From positions 1,411,353 through 1,443,352 of the forward strand of contig NZ_CP027806.1 of the NCBI RefSeq assembly GCF_003353065.1: a stretch of 32,000 nt of DNA, written 5' to 3'. Below, piece after piece: positions 1 through 32,000 of the stretch. The notes below the pieces were generated by a model, which saw nothing but the letters and a program-made list of their open reading frames with translations, was not told where the DNA came from and did no database searches. The position numbers and the translations under genes are program-made. Position 1 is the first letter of the stretch; each line of letters starts with the position of its first letter. This DNA comes from Cyclonatronum proteinivorum. GTDB lineage: Bacteria; Bacteroidota; Rhodothermia; Balneolales; Cyclonatronaceae.

Positions 1-498
1 GCTACTGCACAAATTGTACAACAAATACAGATTGAAAGAATCACGAGCCTTGAATTTGGTCTATTGGTTCCTGATGAAACAAAATCAATCTTAGTGACCG
101 GTGCACCTGCAGGAACTCCGTCTGTTACAAGTCCAACTAGCGCCGCAAGATTTACAATAACAAAGTCGGGCATACCTGTTACTTTTACCTTGGCGCTTCC
201 TTCAGTGCTTGATGGTTTAGCAAGTACTCCAACTGAGGGCGAAACTTTAGCCTTAAACTTCGATGATACCGCAGATGGTGATAATCCAAATTTAGGCCTT
301 GTAACAGATGCCGACGGTACTAATACCTATGCATTTACCCCTGTTGATGGTGCATCTGTAGATTTAGAAACTGAAGCTTCAGCATTTGATACACTTACAA
401 CTTTTGATATTGTAATCGGTGGTACAGTTGTAGCAAGTGATACACAAGTGGCAGGAAATTACCGTGGAGTAATTACACTTACAGTTGACTACAACTAA
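1..498 (+). CDS. DUF4402 / spore-coat-protein-U-like secreted fimbrial subunit (5' end outside window)
   Basis: Frame 1 is open from base 1 (ATAQIVQQIQIERITSLEFGLLVPDE...), so the ATG at 64 is internal. The sequence is T/S/G/A/V-rich and ends ...QVAGNYRGVITLTVDYN, the C-terminal signature I associate with DUF4402/SCPU-type pilins. A PapD-like chaperone gene follows directly. It is markedly AT-richer than the neighbours. Confidence 0.7.
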   Translation, partial: ATAQIVQQIQIERITSLEFGLLVPDETKSILVTGAPAGTPSVTSPTSAARFTITKSGIPVTFTLALPSVLDGLASTPTEGETLALNFDDTADGDNPNLGLVTDADGTNTYAFTPVDGASVDLETEASAFDTLTTFDIVIGGTVVASDTQVAGNYRGVITLTVDYN

Positions 499-607
499 AT
501 CTCTTAATTCTAATCCTGATTAAGTAGATTCACAGGCCTCAAATACCTATTATGCGGTCTAAGCACTGCACTTTATATATGTTAACTGAAGCCTGACTCC
601 CGCTATC

Positions 608-1498
608 ATGATTCGTTCCGAGGAAAAGTTCCCCATGTCCCGCAAACTGCTTTCTGTAACCGGCTTTATGCTGCTGTTCGGCCTGCTGATGGTCCCGTTT
701 TGGGGCGGCAGCGCACAGCAGGCGCAGGCACAGGTCAGCCTCGCCCCGACATCTCTTTTTATATTTGAGACAGGTGGCATTGGCGAGTTATTTGTAAGTA
801 ACCGCAGTCAAATACCGCAGGAAGTGAATGTGCGGTTTGAGTTTCAGTTCCCGACCTCCGATGCGGAGGGCAACATCCGCATGACAGAAGGGGATGAGGC
901 GATTGCGGCCGAATGGGGACTGGGAGAAATGGTTCGGGTCTTCCCGAGGCGGCTCGTGCTGCAGCCGGGCGAAACACAAACCCTGCGGGTACAGGTTCGC
1001 CCGATGCGCGACCGGCCCGACGGCATGTTTTTCACCCGCGCCATTGTGAGCTCGAACGCCCTGCAGCAGGATGTCGGTCAGCAGGAAGCGGCCGAAGGCA
1101 TCCGCACGCAGATCAACTACATCCTCGAGCAGTCCATCCCCGTGTTCTACCGCAGGGGCAGCAACACCACCGGCGTGGACGTAGAACGAATCGAAGCGAG
1201 CCGTGCCGAACAGGGCCTGAACCTGCTGGTTCACCTGCAGCGCACGGGCAACAGTCCTTTTATGGGTACCATGGGTGCCCAATTGTTCGATATGAACGGC
1301 AATCAGCTTGCCGAAAGCAGCTCCTCGGCCTTCCTCTACTTTGATGAACGCCGCCGGATGACGCTTCGGCACGAGGACCTGCCCCCGGGCCGCTACCGGG
1401 TCGAGCTTTGGTTCGAAACACAGCGGCGCGACATGGCCTCGGGCAATATCGTACAGGCACCCCGCATCACCCACAGCACGATTGTAGAATTACCCTGA
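608..1498 (+). CDS. PapD-like periplasmic pilus chaperone (paralog 1)
   Basis: Signal peptide (...GFMLLFGLLMVPFWGGSAQQAQAQ) followed by a PapD/FimC-like pattern. The pattern elements are VSLAPTSLFIF...ELFVSN, VRVFPRRLVLQPGETQTLRVQVRP...DGMFFTRAIV, and IPVFYRRG (compare the FYRP motif of classical chaperones). Alternative start ATG at 635. Confidence 0.75.
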   Translation: MIRSEEKFPMSRKLLSVTGFMLLFGLLMVPFWGGSAQQAQAQVSLAPTSLFIFETGGIGELFVSNRSQIPQEVNVRFEFQFPTSDAEGNIRMTEGDEAIAAEWGLGEMVRVFPRRLVLQPGETQTLRVQVRPMRDRPDGMFFTRAIVSSNALQQDVGQQEAAEGIRTQINYILEQSIPVFYRRGSNTTGVDVERIEASRAEQGLNLLVHLQRTGNSPFMGTMGAQLFDMNGNQLAESSSSAFLYFDERRRMTLRHEDLPPGRYRVELWFETQRRDMASGNIVQAPRITHSTIVELP

Positions 1499-1534
1499 TG
1501 GAGGTTTGAGTTCAGCGTTTTTTGGACGCAGGAC

Positions 1535-1696
1535 CGGAGACGGAAGACGGAGATCAGAGATCAGAAGTCAGAGGTCAGTGGTCAGTGGTCAGAAGACGGA
1601 TGACGGATGACGGAAGCCAAAAGCCAGAGGTCGGAAGTCAGAGGTCGGAAGCCAACGGTCAAAAAACCGCGGTCTGCGGTCTGCCGTCTGCGGTCA
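1535..1696. repeat. Mosaic heptanucleotide-period tract (about 23 consecutive 7-mers)
   Basis: The tract reads GACGGAA GACGGAG ATCAGAG ATCAGAA GTCAGAG GTCAGTG GTCAGTG GTCAGAA GACGGAT GACGGAT GACGGAA GCCAAAA GCCAGAG GTCGGAA GTCAGAG GTCGGAA GCCAACG GTCAAAA ... GCGGTCT GCGGTCT GCCGTCT GCGGTC. The strict 7-bp register is kept while the word changes every 2-3 copies. Confidence 0.9.
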
Positions 1697-1746
1697 ACAC
1701 CCAAAACCTCTTCAGGAAGACACATTCACATTATTATTCCATATAT

Positions 1747-2340
1747 ATGCTATTGCAACGTAGTTCCTTTTGTGAGCGCTTTCAGCGTGCCCTGTGCGGC
1801 CTTGTGCTGCTTGCGGGTTTGCTGCTGAGCAGCGCTTTATGGAGCAGTTCAGGCATTGCGCAGGCGCAAAACGGCGATGACCCTACGACAGCGACCATCA
1901 GCGTTACGGGCACGGTCATTCTCGGCCTCACCATTGAAGGGGTGCTCGATCTCGTCTTTGATGATATCGTAGCCGGCGATCCGAAAACCATCAACCTTGA
2001 TGGCACGGCAACCGGTGCATCCGTAACCGGTGAAGAGCAGGCCGGCAAGTTCCGCATCGACACAAGGGGGAACTTCACCCTCGAGTTCGTCGATCTGCCG
2101 AACGAAATGATTGGTCCCGACGGGGCCTCCATGCCGGTGAGCTTCTTTAGCGGCTGGTCAGAAGATGATGACGGCGCCAATGCCACCAATCCTGTAGAAA
2201 CCGGCGCCCCAACGCCGGTGCTTGTACCCGAGAGCGAAGTCTTCGTCTTCCTCGGGGCAACCGTAGAACCCCCGCCCACCCAAACACTGGGGCAATACGA
2301 AACCACCGTAACCCTCCGCGCCACCTTCGGCGTGGACTAA
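1747..2340 (+). CDS. DUF4402-like secreted fimbrial subunit (second subunit)
   Basis: The start is moved to ATG 1747 (residue 76 of the tracked ORF) because the upstream 225 nt translate the heptamer tract. From 1747 there is a signal peptide (MLLQRSS...LVLLAGLLLSSALWSSSGIAQAQ). The mature part runs ISVTGTVILGLTIEGVLDLVFDDIVAG...GKFRI...TLGQYETTVTLRATFGVD, the same architecture as the first subunit. Confidence 0.65.
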   Translation: MLLQRSSFCERFQRALCGLVLLAGLLLSSALWSSSGIAQAQNGDDPTTATISVTGTVILGLTIEGVLDLVFDDIVAGDPKTINLDGTATGASVTGEEQAGKFRIDTRGNFTLEFVDLPNEMIGPDGASMPVSFFSGWSEDDDGANATNPVETGAPTPVLVPESEVFVFLGATVEPPPTQTLGQYETTVTLRATFGVD

Positions 2341-2421
2341 ACAAAGGAAACGGTCGGCAAAAACTAAAAAAGTCAGTGATTCGCAGACCCCAAAAGGATG
2401 CGAAACACTGGCTTTGGTTTT

Positions 2422-2548
2422 GAGTTCAGAGTTCGGAGTTCAAAGTTCAGAGTGATTAGTGATTAGTGATTAGTGATTAGTGATTAGTTTCTGGTTTCTG
2501 GTTTCTGACATCTGACATCTGTCTTCTGTCTTCTGTCTTCTGGATTTT
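2422..2548. repeat. Mosaic heptanucleotide-period tract
   Basis: GAGTTCA GAGTTCG GAGTTCA AAGTTCA, then GTGATTA x5, GTTTCTG x3, ACATCTG x2, TCTTCTG x3. An unbroken 7-bp register runs for about 125 bp. Confidence 0.9.
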
Positions 2549-2592
2549 GAACAAGATTTTATCGTGGTATGCATTCAATCCCAGAATATTTG

Positions 2593-2656
2593 AATCATCA
2601 AATCATCAAATCCTTGAATCTTTGAATCCTCAAATCTTTGAATCCCCGAATCCCCC
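2593..2656. repeat. Octanucleotide-period tract, AATCNNNN x8
   Basis: AATCATCA AATCATCA AATCCTTG AATCTTTG AATCCTCA AATCTTTG AATCCCCG AATCCCCC, read directly from the sequence. Confidence 0.9.
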
Positions 2657-2745
2657 TGTATCCGGCGACACCCTGACATATTGAAACACTGACATACTGT
2701 AAACCCCATATCATCCTCTTCAGTTTTCTGATCGCTTCAGCGCTG

Positions 2746-3546
2746 ATGCTGTTTCCGGCCCTGGTATGGGCGCAGATTACGATTACGCCTACCATCGTCT
2801 TCATGCATGATGGAGACCCTGCCGGGCGTATTACGATTACCAACAGTTCGGATGTGCCGCAGGAGGTGAATATCAGCCTCAGTTTTGGCTATCCGGATTC
2901 TGATGAGGCGGGAAATTTGCTGATGAATTATGAAGATGAAGAAGCGGCAGCGCGGTTCGGGCTCGATGATGTGATGCGGGTTTTTCCGCGACGCTTTGAG
3001 CTGGCGCCGGGAGAAAATCAGATCCTGCGCATGCAGGTACAGCAGGCAGGGATGCGCGCTCGCGAAGACGGGCTCCACTGGACCCGTATGAACATCACCT
3101 CCAACGAGCGCACCCGCGCCGTTGATGAGGGTGGAGCAGACCGGATCGGGGCGCGCATCAGTTACCGGATTCAGCAGAACATCGGCATTTTTTACAGGAA
3201 GGGGGAGGTCCGTACGGGCCTCGAACTGCTGCAGCTCAGCGACCGCCGCGATGCGGAAACCGGCGAGCTGCACCTCATCCCCCGCCTGCAGCGCACGGGC
3301 AACAGTCCGTTTATGGGCACCATGTTCGCAAGCCTCCGCGACGCGAGCGGCGCGGTTGTACGCGAAAGCGAGCGCACCTTCAGCGTGTACTTCACCCAAA
3401 CCCGCCCCATCACCCTCGACACCACCGACCTCCCCCCGGGCCGCTACACCGCCCGCCTCCGCTTAGAACCCACCCGTACCGACCTCAACCCCCGCGACCA
3501 AATCCCCGGCGAACCCTTAGAAATCGACCTGGAGGTCGCATGGTAA
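2746..3546 (+). CDS. PapD-like periplasmic pilus chaperone (paralog 2)
   Basis: Same pattern as paralog 1: ITITPTIVFM...ITITNSS, MRVFPRRFELAPGENQILRMQVQ, IGIFYRKG, LQRTGNSPFMGTM, DLPPGRY. The ATG at 2746 leaves only MLFPALVWAQ as a signal peptide. The frame is open back to 2677 and encodes a hydrophobic extension (IILFSFLIASAL), so the true start may be a non-ATG codon upstream. Confidence 0.7.
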   Translation: MLFPALVWAQITITPTIVFMHDGDPAGRITITNSSDVPQEVNISLSFGYPDSDEAGNLLMNYEDEEAAARFGLDDVMRVFPRRFELAPGENQILRMQVQQAGMRAREDGLHWTRMNITSNERTRAVDEGGADRIGARISYRIQQNIGIFYRKGEVRTGLELLQLSDRRDAETGELHLIPRLQRTGNSPFMGTMFASLRDASGAVVRESERTFSVYFTQTRPITLDTTDLPPGRYTARLRLEPTRTDLNPRDQIPGEPLEIDLEVAW

Positions 3547-3589
3547 ATGGGAAAGCGCACCTAAAACGCAACCGCCGAAGAGATGGAGT

Positions 3590-5125
3590 GTCGGGTTCGG
3601 GAAGTGTGGTGGGGATGGTGGGGAAGGGCTCCAAATTCGCCTCTTCAGAGGGGAATTTTGCGGGTTCTTCGCGGGAAATGGAACCGAGTAGCCATGCCAA
3701 ATTAAGCGTCCGACCTCCGAAATTACTTCCCCCCTCCGCTCTTCCCAATTCCCCTCTCGAGAGGGGTGCCCCCGGGAAAAAGTCTTTCGAAGGCAAAAAT
3801 GCCGGAACAGCCCCCAATTTTAAAATAGCCCTTATGCCATTGGGGCGGGGTGTGGAAATGTTGTCAAGTGGGAAGGCCCCCGAAATTACCACGAAAGCCG
3901 GTTACACGCACCGCGTACCCAACATCGAGAGCAATGATGTACCGGGTTGTGCCGGGGCCCCGTGCCCTCCACACCCCGCCCGTTCGCTGCGCTCACCGGG
4001 GCACCCCTCTCGAGAGGGGAATTTTTCTGGTTCTTCGAAGAAAGTTGAACCGAAAGACCTTGCCAAATTAAGCGTCCGACTTCCGAAATTACTTACCCCC
4101 TCCGCTCTCCCCAATTCCCCTCTCGAGAGGGGTGCCCCCGGGAAAAAGTCTTTCGAAGTCACAAAGATCAGAACAGCCCCCAATTTCAAAATGGCCCTTA
4201 TGCCATCGGGGCGGGGTGTGGAAATGTTGTCAAGAGGGAAAAACCCAATTATCACCCCGAAAGCAAGCAACACGCACCACGTACCCCACATCGAGAGCTA
4301 TGATGTGCCGGTAGGTGCCGGGGTCATGTGCCCTCCACACCCCGCCCGTTCGCTGCGCTCACCCGGGCACCCCTCTCGAGAGGGGAATTTTGCTGGTTCT
4401 TCGCAGAAAGTAGAACCGAAGCACCTTCCCAAATTAAGCGTCCGACTTCCGAAAGTAATTACCCCCTCCGCACTCCCCAATTCCCCTCTCGAGAGGGGTG
4501 CCCCCTGGAAAAATTTGTTCAAATGCAAAAAAGCCAGGACAGCCCATAATTTAAAAATGGCCCCGAAGCCATCGGGGCGGGGTGTGGAAATGTTGTCAAG
4601 TGGGAAGGCCCCCGAAATTACCACGAAAGCGGGTTACACGCACCACGTACCCAACATCGAGAGCAATGATGTACCGGGTGGTGCCGGGGTCTCGTGCCCT
4701 CCACACCCCGCCCGTTCGCTGCGCTCACCCGGGCACCCCTCTCGAGAGGGGAATTTTTCTGGTTCTTCGAAGAAAGTTGAACCGAAGCACCTTCCCAAAT
4801 TAAGCGTCCGACTTCCGAAAGTAATTACCCCCTCCGCACTCCCCAATTCCCCTCTCGAGAGGGGTGCCCCCGGGAAAAAGTCTTTCGAAGTCACAAAGAT
4901 CAGAACAGCCCCCAATTTCAAAATGGCTCCGTTGCCAATGGGGCGGGGTGTGGAAATGTTGTCAAGTGGGAAAAACCCAATTATCACCCTGAAAGCCTGC
5001 AACGCGCACCACGTACCCCACATCGAGAGCAATGATGTTCCGGGTTGTGCCGGGGTCTCGTGCCCTCCACACCCCGCCCGTTCGCTGCGCTCACCCGGGC
5101 ACCCCTCTCGAGAGGGGAGTTTTGC
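3590..5125. repeat. Tandem array of a 366-bp unit (~4.2 copies) carrying 8 perfect copies of the palindrome CCCCTCTCGAGAGGGG plus one degenerate copy
   Basis: Perfect palindromes lie at 3751, 4117, 4483 and 4849 (flank orientation B) and at 4004, 4370, 4736 and 5102 (flank orientation A). A degenerate A copy lies near 3638. All same-type spacings are exactly 366 bp. Extended ~23-28-bp flanks (GGGCACCCCTCTCGAGAGGGGAATT) are inverted between the A and B sites. Confidence 0.95.
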
Positions 5126-5189
5126 CAATCCCGCCGCGGTCTGCCGGCTGCGGTCTGCCGTCCTGGTCCCTTTATTGCTGCTGATTTTC

Positions 5190-8141
5190 ATGATGGGGTT
5201 CATCCTTCCCCTTTCCCCATCTCCCCAAAACACGGCATCCGCTTCAACCTCAGCTTCTTTCTTCTTCGACGATACGGATGAAGTGGTGCTCATTTTTAGC
5301 TATCCGGCGGTGGGGCGGGTGTATGTTACGGCTTTGTTCGATTACAATCAGAATGAGCTGCTGATTCCGGTTACGGAGATGTTTACGCTGCTGGGGGTAA
5401 ATTTTTCGCGCGGGGAGACGCAGCGGAATGTGATCGAGGGCGTTTTTCTGACCAACGGGGAGCGGTATTCGATGAATTTCGATAATTTCAGCATCATCAA
5501 GGGCGGGCGGCGGTATGAGTTTGATGCGGAGCGTATGCACTCCGGGGCCCTGGATTTTTACCTCACGCCTGATGTGTGGGAAGATGTGTTCGGGCTGGAA
5601 TTCTCCTTTAATTTCAGCGCGCTGAGTCTGTCGCTGCGCACCGAGCGTATCCTTCCCATAGAGGAGCGCCGGCAGCGGGAGCAGGCGCGGCAGCGGATTG
5701 AGGCCCTGGATTTCGGGCGGTCTTTTAACCCGCTGCTGTTTCCGCGGGAGCGCTCGGTTGTGCGGACCGGCTTTTTGGATTACAACCTGAGTGCCTCGAG
5801 TCTGGTGAACGAACAGCTCCAGAATTACAGCTACAGCTTTATTGGCGGCGGGGAGTTTCTGGGCGGCGATATACAGGGCTCCCACGTTGGGGGCTACACC
5901 GCCGACGGGCAGTGGTTTAACCGTACGAGTAACCTGCGCTGGCGCTATGTGATGCCGGATAATCCGTTTGTGACGACCCTCACCGCGGGGCAGATCAGTA
6001 CCGGCGGTATTAACAGTACGCGGATTCGCGGGCTTTCGATGACCAACGAGCCGGTCGAGTCCCGGCAGCTGTATGGCACCTATGTGCTGGAAGGCCGGGC
6101 CGAGCCGGACAGTGAAATTGAACTCTATTTCAACAACCGCCTGCTGGAGTACACCCGGGCCGACGGCCTCGGGTTTTATCGTTTTGAAGTGCCGCTGCGC
6201 TACGGCACGACCCGCCTCGAAACCCGCATCTACACCCCGAGCGGCGCAATGGAAGTAAGTGAGCGGCAGATTCAGGTGCCTTTTGTGTTCCTGCCGCCGG
6301 GTCAGGTGCAGTACAATCTGGAAGGAGGGGTGCTCGATCAGACTTTTGGGGCGAGCGGCACCAACGTAGCGGCGCATGGCAACGTCGCCTACGGACTAAA
6401 CAGCTGGCTCACGACCCGCGCCGGTATGGAGTACAATGAGTTTGAGAGCGAGGTGCCCAACGCTTACGGCTCCCTCTCGGCCCGCGTATTCTCGCAGTAT
6501 CTGGTGAATGTCGATCTCGTACCTAATGCGTTTTACCGGGCACAGAGCAGCGTCGTGTTTGCCTCAAGCCGCAGCATTGCCGCAACCTATACCTGGTTCG
6601 ATGGTGATTCCCGCTTTAATACGCGGCAGGCGACCGATCAGCTCACTCTGAATTTTTATACGCCCATCCCGTTTTTCAGCAGTTTCAATGCCGGGGTGCG
6701 GTTTTCCGGGGATGTGGTGCGCTACAGCTGGGGCAGCGAAACCCGGGGTTCGGGCGATTTGTTTTTTCGCCTGATGGATGTAAACCTGCGCTTCAACTAC
6801 CGCAATACCCTCATTCAGAGCGGCAGCAGCCTTTCAAGGGGCAACGGGCAGCTTACGGCCACCGGCTCCTACACCATTCCGAGGCAGTCGGTGCTGCCCC
6901 GGCCTTTCCGGAGCGTGTTTCTGCGCGGATCGCTGGTGTATGATGAGCGGCTGAATCAGATTCGCTCCGTAGATGCACAGCTTTCCCGTAATATCGGACG
7001 GATTGGCCGTTTTAATGTGGGGATGACGCGGCAGCTGCTCAACAACATCACCATTGTGCAGGGCGGGCTTAGCCTGGATTTGGGGGGCAAGGTGCGTTCA
7101 TCGACTGATTTCCGCGGGGCATCCGGCAACTACAACCTGCGGCAGGGGCTGCGCGGCTCGGTCGGTTTCGATGATCAGGCAACCTATCTGCAAGCCACGG
7201 ACCGTCAGCAGGTCGGGCGTTCAGCGGCTTCGGTTGTGCTTTTCATCGATAACAACAACAGCGGTACCTTCGATGAAGGCGACGAGCTGCTGCCCTATGC
7301 CGCCGTTCGTCTCGACCGTTCGGCAAGCAGCCGGGTTGGCAGGGACGGTATTCTGCGCCTCACGCAGCTGCAAAGCTATTACCGCTACAATCTCGAAATC
7401 AACCGTAACGCCATCCCGCATCCGCTGCTCGTGCCGGCCAAAGATCAGTTCAGTTTTGTGGCCGATCCGAATCAGTACAAGCGCATCGAAATCCCGTTTT
7501 ACCGCTCCGGCGTGATCGACGGCGAAGTGCTGATCCGCCGGGCCGGCGAAACCGAAGGGCAGGGCGGGATGCGGCTGCTGCTCAGCGGAATTGATCACGA
7601 TTATTCCGAAGTTATCCGTACATTCTTTGGTGGCGGGTTTTATGCAATGGATATCCCTCCGGGCCGCTACACCCTCGAAGTTGATCCCGGTCAGCTGGAT
7701 TTCCTCGGTCTCGTTCCGTTTGACGGGCTTACGGAATTTGAAATACGTGCCCTTGCTGACGGCGATTTTGTTGAAGATATTCGTATCATGCTGGTTCCGC
7801 CCGGAGAAGCATTTGTGCCCGTAACGGCGGAAAGTTTACTTGAACAAGAGCTTTTTGATGAATTGAAGGCGTCCAAACAGGATGCCATCCGGAATTATGT
7901 ACGCGCACAGCATCTTATCTATACGCAGGATTTCAGGGCGGCTTTACAGGCCATTGACGCCTCGCTCCGAATATTCGAAACAGATCACGGACTTGCACTC
8001 CGGGGTACCATTCTGTATCTGCTGGGCGACCGCGATGAAGCGCGCAGGCACTGGCTGCGTGCAAATGAGCGGAATCCCGATATACCGATCCCCAGTACCG
8101 AACTGCTTGACCTGATGATAAGAAACCAAGGGCAGCGCTAA
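5190..8141 (+). CDS. Usher-like outer-membrane pilus assembly protein with C-terminal CarboxypepD_reg-like and TPR modules
   Basis: The tracked ORF formally starts at 3540, but its first ~1.6 kb is the repeat array (see findings). I start at ATG 5190; TTG 5175 is also possible. An usher-like plug/barrel pattern is present: TAGQISTGGINSTRIRGLSMTNEPVESRQLYGTYVLEGRAEPDSEIELYFNNRLLEYTRADGLGFYRFEVPLRYGTTRLETRIYTPSGAMEV. Long beta-rich Y/F/N/S/R sequence follows, then GVIDGEVLIRR...IPPGRYTLEVDP. The tail is TPR-like (FRAALQAIDASLRIFETDHGLALRGTILYLLGDRDEARRHWLRANERNPD). The gene sits downstream of subunit and chaperone genes. Confidence 0.6.
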   Translation: MMGFILPLSPSPQNTASASTSASFFFDDTDEVVLIFSYPAVGRVYVTALFDYNQNELLIPVTEMFTLLGVNFSRGETQRNVIEGVFLTNGERYSMNFDNFSIIKGGRRYEFDAERMHSGALDFYLTPDVWEDVFGLEFSFNFSALSLSLRTERILPIEERRQREQARQRIEALDFGRSFNPLLFPRERSVVRTGFLDYNLSASSLVNEQLQNYSYSFIGGGEFLGGDIQGSHVGGYTADGQWFNRTSNLRWRYVMPDNPFVTTLTAGQISTGGINSTRIRGLSMTNEPVESRQLYGTYVLEGRAEPDSEIELYFNNRLLEYTRADGLGFYRFEVPLRYGTTRLETRIYTPSGAMEVSERQIQVPFVFLPPGQVQYNLEGGVLDQTFGASGTNVAAHGNVAYGLNSWLTTRAGMEYNEFESEVPNAYGSLSARVFSQYLVNVDLVPNAFYRAQSSVVFASSRSIAATYTWFDGDSRFNTRQATDQLTLNFYTPIPFFSSFNAGVRFSGDVVRYSWGSETRGSGDLFFRLMDVNLRFNYRNTLIQSGSSLSRGNGQLTATGSYTIPRQSVLPRPFRSVFLRGSLVYDERLNQIRSVDAQLSRNIGRIGRFNVGMTRQLLNNITIVQGGLSLDLGGKVRSSTDFRGASGNYNLRQGLRGSVGFDDQATYLQATDRQQVGRSAASVVLFIDNNNSGTFDEGDELLPYAAVRLDRSASSRVGRDGILRLTQLQSYYRYNLEINRNAIPHPLLVPAKDQFSFVADPNQYKRIEIPFYRSGVIDGEVLIRRAGETEGQGGMRLLLSGIDHDYSEVIRTFFGGGFYAMDIPPGRYTLEVDPGQLDFLGLVPFDGLTEFEIRALADGDFVEDIRIMLVPPGEAFVPVTAESLLEQELFDELKASKQDAIRNYVRAQHLIYTQDFRAALQAIDASLRIFETDHGLALRGTILYLLGDRDEARRHWLRANERNPDIPIPSTELLDLMIRNQGQR

Positions 8142-8148
8142 CGAAACG

Positions 8149-10221
8149 ATGAAACCAACATTTTGTATGTTTGACAGGGCAAACGATGCAGTTATGATAA
8201 TCAGACCTCAGATTACACGTGTACAACAACGTATGCTTAAGCGCGAAAAAAGTCGTAAACGGCGTTTTTGGATTGCCATTGCAATTGTAGTCGCCCTATG
8301 GGGGGTACTGATGGCGCCCGCTTTGCTGTGGGCGGGCAGCCCTTTTACACAGGTGTCTTCTGATACGGTAACCCTAACGCCCTTTAGTTTCGACCCGCAG
8401 CAGGGCAACCTGTCAGATACCATTGCTGACCCCGCTTCTGATGCGGTGGTCAGCATTGCTGCCGCGACGGCTCTTGAGCGCTCTGAGCGCGAACAGCGGC
8501 TCGACCGGCTCATCCAAAGTGCGATGGTCAACTTTTTTGATTCCGGTACTTTTTTGGTAGATACCAAGGTTTCGCTGGAGTTTGTGCCGGTGCAGCGGCC
8601 CAACGGGGAGCAGGGCGGCGGCGGGGCTGTGAGTCCGGTGCGCGAAAATCTGCCCGGTTTGCCTGGCGTGCCCATGTATCTGCTGCGTTCAAGTGAAGCC
8701 CCCTCTGAAGGCGGACTGACCGAGTACAGCCTTGAGCTCCGCCGTATAGAAGTTGAAATGCTCGTTGACTCGGATTATACCGCAGATGAAATCAATTTTG
8801 TAGATCAGCTGATTCGGGCAACGGCCAAAATTGACGACGCCCGCGGCGACCGTGTCACCATCACACGCTCCTCCTTCCCGCAGCGCCGCACAGCACAGAA
8901 CGGCACCGCCCCAACCGTACAGCCATTGCCCGACACCTTCCCGGGGCCTGATGCCCTGCAGGAGCGTCCGCCGGTACCTCCTATGGAAGTGCCGCTATGG
9001 GAGCAGATTTTAGCGGAACCCCTCTATTGGATTCCCCTGCTCATGCTGTTTGGGTTATTCATTGGTTTTTTAATATGGCTGCTCACCCGTAAGCGCGATG
9101 AGCGCGACAAAGAACCCATGAGCCGTCCGGATGCGCCTGCACCGCCACCGGTCATGCCGCCCATCGGTGAAGCTGTACACCCGGATACGCTTGCGCGGAA
9201 AAAGCGGGAAATGGAAAAGCGGGAGCAGGCCAGAGAAAACGACTACGCGACCTATCTGTTGGAGCAAATCATGCAGTATCCGCCGGAGATGGCGCGCCTG
9301 TTTGAATCGTGGATGAAAAAAGAAGGCGAAAAAGGTCTTATGAAGGCGGCACACATCCTGCTGCTCACCGATCCCAAGCTCGTGCGGGTGCTCAAGCCCG
9401 CCATGACCGAGGAGCGGTTTAACGCGCTAAAAGCCCGTGTTGAAGCCTCCGGTGAACAGCCGGGGGAGGAAGCCATGAAAGAGCTGCGCAACCTCACGCG
9501 CTATCTGAAAGCCCGTACGCAGGAAAATACGGTACGCCGCGGGCTGCGTGCCCTCAACGATTTCGACTTCGTACAGCATGAAGATGACGATCGCCTGCTG
9601 CTGCATCTCATAGATTACGAACCGCGCGAAATTGCCATCATCCTGAGTCACCTTGAGAGCAAGCGTGCGGCCCTCATGCTGCGGGAGTTCGAACCCGAAA
9701 AATCGCAGCAGGTCATGCTTGAGCTTCCTAAAGTGAAAAATACCGATTATGAGACCTACCGCAGTCTGGCCGAAGACTTTTTTAACCGCATCAGTACGGA
9801 TACGGACGATGATGAGCGGTTTAAGGAAAGCGATGTAGCAGAAACGGTGAAGCTGATTGAATCGCTGCCGCTGCGTCAGCAGGAAGAAACGAGCGAGCGT
9901 TTTATGCGTGAGGAAAACCCCTACGCCGCAGCCGTTACAAGCCGCATGATTACCTTCATGACGCTCTCAACGGTGAGTGATGATATCATTACGGAAGCCA
10001 TTCAGCCGATTGGCACCGAACAGCTCGGGCTGGCCCTGGCAGGTATGGATTCCGAAACGGCATTCCGGCTCATCAGCCTGCGTCCGGAGCGCGAGCAGAT
10101 GGTGCTGCATTCCGAAATGGAAAATGCGGCCGTAGTCAGCGATGAGAAAATCAATGAAGCCAAGAACAGCCTGCTCAACCGAATCCGCGCAACTGCGCGC
10201 AGCAAACAGCAAACGGTTTAG
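8149..10221 (+). CDS. Two-TM inner-membrane protein: FliF/YscJ-like periplasmic segment fused to a FliG-like (FliG_M/FliG_C or MgtE_N-like) cytoplasmic domain
   Basis: TM1 is about 8266-8333 (WIAIAIVVALWGVLMAPALLWA) and TM2 about 9022-9087 (LYWIPLLMLFGLFIGFLIWLL). The periplasmic part ends YSLELRRIEVEMLVDSDYTADEINFVDQLIRATAKIDDARGDRVTITRSSFP, resembling the end of the FliF ring domains. The cytoplasmic part has YEPREIAIILSHLESKRAALMLREFEPEKSQQVMLEL (compare the EHPQ-region of the FliG middle domain). It also has LGLALAGMDSETAFRLISLRPEREQMVLHSEMEN...INEAKNSLLNRIR (compare the FliG C-terminal torque-helix region). Alternative starts at 8167, 8194 and 8233. Confidence 0.6.
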   Translation: MKPTFCMFDRANDAVMIIRPQITRVQQRMLKREKSRKRRFWIAIAIVVALWGVLMAPALLWAGSPFTQVSSDTVTLTPFSFDPQQGNLSDTIADPASDAVVSIAAATALERSEREQRLDRLIQSAMVNFFDSGTFLVDTKVSLEFVPVQRPNGEQGGGGAVSPVRENLPGLPGVPMYLLRSSEAPSEGGLTEYSLELRRIEVEMLVDSDYTADEINFVDQLIRATAKIDDARGDRVTITRSSFPQRRTAQNGTAPTVQPLPDTFPGPDALQERPPVPPMEVPLWEQILAEPLYWIPLLMLFGLFIGFLIWLLTRKRDERDKEPMSRPDAPAPPPVMPPIGEAVHPDTLARKKREMEKREQARENDYATYLLEQIMQYPPEMARLFESWMKKEGEKGLMKAAHILLLTDPKLVRVLKPAMTEERFNALKARVEASGEQPGEEAMKELRNLTRYLKARTQENTVRRGLRALNDFDFVQHEDDDRLLLHLIDYEPREIAIILSHLESKRAALMLREFEPEKSQQVMLELPKVKNTDYETYRSLAEDFFNRISTDTDDDERFKESDVAETVKLIESLPLRQQEETSERFMREENPYAAAVTSRMITFMTLSTVSDDIITEAIQPIGTEQLGLALAGMDSETAFRLISLRPEREQMVLHSEMENAAVVSDEKINEAKNSLLNRIRATARSKQQTV

Positions 10222-10286
10222 CCAGTCCGGTAAACCACGGCTTAGCCCAACTTCTAATTTTCTAATCTTAATGGTGTAAGGCGTAC

Positions 10287-10808
10287 ATGCTTAGTAAATC
10301 CCCATCCGGTCTGAATGGCTTCCTGCCAGCCCTGACTGCTGTCCTGCTGCTCCTGCTGCTGGTCGGATGCAGCTCCTCCGGCACGGCCGTACCGGCAGGG
10401 AGTGAGGGCGGAGATCCTCAGGCGGCGGAAGACGTACTGCAACGCCGTACGCTTGAAGTGGCAGATACCTCCGCGGCGCAGGCATCGCAGGATTCTGTTA
10501 CCGAAGCAGAAGAGGTCCGGCTGAGCTCCCGTTTTGTTGAAGAGGCGTTTGCGGACTACGCACAGCGGACCAACACCAAGCTCACCCTCTTTTTTCAGGC
10601 ACAGCAGCGCTACCATGCCGGGCAGTATGTGGAAGCGCTGCGGCTCATAAACCGCGCCCTGGAGTGGGGCGAAAGCGCCGATGCCCTTGCCATGAAAGGA
10701 CTGATATTTGCCGGTCTTCAGGCCGAAGAGCAGGCCATTAGCTACTGGCAGCGCGCCATTGCGCTCGATCCGGATGTGTTTGAGCGCATCCTGCTACCCC
10801 GCGAATAG
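10287..10808 (+). CDS. TPR-repeat lipoprotein
   Basis: Lipobox LLLLVGC after a hydrophobic leader. The C-terminal half is TPR-like (QQRYHAGQYVEALRLINRALEWGESADALAMKGLIFAGLQAEEQAISYWQRAIALDP). Confidence 0.7.
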   Translation: MLSKSPSGLNGFLPALTAVLLLLLLVGCSSSGTAVPAGSEGGDPQAAEDVLQRRTLEVADTSAAQASQDSVTEAEEVRLSSRFVEEAFADYAQRTNTKLTLFFQAQQRYHAGQYVEALRLINRALEWGESADALAMKGLIFAGLQAEEQAISYWQRAIALDPDVFERILLPRE

Positions 10809-10874
10809 CAAGCAGAAGTACCACAGAAACGAACGCAGGTGTGATCCCTTAAACTGAACCCCAAAAACTGAACC

Positions 10875-11693
10875 ATGCGCATATCCTGGGCTACCGTAAT
10901 CTGCATCCTTGTGTTTGGCTTTTTGCTTGTACTCTCCGTACTGCAAACGCTGGATGTTGTGCAGATTGTCCGATTCCCGTCCGCCCTTGATTTTCTGAAT
11001 CTGCCGAGCGTAGGCATCGTGGCCGGCGGGGTTATGCTGCACGTGCTTATCTCGTATCCTTTCTATGAAATCAGGCGTGCGTTAGTCGCTTTCATACACG
11101 TGTTTTCGGAAAGTGCCCTCGACAGGGAAACGTTTAAGAACGATCGCAGGCGTATTCTGGAATGGCAGCGCCTGTACCGCGACAACCGCAATAAAACACG
11201 TAAAGAGCTGGCCGAACAGCTCAGCGATACGTTTGAAGGCTACGTTTTTACCCTGCTGAATACCAACTACAGCCGGGATGAAATTCTGGATATGGGCGGC
11301 ATCAAAATTGAAGAGCGCTACAACGATACGGTACAAACTTCGCGGGTTTTCCAAACCATGGGTACAGCCGCGCCGGCAATCGGGATGCTGGGGACGCTTA
11401 TGGGGCTCATCATCATGCTGGCCAATTTTCAGGATGCCGAGCAGCTCGGTCTCGGGCTTTCATTTGCCCTCATGACAACGCTGTACGGTCTGGTGCTGGC
11501 GCATTTGCTGATGTTTCCGCTGGCAACCAAGTTCAGGGTAATGGCGCAGCATCAGTACTTCCGGGAGCGGGTGATGCTGGAAGGCATCCTCATGCTGCAC
11601 GAGGGCAAACCACCGCTCATGATTTATGACAAGCTCGGTGCTTTCATTTCAACCCTGAAAGACGATACCAAAGATTTTGCGCCCACCGGCTGA
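10875..11693 (+). CDS. MotA/TolQ/ExbB proton-channel family protein (MotA-like stator subunit)
   Basis: Two N-terminal TM helices, a charged cytoplasmic loop, then the family signature TMGTAAPAIGMLGTLMGLIIML...LSFALMTTLYGLVLAHLLMFPLATKF. At 272 aa it has no long ZorA-type tail. A MotB-like gene follows directly. Confidence 0.85.
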   Translation: MRISWATVICILVFGFLLVLSVLQTLDVVQIVRFPSALDFLNLPSVGIVAGGVMLHVLISYPFYEIRRALVAFIHVFSESALDRETFKNDRRRILEWQRLYRDNRNKTRKELAEQLSDTFEGYVFTLLNTNYSRDEILDMGGIKIEERYNDTVQTSRVFQTMGTAAPAIGMLGTLMGLIIMLANFQDAEQLGLGLSFALMTTLYGLVLAHLLMFPLATKFRVMAQHQYFRERVMLEGILMLHEGKPPLMIYDKLGAFISTLKDDTKDFAPTG

Positions 11694-11756
11694 CCATGGC
11701 ACGGTATCTCTATTTCAATATCTATATCATAAACCAGCTACGCGTACAATCACAGC

Positions 11757-12419
11757 ATGCGATTCCGTCCTACCGATGATAATGAAGGCTTCACCAATGA
11801 GTCCTGGCAGACGAGCTTCCTCGATATCTTTATGCTGCTGCTCGCCTTTTTTATTATCCTGGCCGGGCTGGCCCGCTACGACATGCGTATTTTTGATGAC
11901 GACGCCCGCGGCCTGCGTTCTCTGATTCAGGGTACCATGCGGGTGCAGACCCCGATAGATGAGCTGCGGTTTGATATGCAGGATGCGCTCTCTGCTGAAA
12001 TCGGGAGTCAGATGCTGCAGCTCGATAGCGACCGCGATGAAATGCGCCTGAGTTTCACCGATGCCCGTTTTTTTGAAACGGCCCGCGCGGAGCTGCTACC
12101 GGAAGGCAAGGCGCTGATAGACCGCATTATGGAAGTCATGGCCGAGCTCAAATTCTATCAGTATTACATTGATGTTGAAGGCCATACCGATAACCGGCCC
12201 ATCAGCACTTTACAGTTTCCCTCCAACTGGGAGCTCTCCGCGGCCCGTGCCTCCAACATCATCCGCTATTTTATGGAGCAGGGCTTCGAACCGTCCCGCC
12301 TCAAAGCCAGCGGCTACGCCGAAACCCGCCCAATTGTACCCAATCAGGACGAATTCGGCAACGACCTCCCCGACAATCAGGCCCTGAACCGCCGGGTTGT
12401 GATCCGGATTTATTATTGA
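11757..12419 (+). CDS. MotB-like stator subunit with OmpA-type peptidoglycan-binding domain
   Basis: The N-terminal TM has the conserved channel Asp (SFLDIFMLLLAFFIIL; GAT at 11823-11825). The C-terminal OmpA-like domain reads VEGHTDNRPI...FPSNWELSAARASNIIRYF...SGYAETRPI...NRRVVIRI. Confidence 0.85.
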   Translation: MRFRPTDDNEGFTNESWQTSFLDIFMLLLAFFIILAGLARYDMRIFDDDARGLRSLIQGTMRVQTPIDELRFDMQDALSAEIGSQMLQLDSDRDEMRLSFTDARFFETARAELLPEGKALIDRIMEVMAELKFYQYYIDVEGHTDNRPISTLQFPSNWELSAARASNIIRYFMEQGFEPSRLKASGYAETRPIVPNQDEFGNDLPDNQALNRRVVIRIYY

Positions 12420-12644
12420 GTGTAGCGTGCAGCGTTTGGGGGGGGTGATGGCGGCAGTTTGATTTTTTCGAAATGTGCACAAATCCGAGTGCCATCTGGT
12501 CGTTGCGTCGCGGCCGTCGGGTCTCCTTCGCGCCTTCGCGAACCCTCCCCCAAAAAGCATTAGCCTATGCCCGATTTCAGGGGAAGCAACCGGCACTGTA
12601 GCCGGTGTTGTTATCGGAGTTTCTCAAAAATGAGCGTCTGTGTC

Positions 12645-12782
12645 TAACCCGCATTATTCACCAAGAAAATTTCGCAGTCCTTGCACCACACTCAAATTTG
12701 GGCTACCGGAGTATTTCACTAAGCCAAATATAAACTTGCATTTAGCAAATAAATTCTGTTGAATTGTGAATAATGCGGGCTA
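12645..12782. mobile_element. MITE-like element, copy 1 (138 bp) with 17-bp terminal inverted repeats
   Basis: The left end is TAACCCGCATTATTCAC and the right end is GTGAATAATGCGGGCTA. The interior is homologous to 30795-31026 (ATTTCGCAGTC...CACCACACTCAAATTTGGGCTAC...CATTTAGCAAATAAA). The terminal TA could be a target-site duplication. Confidence 0.75.
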
Positions 12783-12892
12783 ACCAGGCAGGTTGGCTGT
12801 TCCTCAGTCTGTCGGGTTGCTGTATGGATTGGTGTTTTTGCAACTCAAATAACAGGTGCATTTAATAGTAAAAAAACTTTAATTAGGAAGAT

Positions 12893-12924
12893 GTGCTTTT
12901 GTCACTGGCAAAAGCACTTTTTTT
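12893..12924 (+). terminator. Terminator-like hairpin plus T7 run abutting the first ATG of the protease ORF
   Basis: GTGCTTTTG (12893-12901), loop TCACTGG, CAAAAGCAC (12909-12917), then TTTTTTT (12918-12924). The ATG follows at 12925. Confidence 0.5.
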
Positions 12925-15900
12925 ATGTTTAATGTACCAATAATAAACTCTATGATCTCAAAATCTATAAGATTTAAGGTATTGATTCTGAGTGCTTTGG
13001 CATTTCTTCTTATGATCCCTGCAGGCCTGCAGGCACAGGAAGAAATCAAATGGCACGAAGGATATATCAAAATTAAACTTGCGCCGCAGGCAAACGATCT
13101 GCTTCAGCGCACGAGCCTCGCGGATAACCCGCAGCTAACCGGAATCGAGGCTGTGGATGCCCTGCATCAGCAGTTCAATGTGCTCAGCATGGAGCAGGTG
13201 TTCGTTACCGACCCCCGCTTTGCCGAGCGTCATCGCCGTCACGGCCTCGACCGCTGGTTCCGCATTCAGTTTGATGCTTCTGCTTCAGAAGATCAGGTTA
13301 TCAGCAGCTACAGTGCACTGCCCGAAATTGAAGTGGCAGAAAAAATTTATGTACGGCATCTTATTGCTGACCCTGTAAGCTCACAGGAACTGTTTGAAAG
13401 TATTCAGAACTTCGACGATCCCCGTCTTGATGAGCAGTGGCACTACAATAACACCGGTCAGACCGGCGGCAACCCCGGTTCTGATATCAGCCTGTTTCAG
13501 GCCTGGGGTCTGGAAACCGGGAATTCAGATGTCATCGTCAAAGTCATGGACAGCGGTATCGATCTGAACCATCCTGATCTTGAAGAAACCTTTTGGGATA
13601 ACCCCGTGCCCGGCCCCGAAAACGGATTCGACGGCGATGTGCACGGCTGGAATTTTGTAAACAACACCCCTGATATTCAGGATCAGAACAATCACGGTAC
13701 ACACGTATCCGGTACGATTGCAGCCCGCAACAACAACGGAGTCGGAGTAGCCGGTATCGCTGGTGGTGATGAAAATGGTCCTGGTGTCAAGATTATGACC
13801 GCGCGCGTTTTCTCCGGCGCTGGTGATACGCCGGGCGGCTTCCCGCAGGGCTTTGTGTACGGGGCCGATAACGGTGCAGCCATCTCCAACAACAGCTGGG
13901 GCGGCGGCGGTTTCTCGCAGGTGCTTAACGACGCCATCGACTACTTTATCGAAAATGCGGGTTTTGACGCCGATGGCAACCCCTGGGGTCCAGTACAGGG
14001 CGGTCTGGTTTTCTTTGCCGCCGGTAACAACGGCTCTTCAAGCCCGAGTCAGCCAATTGCTTCTAACCCCGATGTAATTGCGGTTGCCTCAACCAATCAC
14101 AACGATCAGAAAGCCTGGTACTCGCAGTTTGGTACGTGGATTGATATTTCCGCGCCCGGTGGTGAAACCAATTCAGCAGCCAATCAGGGTGTACTGAGCA
14201 CAACCCGCAACAATGGGTACGCCTTCTTTCAGGGTACGTCCATGGCTTCCCCCCATGCTACTGGTGTAGCGGCTTTGGTTGCTTCGAGATTTCCGGGCAG
14301 CACCGCCGATGAAATCTACGGACGCATTCTTTTCACCGTTGACGACATCGAAGACGCCCTTGCCCCAACCCATCAGGGGTTGATGGGCGCCGGACGTATT
14401 AACGCTTTCCGCGCGCTTGAAGAAGACGACGGCGTGCCGCCTGCTACGGTTACAGACCTGACCTCGGTCGGGATGCCCGCAGAGAATTTCGTCACGCTGA
14501 GCTGGACTGCACCGGGCAGCAGCGGCGATGAAGGTCAGGCGTTTCTGTACGATCTGCGTATCTCCCAAAGCCCGATCACTGCCGATAATTTTGAGAATGC
14601 CGACGAACTTGAGATCGGACGCCCCGCTGCCGCAGGTGCGACGGAAATGGTTGACGTGACCGACCTTAGCCCGCAGACAACCTACTATTTCGCGCTTAAA
14701 GCCCGCGACCTCTTCGGTAACTTCAGCGATATTTCTAATGTAATTGAAGTAACAACAGACGGCTCGCCCGCCATCGCGCTGAGCGCTACGCAGTTTAGCA
14801 GTGAAATTGCCGTAGGCGATACGGAAGAGCAAACCCTGGTAATTACCAACACCGGTGAAGGGCTGCTGACCTACACCTTCCCTTCATTCCTGCAGAATAC
14901 CGCGCTCACCAACGAAAACGGCGCCCTCCTGAAAACGCAGGCCGCTTTCAACCCTACCGCTGCAGATCTTCGGCAGGCCGCACAGCGCCTGATCATTGCA
15001 CAGCATGACAGCGGACAGCTTACCCGTCCAAACAGCTATCAGCGCTCCGTGATTGAGGCCGTGCAGCAGCTGCGCGCTTCTGAAGTAAGTCAGCCAGCCG
15101 CTGCGCCCGCTGATGCTTCCGTCATCATTGAGTTTGAAGCACTGTCTGCCTCAGGCGGTGAATTTTTTAATGTAACGGATGAAGGTTATTCGGGTGAACT
15201 GACAGCCGTTCGCGGCGACTTCGTGCTCAACAGCGGCCCGGGTGCCCTTTGGGCTAGTGACTTCGCGGTTCTGCTTACAACCGAGGAAGAAATCAACAGC
15301 AGTACCGTTGTGCTGCAGGTCGGCGGATTTTCTGATTTCGGACCCTCCGGCACGCGCATTCCCTGGGGCGTGGGCAACAGCGGCCCGGGAACACCGGTCA
15401 ACACGACCATCACCCTCCCCACTCCGCTGGAAATGGATGATCTGTATGTCTGGATCGGAAACGGCTGGGCGACCGGCGGCCTTGGCGAATGGGAAGGACT
15501 CGTTGAGCTGATTGGCGCTTCTGATTCCCCCGGCTTTGTGTCTTCAATTAGCCCTGCCGCTGGCTCTATCCCTGTTGGTGGCAGCACTGAAGTAACCATC
15601 ACCTTTGATGCTACCGAAATCGTTGCCGGTGTGTATGAATCTTCTACACGCCTGCTCAGCAATGATCTGAGCAACCCGCTTACCATGATCGACTTCTTCC
15701 TGCAAACAGAGGGCGGTGAACCCGTTCTTGAGGCTTCTGAGGAAGAGCTGGCATACGGTAATCTGTTCCGCAACGAATCCAGCACCCTGTCCTTTACCCT
15801 TACCAATACCGGGACTGCGCTGGCAAATGTTGGTGAAATTATCATCAGCGATGATGCATATGTGAGCAGCAACGCAGGTGATTTCCTGCTCGCGCCCGGA

Positions 15901-17931
15901 CAGGTCGCGGCCTTTGACGTCACCTTTACCCCAACCGAAGTTCGCGATTACGATGCCACCCTTACCATCCCGAACAACACAGAAGTGGGTGATTTGGTGA
16001 TTACGCTCAGCGGTGCCGGAACAGAAGTACCGGAGCTGATTCTCAATCCGGATCAGGTTTCTGCAACCCTTACAAGCGGCGCCACAGCTGAGCGCAGCAT
16101 TATGATCGAAAACGAGGGTGATGGTCCCCTTGAGTTTGCTTTCCCTGCATTTGCCGCTGAGCGCATTCTCAATGGCGAAACCGGTGCCCATTCAATTCTG
16201 ACCAAAAGCCTTGCCGCGCCGCTTACGGAAGCTGAGCTCGAGCAGGTTCGTGAACGCGCTGCCCTGCGTGATGGCGCCCTTAGCGAAAGGTCATCAGATG
16301 CGGTTCGTCAGACGGGCAGCAGTGCGGGGCTCAGTAACGAAACCGCTTTTACCGTTGAATTTGACAACTTCACCGCGAGCGGTGGCGAGTTCACCCTGAT
16401 CCATGAAGGGCTGCAGGGAGAGCTGACTGCTGTTGATCCTGATTTTGTGATCGAAAGCTCGCAGGGCAATACCTGGGCAAATGACCTCGCCTTCCTGTTT
16501 ACGAGTAGTGAAGAGCTGTCATCTGAGGCCATTGTACTTCAGGTTGGCGGTCTTACCAACTACGGGCCAACACCCCGCGTACCTTGGGTTGGTGGCGCAA
16601 GTTCATCTCCTGGTACGCCGGTAACGGAAGCCATTACGATTCCGACGCCCTTAGATGTTGAGGGTCTTTACCTCTGGATCGGTCACGGCTGGACACCCGG
16701 CGGCTCAAGCAGTTGGAGCGGTTCGGTTGATTTTATCGGTATCAGCGATCGTGATCCGTTTATCAGCAGCGTAAGCCCGGCTTCCGGCACGGTCGAAGCA
16801 GGTGAAAGCCTCGAAGTCTTTTTTACCTTTGATGCAACTGATTACGATGAAGGCGAATATGTGCGCGAACTCGCGCTGATCAGCAATGATCCGCAGCAGA
16901 CCGAAGCTATCGTTACGGCGACCATGACGGTAACCGAGGCTGACATGCCGGTTCTTGTTGTAGAGCCGGAGGAAGTCTCGCTCACAATTGAGCAGGGGCA
17001 GGATGCCGTATTCGAATTCACGCTATCCAACGAAGGTTCTGCTATGCTTGAGTTCAGCCTTTCCGCTGCGCTCACCGATGGAGAAACCGCTGATGAAGAT
17101 GAGCTGTTCAGCTTTGATCCGGAAACGGGTATCATCCCTGAAGGCCTCAGCTCGACGATTTCGGCCACAGCAGCCTTAGCTGAGATGATGCCGGGGACCT
17201 ACAACGCGGAAGTTTTCATTGCCAATAACTCAGCCAATGAGCTCGTCGTGCTGCCGGTTACCATTGTAATCGAGCCCGCAAGCAATGAAATCACGTTCCG
17301 TGTTGATATGAGCGTACAGGCAGCTGAAGGCGTTTATCGTCCGGATCTTGGCGATGAAGTGCATGTTCGCGGCAGCTTCAACAACTGGGAAGCACACGAA
17401 GGCACGCAGCTTGCCGAAGAGGCCGATGGCATGTATATGATCGAGCATACGGTGGAAGGCATGCCGGGCGCAGAGCATGAATACAAGTTCTACATCCTCG
17501 CCGGCGACGGCCGTGAGCTGCCCAACGGTGGCTGGGAAGATATGGTCGGCCCTGGCGATAATGGTAACCGCGTACTTGTGATGACGGGCGAAGACATGGA
17601 GCTGGAAAGCGTGTTCTTCAACAACGAAGCCCCCGATACAAGCACCGAGCCTGAGCTTGATATGCCGGTAGCATTCGCGCTGAACCAAAACTATCCCAAC
17701 CCCTTCAACCCGACAACCAACATCACTTACGCCCTCCCCGAGGCCGCCGAAGTGAGGCTGGAAGTGTTCAACCTGCAGGGGCAGCGGGTAGCGGTACTCG
17801 TGAGCGGACAGCAAAACGCCGGTCACCACACCGTCACTTTCGATGCAAGCCGCCTTGCTTCAGGCATGTACCTGTACCGTCTGCAGGCCGGCAGCTTCGT
17901 TAACACCCAAAAAATGATGCTGCTCAAATAG
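12925..17931 (+). CDS. Secreted multidomain subtilisin-family (S8) serine protease with T9SS C-terminal sorting domain
   Basis: The catalytic motifs are [13 protein letters not shown] (Asp), [11 protein letters not shown] (His) and [16 protein letters not shown] (Ser). An FN3-like segment (LSWTAPG...YYFALKARD) is present, along with two copies of a ~190-aa module of unknown function. The C-terminus is [37 protein letters not shown]...[22 protein letters not shown], typical of the Por/T9SS CTD. A likely better start is ATG 12952 ([29 protein letters not shown]). Confidence 0.95.
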
Positions 17932-17993
17932 CACAGCATCCGCTGGCTTAGGGTGATGCGGCTGTAAAAAGTGCCGCAAATCCCGGTCAATAC

Positions 17994-18034
17994 AAAAAGC
18001 GCCGGAGAGACTTGTCCTCTCCGGCGCTTTTTTT
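17994..18034. terminator. Rho-independent terminator, potentially bidirectional
   Basis: AAAAAGCGCCGGAGAG-ACTTGTC-CTCTCCGGCGCTTTTTTT. An 11-bp GC-rich perfect stem (17999-18009 / 18017-18027) is flanked by an A-run and a T-run, about 65 nt after the protease stop. Confidence 0.9.
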
Positions 18035-18288
18035 ATGCGGGAAATTTTGTAGACGGCTGGGTCAGTCACGTAGGTCAGGGGTTCCGGCTCAAACACAGAC
18101 CTTTGGTTTTCGGCTGTCAGCGCCTGCAGTCTGTAAATTCCGGTACCACGCAGCGCCTTTGTTTTCGCATAAACGGTGTTACAAAAATGGTCACCAAAAT
18201 ATGACAGTGTAAATACCTTAAATTAGTTATATTCGACTTGATGAGATAAATAACACACTGTTAATAAATCAAATAGGGTTTATTATAT

Positions 18289-19485
18289 ATGAAGAATAGG
18301 GTTATGGTATTTTTGATGACAGATTTAGCGCATGTCCGGATACGCGGGTTTAAGAACAGCGCAATAAGCAGTTACATAAGGTTTGGTATACTGATGCTGG
18401 TACTTTGCGGTGGTTTACCGCTCCCGCCAGCCATACACGCACAGGTGACGCAGGAGACAGTAGCGGCAGATTCGGCAGCGGTTGCGGAACTTGAAGCGCA
18501 AATCAGCACGCTTCAGGCGGGATACACCGCGCAGACAGATCAGCTGTTACAGCGTATCGGCTCGCTGGAGCAGCAGATGCTGCAGCAAAGCGAAGGCCTT
18601 GATGCCCAACTTGAACAACAGTTGGTCCTGATTGATGCACTGCAAAGTCAGCAGCAGCTTCTACAAAGCGGGCTTGCAGAAAGTACGTTACTGCGGCAGC
18701 AGCTCGAGGCCGAACTTCAGCTGCAGTCCGATTCACTTACCGCCATGCGTGAATTGCTTGCCATGCAGTCGGAAACCTTTCAGCGCATTCTTGACGATAA
18801 TCAGGCGCAGTTCCGGCAAACGCTGGCAGATACCGAGCGACAGCTCGGCAGCCTGAGCGATGATTTTGAAGACCGTTTAAGCCAAAGTACCGGTTTGCTT
18901 TGGGGCATTGTCAGCTTGCTTGGCGTGTTTTTGCTGGCGGCCTTTTTCTACCTTCGGAGCGCGATGCGTACACAGCAGCAGGAGATGCAAAAAGAGCTCA
19001 CGCAAGCGGAAGCGCGTATAAGCGAAGACTCGGCCTCGGCAGTTGCCGCGCTTGATGAGCGGCTGACCTCAGCACATGATACGCTCGCGCAGCAGCTTCA
19101 GGATGAGCTTGCAGCCATGCGCGAAGTGCTTGAAACGAAGGTTAAGGCCCTTGAAGAAGCGCAGCAGGCAGAGGCAGAGGCGCGGCAGCAGGACAAAGAC
19201 GCGCAAAACGCTGCACTCGAGAATCTTGCAAAGACATGTGTGGAAAAAGAAGAAGGTCTTGTAAAGCAGGCCCTTGCAACAGCAAAGCAGGTCGCAACCC
19301 TTGTGGAAAAGCAGCTCAAGCTCAGTGAGGAAACGGAAAAGGCTGCGGCTGTTCCGGCGGAAATCCTGCCGGAACTCATAAAGCTCAAAGAAACCCTTGC
19401 CGGCTTGGAGCCTGCCCCCCGCGGACTCAAAACGCTGCTCACATCCCTCCAAAAAATTCAAAAGCGCCTTTCAGGCATTGTATAG
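18289..19485 (+). CDS. Q/L/E-rich coiled-coil membrane protein, function unknown
   Basis: N-terminal hydrophobic leader (FGILMLVLCGGLPLPPAIHAQ), then long heptad-like Q/L/E-rich stretches. There is one internal TM (LLWGIVSLLGVFLLAAFFYL) followed by a second coiled-coil half. No family recognised. Confidence 0.6.
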   Translation: MKNRVMVFLMTDLAHVRIRGFKNSAISSYIRFGILMLVLCGGLPLPPAIHAQVTQETVAADSAAVAELEAQISTLQAGYTAQTDQLLQRIGSLEQQMLQQSEGLDAQLEQQLVLIDALQSQQQLLQSGLAESTLLRQQLEAELQLQSDSLTAMRELLAMQSETFQRILDDNQAQFRQTLADTERQLGSLSDDFEDRLSQSTGLLWGIVSLLGVFLLAAFFYLRSAMRTQQQEMQKELTQAEARISEDSASAVAALDERLTSAHDTLAQQLQDELAAMREVLETKVKALEEAQQAEAEARQQDKDAQNAALENLAKTCVEKEEGLVKQALATAKQVATLVEKQLKLSEETEKAAAVPAEILPELIKLKETLAGLEPAPRGLKTLLTSLQKIQKRLSGIV

Positions 19486-19584
19486 CTGGAAGTTCGCTAT
19501 ATTCGCCCATGCAGATGGAATATCATGGCCGGAGCTTACCTCTCCGGCCTTCCTTTTTTTCTCAAAATCCCAATTCCTGTTCCG

Positions 19585-21102
19585 ATGTCCCTGAACCGTT
19601 CAATTTTGAATGTACCTGTTATGGCAGCGCTTATGGTTGTGCTGCTGTTTTCGCTTGACACTGAATCCGCTGCTGCACAGAATATGCTGCTCGAAGCCGA
19701 GTCGGCAGTCAGCAGCGAGCACACGGTCACCATTCTGGGACAGCGGGTGCCTTACAGAGCCACCGCGGGGACGTTGCCGGTGCTGAATGAAGATGGCAAA
19801 GTGCTCGCCTCCCTCTTTTATGTGTTCTACGAGCGCACCGATGTACGCGACAAAAGCAGGCGTCCGCTGGTGTTCTCCTTCAACGGCGGACCCGGCTCGG
19901 CCTCGGTTTGGATGCATATCGGCTACACCGGTCCGCGCTTTTTGAATATCGACGATGAAGGCTTCCCCGTGCAGCCCTACGGCGTGGCCGAAAACCCGCA
20001 CTCCATTCTCGATGTGGCTGATATCGTGTTCATTGACCCGGTCAACACCGGCTTCTCCCGCATTCTCAGCGCAGATGCCGAGCGGAGTCAGTTTTTCGGC
20101 GTGAATGCGGACATCAACTACCTCGCCGCCTGGATTGATCTGTTCGTGAGCCGGCACGACCGCTGGCGCTCACCCAAATACCTGAAAGGCGAGAGCTACG
20201 GCACAACCCGCGTCGCCGGCCTCGCGCGCCGCCTCCAAAGCGCGCACTGGATGTACCTCAACGGTGTCATCCTCGTTTCGCCCACTGAAATGGGACTCAA
20301 CCCGCCCGCGATGGAGCCCCGCTCCGAAATCCTGAAGCTGCCCTACTATGCCGCAACCGCCTGGTATCACGGTCAGCTCGAACCGGCGCTGCAGCAGCAG
20401 GACCTGTACGACATCCTGCCGGTTGTCGAGGTTTTCACCATCAATGAATATCTGCCCGCGGTTGCCATGGGCGGCTTCCTCGACGAAGAGCGGCGCACCG
20501 AAATCGCTGCGCAGGTCGCCCGCTTCTCGGGCATTGACGCGCAGCACATCCTCAACCACAACCTGACCATCCCGACGCCCTTCTTCTGGAAAGAGCTGCT
20601 CCGCCATGAAGGCCTCACCGTTGGCCGGCTCGACTCCCGCTACCGCGGCATTGACCGCATGGACGCTGGCGACCGCTACGATCACGACCCCGCGCTGACC
20701 TCCTGGAACCACAGCTTCACCCCGGCCATCAACTATTACCTGCGCGAAGTCCTCGGCTACCGCACCGACCTGCGCTACAACATCTTCGGTCCGGTGCACC
20801 CCTGGGATCGCAGTAACGACAGCACCGGCGACGACCTCCGCCGCGCCATGGGCGAAAACCCCTTCCTGCACGTCATGATTCAGGCCGGCTACTACGACGG
20901 CGCAACCGATTATTTCTCCGCCAAATACGCCATGTGGAACATGGACCGCAGCGGCAAAGTCCGCGACAGGCTCCGCTTCGAAGGCTACCGCAGCGGCCAC
21001 ATGATGTACCTGCGCCAGGAAGACCTCGCCACCAGCAATCAGCACATCCGCGAATTCATCCGCGACTCGATATCCGAGCCGGGGGAGCCGGCACGGTACT
21101 GA
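19585..21102 (+). CDS. Serine carboxypeptidase, peptidase S10 family (secreted)
   Basis: From ATG 19585 there is a signal peptide (MSLNRSILNVPVMAALMVVLLFSLDTESAAAQN). S10-like motifs are FSFNGGPGSASVW and the nucleophile elbow LKGESYGTTRV. The tracked ORF start at 19525 adds 20 non-signal residues. Confidence 0.8.
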   Translation: MSLNRSILNVPVMAALMVVLLFSLDTESAAAQNMLLEAESAVSSEHTVTILGQRVPYRATAGTLPVLNEDGKVLASLFYVFYERTDVRDKSRRPLVFSFNGGPGSASVWMHIGYTGPRFLNIDDEGFPVQPYGVAENPHSILDVADIVFIDPVNTGFSRILSADAERSQFFGVNADINYLAAWIDLFVSRHDRWRSPKYLKGESYGTTRVAGLARRLQSAHWMYLNGVILVSPTEMGLNPPAMEPRSEILKLPYYAATAWYHGQLEPALQQQDLYDILPVVEVFTINEYLPAVAMGGFLDEERRTEIAAQVARFSGIDAQHILNHNLTIPTPFFWKELLRHEGLTVGRLDSRYRGIDRMDAGDRYDHDPALTSWNHSFTPAINYYLREVLGYRTDLRYNIFGPVHPWDRSNDSTGDDLRRAMGENPFLHVMIQAGYYDGATDYFSAKYAMWNMDRSGKVRDRLRFEGYRSGHMMYLRQEDLATSNQHIREFIRDSISEPGEPARY

Positions 21103-21565
21103 GTCTGAATCAACAGGTCGGGATTTCTCCGAATCCGGCGAGCCGCGACGTCCCTCACCCGGAATGAAATCGTAAAGGCGACGCCTTGTGATCGCCTCGC
21201 ATGCGCGCCCTGCGGCACTCGCGGGGAATTTGGGGGCTTCGCTTTTCTACAATAATGGCACACGTTCGGGGTTGGGGAGCATCACGATATATCCCAAAAC
21301 CCTGTTTGCTCAGTATTTAGGCAAAGGGATTACGCGAAGACGGGAAGGAGGCGCGAAGGCCGCGACGCAATTACGGAACGCGGAATGGGCGGATCGCCCC
21401 GGATTAACCCGGATTTTAAGTTAGATGTATCGTTCGGTTTTGGTACTTCATTAGCATTGCAAGGACAAAGTACCGCCCTAACAGTGCGAGTATCGCAAAT
21501 AAAATCAATCACTAATCCCCATCAGCGACACACTGACATACTGCCCCCACTGACATACTGAAACT

Positions 21566-22909
21566 CTACATTTTCATGTGGTATTTCGCATCAACCGGTT
21601 TGAGGGCGAGGTTGCAGGCGAAGCCGATGGCGAGGAGGGCGGCCATGATGTACATGGTGATGGTGTAGGCATCGGCGGGGGCGACGCCGCTGTCGATTTG
21701 CCACTGCCGCAGGTAGTTGATGAGCACGGGGCCGAGTACGCCGGCGGTGCTCCAGGCGGTGAGCAGGCGACCGTGTATGGCGCCGACCTGATAGGTGCCG
21801 AACATGTCGCGCAGGTAGGCGGGGATGGTTGCAAAGCCGCCGCCGTACATGGTCATGATCACGGAAAAGGCCGCGATAAAGAGGAAGGCGGTTTCAAATT
21901 TGCCGAGGGAGGGCACGGTGGCGTAGAGCAGCAGGCCGAGGCCGAAGTAGATGCCGTAGGTGGTTTGCCGCCCGATTTTGTCGGAGAGGGAGGACCAGAA
22001 AAAGCGGCCAATCAGGTTGAAGAAGCTGAGCAGGGCCACGAAGAGCGCGGCATCCGCGACGGTGATGGTGGCGGGGAACATTTCCTGAATCATGGGCGAA
22101 GCCTGACCGAGCACACCGATGCCGGCGGTGACGTTCACGCAGAGCATGACCCAAAGCAGCCAGAATTGCGGGGTTTTGAGGGCGGTATCGGCATCTACGT
22201 GGTTGGAGGTGATCATGCCGCTTGTGGATTTGACGGGCACATAGCCTTCGGGCTTCCATCCGTCGGGCGGCACGCGGACGAGGGCGACGCCGATCATCAT
22301 CAGTACAAAATAGATGCTGCCCATCACCAGCATGGTCTCCCAGACACCGGCGGATTCAGGTCCGCTGAAGGTGCCGAGCAGGCGCACGGCGAGGGGGGAG
22401 CCGATCATCGCGCCGCCGCCAAATCCCATGATCGCCATGCCGGTCGCCATGCCGGGCCGGTCAGGGAACCATTTGATGAGGGTGGAAACCGGCGAGATGT
22501 AGCCGATGCCCAAACCAATGCCGCCAAGTACGCCGTAGCCGAGATAGACGAGCCAGATCTGATGCAGGTGCACGCCCAGGGCGGAAACAAAAAAACCGCC
22601 ACTGAAGCACAGGGCGGCATAAAACATGGCTTTGCGGGGGCCTTCGCGCTCCAGCCATTTTCCGAAGAGGGCTGCGGATAGGCCGAGGAAAACAATGGCG
22701 ATGGAGAAAATCCAGCCGATTTGGGTCAGGCGCCAGTCAGCAGCGGTGGATTCGGTGACGCCGATGAGCTGTGAGAGCGGCAGGTTGAATACGCTGAAGG
22801 CATATACCTGCCCGATCGCGAGGTGTATGGCAAGGGCCGCGGGCGGAATGAGCCAGCGGTTGTGGTCCGGGGCAGCGACGGTGTGCTTGCGGTCGAGGAA
22901 GGAAAACAA
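21566..22909 (-). CDS. MFS transporter, oxalate/formate antiporter (OFA) family
   Basis: About 12 predicted hydrophobic helices. The N-terminus NRWLIPPAALAIHLAIGQVYAFSVFNLPL is typical of OFA/YhjX-like MFS proteins. The gene lies directly downstream of pflB-pflA on the same strand. Confidence 0.85.
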   Translation of the reverse strand: MFSFLDRKHTVAAPDHNRWLIPPAALAIHLAIGQVYAFSVFNLPLSQLIGVTESTAADWRLTQIGWIFSIAIVFLGLSAALFGKWLEREGPRKAMFYAALCFSGGFFVSALGVHLHQIWLVYLGYGVLGGIGLGIGYISPVSTLIKWFPDRPGMATGMAIMGFGGGAMIGSPLAVRLLGTFSGPESAGVWETMLVMGSIYFVLMMIGVALVRVPPDGWKPEGYVPVKSTSGMITSNHVDADTALKTPQFWLLWVMLCVNVTAGIGVLGQASPMIQEMFPATITVADAALFVALLSFFNLIGRFFWSSLSDKIGRQTTYGIYFGLGLLLYATVPSLGKFETAFLFIAAFSVIMTMYGGGFATIPAYLRDMFGTYQVGAIHGRLLTAWSTAGVLGPVLINYLRQWQIDSGVAPADAYTITMYIMAALLAIGFACNLALKPVDAKYHMKM

Positions 22910-23009
22910 AAGCGTGAGGAATTTGAGGTTCGGAGGGTCAGTCGGATCCGGTTGTACCGGAGGCCGGAATCAGCCGGCGGAATTAATGGGGGCGAGGAGT
23001 CATCATCCT

Positions 23010-23744
23010 TTAAAATACTACCAAACCCGCATCGCGAAACACCCCCTGTGCTTCTGCGACCTGTTCGGGCGTGGGTTCGGGCGTGTTGGCCAGCGCGTAG
23101 GTGCGACCAAGCTGCTCCCATTTGTAGCTGCCCATGTTGTGGAAGGGCAGGATGTCAACCCGCTCGATGTTGGGCAGGGTCGCAGCAAAGGCGGCGAGTT
23201 CGGCGAGGTGCTCAGGCTGATCGGTGTAGCCGGGCACGAGCACGTGCCGCAGCCAGACGGGTACGCCGAGTTCGGCGAGGCGCCGGGCAAAAATGAGGGT
23301 GGGCTCGAGTTCGACGCCGGTCAGATTTCGGTAGTTTTCCGGGCGGATGTGCTTGATATCGAGCAGCACGAGGTTGGTGTAGCTCAGGAGCTCGTCATCA
23401 GCGCGCCAGCCGGTGTAGCCGGAGGTATCGAGGGCGGTGTGCACGCCCATTTTGCGGCAGCCTTCGAAAATGGCTTTCACGAAGGCGGGCTGACTCAGCG
23501 GCTCGCCGCCGGAGAGGGTCACCCCGCCACCGGTGCGCTGAAAGAGGTCGCGGTAGCGCGCAATTTCGCGGAGTTGCGTGAAGGCGTCGGTTTTTTCACC
23601 GCAGCGGAAGGGACGGGCATCCGGGTTATGGCAGTACAGGCAGTTGAGGGGGCAGCCCTGCAAAAAGAGCACGCGGCGCACGCCCGGCCCGTCAAGCGTG
23701 CCGGCTGATTCCGCCGAGTGCAGGTAGCCGCTTACATTTTCCAT
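23010..23744 (-). CDS. pflA: Pyruvate formate-lyase activating enzyme (radical SAM)
   Basis: Radical-SAM cluster motif GCPLNCLYCHNPD and SAM-binding GGGVTLSGGEPL. At 244 aa it sits immediately downstream of pflB. Confidence 0.95.
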   Translation of the reverse strand: MENVSGYLHSAESAGTLDGPGVRRVLFLQGCPLNCLYCHNPDARPFRCGEKTDAFTQLREIARYRDLFQRTGGGVTLSGGEPLSQPAFVKAIFEGCRKMGVHTALDTSGYTGWRADDELLSYTNLVLLDIKHIRPENYRNLTGVELEPTLIFARRLAELGVPVWLRHVLVPGYTDQPEHLAELAAFAATLPNIERVDILPFHNMGSYKWEQLGRTYALANTPEPTPEQVAEAQGVFRDAGLVVF

Positions 23745-23899
23745 CGGTTTTCAGTTCAGTTTCTGATACACATCTTTTTCAGTCGATCGTCGGTCCGGAA
23801 ACAGGCCGTATCAGCCGGATGCGGGGACCGGCACGTTGGTGTGCCGTATCCCCGCAGGCTGTGGTTCGGGTCCTTAGCCGGTTGAACTCCGGCTTGGGG

Positions 23900-26182
23900 T
23901 TAATTCTGACTGTGGAAGGTCCGGTTCACGACGTCGAGCTGCTGCTCACGGGTGAGCTTGTGGAAGTTCACGGCATAGCCGCTCACGCGCACGGTCAGCT
24001 GCGGGTACTGCTCCGGATGCTGCATGGCATCGAGCAGGGTCTCGCGGTCGAACACGTTCACGTTGATGTGATGTCCGCCGGCACCGAAGTAGGTGTCGAG
24101 CAGTCCGGTCAGGTTGGCGGTGCGCTCCTTGTCGCTGCGGCCCAGTGCTTTAGGCACGATGGAGAAGGTATAGGAGATGCCGTCCTGCGCGAATTCGTAG
24201 GGCAGCTTGGCAACGCTCATCATGCTTGCTACTGCGCCGTTGAGGTCGCGGCCGTGCATGGGGTTGGCACCCGGCGCGAAGGGCTCGCCTTTCTTGCGGC
24301 CATCCGGGGTGTTGCCGGTTTTGAGGCCGTACACCACGTTGGAGGTAATCGTGAGCACCGACTGTGTCGGGATGGCGTTCCGGTAGGTCGGCTGCTTGGC
24401 GAGCTTGCCCATGAAGCTTTTCACGAGGTCGCGGGCGATGCCGTCCACGCGGTCGTCGTTGTTGCCGAAGGTCGGGTAGTCGCCGGTGGTTTCGAAGTTC
24501 ACGGCCAGACCGCGCTCATCGCGGATAATGCGGACATCGGCGTACTTCACGGCGCTCAGGGAGTCGGCTACAACCGAGAGTCCTGCGATACCGCAGGCCA
24601 TGGTGCGCATCACATCGCGGTCGTGCAGGGCCATTTCGAGACGCTCGTAGTAGTATTTGTCGTGCATGTAGTGGATGATGTTGAGCGCGTTCATGTACAC
24701 CTGCGCGAGCCAGTCGTTCATGGCTTCGAAGCGGGGCATGAGTTCATCCCAGGTGAGGCGGTCGCTGGTTATGGGTGCAAGCTGCGGACCCACCTGCTCA
24801 CCGCTGATTTCATCGCGGCCCCCGTTGATGGCGTAAAGCAGCGTTTTGGCGAGGTTGGCCCGGGCGCCGAAAAACTGCATCTGCTTGCCAATGCGCATGG
24901 CTGAAACACAGCAGGCAATGCCGTAGTCGTCGCCCCAGTAGGTGCGCATCAGGTCGTCGTTTTCATACTGAAGGGAGGAGGTGCGGATGGAAGTCTCTGC
25001 GCAGAAATCTTTGAAGCCCTGCGGCAGACGGTCGCTCCATAAGATGGTCAGGTTCGGCTCGGGTGCCGGACCCAGATTGTGCAGGGTTTGGAGCATCCGG
25101 AAAGCGGTCTTGCTTACCAGGGTGCGTCCGTCGGTGCCCATGCCGCCGATGGCTTCGGTAACCCAGGTGGGGTCGCCGGAGAAGAGCTCGTTGTAGTCGG
25201 GCGTACGCATGAAGCGCACCATGCGGAGCTTCATCACGAAGTGATCAATCAGCTCCTGCGCCTGTGCTTCGGTCAGGACGCCTTCTGCCAGATCGCGCTC
25301 GAAGTAAATGTCAAGAAAGGTAGAAACACGACCGAGCGACATTGCGGCGCCGTTCTGCTCTTTAACCGCGCCGAGGTAGGCAAGGTAGAGCCACTGCACG
25401 GCTTCGGTAGCGTTTTCAGCCGGTCTTGTGATGTCGAAGCCGTAGGTCGCGGCCATGCGCTCGAGCTCTTTCAGGGCATTGACCTGCTCCTTGAGTTCTT
25501 CGCGCAGCCGGATGGTTTCTTCGTTCAGGCTCGCCATTTCGAGGGATGCGCGCTGCTGATGCTTGTCCGCAATCAGGCGGGCGGTACCGTAGAGGGCTGC
25601 GCGGCGGTAGTCGCCGATGATGCGTCCGCGGGCATAGGCATCGGGCAGACCGGTCACGATGCCGGACTTCCGTGCTTTCTTAATATCTGCGGTGTAGCCG
25701 TCGAAAACGCCATCGTTGTGGGTTTTGCGGAGCTTCAGCATGGCAGCTTCGGTCGCCTCGGACAGCTGATAGCCGTTGCTTTCGAGGGCGCTTTTGGCCA
25801 TGCGCAGGCCGCCGAACGGCATCAGCGCACGTTTGAGCGGCTTCTCGGTTTGCAGGCCCACGATGCGCTCGAGGTCTTTGTCAATGTAGCCTGCCGGGTG
25901 CGTATCCACGCCGGAAATAATTTCGGAATCGGCATCAAGCACGCCGCCCTTGTTGCGCTCGTCTTTCATCAGGTTGAGGACCTGTTGCCAGAGCAGCCGG
26001 GTGTCGTCGGTAGGACCGGCGAGGAAAGAAGCGTTGCCGGTAAAAGGGGTGTAGTTTTGCTGAATAAAATCGCGCACGTCAATTTCGTGGTTCCAGATAC
26101 CGGTCTTAAAATTCCGGTAGCAGCGGGGCGATTCGTCCGTCAGGAAGGGAAGGTCAGCAGCAGAAGAGGTCTTGTTGAACAT
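23900..26182 (-). CDS. pflB: Formate C-acetyltransferase (pyruvate formate-lyase)
   Basis: At 760 aa it carries the glycyl-radical motif [11 protein letters not shown] near the C-terminus and the active-site Cys pair in GIACCVSAM. Confidence 0.97.
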
Positions 26183-26699
26183 GGGTCAAAATAGGTTAGT
26201 CATTATTCTAATACGAATATCAGAATATACCCATTTTTATTGCTTCCTGAAAGTAAAATCGCAGCATACACACAATAAGCCGCGATTAGGCGCTCAAATG
26301 GCCTGCAAAACCTAATGGAAGCGCTATTATATCGAAGGAAAAAAATGATAATAAAAAGGAACCCTGAACCCGGCTGCTCAGCTGTTCCTGATTTTTATTT
26401 TTTTGGGGGGGATTTCGAGAACATCACAGTCTTTCGTGGCAGGTCATGAGCTCCCGAATCAAATATGAGGGCATTGCTTTTTTTGTGTGAAGGCAAGAAG
26501 GAGGCGCAAAGGTCGCAAAGCGATGAGATTTAGAGGAATTGAGCTATCCTGACGAACAGTGTTTCTATGAATATGCGATTCAGTGATTCTTTAAAACCGG
26601 AGTCAGCCAACGTATGTGCCATTCAAGTATAAGCTTGCAATGTTTACTATGCTCAAAAAACCTGCTCAAAGTGAGCAAGAATGCTCGTATCAACTACAA

Positions 26700-26909
26700 T
26701 CATGGCCTTCCACGATCAATCGAATTCTGAATTTCTTCAGCTGACAAACTCCCCCTCACTTTTTTTCTCATCATCCGCGCCTGCCGCAAAATTTCATCAG
26801 GATAAACACGTCTCGGCTGAACGGACTGCTCCAAATGGTATGAGAGCAGACTTTGGGAGAATGGAAATTTATCCCAAAGCCTGCCTGTGTATAAGGTTTC
26901 ATTTAGCAA
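26700..26909 (-). CDS. Small hypothetical protein (69 aa)
   Basis: The ORF starts 9 nt after the stop of the co-directional hydrolase gene. It is AT-richer than its surroundings and no family was recognised. An overlapping plus-strand ORF (26681-26938) is equally unsupported. Confidence 0.3.
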   Translation of the reverse strand: MLNETLYTGRLWDKFPFSQSLLSYHLEQSVQPRRVYPDEILRQARMMRKKVRGSLSAEEIQNSIDRGRP

Positions 26910-26918
26910 AGCCCAAAC

Positions 26919-27554
26919 CTATCCCGCGCGATCAATAATTTTTTGTGCTTTGAGGATTTCATCCATCACGATGGTGTGGCCCATGTCGGGATAGATTACG
27001 GTTTCGACCGAGGCGCCCCGGGATTCGAGCTGTTTGGCGGTTTCGTGCACACGGCTCTCGGGGATGTGGAAATCGTTGTCGCTGCAGCCGAGAAAGACGG
27101 GCGTTCCGGCGAAATCGCCGCTGTAGGTCCCGGGATTGATCTGATCTCCGATGAGTCCGCCGCTGAAGCCGATGACACCGCCCCATCGGGCTGCGTTGCG
27201 TGCGGCAAATTCTGTGGCAAGACAGGCGCCCTGACTAAATCCCAGCAAAACTATTTGCTCATGGCGTTTTCCTTGTGACAGCAAGTCGTCTGTGATGGTT
27301 TTCAGGCTGCTGAGCGCTGAATCGAGCCAGGGCTGATTTTCTTTGGTGGGCCGCATGAAGGAGTAAGGGTACCAGGTGTGGTTCGCGGCCTGAGGCGCGA
27401 TGAAGGCCGCGTCAACGACATTGAATTCCTGCGCGAGCGTGAGTATGCTCTCCGCGGAAGCCCCGCGTCCGTGAATCATGAGGATGATACGCTCGGCATC
27501 AGCAATGCTGCTGCCGGTATGGAATAGATGTTTCGGGTCGTGGAGGGTTTTCAT
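26919..27554 (-). CDS. Alpha/beta hydrolase, phospholipase/carboxylesterase family
   Basis: Motifs are ILMIHGRGAS, the nucleophile elbow LLGFSQGACLA, and a late D...H (CSDNDFHIP ... DMGHTI). The start is taken at ATG 27554 (MKTLHDPK...) rather than 27608. Confidence 0.8.
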   Translation of the reverse strand: MKTLHDPKHLFHTGSSIADAERIILMIHGRGASAESILTLAQEFNVVDAAFIAPQAANHTWYPYSFMRPTKENQPWLDSALSSLKTITDDLLSQGKRHEQIVLLGFSQGACLATEFAARNAARWGGVIGFSGGLIGDQINPGTYSGDFAGTPVFLGCSDNDFHIPESRVHETAKQLESRGASVETVIYPDMGHTIVMDEILKAQKIIDRAG

Positions 27555-27902
27555 TGTGGTGTGAATTGTTTTTGTATTGAATTTTATTTGTTGCAACAAA
27601 TAATTCATTCGGATGTGAAATCATTCATCCTGTAGGGTGCTGATACCGGTATTTTGCCGGGTTGCGGAATCAAACAGGATTTGTGGTCCGGGATTGCAGA
27701 GACGGCATGGATTGTGTTTCTAATCCAGTGCGACTTTGCCGCTTTGTATTGCGACTTATCCGGCTTGTATTACCCCAGCCCCAAAAAAAGCAAGGGGTTC
27801 AAATTATGATTTGGGAACGCTGATCTGCCACGAATGACCGTGATGCTCACGGCGTTTCCCTCAAAAAATAAAAAATGTTCGGAAAGGTCCGGACGGTGCG
27901 GC

Positions 27903-28382
27903 TCAGGCTGAGGGGGTGCCGACATTGTGCATGCAGAGGCCCTGGGCTTTTACGTAGCGGATGTAAACCGGGTGCTCGCGGTCTTCGTCGAGGAAGCGCA
28001 TGCGTACGATGTGCTGTAGTTCGATGTGCTGCAGCTGATCGGGCGGGATGTCGAAGCGGGCGGCTTGTTCGGGGCTAAGTTTGCGCAGCTCGGTAACTTT
28101 TTCGTTGAGGAAATCCATGTATTCGACCGAGGGTTTGCCGTCGCGGAGCCAGTGGAAGATGAGGCTGTAGACGGCGTTGCTCGTGTGACGCATTTGTTCG
28201 GCGAGCTCGGGCGGGAGTTTGTCGTGCGGCATGTGGTGCACGAAGATGTAGAGCTGCAGGGCGCGCTCGAACAGTGGTTTTTCGCGGCCTTCAATGCGGA
28301 TTTCGTAGCGGAGCTCGGGTTTGGAGGCTTTTTTTTGAGCGCTTTTGCTGTCGGCTTTGCGTCGCTTGAAAAATGAAAACAT
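27903..28382 (-). CDS. Hypothetical protein (159 aa)
   Basis: The start is moved to ATG 28382 (MFSFFKRRKADSK...). The tracked 236-aa ORF would overlap the MGMT-family gene and its extra N-terminus is R/P/H-rich junk. No family recognised. Confidence 0.5.
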   Translation of the reverse strand: MFSFFKRRKADSKSAQKKASKPELRYEIRIEGREKPLFERALQLYIFVHHMPHDKLPPELAEQMRHTSNAVYSLIFHWLRDGKPSVEYMDFLNEKVTELRKLSPEQAARFDIPPDQLQHIELQHIVRMRFLDEDREHPVYIRYVKAQGLCMHNVGTPSA

Positions 28383-28453
28383 GGTTTTGGACTTGGAGGT
28401 CTGTCTCAGGACGTTGGATTGAACGGGTTTCCGTATGATATTGTGGGGGCAAC

Positions 28454-28795
28454 TTACAAAGCTTCGGCCGGATCCCAAAAATGGCGGTCGAGGTCGATGG
28501 TGTCTTCGTCGAGAAAGGTGATGTTTTCCTGCCGGAGTAGGGCTTCCATGAGGCCGGGACCGAAGTAGGCTTTGCCGCTGAGCTGTCCGAGCCGGTTGAC
28601 GACGCGATGGCACGGGAGCTCGGGGCCGTCGGATTTGAGGGTGAGGTTGAGGGCGTAGCCGACCATGCGGGCGCTGCCGCCTATGCCGAGGTAGCGGGCG
28701 ATGGCGCCGTAGGTGGTGACGCGTCCGTGCGGTATGCGGGCGACGACTTCATAGACGCGGTCGTAAAAATCGGCTTTATCAGGCTTGGCAGTCAT
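28454..28795 (-). CDS. MGMT-family protein (methylated-DNA-protein-cysteine methyltransferase DNA-binding domain)
   Basis: IPHGRVTTYGAIA...GSARMVGYAL...LPCHRVVN is the PCHRV active-site/DNA-binding signature. The start is taken at ATG 28795 (MTAKPDKADFYDRVYEVV). Confidence 0.8.
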   Translation of the reverse strand: MTAKPDKADFYDRVYEVVARIPHGRVTTYGAIARYLGIGGSARMVGYALNLTLKSDGPELPCHRVVNRLGQLSGKAYFGPGLMEALLRQENITFLDEDTIDLDRHFWDPAEAL

Positions 28796-29687
28796 CAAGG
28801 AGGGCGAGGAGTTCGTCGTAGGTTTCGGGGGTGAGGCGGTTATCGGAGCGGGCAATGCCGGCGGCTACGCGCCCGAGGAGGCGGTAGGCGGCTGAGAGGT
28901 CTGTGTCGTCGGTTAGTTCAGGGGAGCCAAGGTTTTGCAGGTGGGCTTTTACGGTAGAGCTGTCTCCCCGGCTTACGGGGCCGGTCAGGGCCGCAGCGGT
29001 GCCTTTGGCGAAGAGGTTTTGGAGCGTGCTTTCCATGAGCGGGCGCAGGAGCTGGGTTGCGGGCTTTGACAGGCCGGGTGCAGCGCGCTCAGACAGGGCC
29101 GCGAGGGCGACCATATAATTGGAAGCAAAAACGGCTGCGAGGTGGAGCTGTTTTTTCTGTTTGGCATCAACCGTAACGGGCTTGCAGCCCAGGGCGCGGG
29201 CGACGCGGGTCAGCTGTGCGGCGACGGGTGCTGCGCCGAGCACGCTTGCGTAAATGCCTTCAAAACTTGCGGCGTCGGCCCCTTCCGGGAAGGTTTGGAG
29301 CGGGTGCAGGGATCCGGTTTGGATACCGCGCTCTTGTAGGGGGGTAAGTGGTTCGAGATCGTGTGCCCCGGACAAATGGACTACACAGGCGTCGGGGCCG
29401 GCCGTTGGAATGTGGCACAGCTGTTGGGCAAGCGCCGGAAGCGCATCATCGGAAACACACAGGAAGGTCAGTGCTTCAAGGCGCTGCATTTCGGAGATTC
29501 CCCCATATTTCGGCGCACCGTTATTTCGTGCTATGCGTTCGGCTTCATCGGTATTTCGCGCAAAAATACCGTTCAAACACAGTTCGCTTGTGCTTGAGCC
29601 GGTCAGGGCAGCGGCAAGGGCTTTTGCGACCCTGCCGCTGCCAATGATGGTGCAGTTAAGCTGTTCCTGTGCTTTGCTTTTTGGCAT
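28779..29687 (-). CDS. Rossmann-fold NAD(P)-binding protein, DUF2520-like
   Basis: From ATG 29687 the N-terminus is MPKSKAQEQLNCTIIGSGRVAKALAAAL, a GxGxxA dinucleotide fold. The C-terminal part LTGPVSRGDSSTVKAHL is typical of DUF2520 proteins as I recall them. The tracked upstream extension is R/P-rich and overlaps the next gene. Confidence 0.6.
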   Translation of the reverse strand: MPKSKAQEQLNCTIIGSGRVAKALAAALTGSSTSELCLNGIFARNTDEAERIARNNGAPKYGGISEMQRLEALTFLCVSDDALPALAQQLCHIPTAGPDACVVHLSGAHDLEPLTPLQERGIQTGSLHPLQTFPEGADAASFEGIYASVLGAAPVAAQLTRVARALGCKPVTVDAKQKKQLHLAAVFASNYMVALAALSERAAPGLSKPATQLLRPLMESTLQNLFAKGTAAALTGPVSRGDSSTVKAHLQNLGSPELTDDTDLSAAYRLLGRVAAGIARSDNRLTPETYDELLALLDDCQA

Positions 29688-29707
29688 GCTGTGATGGTGG
29701 CGGCGTT

Positions 29708-30463
29708 TCAGGGCGCCGGGTTGGACCGGCTGCGCAGCTGCGCGTAGCCTGACAGGCAAACGGGTTCGCCCGGAGCCGGGATGTACAGGTGCGTTTCCAG
29801 CTCCCACTCGGCAGCGGTGAGGCTTCCGGATGATATCGGAGCGCTGTCGGTGATACCGGCATCACCGGTATTCAGGTAGTTCTTGATTCGGGAAAACGAT
29901 TTGCCGTTGATGTAGTCTTTGAGCTTTTTAAGCTGTTCGGGGGAAGAGCCGGAGGCATCCGCACAGAAAATAATCAGGGCGTTGCGGTCGCGCATGAGTT
30001 CGGCGATGGCGTTTGCAAGTTCGCGCACGATGGAAGATTGTGCATGCACGATCTGAATGCTGAGCACGCGAAAATTATCGAGGGTACACTGCAGCATCAT
30101 CAGGTGTTCATGGATGGCCATGTCGTCGCTGAAGCCGGCGTCGTCGATGTAGAAATCGTCGTCTTCATCGCAAAAATCGTTGCGCAGGGCGTCGTTTACC
30201 GCAACTTCGCCGAGGGGTGTTACAAATACGGGTTCGCTAACCATGGGCAACAGCCGGGGGTGATCGCCCGGGAAAGCTTCAATGATGATGACATCGTCGT
30301 AGTGCTCACCTTTGATGTTGGCGTAGAGTTTGCACATGGCGTCGAAGTTGAATTCGCGGATGTGACGGCCCGCGAATAGAATGCGCACGCGGTTATCGGC
30401 TTGCCGGGTGTATTTGTCGATACCGGCGATGATTTGTTCCCGGGTGTAGGATCGGATACTCAT
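29708..30463 (-). CDS. Memo-like (AmmeMemoRadiSam system protein B-like) protein, tentative
   Basis: The segment DDMAIHEHLMMLQCTL resembles the Memo-family EHS-x-E-x-Q-LPFL region. Overall size fits, but other family motifs were not recognised. Confidence 0.35.
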   Translation of the reverse strand: MSIRSYTREQIIAGIDKYTRQADNRVRILFAGRHIREFNFDAMCKLYANIKGEHYDDVIIIEAFPGDHPRLLPMVSEPVFVTPLGEVAVNDALRNDFCDEDDDFYIDDAGFSDDMAIHEHLMMLQCTLDNFRVLSIQIVHAQSSIVRELANAIAELMRDRNALIIFCADASGSSPEQLKKLKDYINGKSFSRIKNYLNTGDAGITDSAPISSGSLTAAEWELETHLYIPAPGEPVCLSGYAQLRSRSNPAP

Positions 30464-30794
30464 GATAGAATTAAGCGTCGAAGGTCAAATAGGAAGGGGA
30501 AATTTCCGGATTACTCATGATGTGGTCTGCGGGGATTTGCTTTCCGCAAAGAACTAAATGGTTGGAATAAGCCGGATTGGATTTTTTAAAACATCCTTAA
30601 ATATAAGGAGGCTTTTGCTGCAAAGATGCATAGACCGAATGATTCAGGCTTAACAGCGTGTTATTCGGTAAGCTTATAAATATTAAGCACTTGAAGAAAT
30701 ATGTGTAAGCCCAAAAAAGGTTTCATCGGGCGGCTTTGAAAATTTCCCGCCGGTTTTGCTGCCAAGTCAGCCCGTTCGGACAGGTCGTGGTTTT

Positions 30795-31026
30795 TAGCCC
30801 GCATTATTCACCAAGAAATTTTCTTGCTGGCAAGGCGAAGATGAAAACTCAGCGGAGGGGTACCCAAGTACCCTGAGCAGGAGTTTTCAGCTTCAACGCC
30901 GCCAGCGGGGAAATTTCGCAGTCTTTACACCACACTCAAATTTGGGCTACTGAGGTTTTTCATTAGGCCAAATTTAAACATACATTTAGCAAATAAAACT
31001 AGTTTATTAGTGAATAATGCGGGCTA
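30795..31026. mobile_element. MITE-like element, copy 2 (232 bp) carrying a ~90-bp nested insertion
   Basis: Perfect 17-bp TIRs TAGCCCGCATTATTCAC / GTGAATAATGCGGGCTA. It is collinear with copy 1 except for an extra block at about 30823-30910, bounded by GAAATTT direct repeats. That block contains a long hairpin (GAAAACTC...GGGTAC CCAA GTACCC...GAGTTTTC). Confidence 0.75.
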
Positions 31027-31596
31027 GGGATGTTCAACAGCGAGGGCAATCCGAAATTCCCGCCACATGAAGCTCACGGTGAGCGCCTGAAGCGGCGTGC
31101 CGTCTGCACGGACGGTTTTGCACAGGTAGTAATGATCGCCCGCAGGACTAACGGAAACCGCCCGCATGGGGTGTCGCAGACCGGTGCCGGTCATTTTGAG
31201 GAAAGCTTCCTTGAGGGTCCAGAGTTTGAGCGGGGGCAGCTGGTTTTCAAATGCCGCGTCTTCAGCGGATCGTATACGGGCAAGGAGGCGTTCAGGGACC
31301 TTACGGGCAGCGGGTTCGGTGTCAAGACCGATTTGGGGTCCGGTGGAGAGGGCTATGAGTAATAGTCCGCGGGTATGACTTACCGAAATCGGAAAGCTCC
31401 CCGAGTCGGTTTGCAGAAAAGGTTTTCCGCCAGCCAAATGACCGATAACTGCGCTATGGGTGTCCTGACCTGCATCGTGGAGGAGTTCATAGAGTAGTTG
31501 CTGCCTGCAATCGGGGCTGTCCGGCTGTGTGCTCCCGGCAATCCTGACAAGGGGGTTTCCGGCAGATCCTGGTTTGTAGCGGAAAAGGATACTCAA
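31024..31596 (-). CDS. 4'-phosphopantetheinyl transferase (Sfp-type)
   Basis: Motifs GGKPFL, ISVSHT, IGLDTE and WTLKEAFLKMTGTGL match the PPTase superfamily signature. The stop codon TAG (31024-31026) is supplied by the terminal bases of the MITE copy. Confidence 0.8.
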   Translation of the reverse strand: MSILFRYKPGSAGNPLVRIAGSTQPDSPDCRQQLLYELLHDAGQDTHSAVIGHLAGGKPFLQTDSGSFPISVSHTRGLLLIALSTGPQIGLDTEPAARKVPERLLARIRSAEDAAFENQLPPLKLWTLKEAFLKMTGTGLRHPMRAVSVSPAGDHYYLCKTVRADGTPLQALTVSFMWREFRIALAVEHP

Positions 31597-31728
31597 ATCG
31601 GCTTCAGAATTTCGTATTTTGCAAAGTTAATCCGCCCGACTGCGCAGCACCCGTATTTTTGCGGGGAAATGTATGGTCAGAAGGCGGATTACTAATCTAC
31701 CTTTTTTAAAGCACTTTTTTGCTGTTCT

Positions 31729-32000
31729 ATGGAGTCAAACGGATCGCGCTGGTCCCGCTTGTTTATTTTACTTGGTGCCGGGGTCTGGCTCGGCGGTTTT
31801 ATCATGCTGGGCTATGGTGTGGCCCCGGTTAATTTTGGTATTGCGCAGCAATGGGAGCTGGATGGCATGAATCCGGCCATGCCCGAACAGCCGGTTTCGT
31901 ACCGTACGATTGGCGGTGAGCTGACGGGTACGAGTATCGTGCGGCTGAACGTCATGGAATCTTTCAGCCTGTTTTTAATCGTAATCGGCATGGTACTCGC
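31729..32000 (+). CDS. Predicted membrane protein (DUF4149-like), 3' end outside window
   Basis: From ATG 31729 the frame is open to the window end: MESNGSRWSRLFILLGAGVWLGGFIMLGYGVAPVNFGIAQ...SFSLFLIVIGMVL, with two hydrophobic helices. It is absent from the ORF track because no stop lies in the window. Confidence 0.45.
   Translation, partial: MESNGSRWSRLFILLGAGVWLGGFIMLGYGVAPVNFGIAQQWELDGMNPAMPEQPVSYRTIGGELTGTSIVRLNVMESFSLFLIVIGMVL

Follow-up and report, generated by a model that had tools for sequence, protein, structure and literature searches.

Nine co-directional genes on the + strand of Cyclonatronum proteinivorum, a soda-lake bacterium of the Balneolales, place a set of chaperone-usher genes beside a motor of stripped-down flagellar type, which consists of one FliF-FliG fusion protein together with MotA and MotB. 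The genes occupy positions 1-12419 of the window, the whole 32,000-nt stretch of DNA analysed here, in the order pilin 1, chaperone 1, pilin 2, chaperone 2, usher, rotor, TPR lipoprotein, MotA and MotB (Table 1). We think it probable, though only just, that the block encodes one envelope-spanning machine in which the motor works mechanically on the usher and its fibre.

Table 1. Features of the gene block and their positions in the window.
Feature	Position	Strand	Basis and remarks
Pilin 1, DUF4402 type	1..498	+	Pfam DUF4402 29.2 bits (cut-off 25.2); 5' end cut by window edge
Chaperone-like protein 1, 296 aa, signal peptide	608..1498	+	Conserved in L001, L002, L009
Short tandem repeats with units of 7 and 14 nt, 5' of pilin 2	1543..1651		Tandem Repeats Finder
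Pilin 2, DUF4402 type	1747..2340	+	DUF4402 19.6 bits, E 0.0015, below cut-off; aligned with relatives
Several tracts of heptamer, 16-nt and 24-nt tandem repeats	2422..2653		Pilin 2/chaperone 2 spacer
Chaperone-like protein 2	2746..3546	+	PapD_N E 6.7e-4, 20.1 bits (cut-off 23)
366-bp tandem repeat, 4.1 copies	3640..5125		Score 2214, 87% matches
Outer-membrane usher, 983 aa by NCBI start	5190..8141	+	Alternative TTG near 5172
C-terminal TPR tail of usher, putative coupling module	7827..8138	+	Model helices 920-1018; TPR_2 match
Rotor, natural FliF(RBM3)-TM-FliG(N/M/C) fusion, 690 aa	8149..10221	+	HMM, AlphaFold, Foldseek
RBM3-like periplasmic ring-building domain, aa 108-241	8470..8871	+	Alpha-beta-beta-alpha-beta order in model
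Torque-helix equivalent of FliG_C, aa 645-662	10081..10134	+	Alignment to T. maritima FliG
TPR lipoprotein, 173 aa	10287..10808	+	Lipobox LVGC, Cys28; TPR_1, TPR_2 above cut-off
MotA-like stator A subunit, 272 aa	10875..11693	+	MotA_ExbB 70 bits
MotB-like stator B subunit, 220 aa	11757..12419	+	MotB_plug 24.0 bits, at cut-off; OmpA 63 bits
Terminator-like hairpin after block	12893..12917	+	11-bp stem then T7; consensus match only

Layout of the block

The nine plus-strand genes of an earlier note on this DNA all proved real in ORF and HMM/fold analysis, and the FliG-like domains and usher fold that it had suspected were both found. Its intergenic gaps of 7, 65, 66 and 63 nt from the usher onward are exact and consistent with the co-transcription that it proposed; however, a single transcript across all nine genes is doubtful, because 1.6 kb of repeat DNA with terminator-like hairpins sets chaperone 2 apart from the usher and the best sigma-70-like match (8171-8198) lies at the usher/rotor junction. 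Each copy of the 366-bp repeat carries two CCCCTCTCGAGAGGGG palindromes, giving eight where 0 are expected by chance, and three of these are terminator-like with a T-rich tail; in L006 the palindrome is likewise found upstream of the usher. The long ORF at 3540-8141 had been read as usher throughout, a reading that holds for the 3' part from about 5172-5190, the first ~1.5 kb being tandem repeat, and pilin 2 is likelier to begin at 1747 (MLLQRSS...) than at 1522, as its signal peptide, ending AQAQ, comes after 1747. The short repeats upstream of pilin 2 fall in the 5' portion of ORF 1522-2340, which is spurious. Further along the window, the ORFs scanned between 12.9 and 30.5 kb encode a T9SS-tailed S8 peptidase, an S10 protein, an MFS protein, a PFL-like enzyme and hydrolases.

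Pilins, chaperones and usher

Pilin 1 carries a C-terminal G-x-Y...T(L/V)..Y motif common to 16 relatives. Chaperone-like protein 1 had no Pfam match; it scores 431 bits with a family HMM built here and shares 40% identity with chaperone-like protein 2, the start of which is uncertain as the signal peptide, when the upstream frame is read, reaches upstream of the ATG. The motifs RVFPRR..L.PG..Q..R, GLxWTR and FYRKG of the second protein line up with IVTPPLF, SLFWMNV and LYYRPA of FimC, and the hhalign comparison with FimC was not significant (E 0.13). Both may tentatively be regarded as very diverged PapD-like chaperones.

The usher matches, at 100% identity, the C. proteinivorum entry ‘fimbria/pilus outer membrane usher protein’. 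It gave no Pfam Usher match of its own, PF00577 being matched by 5 of 40 relatives, and its AlphaFold model (pLDDT 83.6) retrieved FimD/PapC structures with Foldseek at E 4e-27 to 7e-14 over 740-950 columns. The TPR tail occurs on 34 of 117 usher relatives. It is a homologue of the TPR lipoproteins, and also of the tail that a different, small OMP_b-brl protein, adjoining the motor genes, carries in L012. Across the eight contexts examined, motor genes came after all six tailed ushers and after neither of the two untailed ones (L009 Fodinibius and L016 Saprospiraceae), where pilins, chaperone and usher are present and motor genes absent. Other ushers of the family end in SPOR or OmpA tails. 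A bridging role for the TPR modules between the two halves of the block gains comparative support, from the tail-lipoprotein homology and from the tail being seen, in the contexts examined, only on ushers followed by rotor and stator genes, but contact between the TPR modules, rotor, MotB and usher is speculative.

Rotor, lipoprotein and stator

Translation of the rotor could begin at M1, at M16 (8194, the choice of NCBI) or at M29 (8233, as in relatives). Its Pfam matches to FliG_C (41.7 bits) and FliG_M (36.1 bits) exceed the cut-off and that to YscJ_FliF_C falls just below it (22.4 vs 23.8 bits), whilst the AlphaFold model (pLDDT 80) has a FliF-like topology and matches full-length FliG (E 9e-8) and the FliF RBM3/S-ring (E 3e-4) in Foldseek. 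The RBM3-like domain, which lies between TM1 (aa 40-62) and TM2 (aa 291-318), compares with the FliF S-ring at a target TM-score of about 0.5, and the LPGLP (168-172) and RGD (232-234) motifs are at least 90% conserved. Within the torque-helix equivalent, R648 and E656 align with the functional Arg and Glu charges of T. maritima FliG, which we take to correspond to R281 and D289 of E. coli; together with R645 they are at least 90% conserved among 33 distinct rotors. When 60 family members were compared, FliG_C was found in all 60, FliG_M in 51, FliG_N in 36 and YscJ_FliF_C in 20.

The TPR lipoprotein lies between rotor and MotA at all loci surveyed, and the lipobox Cys was present in every relative read. 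The best NCBIfam matches of MotA are the flagellar MotA/MotP/PomA families over their full length (ExbB 22 bits, TolQ 18 bits), and PomA and MotA structures were matched at E 1e-21. Prolines P167 and P215 are conserved, and alignment and structure comparison gave no confident placement for equivalents of E. coli R90 and E98. MotB matches the MotD/MotS/MotB families, and its transmembrane Asp23 is at least 90% conserved. Residues T174, T201 and T202 of MotA equate to T158, T185 and T186 of PomA, a threonine trio reportedly shared by every Na+-driven stator. The stator is probably Na+-coupled, in keeping with an obligately alkaliphilic life at pH 8.5-10.5 (optimum 9.5-10) and 0.3-3 M Na+ (optimum 1 M) (PMC6243061).

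Conservation across lineages

The adjacency of pilus and motor genes is not unique to one genome. The order pilins-chaperone-usher-rotor-TPR-MotA-MotB recurs in six lineages (the window, L001/L002, L006, L013, L014 and L015), down to 21-27% rotor identity; across this set identities span 36-87% for the usher and 21-74% for the rotor, and the genes often overlap or lie a few nucleotides apart. The family of the rotor-TPR-MotAB core counts at least 194 representatives, diverse and full-length, at E<=1e-10; functional residues are invariant among them, which indicates a family under selection and not in decay.

The core is not, however, pilus-specific. Its biggest rotor subfamily (51 of about 150 representatives), from marine metagenomes, forms five-gene operons of rotor, p358, TPR lipoprotein, MotA and MotB, in which p358, a small outer-membrane protein with a signal peptide, finishes in a beta-barrel whose last residue is Phe. 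Neither pilin, chaperone nor usher was found within 10 kb in this subfamily, and no further conserved gene stood beside the operon across 15 full-flank loci. Within this branch the core occurs without an usher in 28 of the metagenome loci and in L008 and L011.

Discussion

In the arrangement that we favour, MotA and MotB would form a flagellar-type 5:2 stator unit in the inner membrane, anchored to peptidoglycan by the OmpA-like domain of MotB and acting on a ring built of one protein, in which the FliF periplasmic domain and membrane anchors are fused to a complete FliG; ion flow would then turn this minimal rotor via the conserved charged torque helix. The outer-membrane half would be an archaic-type chaperone-usher pilus system comprising pilins of DUF4402 type, diverged chaperones resembling PapD, and an usher of FimD/PapC fold. 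A TPR module occurring twice, as the free lipoprotein and as the tail on the periplasmic C-terminus of the usher, may provide the link. As to output, the usher-fibre complex would most likely be turned, extruded, retracted or gated by the motor, the kind of work being speculative. The proposal of the earlier note, an ion-driven rotor and stator coupled to a surface fibre, is thus borne out in its parts and their synteny, but the core is shared more widely than the pilus and the mechanical coupling is one that we infer.

As the core occurs without an usher in its largest branch, the usher may be a mere anchor and not the driven part. On such an account, which we hold to be doubtful yet deserving of real weight, the rotor, TPR lipoprotein and MotAB constitute an autonomous envelope machine needing only an outer-membrane beta-barrel partner; in the Cyclonatronum-type lineages the usher would have gained the TPR tail for docking and would serve as that anchor, pilus assembly remaining energy-independent, and the job might be envelope tethering, maintenance or the moving of outer-membrane proteins as in gliding. 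The pilus-free operons that keep the p358 barrel, the usher-type tail on the small barrel protein of L012 and the SPOR or OmpA tails of other ushers, which suggest an anchoring role for tails, all speak for it, and a flexible linker made of lipoprotein is ill suited to transmitting torque, which counts against a driven fibre. However, it leaves unexplained both the job of the machine and why the motor genes stay directly downstream of the usher, often overlapping, in six lineages; moreover, anchor and driven roles for the usher are mutually compatible. It is improbable that the motor module is instead a sensor or regulator, its channel and FliG-like ring reporting envelope or fibre load or gating ion flux upon pilus attachment. 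Flagellar stators are load sensors, and the loci lack any rod or shaft component that could transmit torque through the periplasm, but the five core proteins have no signalling output domain (kinase, cyclase, PilZ), and conservation of the torque-helix charges and stator ion-path residues points to force generation.

Quite improbable, too, is that these are ordinary fliF/fliG/motAB genes of a regulon located elsewhere, or relics of a lost flagellum beside a pilus operon, even though the domains are unmistakably flagellar, JGI labels family members ‘flagellar motor switch protein FliG’ and there are descriptions of flagellated Balneolaceae. The rotor scores 57.6 bits against a FliG equivalog cut-off of 226.7 and MotA 119 against 237, the FliM-binding EHPQR motif is not conserved in the rotor family, and the rotor is a fusion with one RBM domain. 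The TPR lipoprotein and barrel partners recur with no other flagellar gene beside them in any of 45 loci, and the ORFs scanned in 12.9-30.5 kb of the window held no further flagellar component, as the earlier note had remarked. The purifying selection seen in the family speaks against relics. Rhodothermus and Salinibacter are flagellated. A published COG table gives Cyclonatronum 21 ‘cell motility’ entries vs 52-72 for those genera, a weak argument since Balneola has 10. A Zorya-type anti-phage system or a Tol/Ton-type energiser is extremely improbable. MotB reaches 70.9 bits with ZorB models and MotA a weak 16.6 bits with ZorA, but the latter match is limited to the channel core, the long ZorA tail is missing from MotA, and equivalents of ZorC, ZorD and ZorE are absent; with flagellar stator families scoring far above ExbB and TolQ and a FliG partner diagnostic of the flagellar type, this reading is effectively refuted.

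In favour of a ring-forming rotor, engineered FliF-FliG fusions are reported to assemble into rings (PMC11481574). The natural fusion described here has a single RBM domain, without RBM1 and RBM2. No description of chaperone-usher pilus genes paired with a flagellar-type motor was found in the literature searched. Classical ushers need no energy source, a point against the favoured reading; if that reading is correct, this pilus would be energy-coupled, unlike classical chaperone-usher pili.

Organisation of the gene block

ORF listing and translation placed nine co-directional genes within 1-12419, with unrelated genes after them. The presence of pilus genes, a FliF/FliG-like protein and MotA/MotB in one such block, proposed in the earlier note from the sequence alone, was borne out by Pfam/NCBIfam and fold matches, and the intergenic gaps that it gave (7, 65, 66 and 63 nt) were exact. 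The ORF at 3540-8141 is not usher throughout: the N-terminal third is translated tandem-repeat DNA, a 1533-aa usher is thus ruled out, and the start of the usher is near 5172-5190. Chaperone 2 is followed by a 1.6-kb spacer of repeat DNA before the usher, in which a 366-bp repeat leaves one frame open and so produces the spurious ORF. Pilin 2 most likely starts at 1747, and the rotor protein may start at M1, M16 or M29.

Each 366-bp unit carries two perfect CCCCTCTCGAGAGGGG palindromes, of which there are eight in the window against none expected; three of these eight have the look of a terminator. The palindrome was also found 5' of the usher in another Cyclonatronum species (locus L006, 323-338 and 827-842). 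It may be an attenuator which fixes the pilin:usher ratio, or else a mobile repeat. Dense runs of shorter units, including GAGGTCA, GAGTTCA, AGTGATT and TTCTGTC, occupy the spacers 5' of pilin 2 and chaperone 2. Such short tracts could allow slipped-strand phase variation of the fibre genes.

The best sigma-70-like match falls within the 5' end of the rotor gene as annotated, just upstream of M29, the start used by relatives, and the motor genes could have a promoter of their own at this site. The repeat array, with its terminator-like hairpins, and the promoter-like match together argue against a single nine-gene transcript. A search of the window with Rfam gave no match and hence no riboswitch 5' of the pilin genes.

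An S8 subtilase gene comes next after the block; in L006 an S8 peptidase is also found 3' of the block, beyond one opposite-strand gene, which probably reflects shared ancestry at the genus level and not a functional linkage. The genes further 3' encode an S10 peptidase, an MFS transporter, a pyruvate-formate-lyase-like enzyme and hydrolases. C. proteinivorum has been described as obligately aerobic (PMC6243061), yet it carries this glycyl-radical enzyme gene.

Features of the window and of related loci
Feature	Sequence	Position	Strand	Remarks
Short tandem repeats	Window	1543-1651, 2422-2653		7-, 14-, 16-, 21- and 24-nt units; spacers 5' of pilin 2 and chaperone 2
366-bp tandem repeat	Window	3640-5125		4.1 copies, 87% matches; between chaperone 2 and usher
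Best sigma-70-like match of region	Window	8171-8198		TTGACA-16-TATGAT, 11/12; consensus match only
S8 subtilase	Window	12925-17931		1668 aa; HYDIN/VesB-like Ig domains and type IX secretion C-terminal domain
Pyruvate-formate-lyase-like glycyl-radical enzyme	Window	23900-26182	-	PFL-like 705 bits, Gly_radical 135 bits
Five-gene operon (example)	L011	10001-15025
Protein with usher-type TPR tail	L012	8741-9907		388 aa; just 5' of rotor-TPR-MotAB
Adhesin-like gene 5' of pilin genes	L009	3422-6415		Directly adjoining pilin genes; type IX secretion tail
Adhesin-like gene 5' of pilin genes	L014	1-3532		Type IX secretion tail
Adhesin-like gene 5' of pilin genes	L015	1-6679		Directly adjoining pilin genes; no type IX secretion tail recorded
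Adhesin-like gene 5' of pilin genes	L016	3081-6938		Directly adjoining pilin genes; type IX secretion tail

Pilins, chaperones and usher

In Pfam searches pilin 1 (gene 1) matched DUF4402 above the cut-off (29.2 bits) and pilin 2 (gene 3) below it, with nine of 17 pilin relatives also matching; no relative of the pilins was found in the solved-structure set by sequence or profile search. Their C-terminal G-x-Y...T-V-x-Y motif is, we presume, reminiscent of SCPU pilins. Chaperone 2 (gene 4) matched PapD_N below the cut-off (20.1 bits vs 23; E 6.7e-4), and chaperone 1 (gene 2), which had no Pfam match, is 40% identical to it. The chaperone family profile retrieved no chaperone from the solved structures; an hhalign comparison with a hand-entered FimC sequence gave an E of 0.13 with the three hallmark motifs aligned.

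The protein named usher by NCBI had no match in sequence-only searches of Pfam and the solved-structure set, and PF00577 was detected in five of 40 relatives. When an AlphaFold model built on the 40 relatives (pLDDT 83.6) was compared with the PDB by Foldseek, the top 18 matches were all FimD/PapC (E 4e-27 to 7e-14, 740-950 aligned columns, target TM-score up to 0.60). On these matches the protein has the architecture of FimD/PapC ushers (N-terminal domain, 24-strand barrel with plug, C-terminal domains). Beyond the usher domains the model continues into extra beta-sandwich domains, and residues 920-1018 of the 1023-aa translation fold into five helices that make up a TPR tail. Ushers of this family in Bacteroidota/Balneolota/Rhodothermota vary in their C-terminal additions, which may be SPOR, OmpA, TPR or none (e.g., relatives P0025, P0039, P0042, P0043, P0052, P0108 and P0117); the 570-aa MotB of L014 also has a SPOR domain.

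Giant adhesin-like genes, whose products measure 1000 to more than 3600 aa and contain Gly_rich_2, Invasin_D3, Laminin_G_3 or PATR domains, lie upstream of the pilins in loci with or without motor genes. The window begins inside pilin 1 and that position is thus out of view.

The rotor is a FliF-FliG fusion

The 690-aa protein, here called the rotor, matched FliG_M (36.1 bits) and FliG_C (41.7 bits) above the Pfam cut-offs and YscJ_FliF_C just below (22.4 vs 23.8), and did not reach the cut-off of the FliG equivalog TIGR00207 (57.6 vs 226.7). Its closest relatives in a homologue search came from Candidatus Cyclonatronum and Balneolales MAGs. An AlphaFold model from a 60-sequence alignment (pLDDT 80) comprised a positively charged N-terminus, a membrane helix at about residues 40-62, a periplasmic alpha-beta-beta-alpha-beta domain (108-241), a second membrane helix (291-318) and an all-helical cytoplasmic part (345-689). 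The cytoplasmic part resembled full-length FliG in Foldseek comparisons (3hjl, 8wiw, 9n49; E about 1e-7, ~320 columns), and the periplasmic domain the RBM3/S-ring region of FliF (7d84, 8zdt, 6scn; E ~3e-4, target TM-score ~0.5). In place of the RBM1, RBM2 and RBM3 of FliF, the model has this single domain between its membrane helices. These fold matches indicate that the rotor is a natural fusion protein, in which the final ring-building domain of FliF and its membrane anchors are joined to an entire FliG.

In an alignment to Thermotoga maritima FliG, R648 and E656 coincided with the torque-helix Arg and Glu, so that FliG M and C domains and a charged torque helix are all present; we take these residues to correspond to R281 and D289 of Escherichia coli. 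Among 33 distinct family members, R645, R648 and E656 were at least 90% conserved, as were the periplasmic motifs LPGLP (168-172) and RGD (232-234). The FliM-binding EHPQR motif is not conserved. The lipoprotein gene 3' of the rotor encodes 173 aa, in which Pfam detected TPR repeats.

The stator and its coupling ion

MotA, which has a MotA_ExbB domain in Pfam, matched flagellar MotA, MotP and PomA families and structures over its full length at 90-119 bits (E 1e-21); elsewhere it scored 22 bits with ExbB, 18 bits with TolQ and 16.6 bits with ZorA, on the channel core only. MotB has MotB_plug and OmpA domains (Pfam) and a conserved membrane-helix Asp23, thus the pair possesses the channel Asp, plug and peptidoglycan-binding domain of a MotA/MotB stator. 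Neither protein reached its stator equivalog cut-off (MotA 119 vs 237, MotB 131 vs 283). In MotA, P167 and P215 are conserved, and T174, T201 and T202, at least 90% conserved in 26 family stators, align to T158, T185 and T186 of PomA, the Na+ site which is reported to be conserved in all Na+-driven stators (PMC10374538). From these residues the stator is probably Na+-coupled, with which the haloalkaliphilic growth of C. proteinivorum at pH 8.5-10.5 (optimum 9.5-10) and 0.3-3 M Na+ (optimum 1 M) is in keeping (PMC6243061). Exact MotA equivalents of E. coli R90/E98 were dropped, as the alignment is ambiguous in that charged loop.

Conserved synteny and the usher tail

The order pilins, chaperone(s), usher, rotor, TPR lipoprotein, MotA, MotB is kept among relatives whose ushers and rotors are considerably diverged, and the intergenic gaps in these loci are often a few nucleotides or negative. 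Locus assignments were confirmed by our own family profiles in an HMM survey of all loci.

Identity of usher and rotor in loci with the conserved gene order
Locus	Source	Usher identity	Rotor identity
L001/L002	Sequencing-run assemblies	64%	40%
L006/L007	Cyclonatronum / Balneolales MAGs	87%	74%
L013	GCA_003555385.1	51%	23%
L014	Balneolaceae, GCA_054603225.1	36%	27%
L015	Sequencing-run assembly	37%	21%

Conserved synteny across genomes, a test proposed in the earlier note, was thus found, with motor genes 3' of a tailed usher in six lineages, and this rules out a chance adjacency of pilus and motor genes. Tailed ushers were accompanied by motor genes in six of the six contexts examined, whereas the two untailed ushers, from L009 (Fodinibius salsisoli, 867 aa) and L016 (Saprospiraceae, 853 aa), stand with pilins and a chaperone but no rotor/stator genes; the sample, six contexts against two, is small. 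The tail occurs on 34 of 117 usher relatives, the remainder having SPOR or OmpA tails or none. Homology connects it with the lipoprotein's TPR domain (e.g., 34% over 110 aa with the L008 lipoprotein, E 1e-15), and the same tail (43% over 100 aa) is carried by the L012 protein, which has a weak outer-membrane barrel match. Its presence on this second barrel protein suggests that the tail is a portable docking module. The proposal that TPR modules bridge the envelope has gained evidence, as the tail is homologous to the lipoprotein and tracks the motor genes.

A wider rotor family and an usher-free operon

A word-indexed homologue search with the rotor returned five proteins, and its repetition with a 60-sequence profile almost nothing more; it was an exhaustive HMM search that exposed the family. 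Among 1.84 billion representatives it found 857 matches at E<=1e-3, of which 194 remained at E<=1e-10 and 94 at E<=1e-30. The majority are 580-700 aa long and aligned end to end, and FliG_C was present in all 60 members tested.

The largest subfamily (51 representatives) belongs to a five-gene operon of rotor, p358, TPR lipoprotein, MotA and MotB, p358 being its second gene, for a 358-aa protein. This operon was found in L008, L011 and 27 of 28 marine and other metagenome loci (L017-L043; GC 34-42%) recovered by a scan with the type-B subfamily alignment (A7); a metagenome scan with alignment A4 gave no relatives. In the 15 loci with full flanks no gene besides the five core genes was conserved, and there was no pilin, chaperone or usher within 10 kb. 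One clade has the operon directly after rpoB-rpoC. In p358 a signal peptide precedes a conserved N-terminal domain, the C-terminal part shows an alternating pattern ending ...RF, and OMP_b-brl matched weakly in four of ten members; it is thus predicted to be an outer-membrane barrel with a periplasmic domain. Comparison with the usher family by hhalign gave no relationship, and no solved structure was retrieved with p358 by sequence or profile. The rotor-TPR-MotAB core therefore extends beyond pili.

Flagellar components

The absence of any other flagellar component from the 32-kb window, as claimed in the earlier note, was upheld by Pfam. No FliM/FliN, type III export apparatus, rod, hook or filament was found next to the core genes in the Pfam-annotated loci L001-L016; the survey of all 45 loci used our eight core-family HMMs only. 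The definition of a flagellum fails in the window and the surveyed loci, in which RBM1, RBM2, C-ring, export apparatus and axial structures are absent. Rhodothermus and Salinibacter are presumably flagellated. A COG table lists 21 motility hits for C. proteinivorum against 52-72 for those two genera, a weak proxy to be taken as a hint only, and the published description of the species is silent on both motility and flagella (PMC6243061).

Discussion

The analysis establishes what the parts are, that the rotor has a FliF-like topology, that torque-helix and ion-path residues and the gene order are conserved, and that usher tail and motor are associated. We tentatively propose, at somewhat less than an even chance, that these findings reflect a new class of ion-driven rotary envelope machine, in which a minimal rotor and MotAB, with no export apparatus, rod, hook or filament, are joined by TPR adaptors to interchangeable outer-membrane barrels, and which in Cyclonatronum and its relatives powers the rotation, extrusion or retraction of a chaperone-usher fibre. 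This would be the first energy-coupled chaperone-usher pilus, and would mean that the flagellar rotor/stator pair is able to function, and so could have evolved, apart from the secretion system. By analogy with flagellar motors, MotA5B2 units anchored to peptidoglycan would conduct ions, probably Na+, and turn a ring of the FliF-FliG fusion through FliG_C. The comparative data suggest that TPR modules would tie this inner-membrane rotor/stator to an outer-membrane barrel, here the usher; their contact might be the periplasmic ring of the rotor or MotB, and as work the fibre might be rotated, extruded, retracted or gated, or the usher moved laterally; contact and work are both speculative. The interpretation offered in the earlier note, an ion-driven rotor/stator coupled to a surface fibre, thus has partial support, since evidence has been gained for conserved linkage and for a TPR bridge.

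A simple drive shaft fits poorly with such a machine, as there is no rod-like component, the lipoprotein contains a flexible linker, usher-free variants exist and, in the window, the terminator-like hairpins and the promoter-like match speak against one transcript. It is also conceivable, if unlikely, that the core is an autonomous machine for which the usher is merely an outer-membrane anchor, and there is only a slim chance that the core serves as a sensor and not as a drive. That the block is part, or a relic, of a flagellar system is highly improbable given the fusion architecture of the rotor, the rotor and stator scores far under the equivalog cut-offs, purifying selection and the recurrence of non-flagellar operon partners in the surveyed loci. 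Zorya and Tol/Ton systems are excluded: ZorA matched the channel core alone, its long tail is missing and no other Zor protein was found, while TolQ and ExbB scored far below the flagellar stators and Pfam detected no TolA/TonB domain.

Chaperone-usher pili are the textbook case of surface-fibre assembly without an outer-membrane energy source. If the motor is indeed hard-wired to the usher this rule is broken, and powered extension, retraction or rotation of such fibres could emerge. To our knowledge, this pairing of rotor and stator has until now been linked with the flagellum. A 2025 phylogeny places flagellar-type stators in one flagellum-associated clade (PMC12505986), a review counts only three PMF-driven rotary motors (PMC9127263), and a 2025 survey, which found rotor proteins in ~11% of non-motile species, left the use of "half a motor" as a question (PMC12199754). 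The five-gene core (~5.5 kb in the five-gene operons), with no fewer than 194 diverse representatives and a host available in culture (strain Omega), offers a test object for that question. Should the FliF/FliG/MotAB module work without type III secretion, a stepwise, modular origin of the flagellum would become directly testable, and a one-protein minimal rotor with its stator would be attractive for structural work and synthetic nanomachines. In the openly accessible literature searched, no mention of DUF4402 and no description of FliG-like/MotAB/usher clusters was found.

Comparison with known systems

With the flagellar motor the block shares a four-TM MotA with large cytoplasmic domain, a MotB that has a plug, the channel Asp and an OmpA-like domain as peptidoglycan anchor, the N, M and C domains of FliG including the torque-helix Arg and Glu, an RBM3-type periplasmic domain between two membrane helices, and PomA-type Na+-site threonines. 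Unlike in the flagellum, FliF and FliG form one polypeptide with one RBM domain, RBM1 and RBM2 being absent; the cluster has no FliM/FliN, export apparatus, rod, hook, filament or L/P rings, EHPQR is not conserved, and the motor genes are accompanied in the operon by those for a TPR lipoprotein and an outer-membrane barrel. Engineered Salmonella and Vibrio FliF-FliG fusions are likewise one covalent chain and, according to two reports, still form MS/S-rings (PMC11481574; bioRxiv 10.1101/2023.02.06.527414). However, those are laboratory constructs with full-length FliF in a complete flagellum, whereas the rotor is natural, shortened and in a non-flagellar gene context.

CpoB/YbgF is the TPR protein of the tol-pal operon, and Tol-Pal and ExbBD-TonB resemble the block in combining a MotAB-family inner-membrane motor, a peptidoglycan/outer-membrane partner and a TPR protein in one operon; the block differs in having a FliG-type rotor and no TolA-/TonB-like spanning protein, and in its MotA scores (18-22 bits with TolQ and ExbB vs 90-119 bits with flagellar stators). 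In Campylobacter-type flagellar motors the periplasmic TPR proteins PflA and PflB place MotB-type stators relative to outer-membrane structures. They would be a precedent for what the lipoprotein and usher tail might do, and for a contact with MotB, although these scaffolds serve a complete flagellum. GldLM/PorLM is also an ion-driven inner-membrane motor of the 5:2 family from the same broad lineage (Bacteroidota and relatives), and two reviews describe it as powering, from across the periplasm, a machine in the outer membrane that deals with surface adhesins (PMC9127263, PMC9389320). There GldM spans the periplasm as a shaft and no FliG-type rotor ring is present, whereas in the block the stator is of the flagellar type and would act on the cytoplasmic FliG domain, with no sign of a shaft protein.

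What is shared with chaperone-usher pili, both FimD/PapC and the archaic sigma class (Acinetobacter Csu, Myxococcus spore-coat-U), is the usher fold with N-terminal domain, barrel, plug and C-terminal domains, together with candidate two-domain periplasmic chaperones that have PapD-like motifs, and small DUF4402 pilins with signal peptides. The pilins, chaperones and usher sequence are, however, too diverged for most curated cut-offs, and the usher has extra beta-sandwich domains and a TPR tail. Known chaperone-usher assembly uses no inner-membrane energy source, whereas inner-membrane motor genes lie 3' of the tailed usher in six lineages, so that on gene context alone the block departs from this rule. 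Its parts belong to known superfamilies, yet the system fits none of the known kinds.

Follow-up and report, generated by a model that had tools for sequence, protein, structure and literature searches.

A repeat array separating pilus chaperone and usher genes in Cyclonatronum proteinivorum: probable local amplification of a gene-less inverted-repeat element

The stretch of DNA analysed here (the window) is 32 kb from Cyclonatronum proteinivorum (Balneolales). The genes in the neighbourhood encode two DUF4402 proteins, two PapD-like proteins, an usher, a FliF/FliG-like fusion, a TPR protein, MotA and MotB/OmpA, and a repeat array separates the chaperone from the usher. The sequences that frame the array are as follows.

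2746..3546, + strand: PapD-like chaperone gene, an ORF with a weak PapD_N match (E 6.7e-4, under the Pfam cut-off)
3540..3639, + strand: unique sequence from the chaperone stop to the array, without similarity at a 366-bp offset before ~3640
5126..5189, + strand: array-to-usher junction, read from the sequence
5190..8141, + strand: usher gene as annotated by NCBI (P0003, 100% identity and 100% coverage)

The stop codon of the chaperone gene overlaps an ATG at position 3540, which opens the +3 frame that crosses the array. On the other side, the junction contains a 14-nt direct repeat at 5130-5157 and encodes CRLRS, a signal-peptide-like n-region, at 5142-5156, with possible starts at CTG 5148 and TTG 5175. 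The usher itself is a protein of 983 aa, annotated in Cyclonatronum proteinivorum as 'fimbria/pilus outer membrane usher protein'. Its NCBI start is ATG 5190, and the array is therefore treated by NCBI as intergenic.

Tandem Repeats Finder places the array at 3640-5125 with a period of 366 bp, 4.1 copies, 87% matches and 0% indels, bearing out the exact 366-bp period reported in a first-pass annotation made from the sequence alone. Similarity at the 366-bp offset sets in at ~3640, and ~4759+366 marks the end of the final full comparison. Eight perfect palindromes CCCCTCTCGAGAGGGG lie within the array, at 3751, 4004, 4117, 4370, 4483, 4736, 4849 and 5102, and the same word is absent from the rest of the 32-kb window (0 expected in shuffles). 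Their spacing alternates between 253 and 113 bp and their flanks are inverted across 25-31 nt (94-100%), in agreement with the earlier description of two perfect palindromes per unit with inverted flanks. The 366-bp unit is best interpreted as the combination of a 277-bp element and an 89-bp linker, and the array can be laid out accordingly (the palindromes at 4004, 4370, 4736 and 5102 are termed A-type).

3640..3657, + strand: degenerate A-type hairpin CCTCTTCAGAGGGGAATT at the left edge of the array, from the inverted-repeat search
3658..3746, + strand: linker 1, 89 nt, with further copies at 4024-4112, 4390-4478 and 4756-4844
3747..4023, unstranded: element copy 1, 277 nt, variant 1, hairpins 3751-3766 and 4004-4019
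Interior of element copy 1: G-tail 3842-3856, core 3857-3967, C-tail 3968-3981, small hairpin region 3982-4003
4113..4389, unstranded: element copy 2, variant 2, hairpins 4117-4132 and 4370-4385, tails 4208-4222 and 4334-4347
4479..4755, unstranded: element copy 3, variant 1, hairpins 4483-4498 and 4736-4751, tails 4574-4588 and 4700-4713
4845..5121, unstranded: element copy 4, variant 2, hairpins 4849-4864 and 5102-5117, tails 4940-4954 and 5066-5079

The degenerate hairpin at 3640-3657 is an addition to the features listed in the first-pass annotation; A-type hairpins bound the array on both edges. Units 1 and 3 group against units 2 and 4 at 16 sites, while each of the other two possible groupings is backed by 2 sites, so the two alternating variants proposed previously, and with them the 732-bp higher-order repeat, are real. 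Element identity is 91.6% between copies 1 and 3, 93.1% between copies 2 and 4, and 86-88% for the remaining pairs. The linkers (79-97% identical) show a different, gradient-like pattern instead of the alternation seen in the elements. An assembly artefact was rejected because the units differ by 7-15%, and a CRISPR-like reading was rejected because the 'spacers' are repeats too.

Each element is built from two inverted copies of one module placed around a 111-nt core. From the left, the order is AATT, hairpin, TGCCC with ~75 nt, GGGGCGGGGTGTGGA and the core; on the right, TCCACACCCCGCCC, a short hairpin region, GGGCA, hairpin and AATT complete the element. An element end can be summarized as AATT, a CCCCTC-TCGA-GAGGGG hairpin, a variable and usually hairpin-forming insert, and a GGGGTGTG tail. 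In copy 1 AATT precedes the hairpin at 3751-3766, with the left variable part next, and AATT also follows the hairpin at 4004-4019, while copy 4 terminates in AGTT and not AATT. The AATT flanking both element ends may belong to the repeat itself or may represent a target duplication. The inner stems GGGGCGGGGTGTGGA and TCCACACCCCGCCC, which are predicted to pair, are identical in 4/4 units. The additional inner GGCCCC/GGGGCC pairing suggested for these stems did not hold up equally well, being lost in the second variant with no compensatory change; it alone is weak, and every numbered sequence observation of the first-pass annotation is otherwise confirmed. Conservation acts at the level of the nucleic acid, as had been argued: 4 of 104 columns vary in the hairpin and end modules, against 48 of 173 elsewhere in cores and linkers (p = 1.6e-7, four copies). 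A 366-nt stretch comprising element copy 2 and the next linker has a predicted folding energy of -143 kcal/mol (z -6.7), and a single strand of the element is predicted to form one extended hairpin, with a perfect duplex of 25 bp closing it.

The end module is widespread. One genome per species (596 Gb) was scanned with the 20-mer CCCCTCTCGAGAGGGGAATT, which matched at least 120 stretches where, by arithmetic, ~1 would be expected by chance. The matches listed come from Ignavibacteria, Bacteroidota, Balneolales, Zixibacteria, Aminicenantes, Patescibacteria and others, and nearly all of them have the upstream word ACACACCCC in common. In the loci listed, 202 of 208 hairpins carry the GGGGTGTG tail on at least one side, at most 110 nt away. 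Many copies have 2-5 nt separating the tail from the hairpin; elsewhere the two are separated by a perfect hairpin whose sequence is unrelated and whose loop is often CTTCGG. Such hairpin inserts of unrelated sequence are covariation-like and point to a structure formed in single-stranded DNA or in RNA. The window's 54-nt module recurs at 100% identity in two Balneolales contigs (L064 and L068). The remainder of the 366-bp unit (the 111-nt core and the 89-nt linker) was not found in the other loci searched, so that it is the module, and not the exact window element, whose dispersal is supported. A core-specific 22-mer had no metagenome match, and a metagenome scan with the Balneolales-specific variable part returned two partial look-alikes that lack the hairpin. 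At a permissive threshold, the array gave chance-level Rfam matches only (mir-8927 and serC leader, far under the cut-offs); 20 related loci gave one unrelated Flavo-1 match, beside a module and not on one. Literature searches with these DNA words and the encoded peptide words found nothing relevant. The family is thus absent from Rfam, and no published description was found in the literature searched.

Arrays of modules occur in other genomes as well. A Neomarinimicrobiota MAG (L006) has a module array with a period of ~243 in which one unit contains a DUF559 gene, modules alternate at ~78/49 in two further loci (L023 and L108), and module spacings are 361-380 in L042. In 85 of 127 module instances no frame is open for 30 codons on both sides. 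On a crude gene map, 69 of the modules lying within 150 nt of a gene end are near 3' ends and 33 are near 5' ends. Inverted module pairs enclose 13-31 nt (Mucilaginibacter and others), 83-142 nt (Balneolales, the window included) or 365-584 nt.

The longest of these classes corresponds to a DUF559 ORF (PF04480, E ~1e-30). DUF559 is a Vsr-like PD-(D/E)XK nuclease domain, and the nuclease gene, of ~130 aa, is bracketed by module ends in L006, L010, L051, L073 and L116. Proteins that recur in the vicinity of modules cluster into T9SS-tail proteins, DUF559 and a few syntenic housekeeping genes (in up to 3 loci); the other recurrent ORF clusters were dismissed as syntenic housekeeping genes or spurious repeat ORFs. 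The association was also approached from the protein side, using six DUF559 homologues on unrelated contigs that were fetched by protein, independently of the hairpin. All six have AATTCCCCTCTTGAGAGGGG-N-GGGGTGTGT directly ahead of the start codon. An inverted copy stands at or just past the stop codon in five, while L129 has a nested inverted pair upstream only. Both inverted ends, of ~32 nt, are present in four of the six, the ends of L130 match at 32/32 positions, and L127 is preceded by an extra nested pair. The loop reads TTGA in the left copy and TCAA in the right copy, identifying the ends as true terminal inverted repeats. Terminal inverted repeats of the same design lie at both ends of each 277-bp element in the window. 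Because the DUF559 genes share these ends, the window elements are gene-less, non-autonomous relatives of a small nuclease-carrying element. They are small and without coding capacity, having neither protein-level constraint nor a DUF559 remnant: an HMM search in six frames of the window found no match to a decayed DUF559 gene. The first-pass annotation had missed this dispersed, cross-phylum inverted-repeat element and the DUF559 nuclease gene carried by its full form. Judged by title and abstract, none of the listed papers that mention DUF559 describes such an element.

The array was compared with orthologous usher loci. In a Candidatus Cyclonatronum MAG (L121), which encodes an usher 87% identical to that of the window, a different array of tandem or alternating modules stands directly upstream of the usher start; the contig opens inside this module-containing repeat region, and its cores resemble those of L064, unlike those of the window. 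Two more distant loci (L122 and L123, ushers 79% and 69% identical) have no modules between the genes, where unrelated spacers of 230 nt and 97 nt are found. By this comparison the array is a young insertion, specific to the lineage and changing fast, and since the two Cyclonatronum arrays differ in both cores and spacing, what they conserve is the generic module and no more specific structure. A pair of empty and filled sites with defined junctions was not recovered.

Taken together, we consider the array to be probably a local tandem amplification of a gene-less, MITE-like inverted-repeat element, putatively mobile, with a resemblance to BIME clusters. As the palindrome belongs to a dispersed element linked to DUF559, a selfish-DNA origin becomes the primary explanation. 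The Cyclonatronum lineage would have acquired a single element in the space separating chaperone from usher. End modules of the same orientation would then have recombined unequally, duplicating the element together with its linker, two variants would have formed, and the 732-bp double unit would have been duplicated in turn. The operon transcript probably includes the array, and the RNA of the array may fold into 25-bp perfect duplexes and hairpins followed by AAUUUUU, and partial termination or RNase III-type cleavage could lower expression of the usher and motor genes relative to the subunits. Such an effect on the operon would be a secondary by-product and not the reason for the existence of the array.

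The three roles proposed earlier for the array (stacked intra-operon attenuators, tandem sRNA genes and invertible segments) are not supported as primary explanations. A regulatory function fares best among the alternatives, though it remains unlikely as the reason the array is kept. Here the array would be a domesticated intra-operon regulator, retained for the termination or processing of the polycistronic RNA at its hairpins, which would yield a high ratio of subunit and chaperone to usher and motor proteins. Such domestication is compatible with a selfish origin, and E. coli REP/BIME and Neisseria Correia elements do act as regulators within operons. The array sits mid-operon, between chaperone and usher, is predicted to form the perfect duplexes described above (z -6.7), and has modules directly upstream of the usher in the sister genome as well. 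Because both Cyclonatronum genomes carry arrays at the same spot, the site could be a useful one. Elsewhere, too, modules are found near 3' ends about twice as often as near 5' ends. The A-type hairpins, which had been put forward as weak plus-strand intrinsic terminators, are indeed followed by the T-rich tails AATTTTTCTG or AATTTTGCTG, and three were flagged as terminator-like. However, their stems are only 6 bp, the tail begins with AA, and the 8 terminator-like sites in 2600-5600 are not clearly above the number in shuffles (4.6 +/- 2.1). From their sequence, the A-type hairpins appear to be weak terminator look-alikes only. Moreover, the operon of the relatives has an unrelated spacer of 97-230 nt without modules, and the two Cyclonatronum arrays share the generic module only.

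We regard it as improbable that the array is a translated in-frame insertion, that is, that the frame opening at ATG 3540 is coupled to the chaperone stop and really translated. The product could be a basic repeat extension of the usher; alternatively, translation could keep ribosomes on the 1.6-kb C-rich gap and so stop hairpins and Rho from silencing the downstream genes. What commends this reading is the frame itself. As had been noticed from the start, the +3 frame is open from 3540, through to 8141, extending over 550 codons across the array stretch, and the period is a multiple of three (366 = 3 x 122), so that array and usher are fused in an ORF of 1533 aa. This frame is open more often than chance suggests: 6% of shuffled units have any open frame (P ~0.06), and the chance of the observed substitutions introducing no stop is 0.02-0.05. 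Outside the array there is no canonical in-frame start upstream of CRLRS, the candidates being CTG 5148, TTG 5175 and ATG 5190, and the + strand is rich in C (31.6% C vs 24.8% G). Family modules are also found in frame within real coding sequences: in Ignavibacteria ~6 copies lie in T9SS C-terminal sorting domains, where a loop gains ~10 residues from the module (for example ...FEIPLSRGVSAEGGRGVFVKLVVYD... against ...FEIPKSGFVKITIFD... in a paralogue, with a Pfam Por_Secre_tail match that spans the insert).

Against translation, the differences between units are spread evenly over codon positions (27/21/24) with a pN/pS of 0.92 in the open frame, and the array has a non-genic codon score of -0.24 per codon, compared to +0.28 to +0.52 for nine neighbouring genes. 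The encoded peptide is indeed basic amid an acidic proteome, with a pI of 10.3 vs 4.0-6.5 for the neighbouring genes, and a signal peptide placed behind ~540 residues would be non-functional. As a protein query, the whole 1533-aa ORF gave two weak matches only, and none of the orthologous ushers compared carries an N-terminal repeat domain. Purifying selection, genic codon usage and a domain shared with orthologues, the marks of a protein-coding repeat domain, were all missing. With the NCBI start at 5190 and the module-free relatives, these results sustain the original judgement, and the array is most likely non-coding. The 1.5-kb 'gap', or 1533-aa fused ORF, is then repeat DNA and not usher. 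The usher start is flagged as uncertain; genes of this genome lack Shine-Dalgarno sequences, so this criterion is of no help in choosing it.

The remaining possibilities, tandem structured sRNA genes of the NsiR1/LhrC type or invertible segments for phase variation, are very improbable: the predicted structure is strong and perfect inverted repeats could support inversion, but no unit contains a sigma-70-like or Bacteroidetes-type (TAnnTTTG) promoter, no Rfam family matches, compensatory changes are found in 0/78 predicted pairs of the array units, conservation is limited to the generic ends while the cores vary, the arrangement is missing from L122 and L123 and takes another form in L121, domain searches of the ORFs in the 32-kb window revealed neither a recombinase nor a transposase, and elsewhere identical ends bracket a nuclease gene.

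The favoured reading, an amplified gene-less element of selfish origin, can be set against known repeat systems. Like REP/BIME sequences and REPINs with their RAYT genes, the family consists of short hairpin repeats that are mostly extragenic and near gene 3' ends. As in BIME clusters, modules alternate in orientation with two kinds of linker and form tandems within operons (253/113 in the window, ~78/49 in L023 and L108), and as with RAYT a single nuclease gene is bracketed by inverted repeat copies. The gene, however, is DUF559, a Vsr-like PD-(D/E)XK nuclease, whereas RAYT is an HUH Y1 transposase and is not among the recurrent clusters. The flanking word is AATT rather than the GTAG/GGAG of REP, the ends have an extra GGGGTGTG tail and variable hairpin, and the window unit measures 366 bp as opposed to tens of bp. 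While REPs are species-specific, the family 20-mer is common to several phyla. MITEs and the Neisseria Correia/NEMIS elements offer a second comparison, since they too lack genes, measure 100-300 bp and have terminal inverted repeats. Correia elements are co-transcribed with their neighbours, and their long hairpins can be cut by RNase III, altering mRNA stability. Co-transcription and long hairpin folds are likewise predicted in the window, but no target-site duplication is defined there, and tandem amplification together with a linker is atypical for Correia elements. In contrast to MITEs, the presumed autonomous partner here codes for a nuclease whose family is not known to include transposases. 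Rickettsia palindromic elements (RPEs) also lie in frame, as the family does in T9SS domains and the array in the usher frame. RPEs, however, are restricted to Rickettsia and have no nuclease gene, and translation of the window array is unsupported by its substitutions.

The DUF559/Vsr-like fold is known as a homing-endonuclease family, and in its EDxHD/Vsr-like members (I-Bth0305I; the 'fractured gene' arrangement) it serves as a free-standing or intron-borne endonuclease whose selfish gene, as in the present family, lies between or within host genes (PMC3239194, PMC2677866, PMC3424549). Those members differ from the family described here in sitting in group I introns or between the halves of split inteins. 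To our knowledge, EDxHD/Vsr-like endonucleases have not been described with hairpin terminal inverted repeats or gene-less derivatives, and we know of the DUF559-type nuclease family only as repair enzymes and as intron- or intein-linked homing endonucleases.

A wider proposal is made more tentatively, at somewhat less than even confidence: that the modules belong to an undescribed family of tiny (~0.45-0.65 kb) cross-phylum mobile elements with a DUF559 gene between hairpin-containing terminal inverted repeats, of which the array is a gene-less form. The family would be a counterpart of REP-RAYT built on a different nuclease, and the source of solo modules, mini-elements, BIME-like arrays and in-frame T9SS inserts; in Cyclonatronum it may have been recruited to a role between chaperone and usher. 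The palindrome of a single operon leads to an element that is widespread, with ends that stay the same base for base even between distant phyla. If the nuclease mobilizes the repeats, it would constitute a new enzyme class for systems that make REP- or MITE-type repeats. Such mobilization would also explain many stray hypothetical peptides resembling 'PLSRG...GRGV', breaks in assemblies and in-frame insertions in secretion-tag domains. Candidate modes of movement for the family are homing by the nuclease and transposition through hairpin ends. The DUF559 element is inserted between ftsA and ftsZ in L130 and between hsdS and hsdR in L127.

The module (AATT, a palindromic hairpin, a variable part and a conserved tail) was found to interrupt T9SS C-terminal sorting domains in frame at loci of other genomes (L011, L020, L040, L057, L059 and L103). 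A loop of the sorting domain thereby gains approximately 10 residues (PLSRGV...GRGV), and adjacent paralogues of the module-bearing proteins were observed without the module. A single intergenic module (ACACACCCCTGCA, hairpin and AATT) lies at 1398-1417 of the IMG/VR viral contig L124. At the module-bearing locus of Aureivirga sp. CE67 (L018), a match to the Flavo-1 RNA (6262-6407, minus strand; 44.7 bits, cut-off 42) was located approximately 60 nucleotides upstream of a module.

Inverted ends of approximately 32 nucleotides, AATTCCCCTCTTGAGAGGGG-N3-GGGGTGTGT, are conserved at small DUF559 nuclease genes on six contigs fetched by protein homology:

1501-~1900, in each of L127, L129, L130, L131, L132 and L133: DUF559 nuclease gene

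The nuclease genes at these loci are flanked by housekeeping genes; examples of such gene pairs are ftsA-ftsZ and hsdS-hsdR. Many DUF559 homologues reside on contigs of only 0.5-2 kb, as expected where repeats break assemblies.

The gene cluster at window 64-12419, which is also kept in the relatives L121 and L123, encodes DUF4402 subunits, PapD-like chaperones, a TPR-tailed usher, a FliF/FliG-like fusion protein, MotA and MotB/OmpA. It is unusual to find a stator-like motor combined with a chaperone-usher system in this way. Short tandem repeats were detected at the second DUF4402 gene and the second chaperone gene or a short distance upstream of them, with repeated words including GAGGTCA and AGTGATT (5.4 perfect copies):

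Window 1543-1651 and 2422-2653: short tandem repeat runs, repeat lengths 7, 14, 16, 21 and 24 nucleotides

The usher start given by NCBI (ATG 5190) falls within the hydrophobic core of the signal-peptide-like segment. Within window 5126-5190, the sole start candidate upstream of the signal-peptide n-region (CRLRS) is CTG 5148. In L121, a Candidatus Cyclonatronum MAG, the usher likely starts at GTG 861 (region 845-915); this codon and the first codons following it fall in sequence similar to the linker of the repeat.

Follow-up and report, generated by a model that had tools for sequence, protein, structure and literature searches.

The open reading frame at positions 8149 to 10221 of the stretch analysed here (32 kb of DNA, the window) from Cyclonatronum proteinivorum, a soda-lake alkaliphile, encodes a natural head-to-tail fusion of the C-terminal half of FliF and a complete FliG, as confirmed by Pfam, profile, hhalign, AF2 and Foldseek comparisons. 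The first-pass annotation had proposed a FliF-like/FliG-like fusion; both homologies are significant (Pfam, family profile, AF2/Foldseek) and are not those of generic helical repeats only. In flagella, FliF (the MS-ring, of ~33-35 subunits) and FliG (the torque-receiving protein at the top of the C-ring) are separate proteins that bind 1:1, and the FliF/FliG rotor, together with the MotAB stator, is considered specific to flagella. In its operon, which is of the chaperone-usher type, the gene described here is the sixth cistron, and this link is conserved in relatives. We give somewhat better than an even chance to the fusion being part of an ion-driven, probably Na+-driven, rotor-stator module, which TPR proteins would couple with a chaperone-usher fibre machine of the outer membrane.

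From N- to C-terminus the fusion consists of a signal peptide or TM, one RBM3-like domain, a TM, the FliF C-terminal helix and the FliG N, M and C domains:

8149..10221, + strand: FliF(RBM3+TM+C-tail)-FliG(N,M,C) fusion protein, 690 aa (Pfam, profile, hhalign, AF2, Foldseek)
8266..8334, + strand: N-terminal hydrophobic segment, residues 40-62, signal peptide or signal anchor/TM1 (hydropathy)
8458..8871, + strand: RBM3-like ring-building domain, ending in the RGD...FP motif (AF2, Foldseek, hhalign)
8650..8673, + strand: invariant LPGLPxxP motif, residues 168-175, inside the insert 149-191 (family column counts)
9019..9084, + strand: transmembrane helix, residues 291-312, equivalent of FliF TM2 (hydropathy, profile alignment, AF2)
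9244..9324, + strand: equivalent of the FliF C-terminal FliG-binding helix (YLLEQIMQYPPEMARLFESWM) (family profile alignment)
9325..9519, + strand: FliG_N-like helical domain, residues 393-457 (colinear alignment with E. coli FliG 1-68)
9559..9810, + strand: FliG_M-like domain, residues 471-554 (Pfam FliG_M, E 7.6e-9)
9910..10218, + strand: FliG_C-like domain, residues 588-690, with the torque helix at 645-659 (10081-10125) (Pfam FliG_C, E 1.5e-10)

The frame is open across all 690 aa, and translation may actually begin at M16, where the database protein P0001 starts, or at M30. Of the topology first read from the letters, the two hydrophobic segments (residues ~40-62 and ~291-312 by hydropathy), the periplasmic stretch between them (~228 aa) and the cytoplasmic tail (378 aa) stand, but most relatives probably have a signal peptide in place of TM1, judging by the cleavable-looking sequence (..A/S before Q) at their first hydrophobic segment. 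In the C. proteinivorum protein this segment is long (~23 aa) and an anchor is possible. The AF2 model of the whole fusion (pLDDT 80) finds its best folds by Foldseek in full-length FliG (1.6e-7 over 327 columns) and in the RBM3 rings of FliF (2-8e-4, TM-score 0.52-0.57 normalised to target). A family profile of 106 sequences matches FliG (2.9e-43, PDB code: 1lkv) and Salmonella FliF (2.4e-8, PDB code: 6scn). Aligned to an artificial E. coli FliF+FliG concatenate, the same profile runs colinearly from the end of RBM3 through TM2 to the FliF C-terminal helix and continues, in the same order, into FliG_N and then FliG_M and FliG_C.

The end of the periplasmic segment had been likened to the region of FliF just before its second TM, and two comparisons bear this out. 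The stretch RIEVEMLVD...ARGDRVTITRSSFP (residues 196-243) matches the last third of Pfam YscJ_FliF_C (profile 96-147/147; E 1.9e-4, 22.4 bits vs a cutoff of 23.8), and hhalign pairs the fusion with residues 373-436 of E. coli FliF (probability 94.7%, E 6e-8). In the AF2 model the RBM3-like domain is alpha-beta-beta-alpha-beta (H104-127, E135-148, E192-206, H212-225, E235-240), with pLDDT 88-98 for the structured elements, and R232, G233, D234 and P244 are near-invariant across the 106 family sequences. As to RBM1 and RBM2, PF01514 (Pfam YscJ_FliF) has no match in the fusion, and residues 63-103 are unconserved with pLDDT ~40; the periplasmic ring region is indeed much reduced, the RBM3-like domain being the only one that remains. 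In FliF the collar (residues 271-381) separates the two halves of RBM3, 228-270 and 382-438 (PMC8270960). This beta-collar of ~110 aa is missing from the fusion and is replaced at the same site by an insert of 43 aa (residues 149-191, pLDDT ~50) that carries the family-specific LPGLPxxP motif, in which P169 is found in 106/106, G170 in 101/106 and P172 in 96/106 sequences. On the cytoplasmic side, YPPEMARLFESWM of the fusion aligns in the family profile with the C-terminus of E. coli FliF, DPRVVALVIRQWI, and this helix is conserved in the family at W388 (92/106) and P378 (81/106).

Compared with FliG by hhalign, the fusion reaches a probability of 99%, and its tail matches the FliG-MC of T. 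maritima (PDB code: 1lkv) at 6e-10. FliG_M (PF14841, 36.1 bits vs a cutoff of 25) and FliG_C (PF01706, 41.7 bits vs 23.3) both exceed the Pfam gathering score, in agreement with the middle- and C-domain-like tail of the first-pass annotation. The FliG_N-like domain has G396 in 93/106 sequences, and the 327 Foldseek columns lie on full-length FliG (PDB code: 3hjl); Pfam FliG_N is above its cutoff at the corresponding position in the relative L013 (33.1 bits), and in the query itself it matches the M-domain repeat only. The EHPQR position of FliG_M is a degenerate YEPRE in the query, the FliM-binding motif being lost; in the family only the Glu of the motif is common (73/106), and H, P and Q are unconserved. 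Neither FliM nor FliN genes were found at any locus examined. The charged helix that had been placed at the torque position holds that place in the alignment: RPEREQMVLHSEMEN pairs with MSQRAADILRDDLAN, the torque helix of E. coli FliG, R648 falls on R281, and this residue is R in 96/106 and K in 8/106 family members. D288 of E. coli FliG corresponds to S655 (S in 53/106) and D289 to E656 (E in 40/106), E649 and E658 of the helix are also frequent in the family, and the hinge F-x-T-F is conserved. MgtE_N also gives weak matches, the FliG_M/N fold being common to the Mg2+-sensing MgtE_N domain.

At 50% identity the fusion family falls into more than 100 clusters that are full-length and share one architecture, 94 representatives scoring <=1e-30. 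The fusion is under strong purifying selection (dN/dS 0.06; 0.07-0.16 for its operon partners), which, together with the breadth of the family, excludes the decay of a flagellar relic. Neither a flagellar FliF nor a flagellar FliG, it scores 57.6 bits against the FliG equivalog TIGR00207, with a cutoff of 226.7. Its position outside a flagellar cluster, noticed at the outset, holds for the whole window, where no flagellar genes beyond the fusion and the stator were found and no fli, flg or flh genes are neighbours; none were found in related loci either. We found no published description of this fusion family. Databases label its members 'FliG' or 'hypothetical', and some relatives are named 'flagellar motor switch protein FliG'; these annotations call for correction.

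The fusion gene lies between the following features:

64..498, + strand: DUF4402-like small secreted subunit, putative fibre subunit (Pfam DUF4402 1.4e-4, below cutoff)
608..1498, + strand: chaperone-like periplasmic protein 1 with two predicted Ig-like domains (39% identical to the product of 2746-3546)
1747..2340, + strand: DUF4402-like subunit 2 with signal peptide (Pfam DUF4402 1.5e-3; subunit alignment)
2746..3546, + strand: chaperone-like periplasmic protein 2, paralogue of the 608-1498 product (PapD_N 6.7e-4)
5190..8141, + strand: outer-membrane usher of the FimD/PapC fold, extended at its C-terminus by a TPR tail (residues ~880-978) (AF2, Foldseek)
10287..10808, + strand: periplasmic TPR lipoprotein, lipobox LLVGC (TPR_2 1.1e-7; lipobox)
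10875..11693, + strand: MotA/PomA-type stator A subunit (MotA_ExbB 1.9e-19)
11757..12419, + strand: MotB-type stator B with plug, TM with conserved Asp and OmpA-like peptidoglycan-binding domain (OmpA 3.5e-17)
12893..12917, + strand: terminator-like hairpin, 11-bp stem and T-run (consensus scan only)

The usher is 100% identical to the C. proteinivorum protein P0170, which NCBI names 'fimbria/pilus outer membrane usher protein'. Its AF2 model (pLDDT 88) matches FimD/PapC in Foldseek at 1e-27 to 1e-15 over 710-940 columns (best FimD 9.7e-28, PapC 1.4e-22), and PF00577 is recorded for several homologues. Its start is uncertain since upstream the ORF runs without a stop through a repeat array as far as 3540. 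The TPR tail is paralogous to the TPR lipoprotein (BLASTP 4e-7). Homologues of the 608..1498 product lie directly 5' of the usher in all related loci. PapD_N is sub-threshold in 5/10 members of this chaperone-like family, the best being the 2746..3546 product (20.1 bits vs a cutoff of 23); hhalign against FimC is not significant (0.4% probability) and the family profile has zero matches in PDB. As FimC is not matched significantly, the label 'chaperone' is drawn from position and weak matches. The profile of the small secreted subunits has no PDB match, and DUF4402 is near or below cutoff. Both the 'chaperone' and the 'pilin' assignments are thus putative, resting on sub-threshold matches. The 64..498 product has a C-terminal G-x-Y...TLTV-Y motif that is common to the subunits of related clusters; the 5' end of this gene is possibly upstream or mis-called. 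The ORF of subunit 2 is open from 1522, M at 1747 being the likely start.

Downstream, the TPR lipoprotein adjoins the fusion in every clade examined, including one without MotAB, and the lipobox is present in most of the 12 relatives listed. The adjacent MotAB pair that had been noted is a stator of the flagellar type: subunit A matches PomA/MotA in PDB at ~1e-21 and ExbB at 0.9. Against the NCBIfam flagellar stator models it reaches 1e-34 to 1e-25, all under the equivalog cutoffs (best scores 119 bits vs a cutoff of 237, and 111 vs 394). The TM3/TM4 prolines equivalent to MotA P173 and P222 are conserved in 8/8 cluster MotAs, and the R90 column is R or K in 8/8; at E98 the alignment, which is uncertain in this loop, has A or S, and a conserved Glu follows in the next column. 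In stator B, MotB_plug scores 24.0 bits, equal to its cutoff, and FLD-IF aligns with YAD32F of E. coli MotB. Equivalents of PomA T158/T185/T186 are present in stator A, a hint of Na+ as the ion (PMC6677748). The hairpin 3' of MotB is the probable end of the operon.

Seven nucleotides separate the usher stop from the fusion start, and the corresponding gaps in relatives are overlapping or tiny. The order chaperone-like protein, usher, fusion, TPR protein, MotA, MotB is kept at fusion identities of 22-39%, in every locus with a TPR-tailed usher; MotA is visible in 17 loci, where the contig reaches far enough. The prediction that a TPR-tailed usher implies the motor module held in 3/3 new lineages, and the module is absent beside ushers without the tail (4/4); in motor-less variants the usher bears a peptidoglycan-binding SPOR or OmpA tail. 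The clade L018-L024 has the fusion with a 368-aa beta-barrel-like protein and the TPR lipoprotein and without adjacent MotAB or usher, so that the stator link is not universal in cis. AraC-type and two-component regulator genes flank the loci L033 and L035.

We propose that the RBM3-like domains would oligomerise into an inner-membrane ring, the cytoplasmic face of which would be a FliG ring in a fixed 1:1 ratio. Driven by ion flux, stator units that MotB fastens to the peptidoglycan would push against the conserved torque helix (R648). On its periplasmic side the ring may expose the LPGLPxxP loop, to which, as a purely hypothetical link, the lipoprotein and the usher tail might bind by their TPR domains; movement or force at the inner membrane could thereby reach the usher and power or gate a step of fibre export, extension or movement. 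With no FliM/FliN switch, export gate or rod, this machine is not a flagellum. We hypothesize that the fusion is a 'minimal rotor', and the arrangement suggests that a flagellar-type motor is reused to power or control a different appendage. Several features count against this best reading: the small size of the periplasmic domain, the Ser at D288, the A/S of the E98 column, the clade with neither MotAB nor usher beside the fusion, and the sub-threshold matches behind 'chaperone' and 'pilin'. Nor does the locus encode a rod-like or axial protein for torque across the periplasm. A bolder form, possible but rather doubtful, is that of a previously unrecognised powered surface organelle, in which the FliF-RBM3/FliG rotor and the Na+ stator drive a chaperone-usher fibre or giant adhesins by rotation, extrusion/retraction or lateral movement.

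It is unlikely, though deserving of attention before the other alternatives, that the fusion is a force-transducing adaptor and not a rotor, its FliG_C only docking the stator, whose rotation would be turned into a pull or conformational change that passes via the single TM and the periplasmic domain to the TPR proteins and the usher, as ExbBD-TonB or TolQR-TolA energise outer-membrane proteins, with no freely rotating ring. The lack of rod, export gate and bearing and the very small periplasmic part would fit such an adaptor, as would its target, an outer-membrane beta-barrel as in Ton/Tol (the usher, or the 368-aa barrel-like protein in L020), and the SPOR/OmpA tails of the motor-less ushers could be a static tether that is made active in the motor version. 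However, the domain that was kept is the ring-building RBM3 of FliF, with its near-invariant RGD...FP interface motif, engineered FliF-FliG fusions form rings (8z4d; PMC11481574), and the full FliG N/M/C is retained, whereas docking alone needs only FliG_C.

We consider it improbable to a greater degree that the fusion has no role in power and serves as a scaffold in the inner membrane, placing the chaperone-usher machine or licensing it, for instance by polar localisation or by sensing via ARM/MgtE_N-like FliG domains, with MotAB only as peptidoglycan anchor or load sensor. The fold shared with Mg2+-sensing MgtE_N, the clade without adjacent MotAB and the regulators flanking L033 and L035 speak for such a platform; the near-invariant torque-helix Arg speaks against it, as do the ion-conducting Asp, the plug and the MotA prolines, kept at dN/dS 0.07-0.08, which would be unexpected in a passive anchor. 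There is very little likelihood that the neighbourhood is one of chance or merely transcriptional, the motor module being an independent system (e.g. a remnant or variant of a motility motor) 3' of a fimbrial operon. Fusions away from ushers exist in the L018-L024 clade, and real flagellar gene sets occur in some Balneolaceae (PMC9909488), so that flagellar genes are available in the lineage, but the synteny at 22-39% identity follows the TPR tail of the usher, tail-less ushers lack the module, the usher gained a tail homologous with the TPR protein of the module itself, and the gap between usher and fusion is 7 nt in the window and tiny or an overlap in relatives. A divergent genuine flagellar FliF/FliG, or its decaying relic, is hardly credible: all homology is to flagellar proteins and relatives carry the name of the switch protein, but RBM1/2, the beta-collar and EHPQR are gone, the score is far under the FliG equivalog cutoff and other flagellar genes are absent from the window and from related loci.

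The fusion is a compact, naturally joined version of the FliF/FliG pair with one ring-building domain and no switch complex, export gate or rod. If the coupling of the rotor-stator module to the usher is correct, it would be a minimal, genetically simple rotor-stator pair for the study of torque generation and FliF:FliG stoichiometry, the first chaperone-usher machine tied to ion-motive force, and a data point on the exaptation of flagellar parts out of, or into, other envelope machines. The organelle reading would, if true, add a new motility or adhesion machine in Balneolales and other lineages. A further possibility is a preserved stage of the flagellar motor, rotor and stator without type III export gate, which would bear on the origin of the flagellum.

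Compared to the flagellar rotor, the fusion shares RBM3 with RGD...F, TM2, the FliG-binding helix, FliG N/M/C, the torque-helix Arg and the 1:1 FliF:FliG ratio, and its stator shares with MotAB/PomAB the MotA prolines and the Asp, plug and OmpA domain of MotB. It differs in being a single polypeptide without RBM1/2, with the 43-aa LPGLP loop in place of a 111-aa beta-collar; EHPQR, FliM/FliN, export gate, rod, hook and filament are absent, the scores are below all flagellar equivalog cutoffs, and the neighbours of the fusion are, unlike those at flagellar loci, an usher, chaperone-like proteins and small DUF4402-like subunits. The match to SctJ/PrgK and SpoIIIAG, which likewise have a signal peptide, RBM domain(s) and a single TM, is far weaker (PrgK, PDB code: 2y9j, Foldseek E 0.09) than that to FliF RBM3 (2-8e-4), and those proteins have no FliG-like cytoplasmic part.

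The sole precedent in nature is a Chlamydia FliF-FliG(M) fusion of much smaller size. This Chlamydiaceae protein of ~330 aa has RBM2, one further RBM-like region and a FliG_M-like domain only, and was proposed to work with the injectisome (PMC4768692, Bergeron 2016). Both are natural and join a shortened FliF and TM to a FliG-like domain without a complete flagellum; the present family, in contrast, is 600-700 aa long, retains RBM3, the FliF tail and, torque helix included, all three FliG domains, and is accompanied by a stator of its own and an usher. Engineered full-length FliF-FliG fusions (Salmonella, Vibrio; 8z4d/8z4g), which can form MS-rings (PMC11481574), have the identical head-to-tail order, and the family profile matches 8z4d in three stretches at 8e-36. 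They are laboratory constructs with complete FliF in real flagellar motors, whereas the C. proteinivorum protein is natural, truncated and non-flagellar.

The operon resembles chaperone-usher pili (FimD/PapC; archaic Csu-type) in the usher's N-terminal domain, plugged barrel and C-terminal beta-sandwich domains, and in the gene order from small subunits through periplasmic two-domain proteins to the usher. It departs from the classical systems in the TPR tail of the usher and the rotor-stator module next to it, the PapD/pilin homology of the chaperone and subunits being putative. Classical chaperone-usher systems do without an inner-membrane or energy-coupling component, and their outer-membrane step proceeds without an energy source. 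In tying a MotAB-family ion motor genetically to an outer-membrane beta-barrel machine, the locus is similar to ExbBD-TonB, TolQR-TolA-Pal, GldLM/PorLM-T9SS and AglRQS-Glt, and periplasmic connector proteins are common to these 5:2 stator-type trans-envelope machines. They use stators of the ExbB/TolQ/GldL type with a single-pass B-subunit or a TonB/TolA/GldM-type transducer and have no FliG/FliF homologue; here, in contrast, the stator is of the flagellar type and its presumed partner is a FliG domain.

The open reading frame at 8149-10221 is real and its product, of 690 aa, has two hydrophobic segments (residues ~40-62 and 291-312), from which hydropathy gives a periplasmic part of ~228 aa and a cytoplasmic tail of 378 aa. 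The first-pass annotation had read the same topology (~229 and ~378 aa) and had called the tail FliG-like and the end of the periplasmic segment FliF-like. In Pfam, FliG_C (residues 588-684, 41.7 bits, cutoff 23.3) and FliG_M (residues 487-547, 36.1 bits, cutoff 25) are both above their cutoffs, and residues 196-243 match the last third of YscJ_FliF_C (profile 96-147 of 147) with 22.4 bits, the cutoff being 23.8. The single sequence also matched T. maritima FliG-MC (6e-10). An AF2 model built on a 106-sequence alignment of the family (A2; pLDDT 80) shows an alpha-beta-beta-alpha-beta periplasmic domain (helix 104-127, strands 135-148 and 192-206, helix 212-225, strand 235-240), after which come a TM and an all-helical tail. 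Its top Foldseek match in the PDB is full-length FliG (3hjl, 1.6e-7, 327 columns) and the next are RBM3/S-ring structures of FliF (7d84, 6sd3 and 8zdt; 2-8e-4; target-normalised TM-score 0.52-0.57), PrgK being found at 0.09 only. These are specific FliG and FliF matches, not the generic helical repeats that would have left the initial proposal of a natural fusion without ground; the observation is confirmed and its interpretation supported. Identity as an MgtE-type Mg2+ sensor was rejected, as MgtE_N is matched weakly (0.027) and takes second place to FliG.

The fusion belongs to a large family, which an exhaustive profile search of representatives reveals (857 relatives at E <= 1e-3, 94 at <= 1e-30) and of which word-indexed searches find few members (5 proteins with the single query, 10 with the 106-sequence alignment). 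A scan of genome contigs with a narrow alignment returned one locus, and a plasmid collection gave zero matches. More than 100 representatives (50% identity clusters) of 560-750 aa share one layout, consisting of an N-terminal hydrophobic segment, ~200 periplasmic residues, one TM and ~350 cytoplasmic residues; databases name them "FliG C-terminal domain-containing", "FliG" or "hypothetical". Among PDB sequences the A2 profile matches FliG (1lkv, 2.9e-43), an engineered Vibrio FliF-FliG fusion in three stretches (8z4d, 8e-36) and Salmonella FliF (6scn, 2.4e-8, profile 117-318 on FliF 369-560), and hhalign against single E. coli sequences gives 94.7% probability for FliF 373-436 and 99% for FliG 106-320. 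Against an artificial concatenate of E. coli FliF and FliG the alignment follows one colinear path that starts at FliF 396, crosses TM2 and the C-terminal helix of FliF, goes on without a break into FliG 1-68 and then takes in FliG 110-318, the family consensus npeevarlleswi being aligned on DPRVVALVIRQWI of the FliF C-terminal helix. The protein is unambiguously a colinear FliF-FliG fusion, homologous to both.

While flagellar FliF has RBM1/2, the fusion keeps an RBM3-type domain only: Pfam YscJ_FliF gives zero match for RBM1/2, and residues 63-103 form a disordered, unconserved stretch. The much-reduced periplasmic ring region noted at first pass is therefore a single RBM3-type domain. The halves of RBM3 in Salmonella FliF (228-270 and 382-438) flank a 111-aa beta-collar (PMC8270960). 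At that topological site the fusion has an insert of only 43 aa (149-191), predicted with low confidence, in which lies the motif most strongly conserved across the family, LPGLPxxP (P169 in 106/106, G170 in 101/106). Several flagellar features are retained: the RGD...FP at the RBM3 end is conserved across the family as in flagellar FliF, the Trp of the FliG-binding helix is kept in 92 of the 106 sequences, and so is the FliG hinge F-I-T-F-E-E-L in the family. The helix assigned to the torque-helix position does align there, with Arg in the E. coli FliG R281 column (R or K in 104/106), and the D288 column is usually Ser. The FliM-binding EHPQR motif is not conserved across the 106 sequences, and the FliG equivalog model scores 57.6 bits (cutoff 226.7). 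The N-terminal segment of most relatives ends with a typical ..A/S|Q cleavage site, so mature family members probably cross the membrane once, between a periplasmic domain and a cytoplasmic FliG, and are not of the two-TM FliF type; the query has a long segment here, which could act as an anchor. The fusion thus fails as a flagellar FliF, for RBM1/2 and the collar are absent, and as a flagellar FliG, for EHPQR is lost, the FliM/N context is absent and the score is below the equivalog cutoff. Recruitment of FliG domains seems to have given several non-flagellar architectures, to judge from the non-canonical proteins P0164-P0168, one of which (638 aa) has FliG_M and FliG_C together with matches to many TPR families, the others (478-564 aa) having the two FliG domains only.

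The fusion lies in an operon of chaperone-usher type, of the following composition.

Features of the fusion operon and its 3' neighbour
64-498, same strand as the fusion: DUF4402-like small secreted protein
608-1498, same strand as the fusion: two-domain periplasmic (chaperone-like) protein, sub-threshold PapD_N
1747-2340, same strand as the fusion: DUF4402-like small secreted protein
2746-3546, same strand as the fusion: paralogue of the chaperone-like protein, sub-threshold PapD_N
3640-5125: array of 366-bp tandem repeats
5190-8141, forward: usher, ~983 aa, 7 nt from the start of the fusion
8149-10221, forward: FliF-FliG fusion
10287-10808, forward: TPR lipoprotein, 173 aa, lipobox LLVGC
10875-11693, forward: MotA (MotA_ExbB)
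11757-12419, forward: MotB (MotB_plug and OmpA)
12925-17931: S8 subtilase, 1668 aa, directly 3' of MotB

Besides the fusion and MotAB, the 32-kb window has no flagellar genes, in line with the first description of a fusion beside MotAB outside a flagellar cluster. The identity of the usher was settled only by its AF2 model (pLDDT 88), which matches FimD/PapC ushers in Foldseek (1e-27 to 1e-15 over 710-940 columns); sequence profiles against PDB/Pfam gave only TPR or transthyretin-like matches or none, and hhalign against single E. coli FimD was not significant. A C. proteinivorum protein with 100% identity to it is an usher by its NCBI name, and PF00577 is found on some homologues. Profiles of the chaperone-like and subunit families likewise gave only TPR/transthyretin-like matches or none, and hhalign of the chaperone-like protein against E. 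coli FimC was not significant; to call these proteins chaperones and pilins is a weak assignment. The usher ends in a TPR tail (helices 880-978) that is paralogous to the TPR lipoprotein (BLASTP 4e-7).

The 366-bp unit is present in 4.1 copies (87% identity, no indels) in the interval that separates the usher gene from chaperone-like gene 2, an arrangement that resembles a REP-like or regulatory intergenic array; each unit has the 16-bp perfect palindrome CCCCTCTCGAGAGGGG twice, plus a 36-nt core that recurs 5' of the usher gene in L006 and L001, two related loci. The array happens to be open in frame, so the usher ORF is inflated to 1533 aa (3540-8141); a giant protein was rejected, since its first ~530 codons are this palindromic repeat. 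Two intergenic regions, at 1543-1651 and 2422-2653, upstream of a DUF4402-like gene and of chaperone-like gene 2, contain tandem heptamer and 14-24-nt repeats (for example AGTGATT x5.4 at 100% identity, GAGGTCA-like, TTCTGTC). For the fibre operon these could serve a regulatory role or allow slipped-strand (phase-variation-like) changes. The best sigma-70-like match of the region, a consensus outside which Bacteroidota-type promoters fall, is TTGACA-16-TATGAT (8171-8198, 11/12), in the first 50 nt of the fusion ORF; it fits, weakly, the downstream start M30 (8236) used by the orthologue P0004.

One gene order (chaperone-like, usher, fusion, TPR lipoprotein, MotA, MotB) is shared by three groups of related loci: (i) relatives at 75% and 39% identity; (ii) a marine and brine clade (L008-L017, L025) whose fusions have ~22-25% identity with the query, their ushers being most similar to proteins of Balneolaceae and Fodinibius; and (iii) the further lineages L033, L034 and L035. 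The survey of homologues and neighbours proposed at first pass gave more than 100 full-length clusters and, in these three groups of loci, recurrent synteny. For the third group the TPR tail of the usher served as a predictor of the module (fusion, TPR lipoprotein, MotA and MotB). Found in 35 of 120 usher clusters, the tail was the sole ground for choosing L033-L035, and the module was present in 3/3; four of four ushers of the same family without it (from a Saprospiraceae MAG, an Algoriphagus genome, Fodinibius halophilus with a SPOR tail, and the JGI metagenome contig L031 with an OmpA tail) had a giant adhesin, DUF4402-like genes and a chaperone-like gene, the fusion and MotAB being absent. 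The usher-motor link is conserved and predictive, and it is very improbable that the module belongs to an unrelated neighbouring system.

MotB of the marine clade has OmpA and two SPOR domains, and in the motor-less F. halophilus cluster SPOR is on the usher itself; every variant is therefore tied to peptidoglycan, the motor variant by its stator. Comparison of L013:13103-14608 (MotB) with L030:10001-13720 (the F. halophilus usher), the two ushers being ~66% identical, looks like a relocation of SPOR accompanying gain or loss of the motor module. In the clade L018-L024 the fusion is followed not by an usher but by a 368-aa protein (L020:11969-13075) with a signal peptide, an outer-membrane-barrel-like C-terminus (...GISATFRF) and zero Pfam match, and then by the TPR lipoprotein, adjacent MotAB being absent. 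This protein may be a second outer-membrane partner type for the same inner-membrane module. Since this clade has neither adjacent MotAB nor usher, the invariant core consists of the fusion together with the TPR lipoprotein and a barrel protein of the outer membrane. Co-variation of LPGLP and TPR loss in L035 was uninformative, the motif being only mildly altered (LPGLA).

The S8 subtilase combines Ig domains of the HYDIN/VesB type with a C-terminal T9SS sorting domain. Large T9SS-tailed proteins also lie by relatives' clusters, among them an S8 protease (L006), a beta-helix protein (L033) and, upstream, giant proteins with SprB, Gly_rich or PATR domains (L027, L029, L030, L033 and L034), which hints that T9SS cargo and the usher system interact. 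Elsewhere the window encodes, among other proteins, an S10 peptidase, an MFS transporter, hydrolases and, at 23900-26182 on the reverse strand, a full-length pyruvate formate-lyase (PFL-like 1.5e-211, with a glycine-radical domain), yet C. proteinivorum has been described as an obligate aerobe (PMC6243061).

The stator A subunit is flagellar-type: against the PDB, PomA and MotA are matched at ~1e-21 and ExbB at 0.9. The best NCBIfam models are the flagellar stators MotP, MotA and PomA, all under equivalog cutoffs. The equivalents of P173 and P222 of MotA are conserved, the R90 column is R/K and the E98 column A/S with Glu one position later; MotB retains the channel Asp, the plug and the OmpA-like domain. 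We infer that the stator is probably Na+-coupled, because Thr stands at the positions of PomA T158, T185 and T186, essential for Na+ flow in Vibrio (PMC6677748), and the organism is alkaliphilic (growth at pH 8.5-10.5; PMC6243061).

We propose, as the likeliest reading and one slightly more probable than not, an ion-driven RBM3/FliG ring with a stator, acting on an usher fibre through TPR domains. What has been demonstrated is the homology, architecture, selection and synteny. RBM3 would mediate ring assembly in the inner membrane, with the FliG ring attached covalently, and stators would press on the conserved torque helix; on the periplasmic face of the ring the LPGLP loop would be bound by two sets of TPR domains, those of the lipoprotein and those of the usher tail, so that stator-driven movement or force could be passed on to the usher and there influence how the fibre is exported, extended or moved. 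Its weak points are that the window operon encodes no axial component, that some torque-helix and MotA charges are imperfectly conserved and that one clade is without MotAB in cis. The main rival, which keeps the energy coupling and replaces rotation by a TonB/TolA-like pulling adaptor, deserves perhaps one chance among several; a scaffold or regulator with no power role, to which the clade lacking adjacent MotAB is pertinent, is less probable still. A true or decaying flagellar component is scarcely credible. The fusion is no relic: dN/dS against the 77% identical L006 orthologue is 0.06 for the fusion (with dS near saturation), 0.08 for MotA, 0.07 for MotB, 0.16 for the TPR lipoprotein and 0.10 for the usher. 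That the ion-driven ring, stator and usher fibre together form a new type of powered surface organelle has a substantial chance, though one below even odds.

In full-text literature we found no description of the fusion family, of an usher joined to a stator/rotor module, or of DUF4402, and the species paper (PMC6243061) does not mention motility. Some Balneolaceae carry real flagellar gene sets; equating their "incomplete flagellar pathway" with this system was dropped because the supplement lists many genuine flagellar genes (PMC9909488). A 2025 survey left open the role of rotor proteins in genomes without filaments (PMC12199754). The Chlamydiaceae FliF-FliG(M) fusion (~330 aa; PMC4768692) is shorter than the 690 aa described here, and engineered full-length FliF-FliG fusions form rings (PMC11481574), 8z4d being matched by A2. 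The closest known systems, besides these two kinds of fusion, are the flagellar core FliF/FliG/MotAB, to which the fusion and stator are homologous, chaperone-usher pili, which have the usher fold in common with the window system, and the 5:2-motor trans-envelope systems Ton, Tol, GldLM and Agl. What is new is the presence of flagellar rotor and stator parts, in fused and stripped-down form, in a conserved new functional context.
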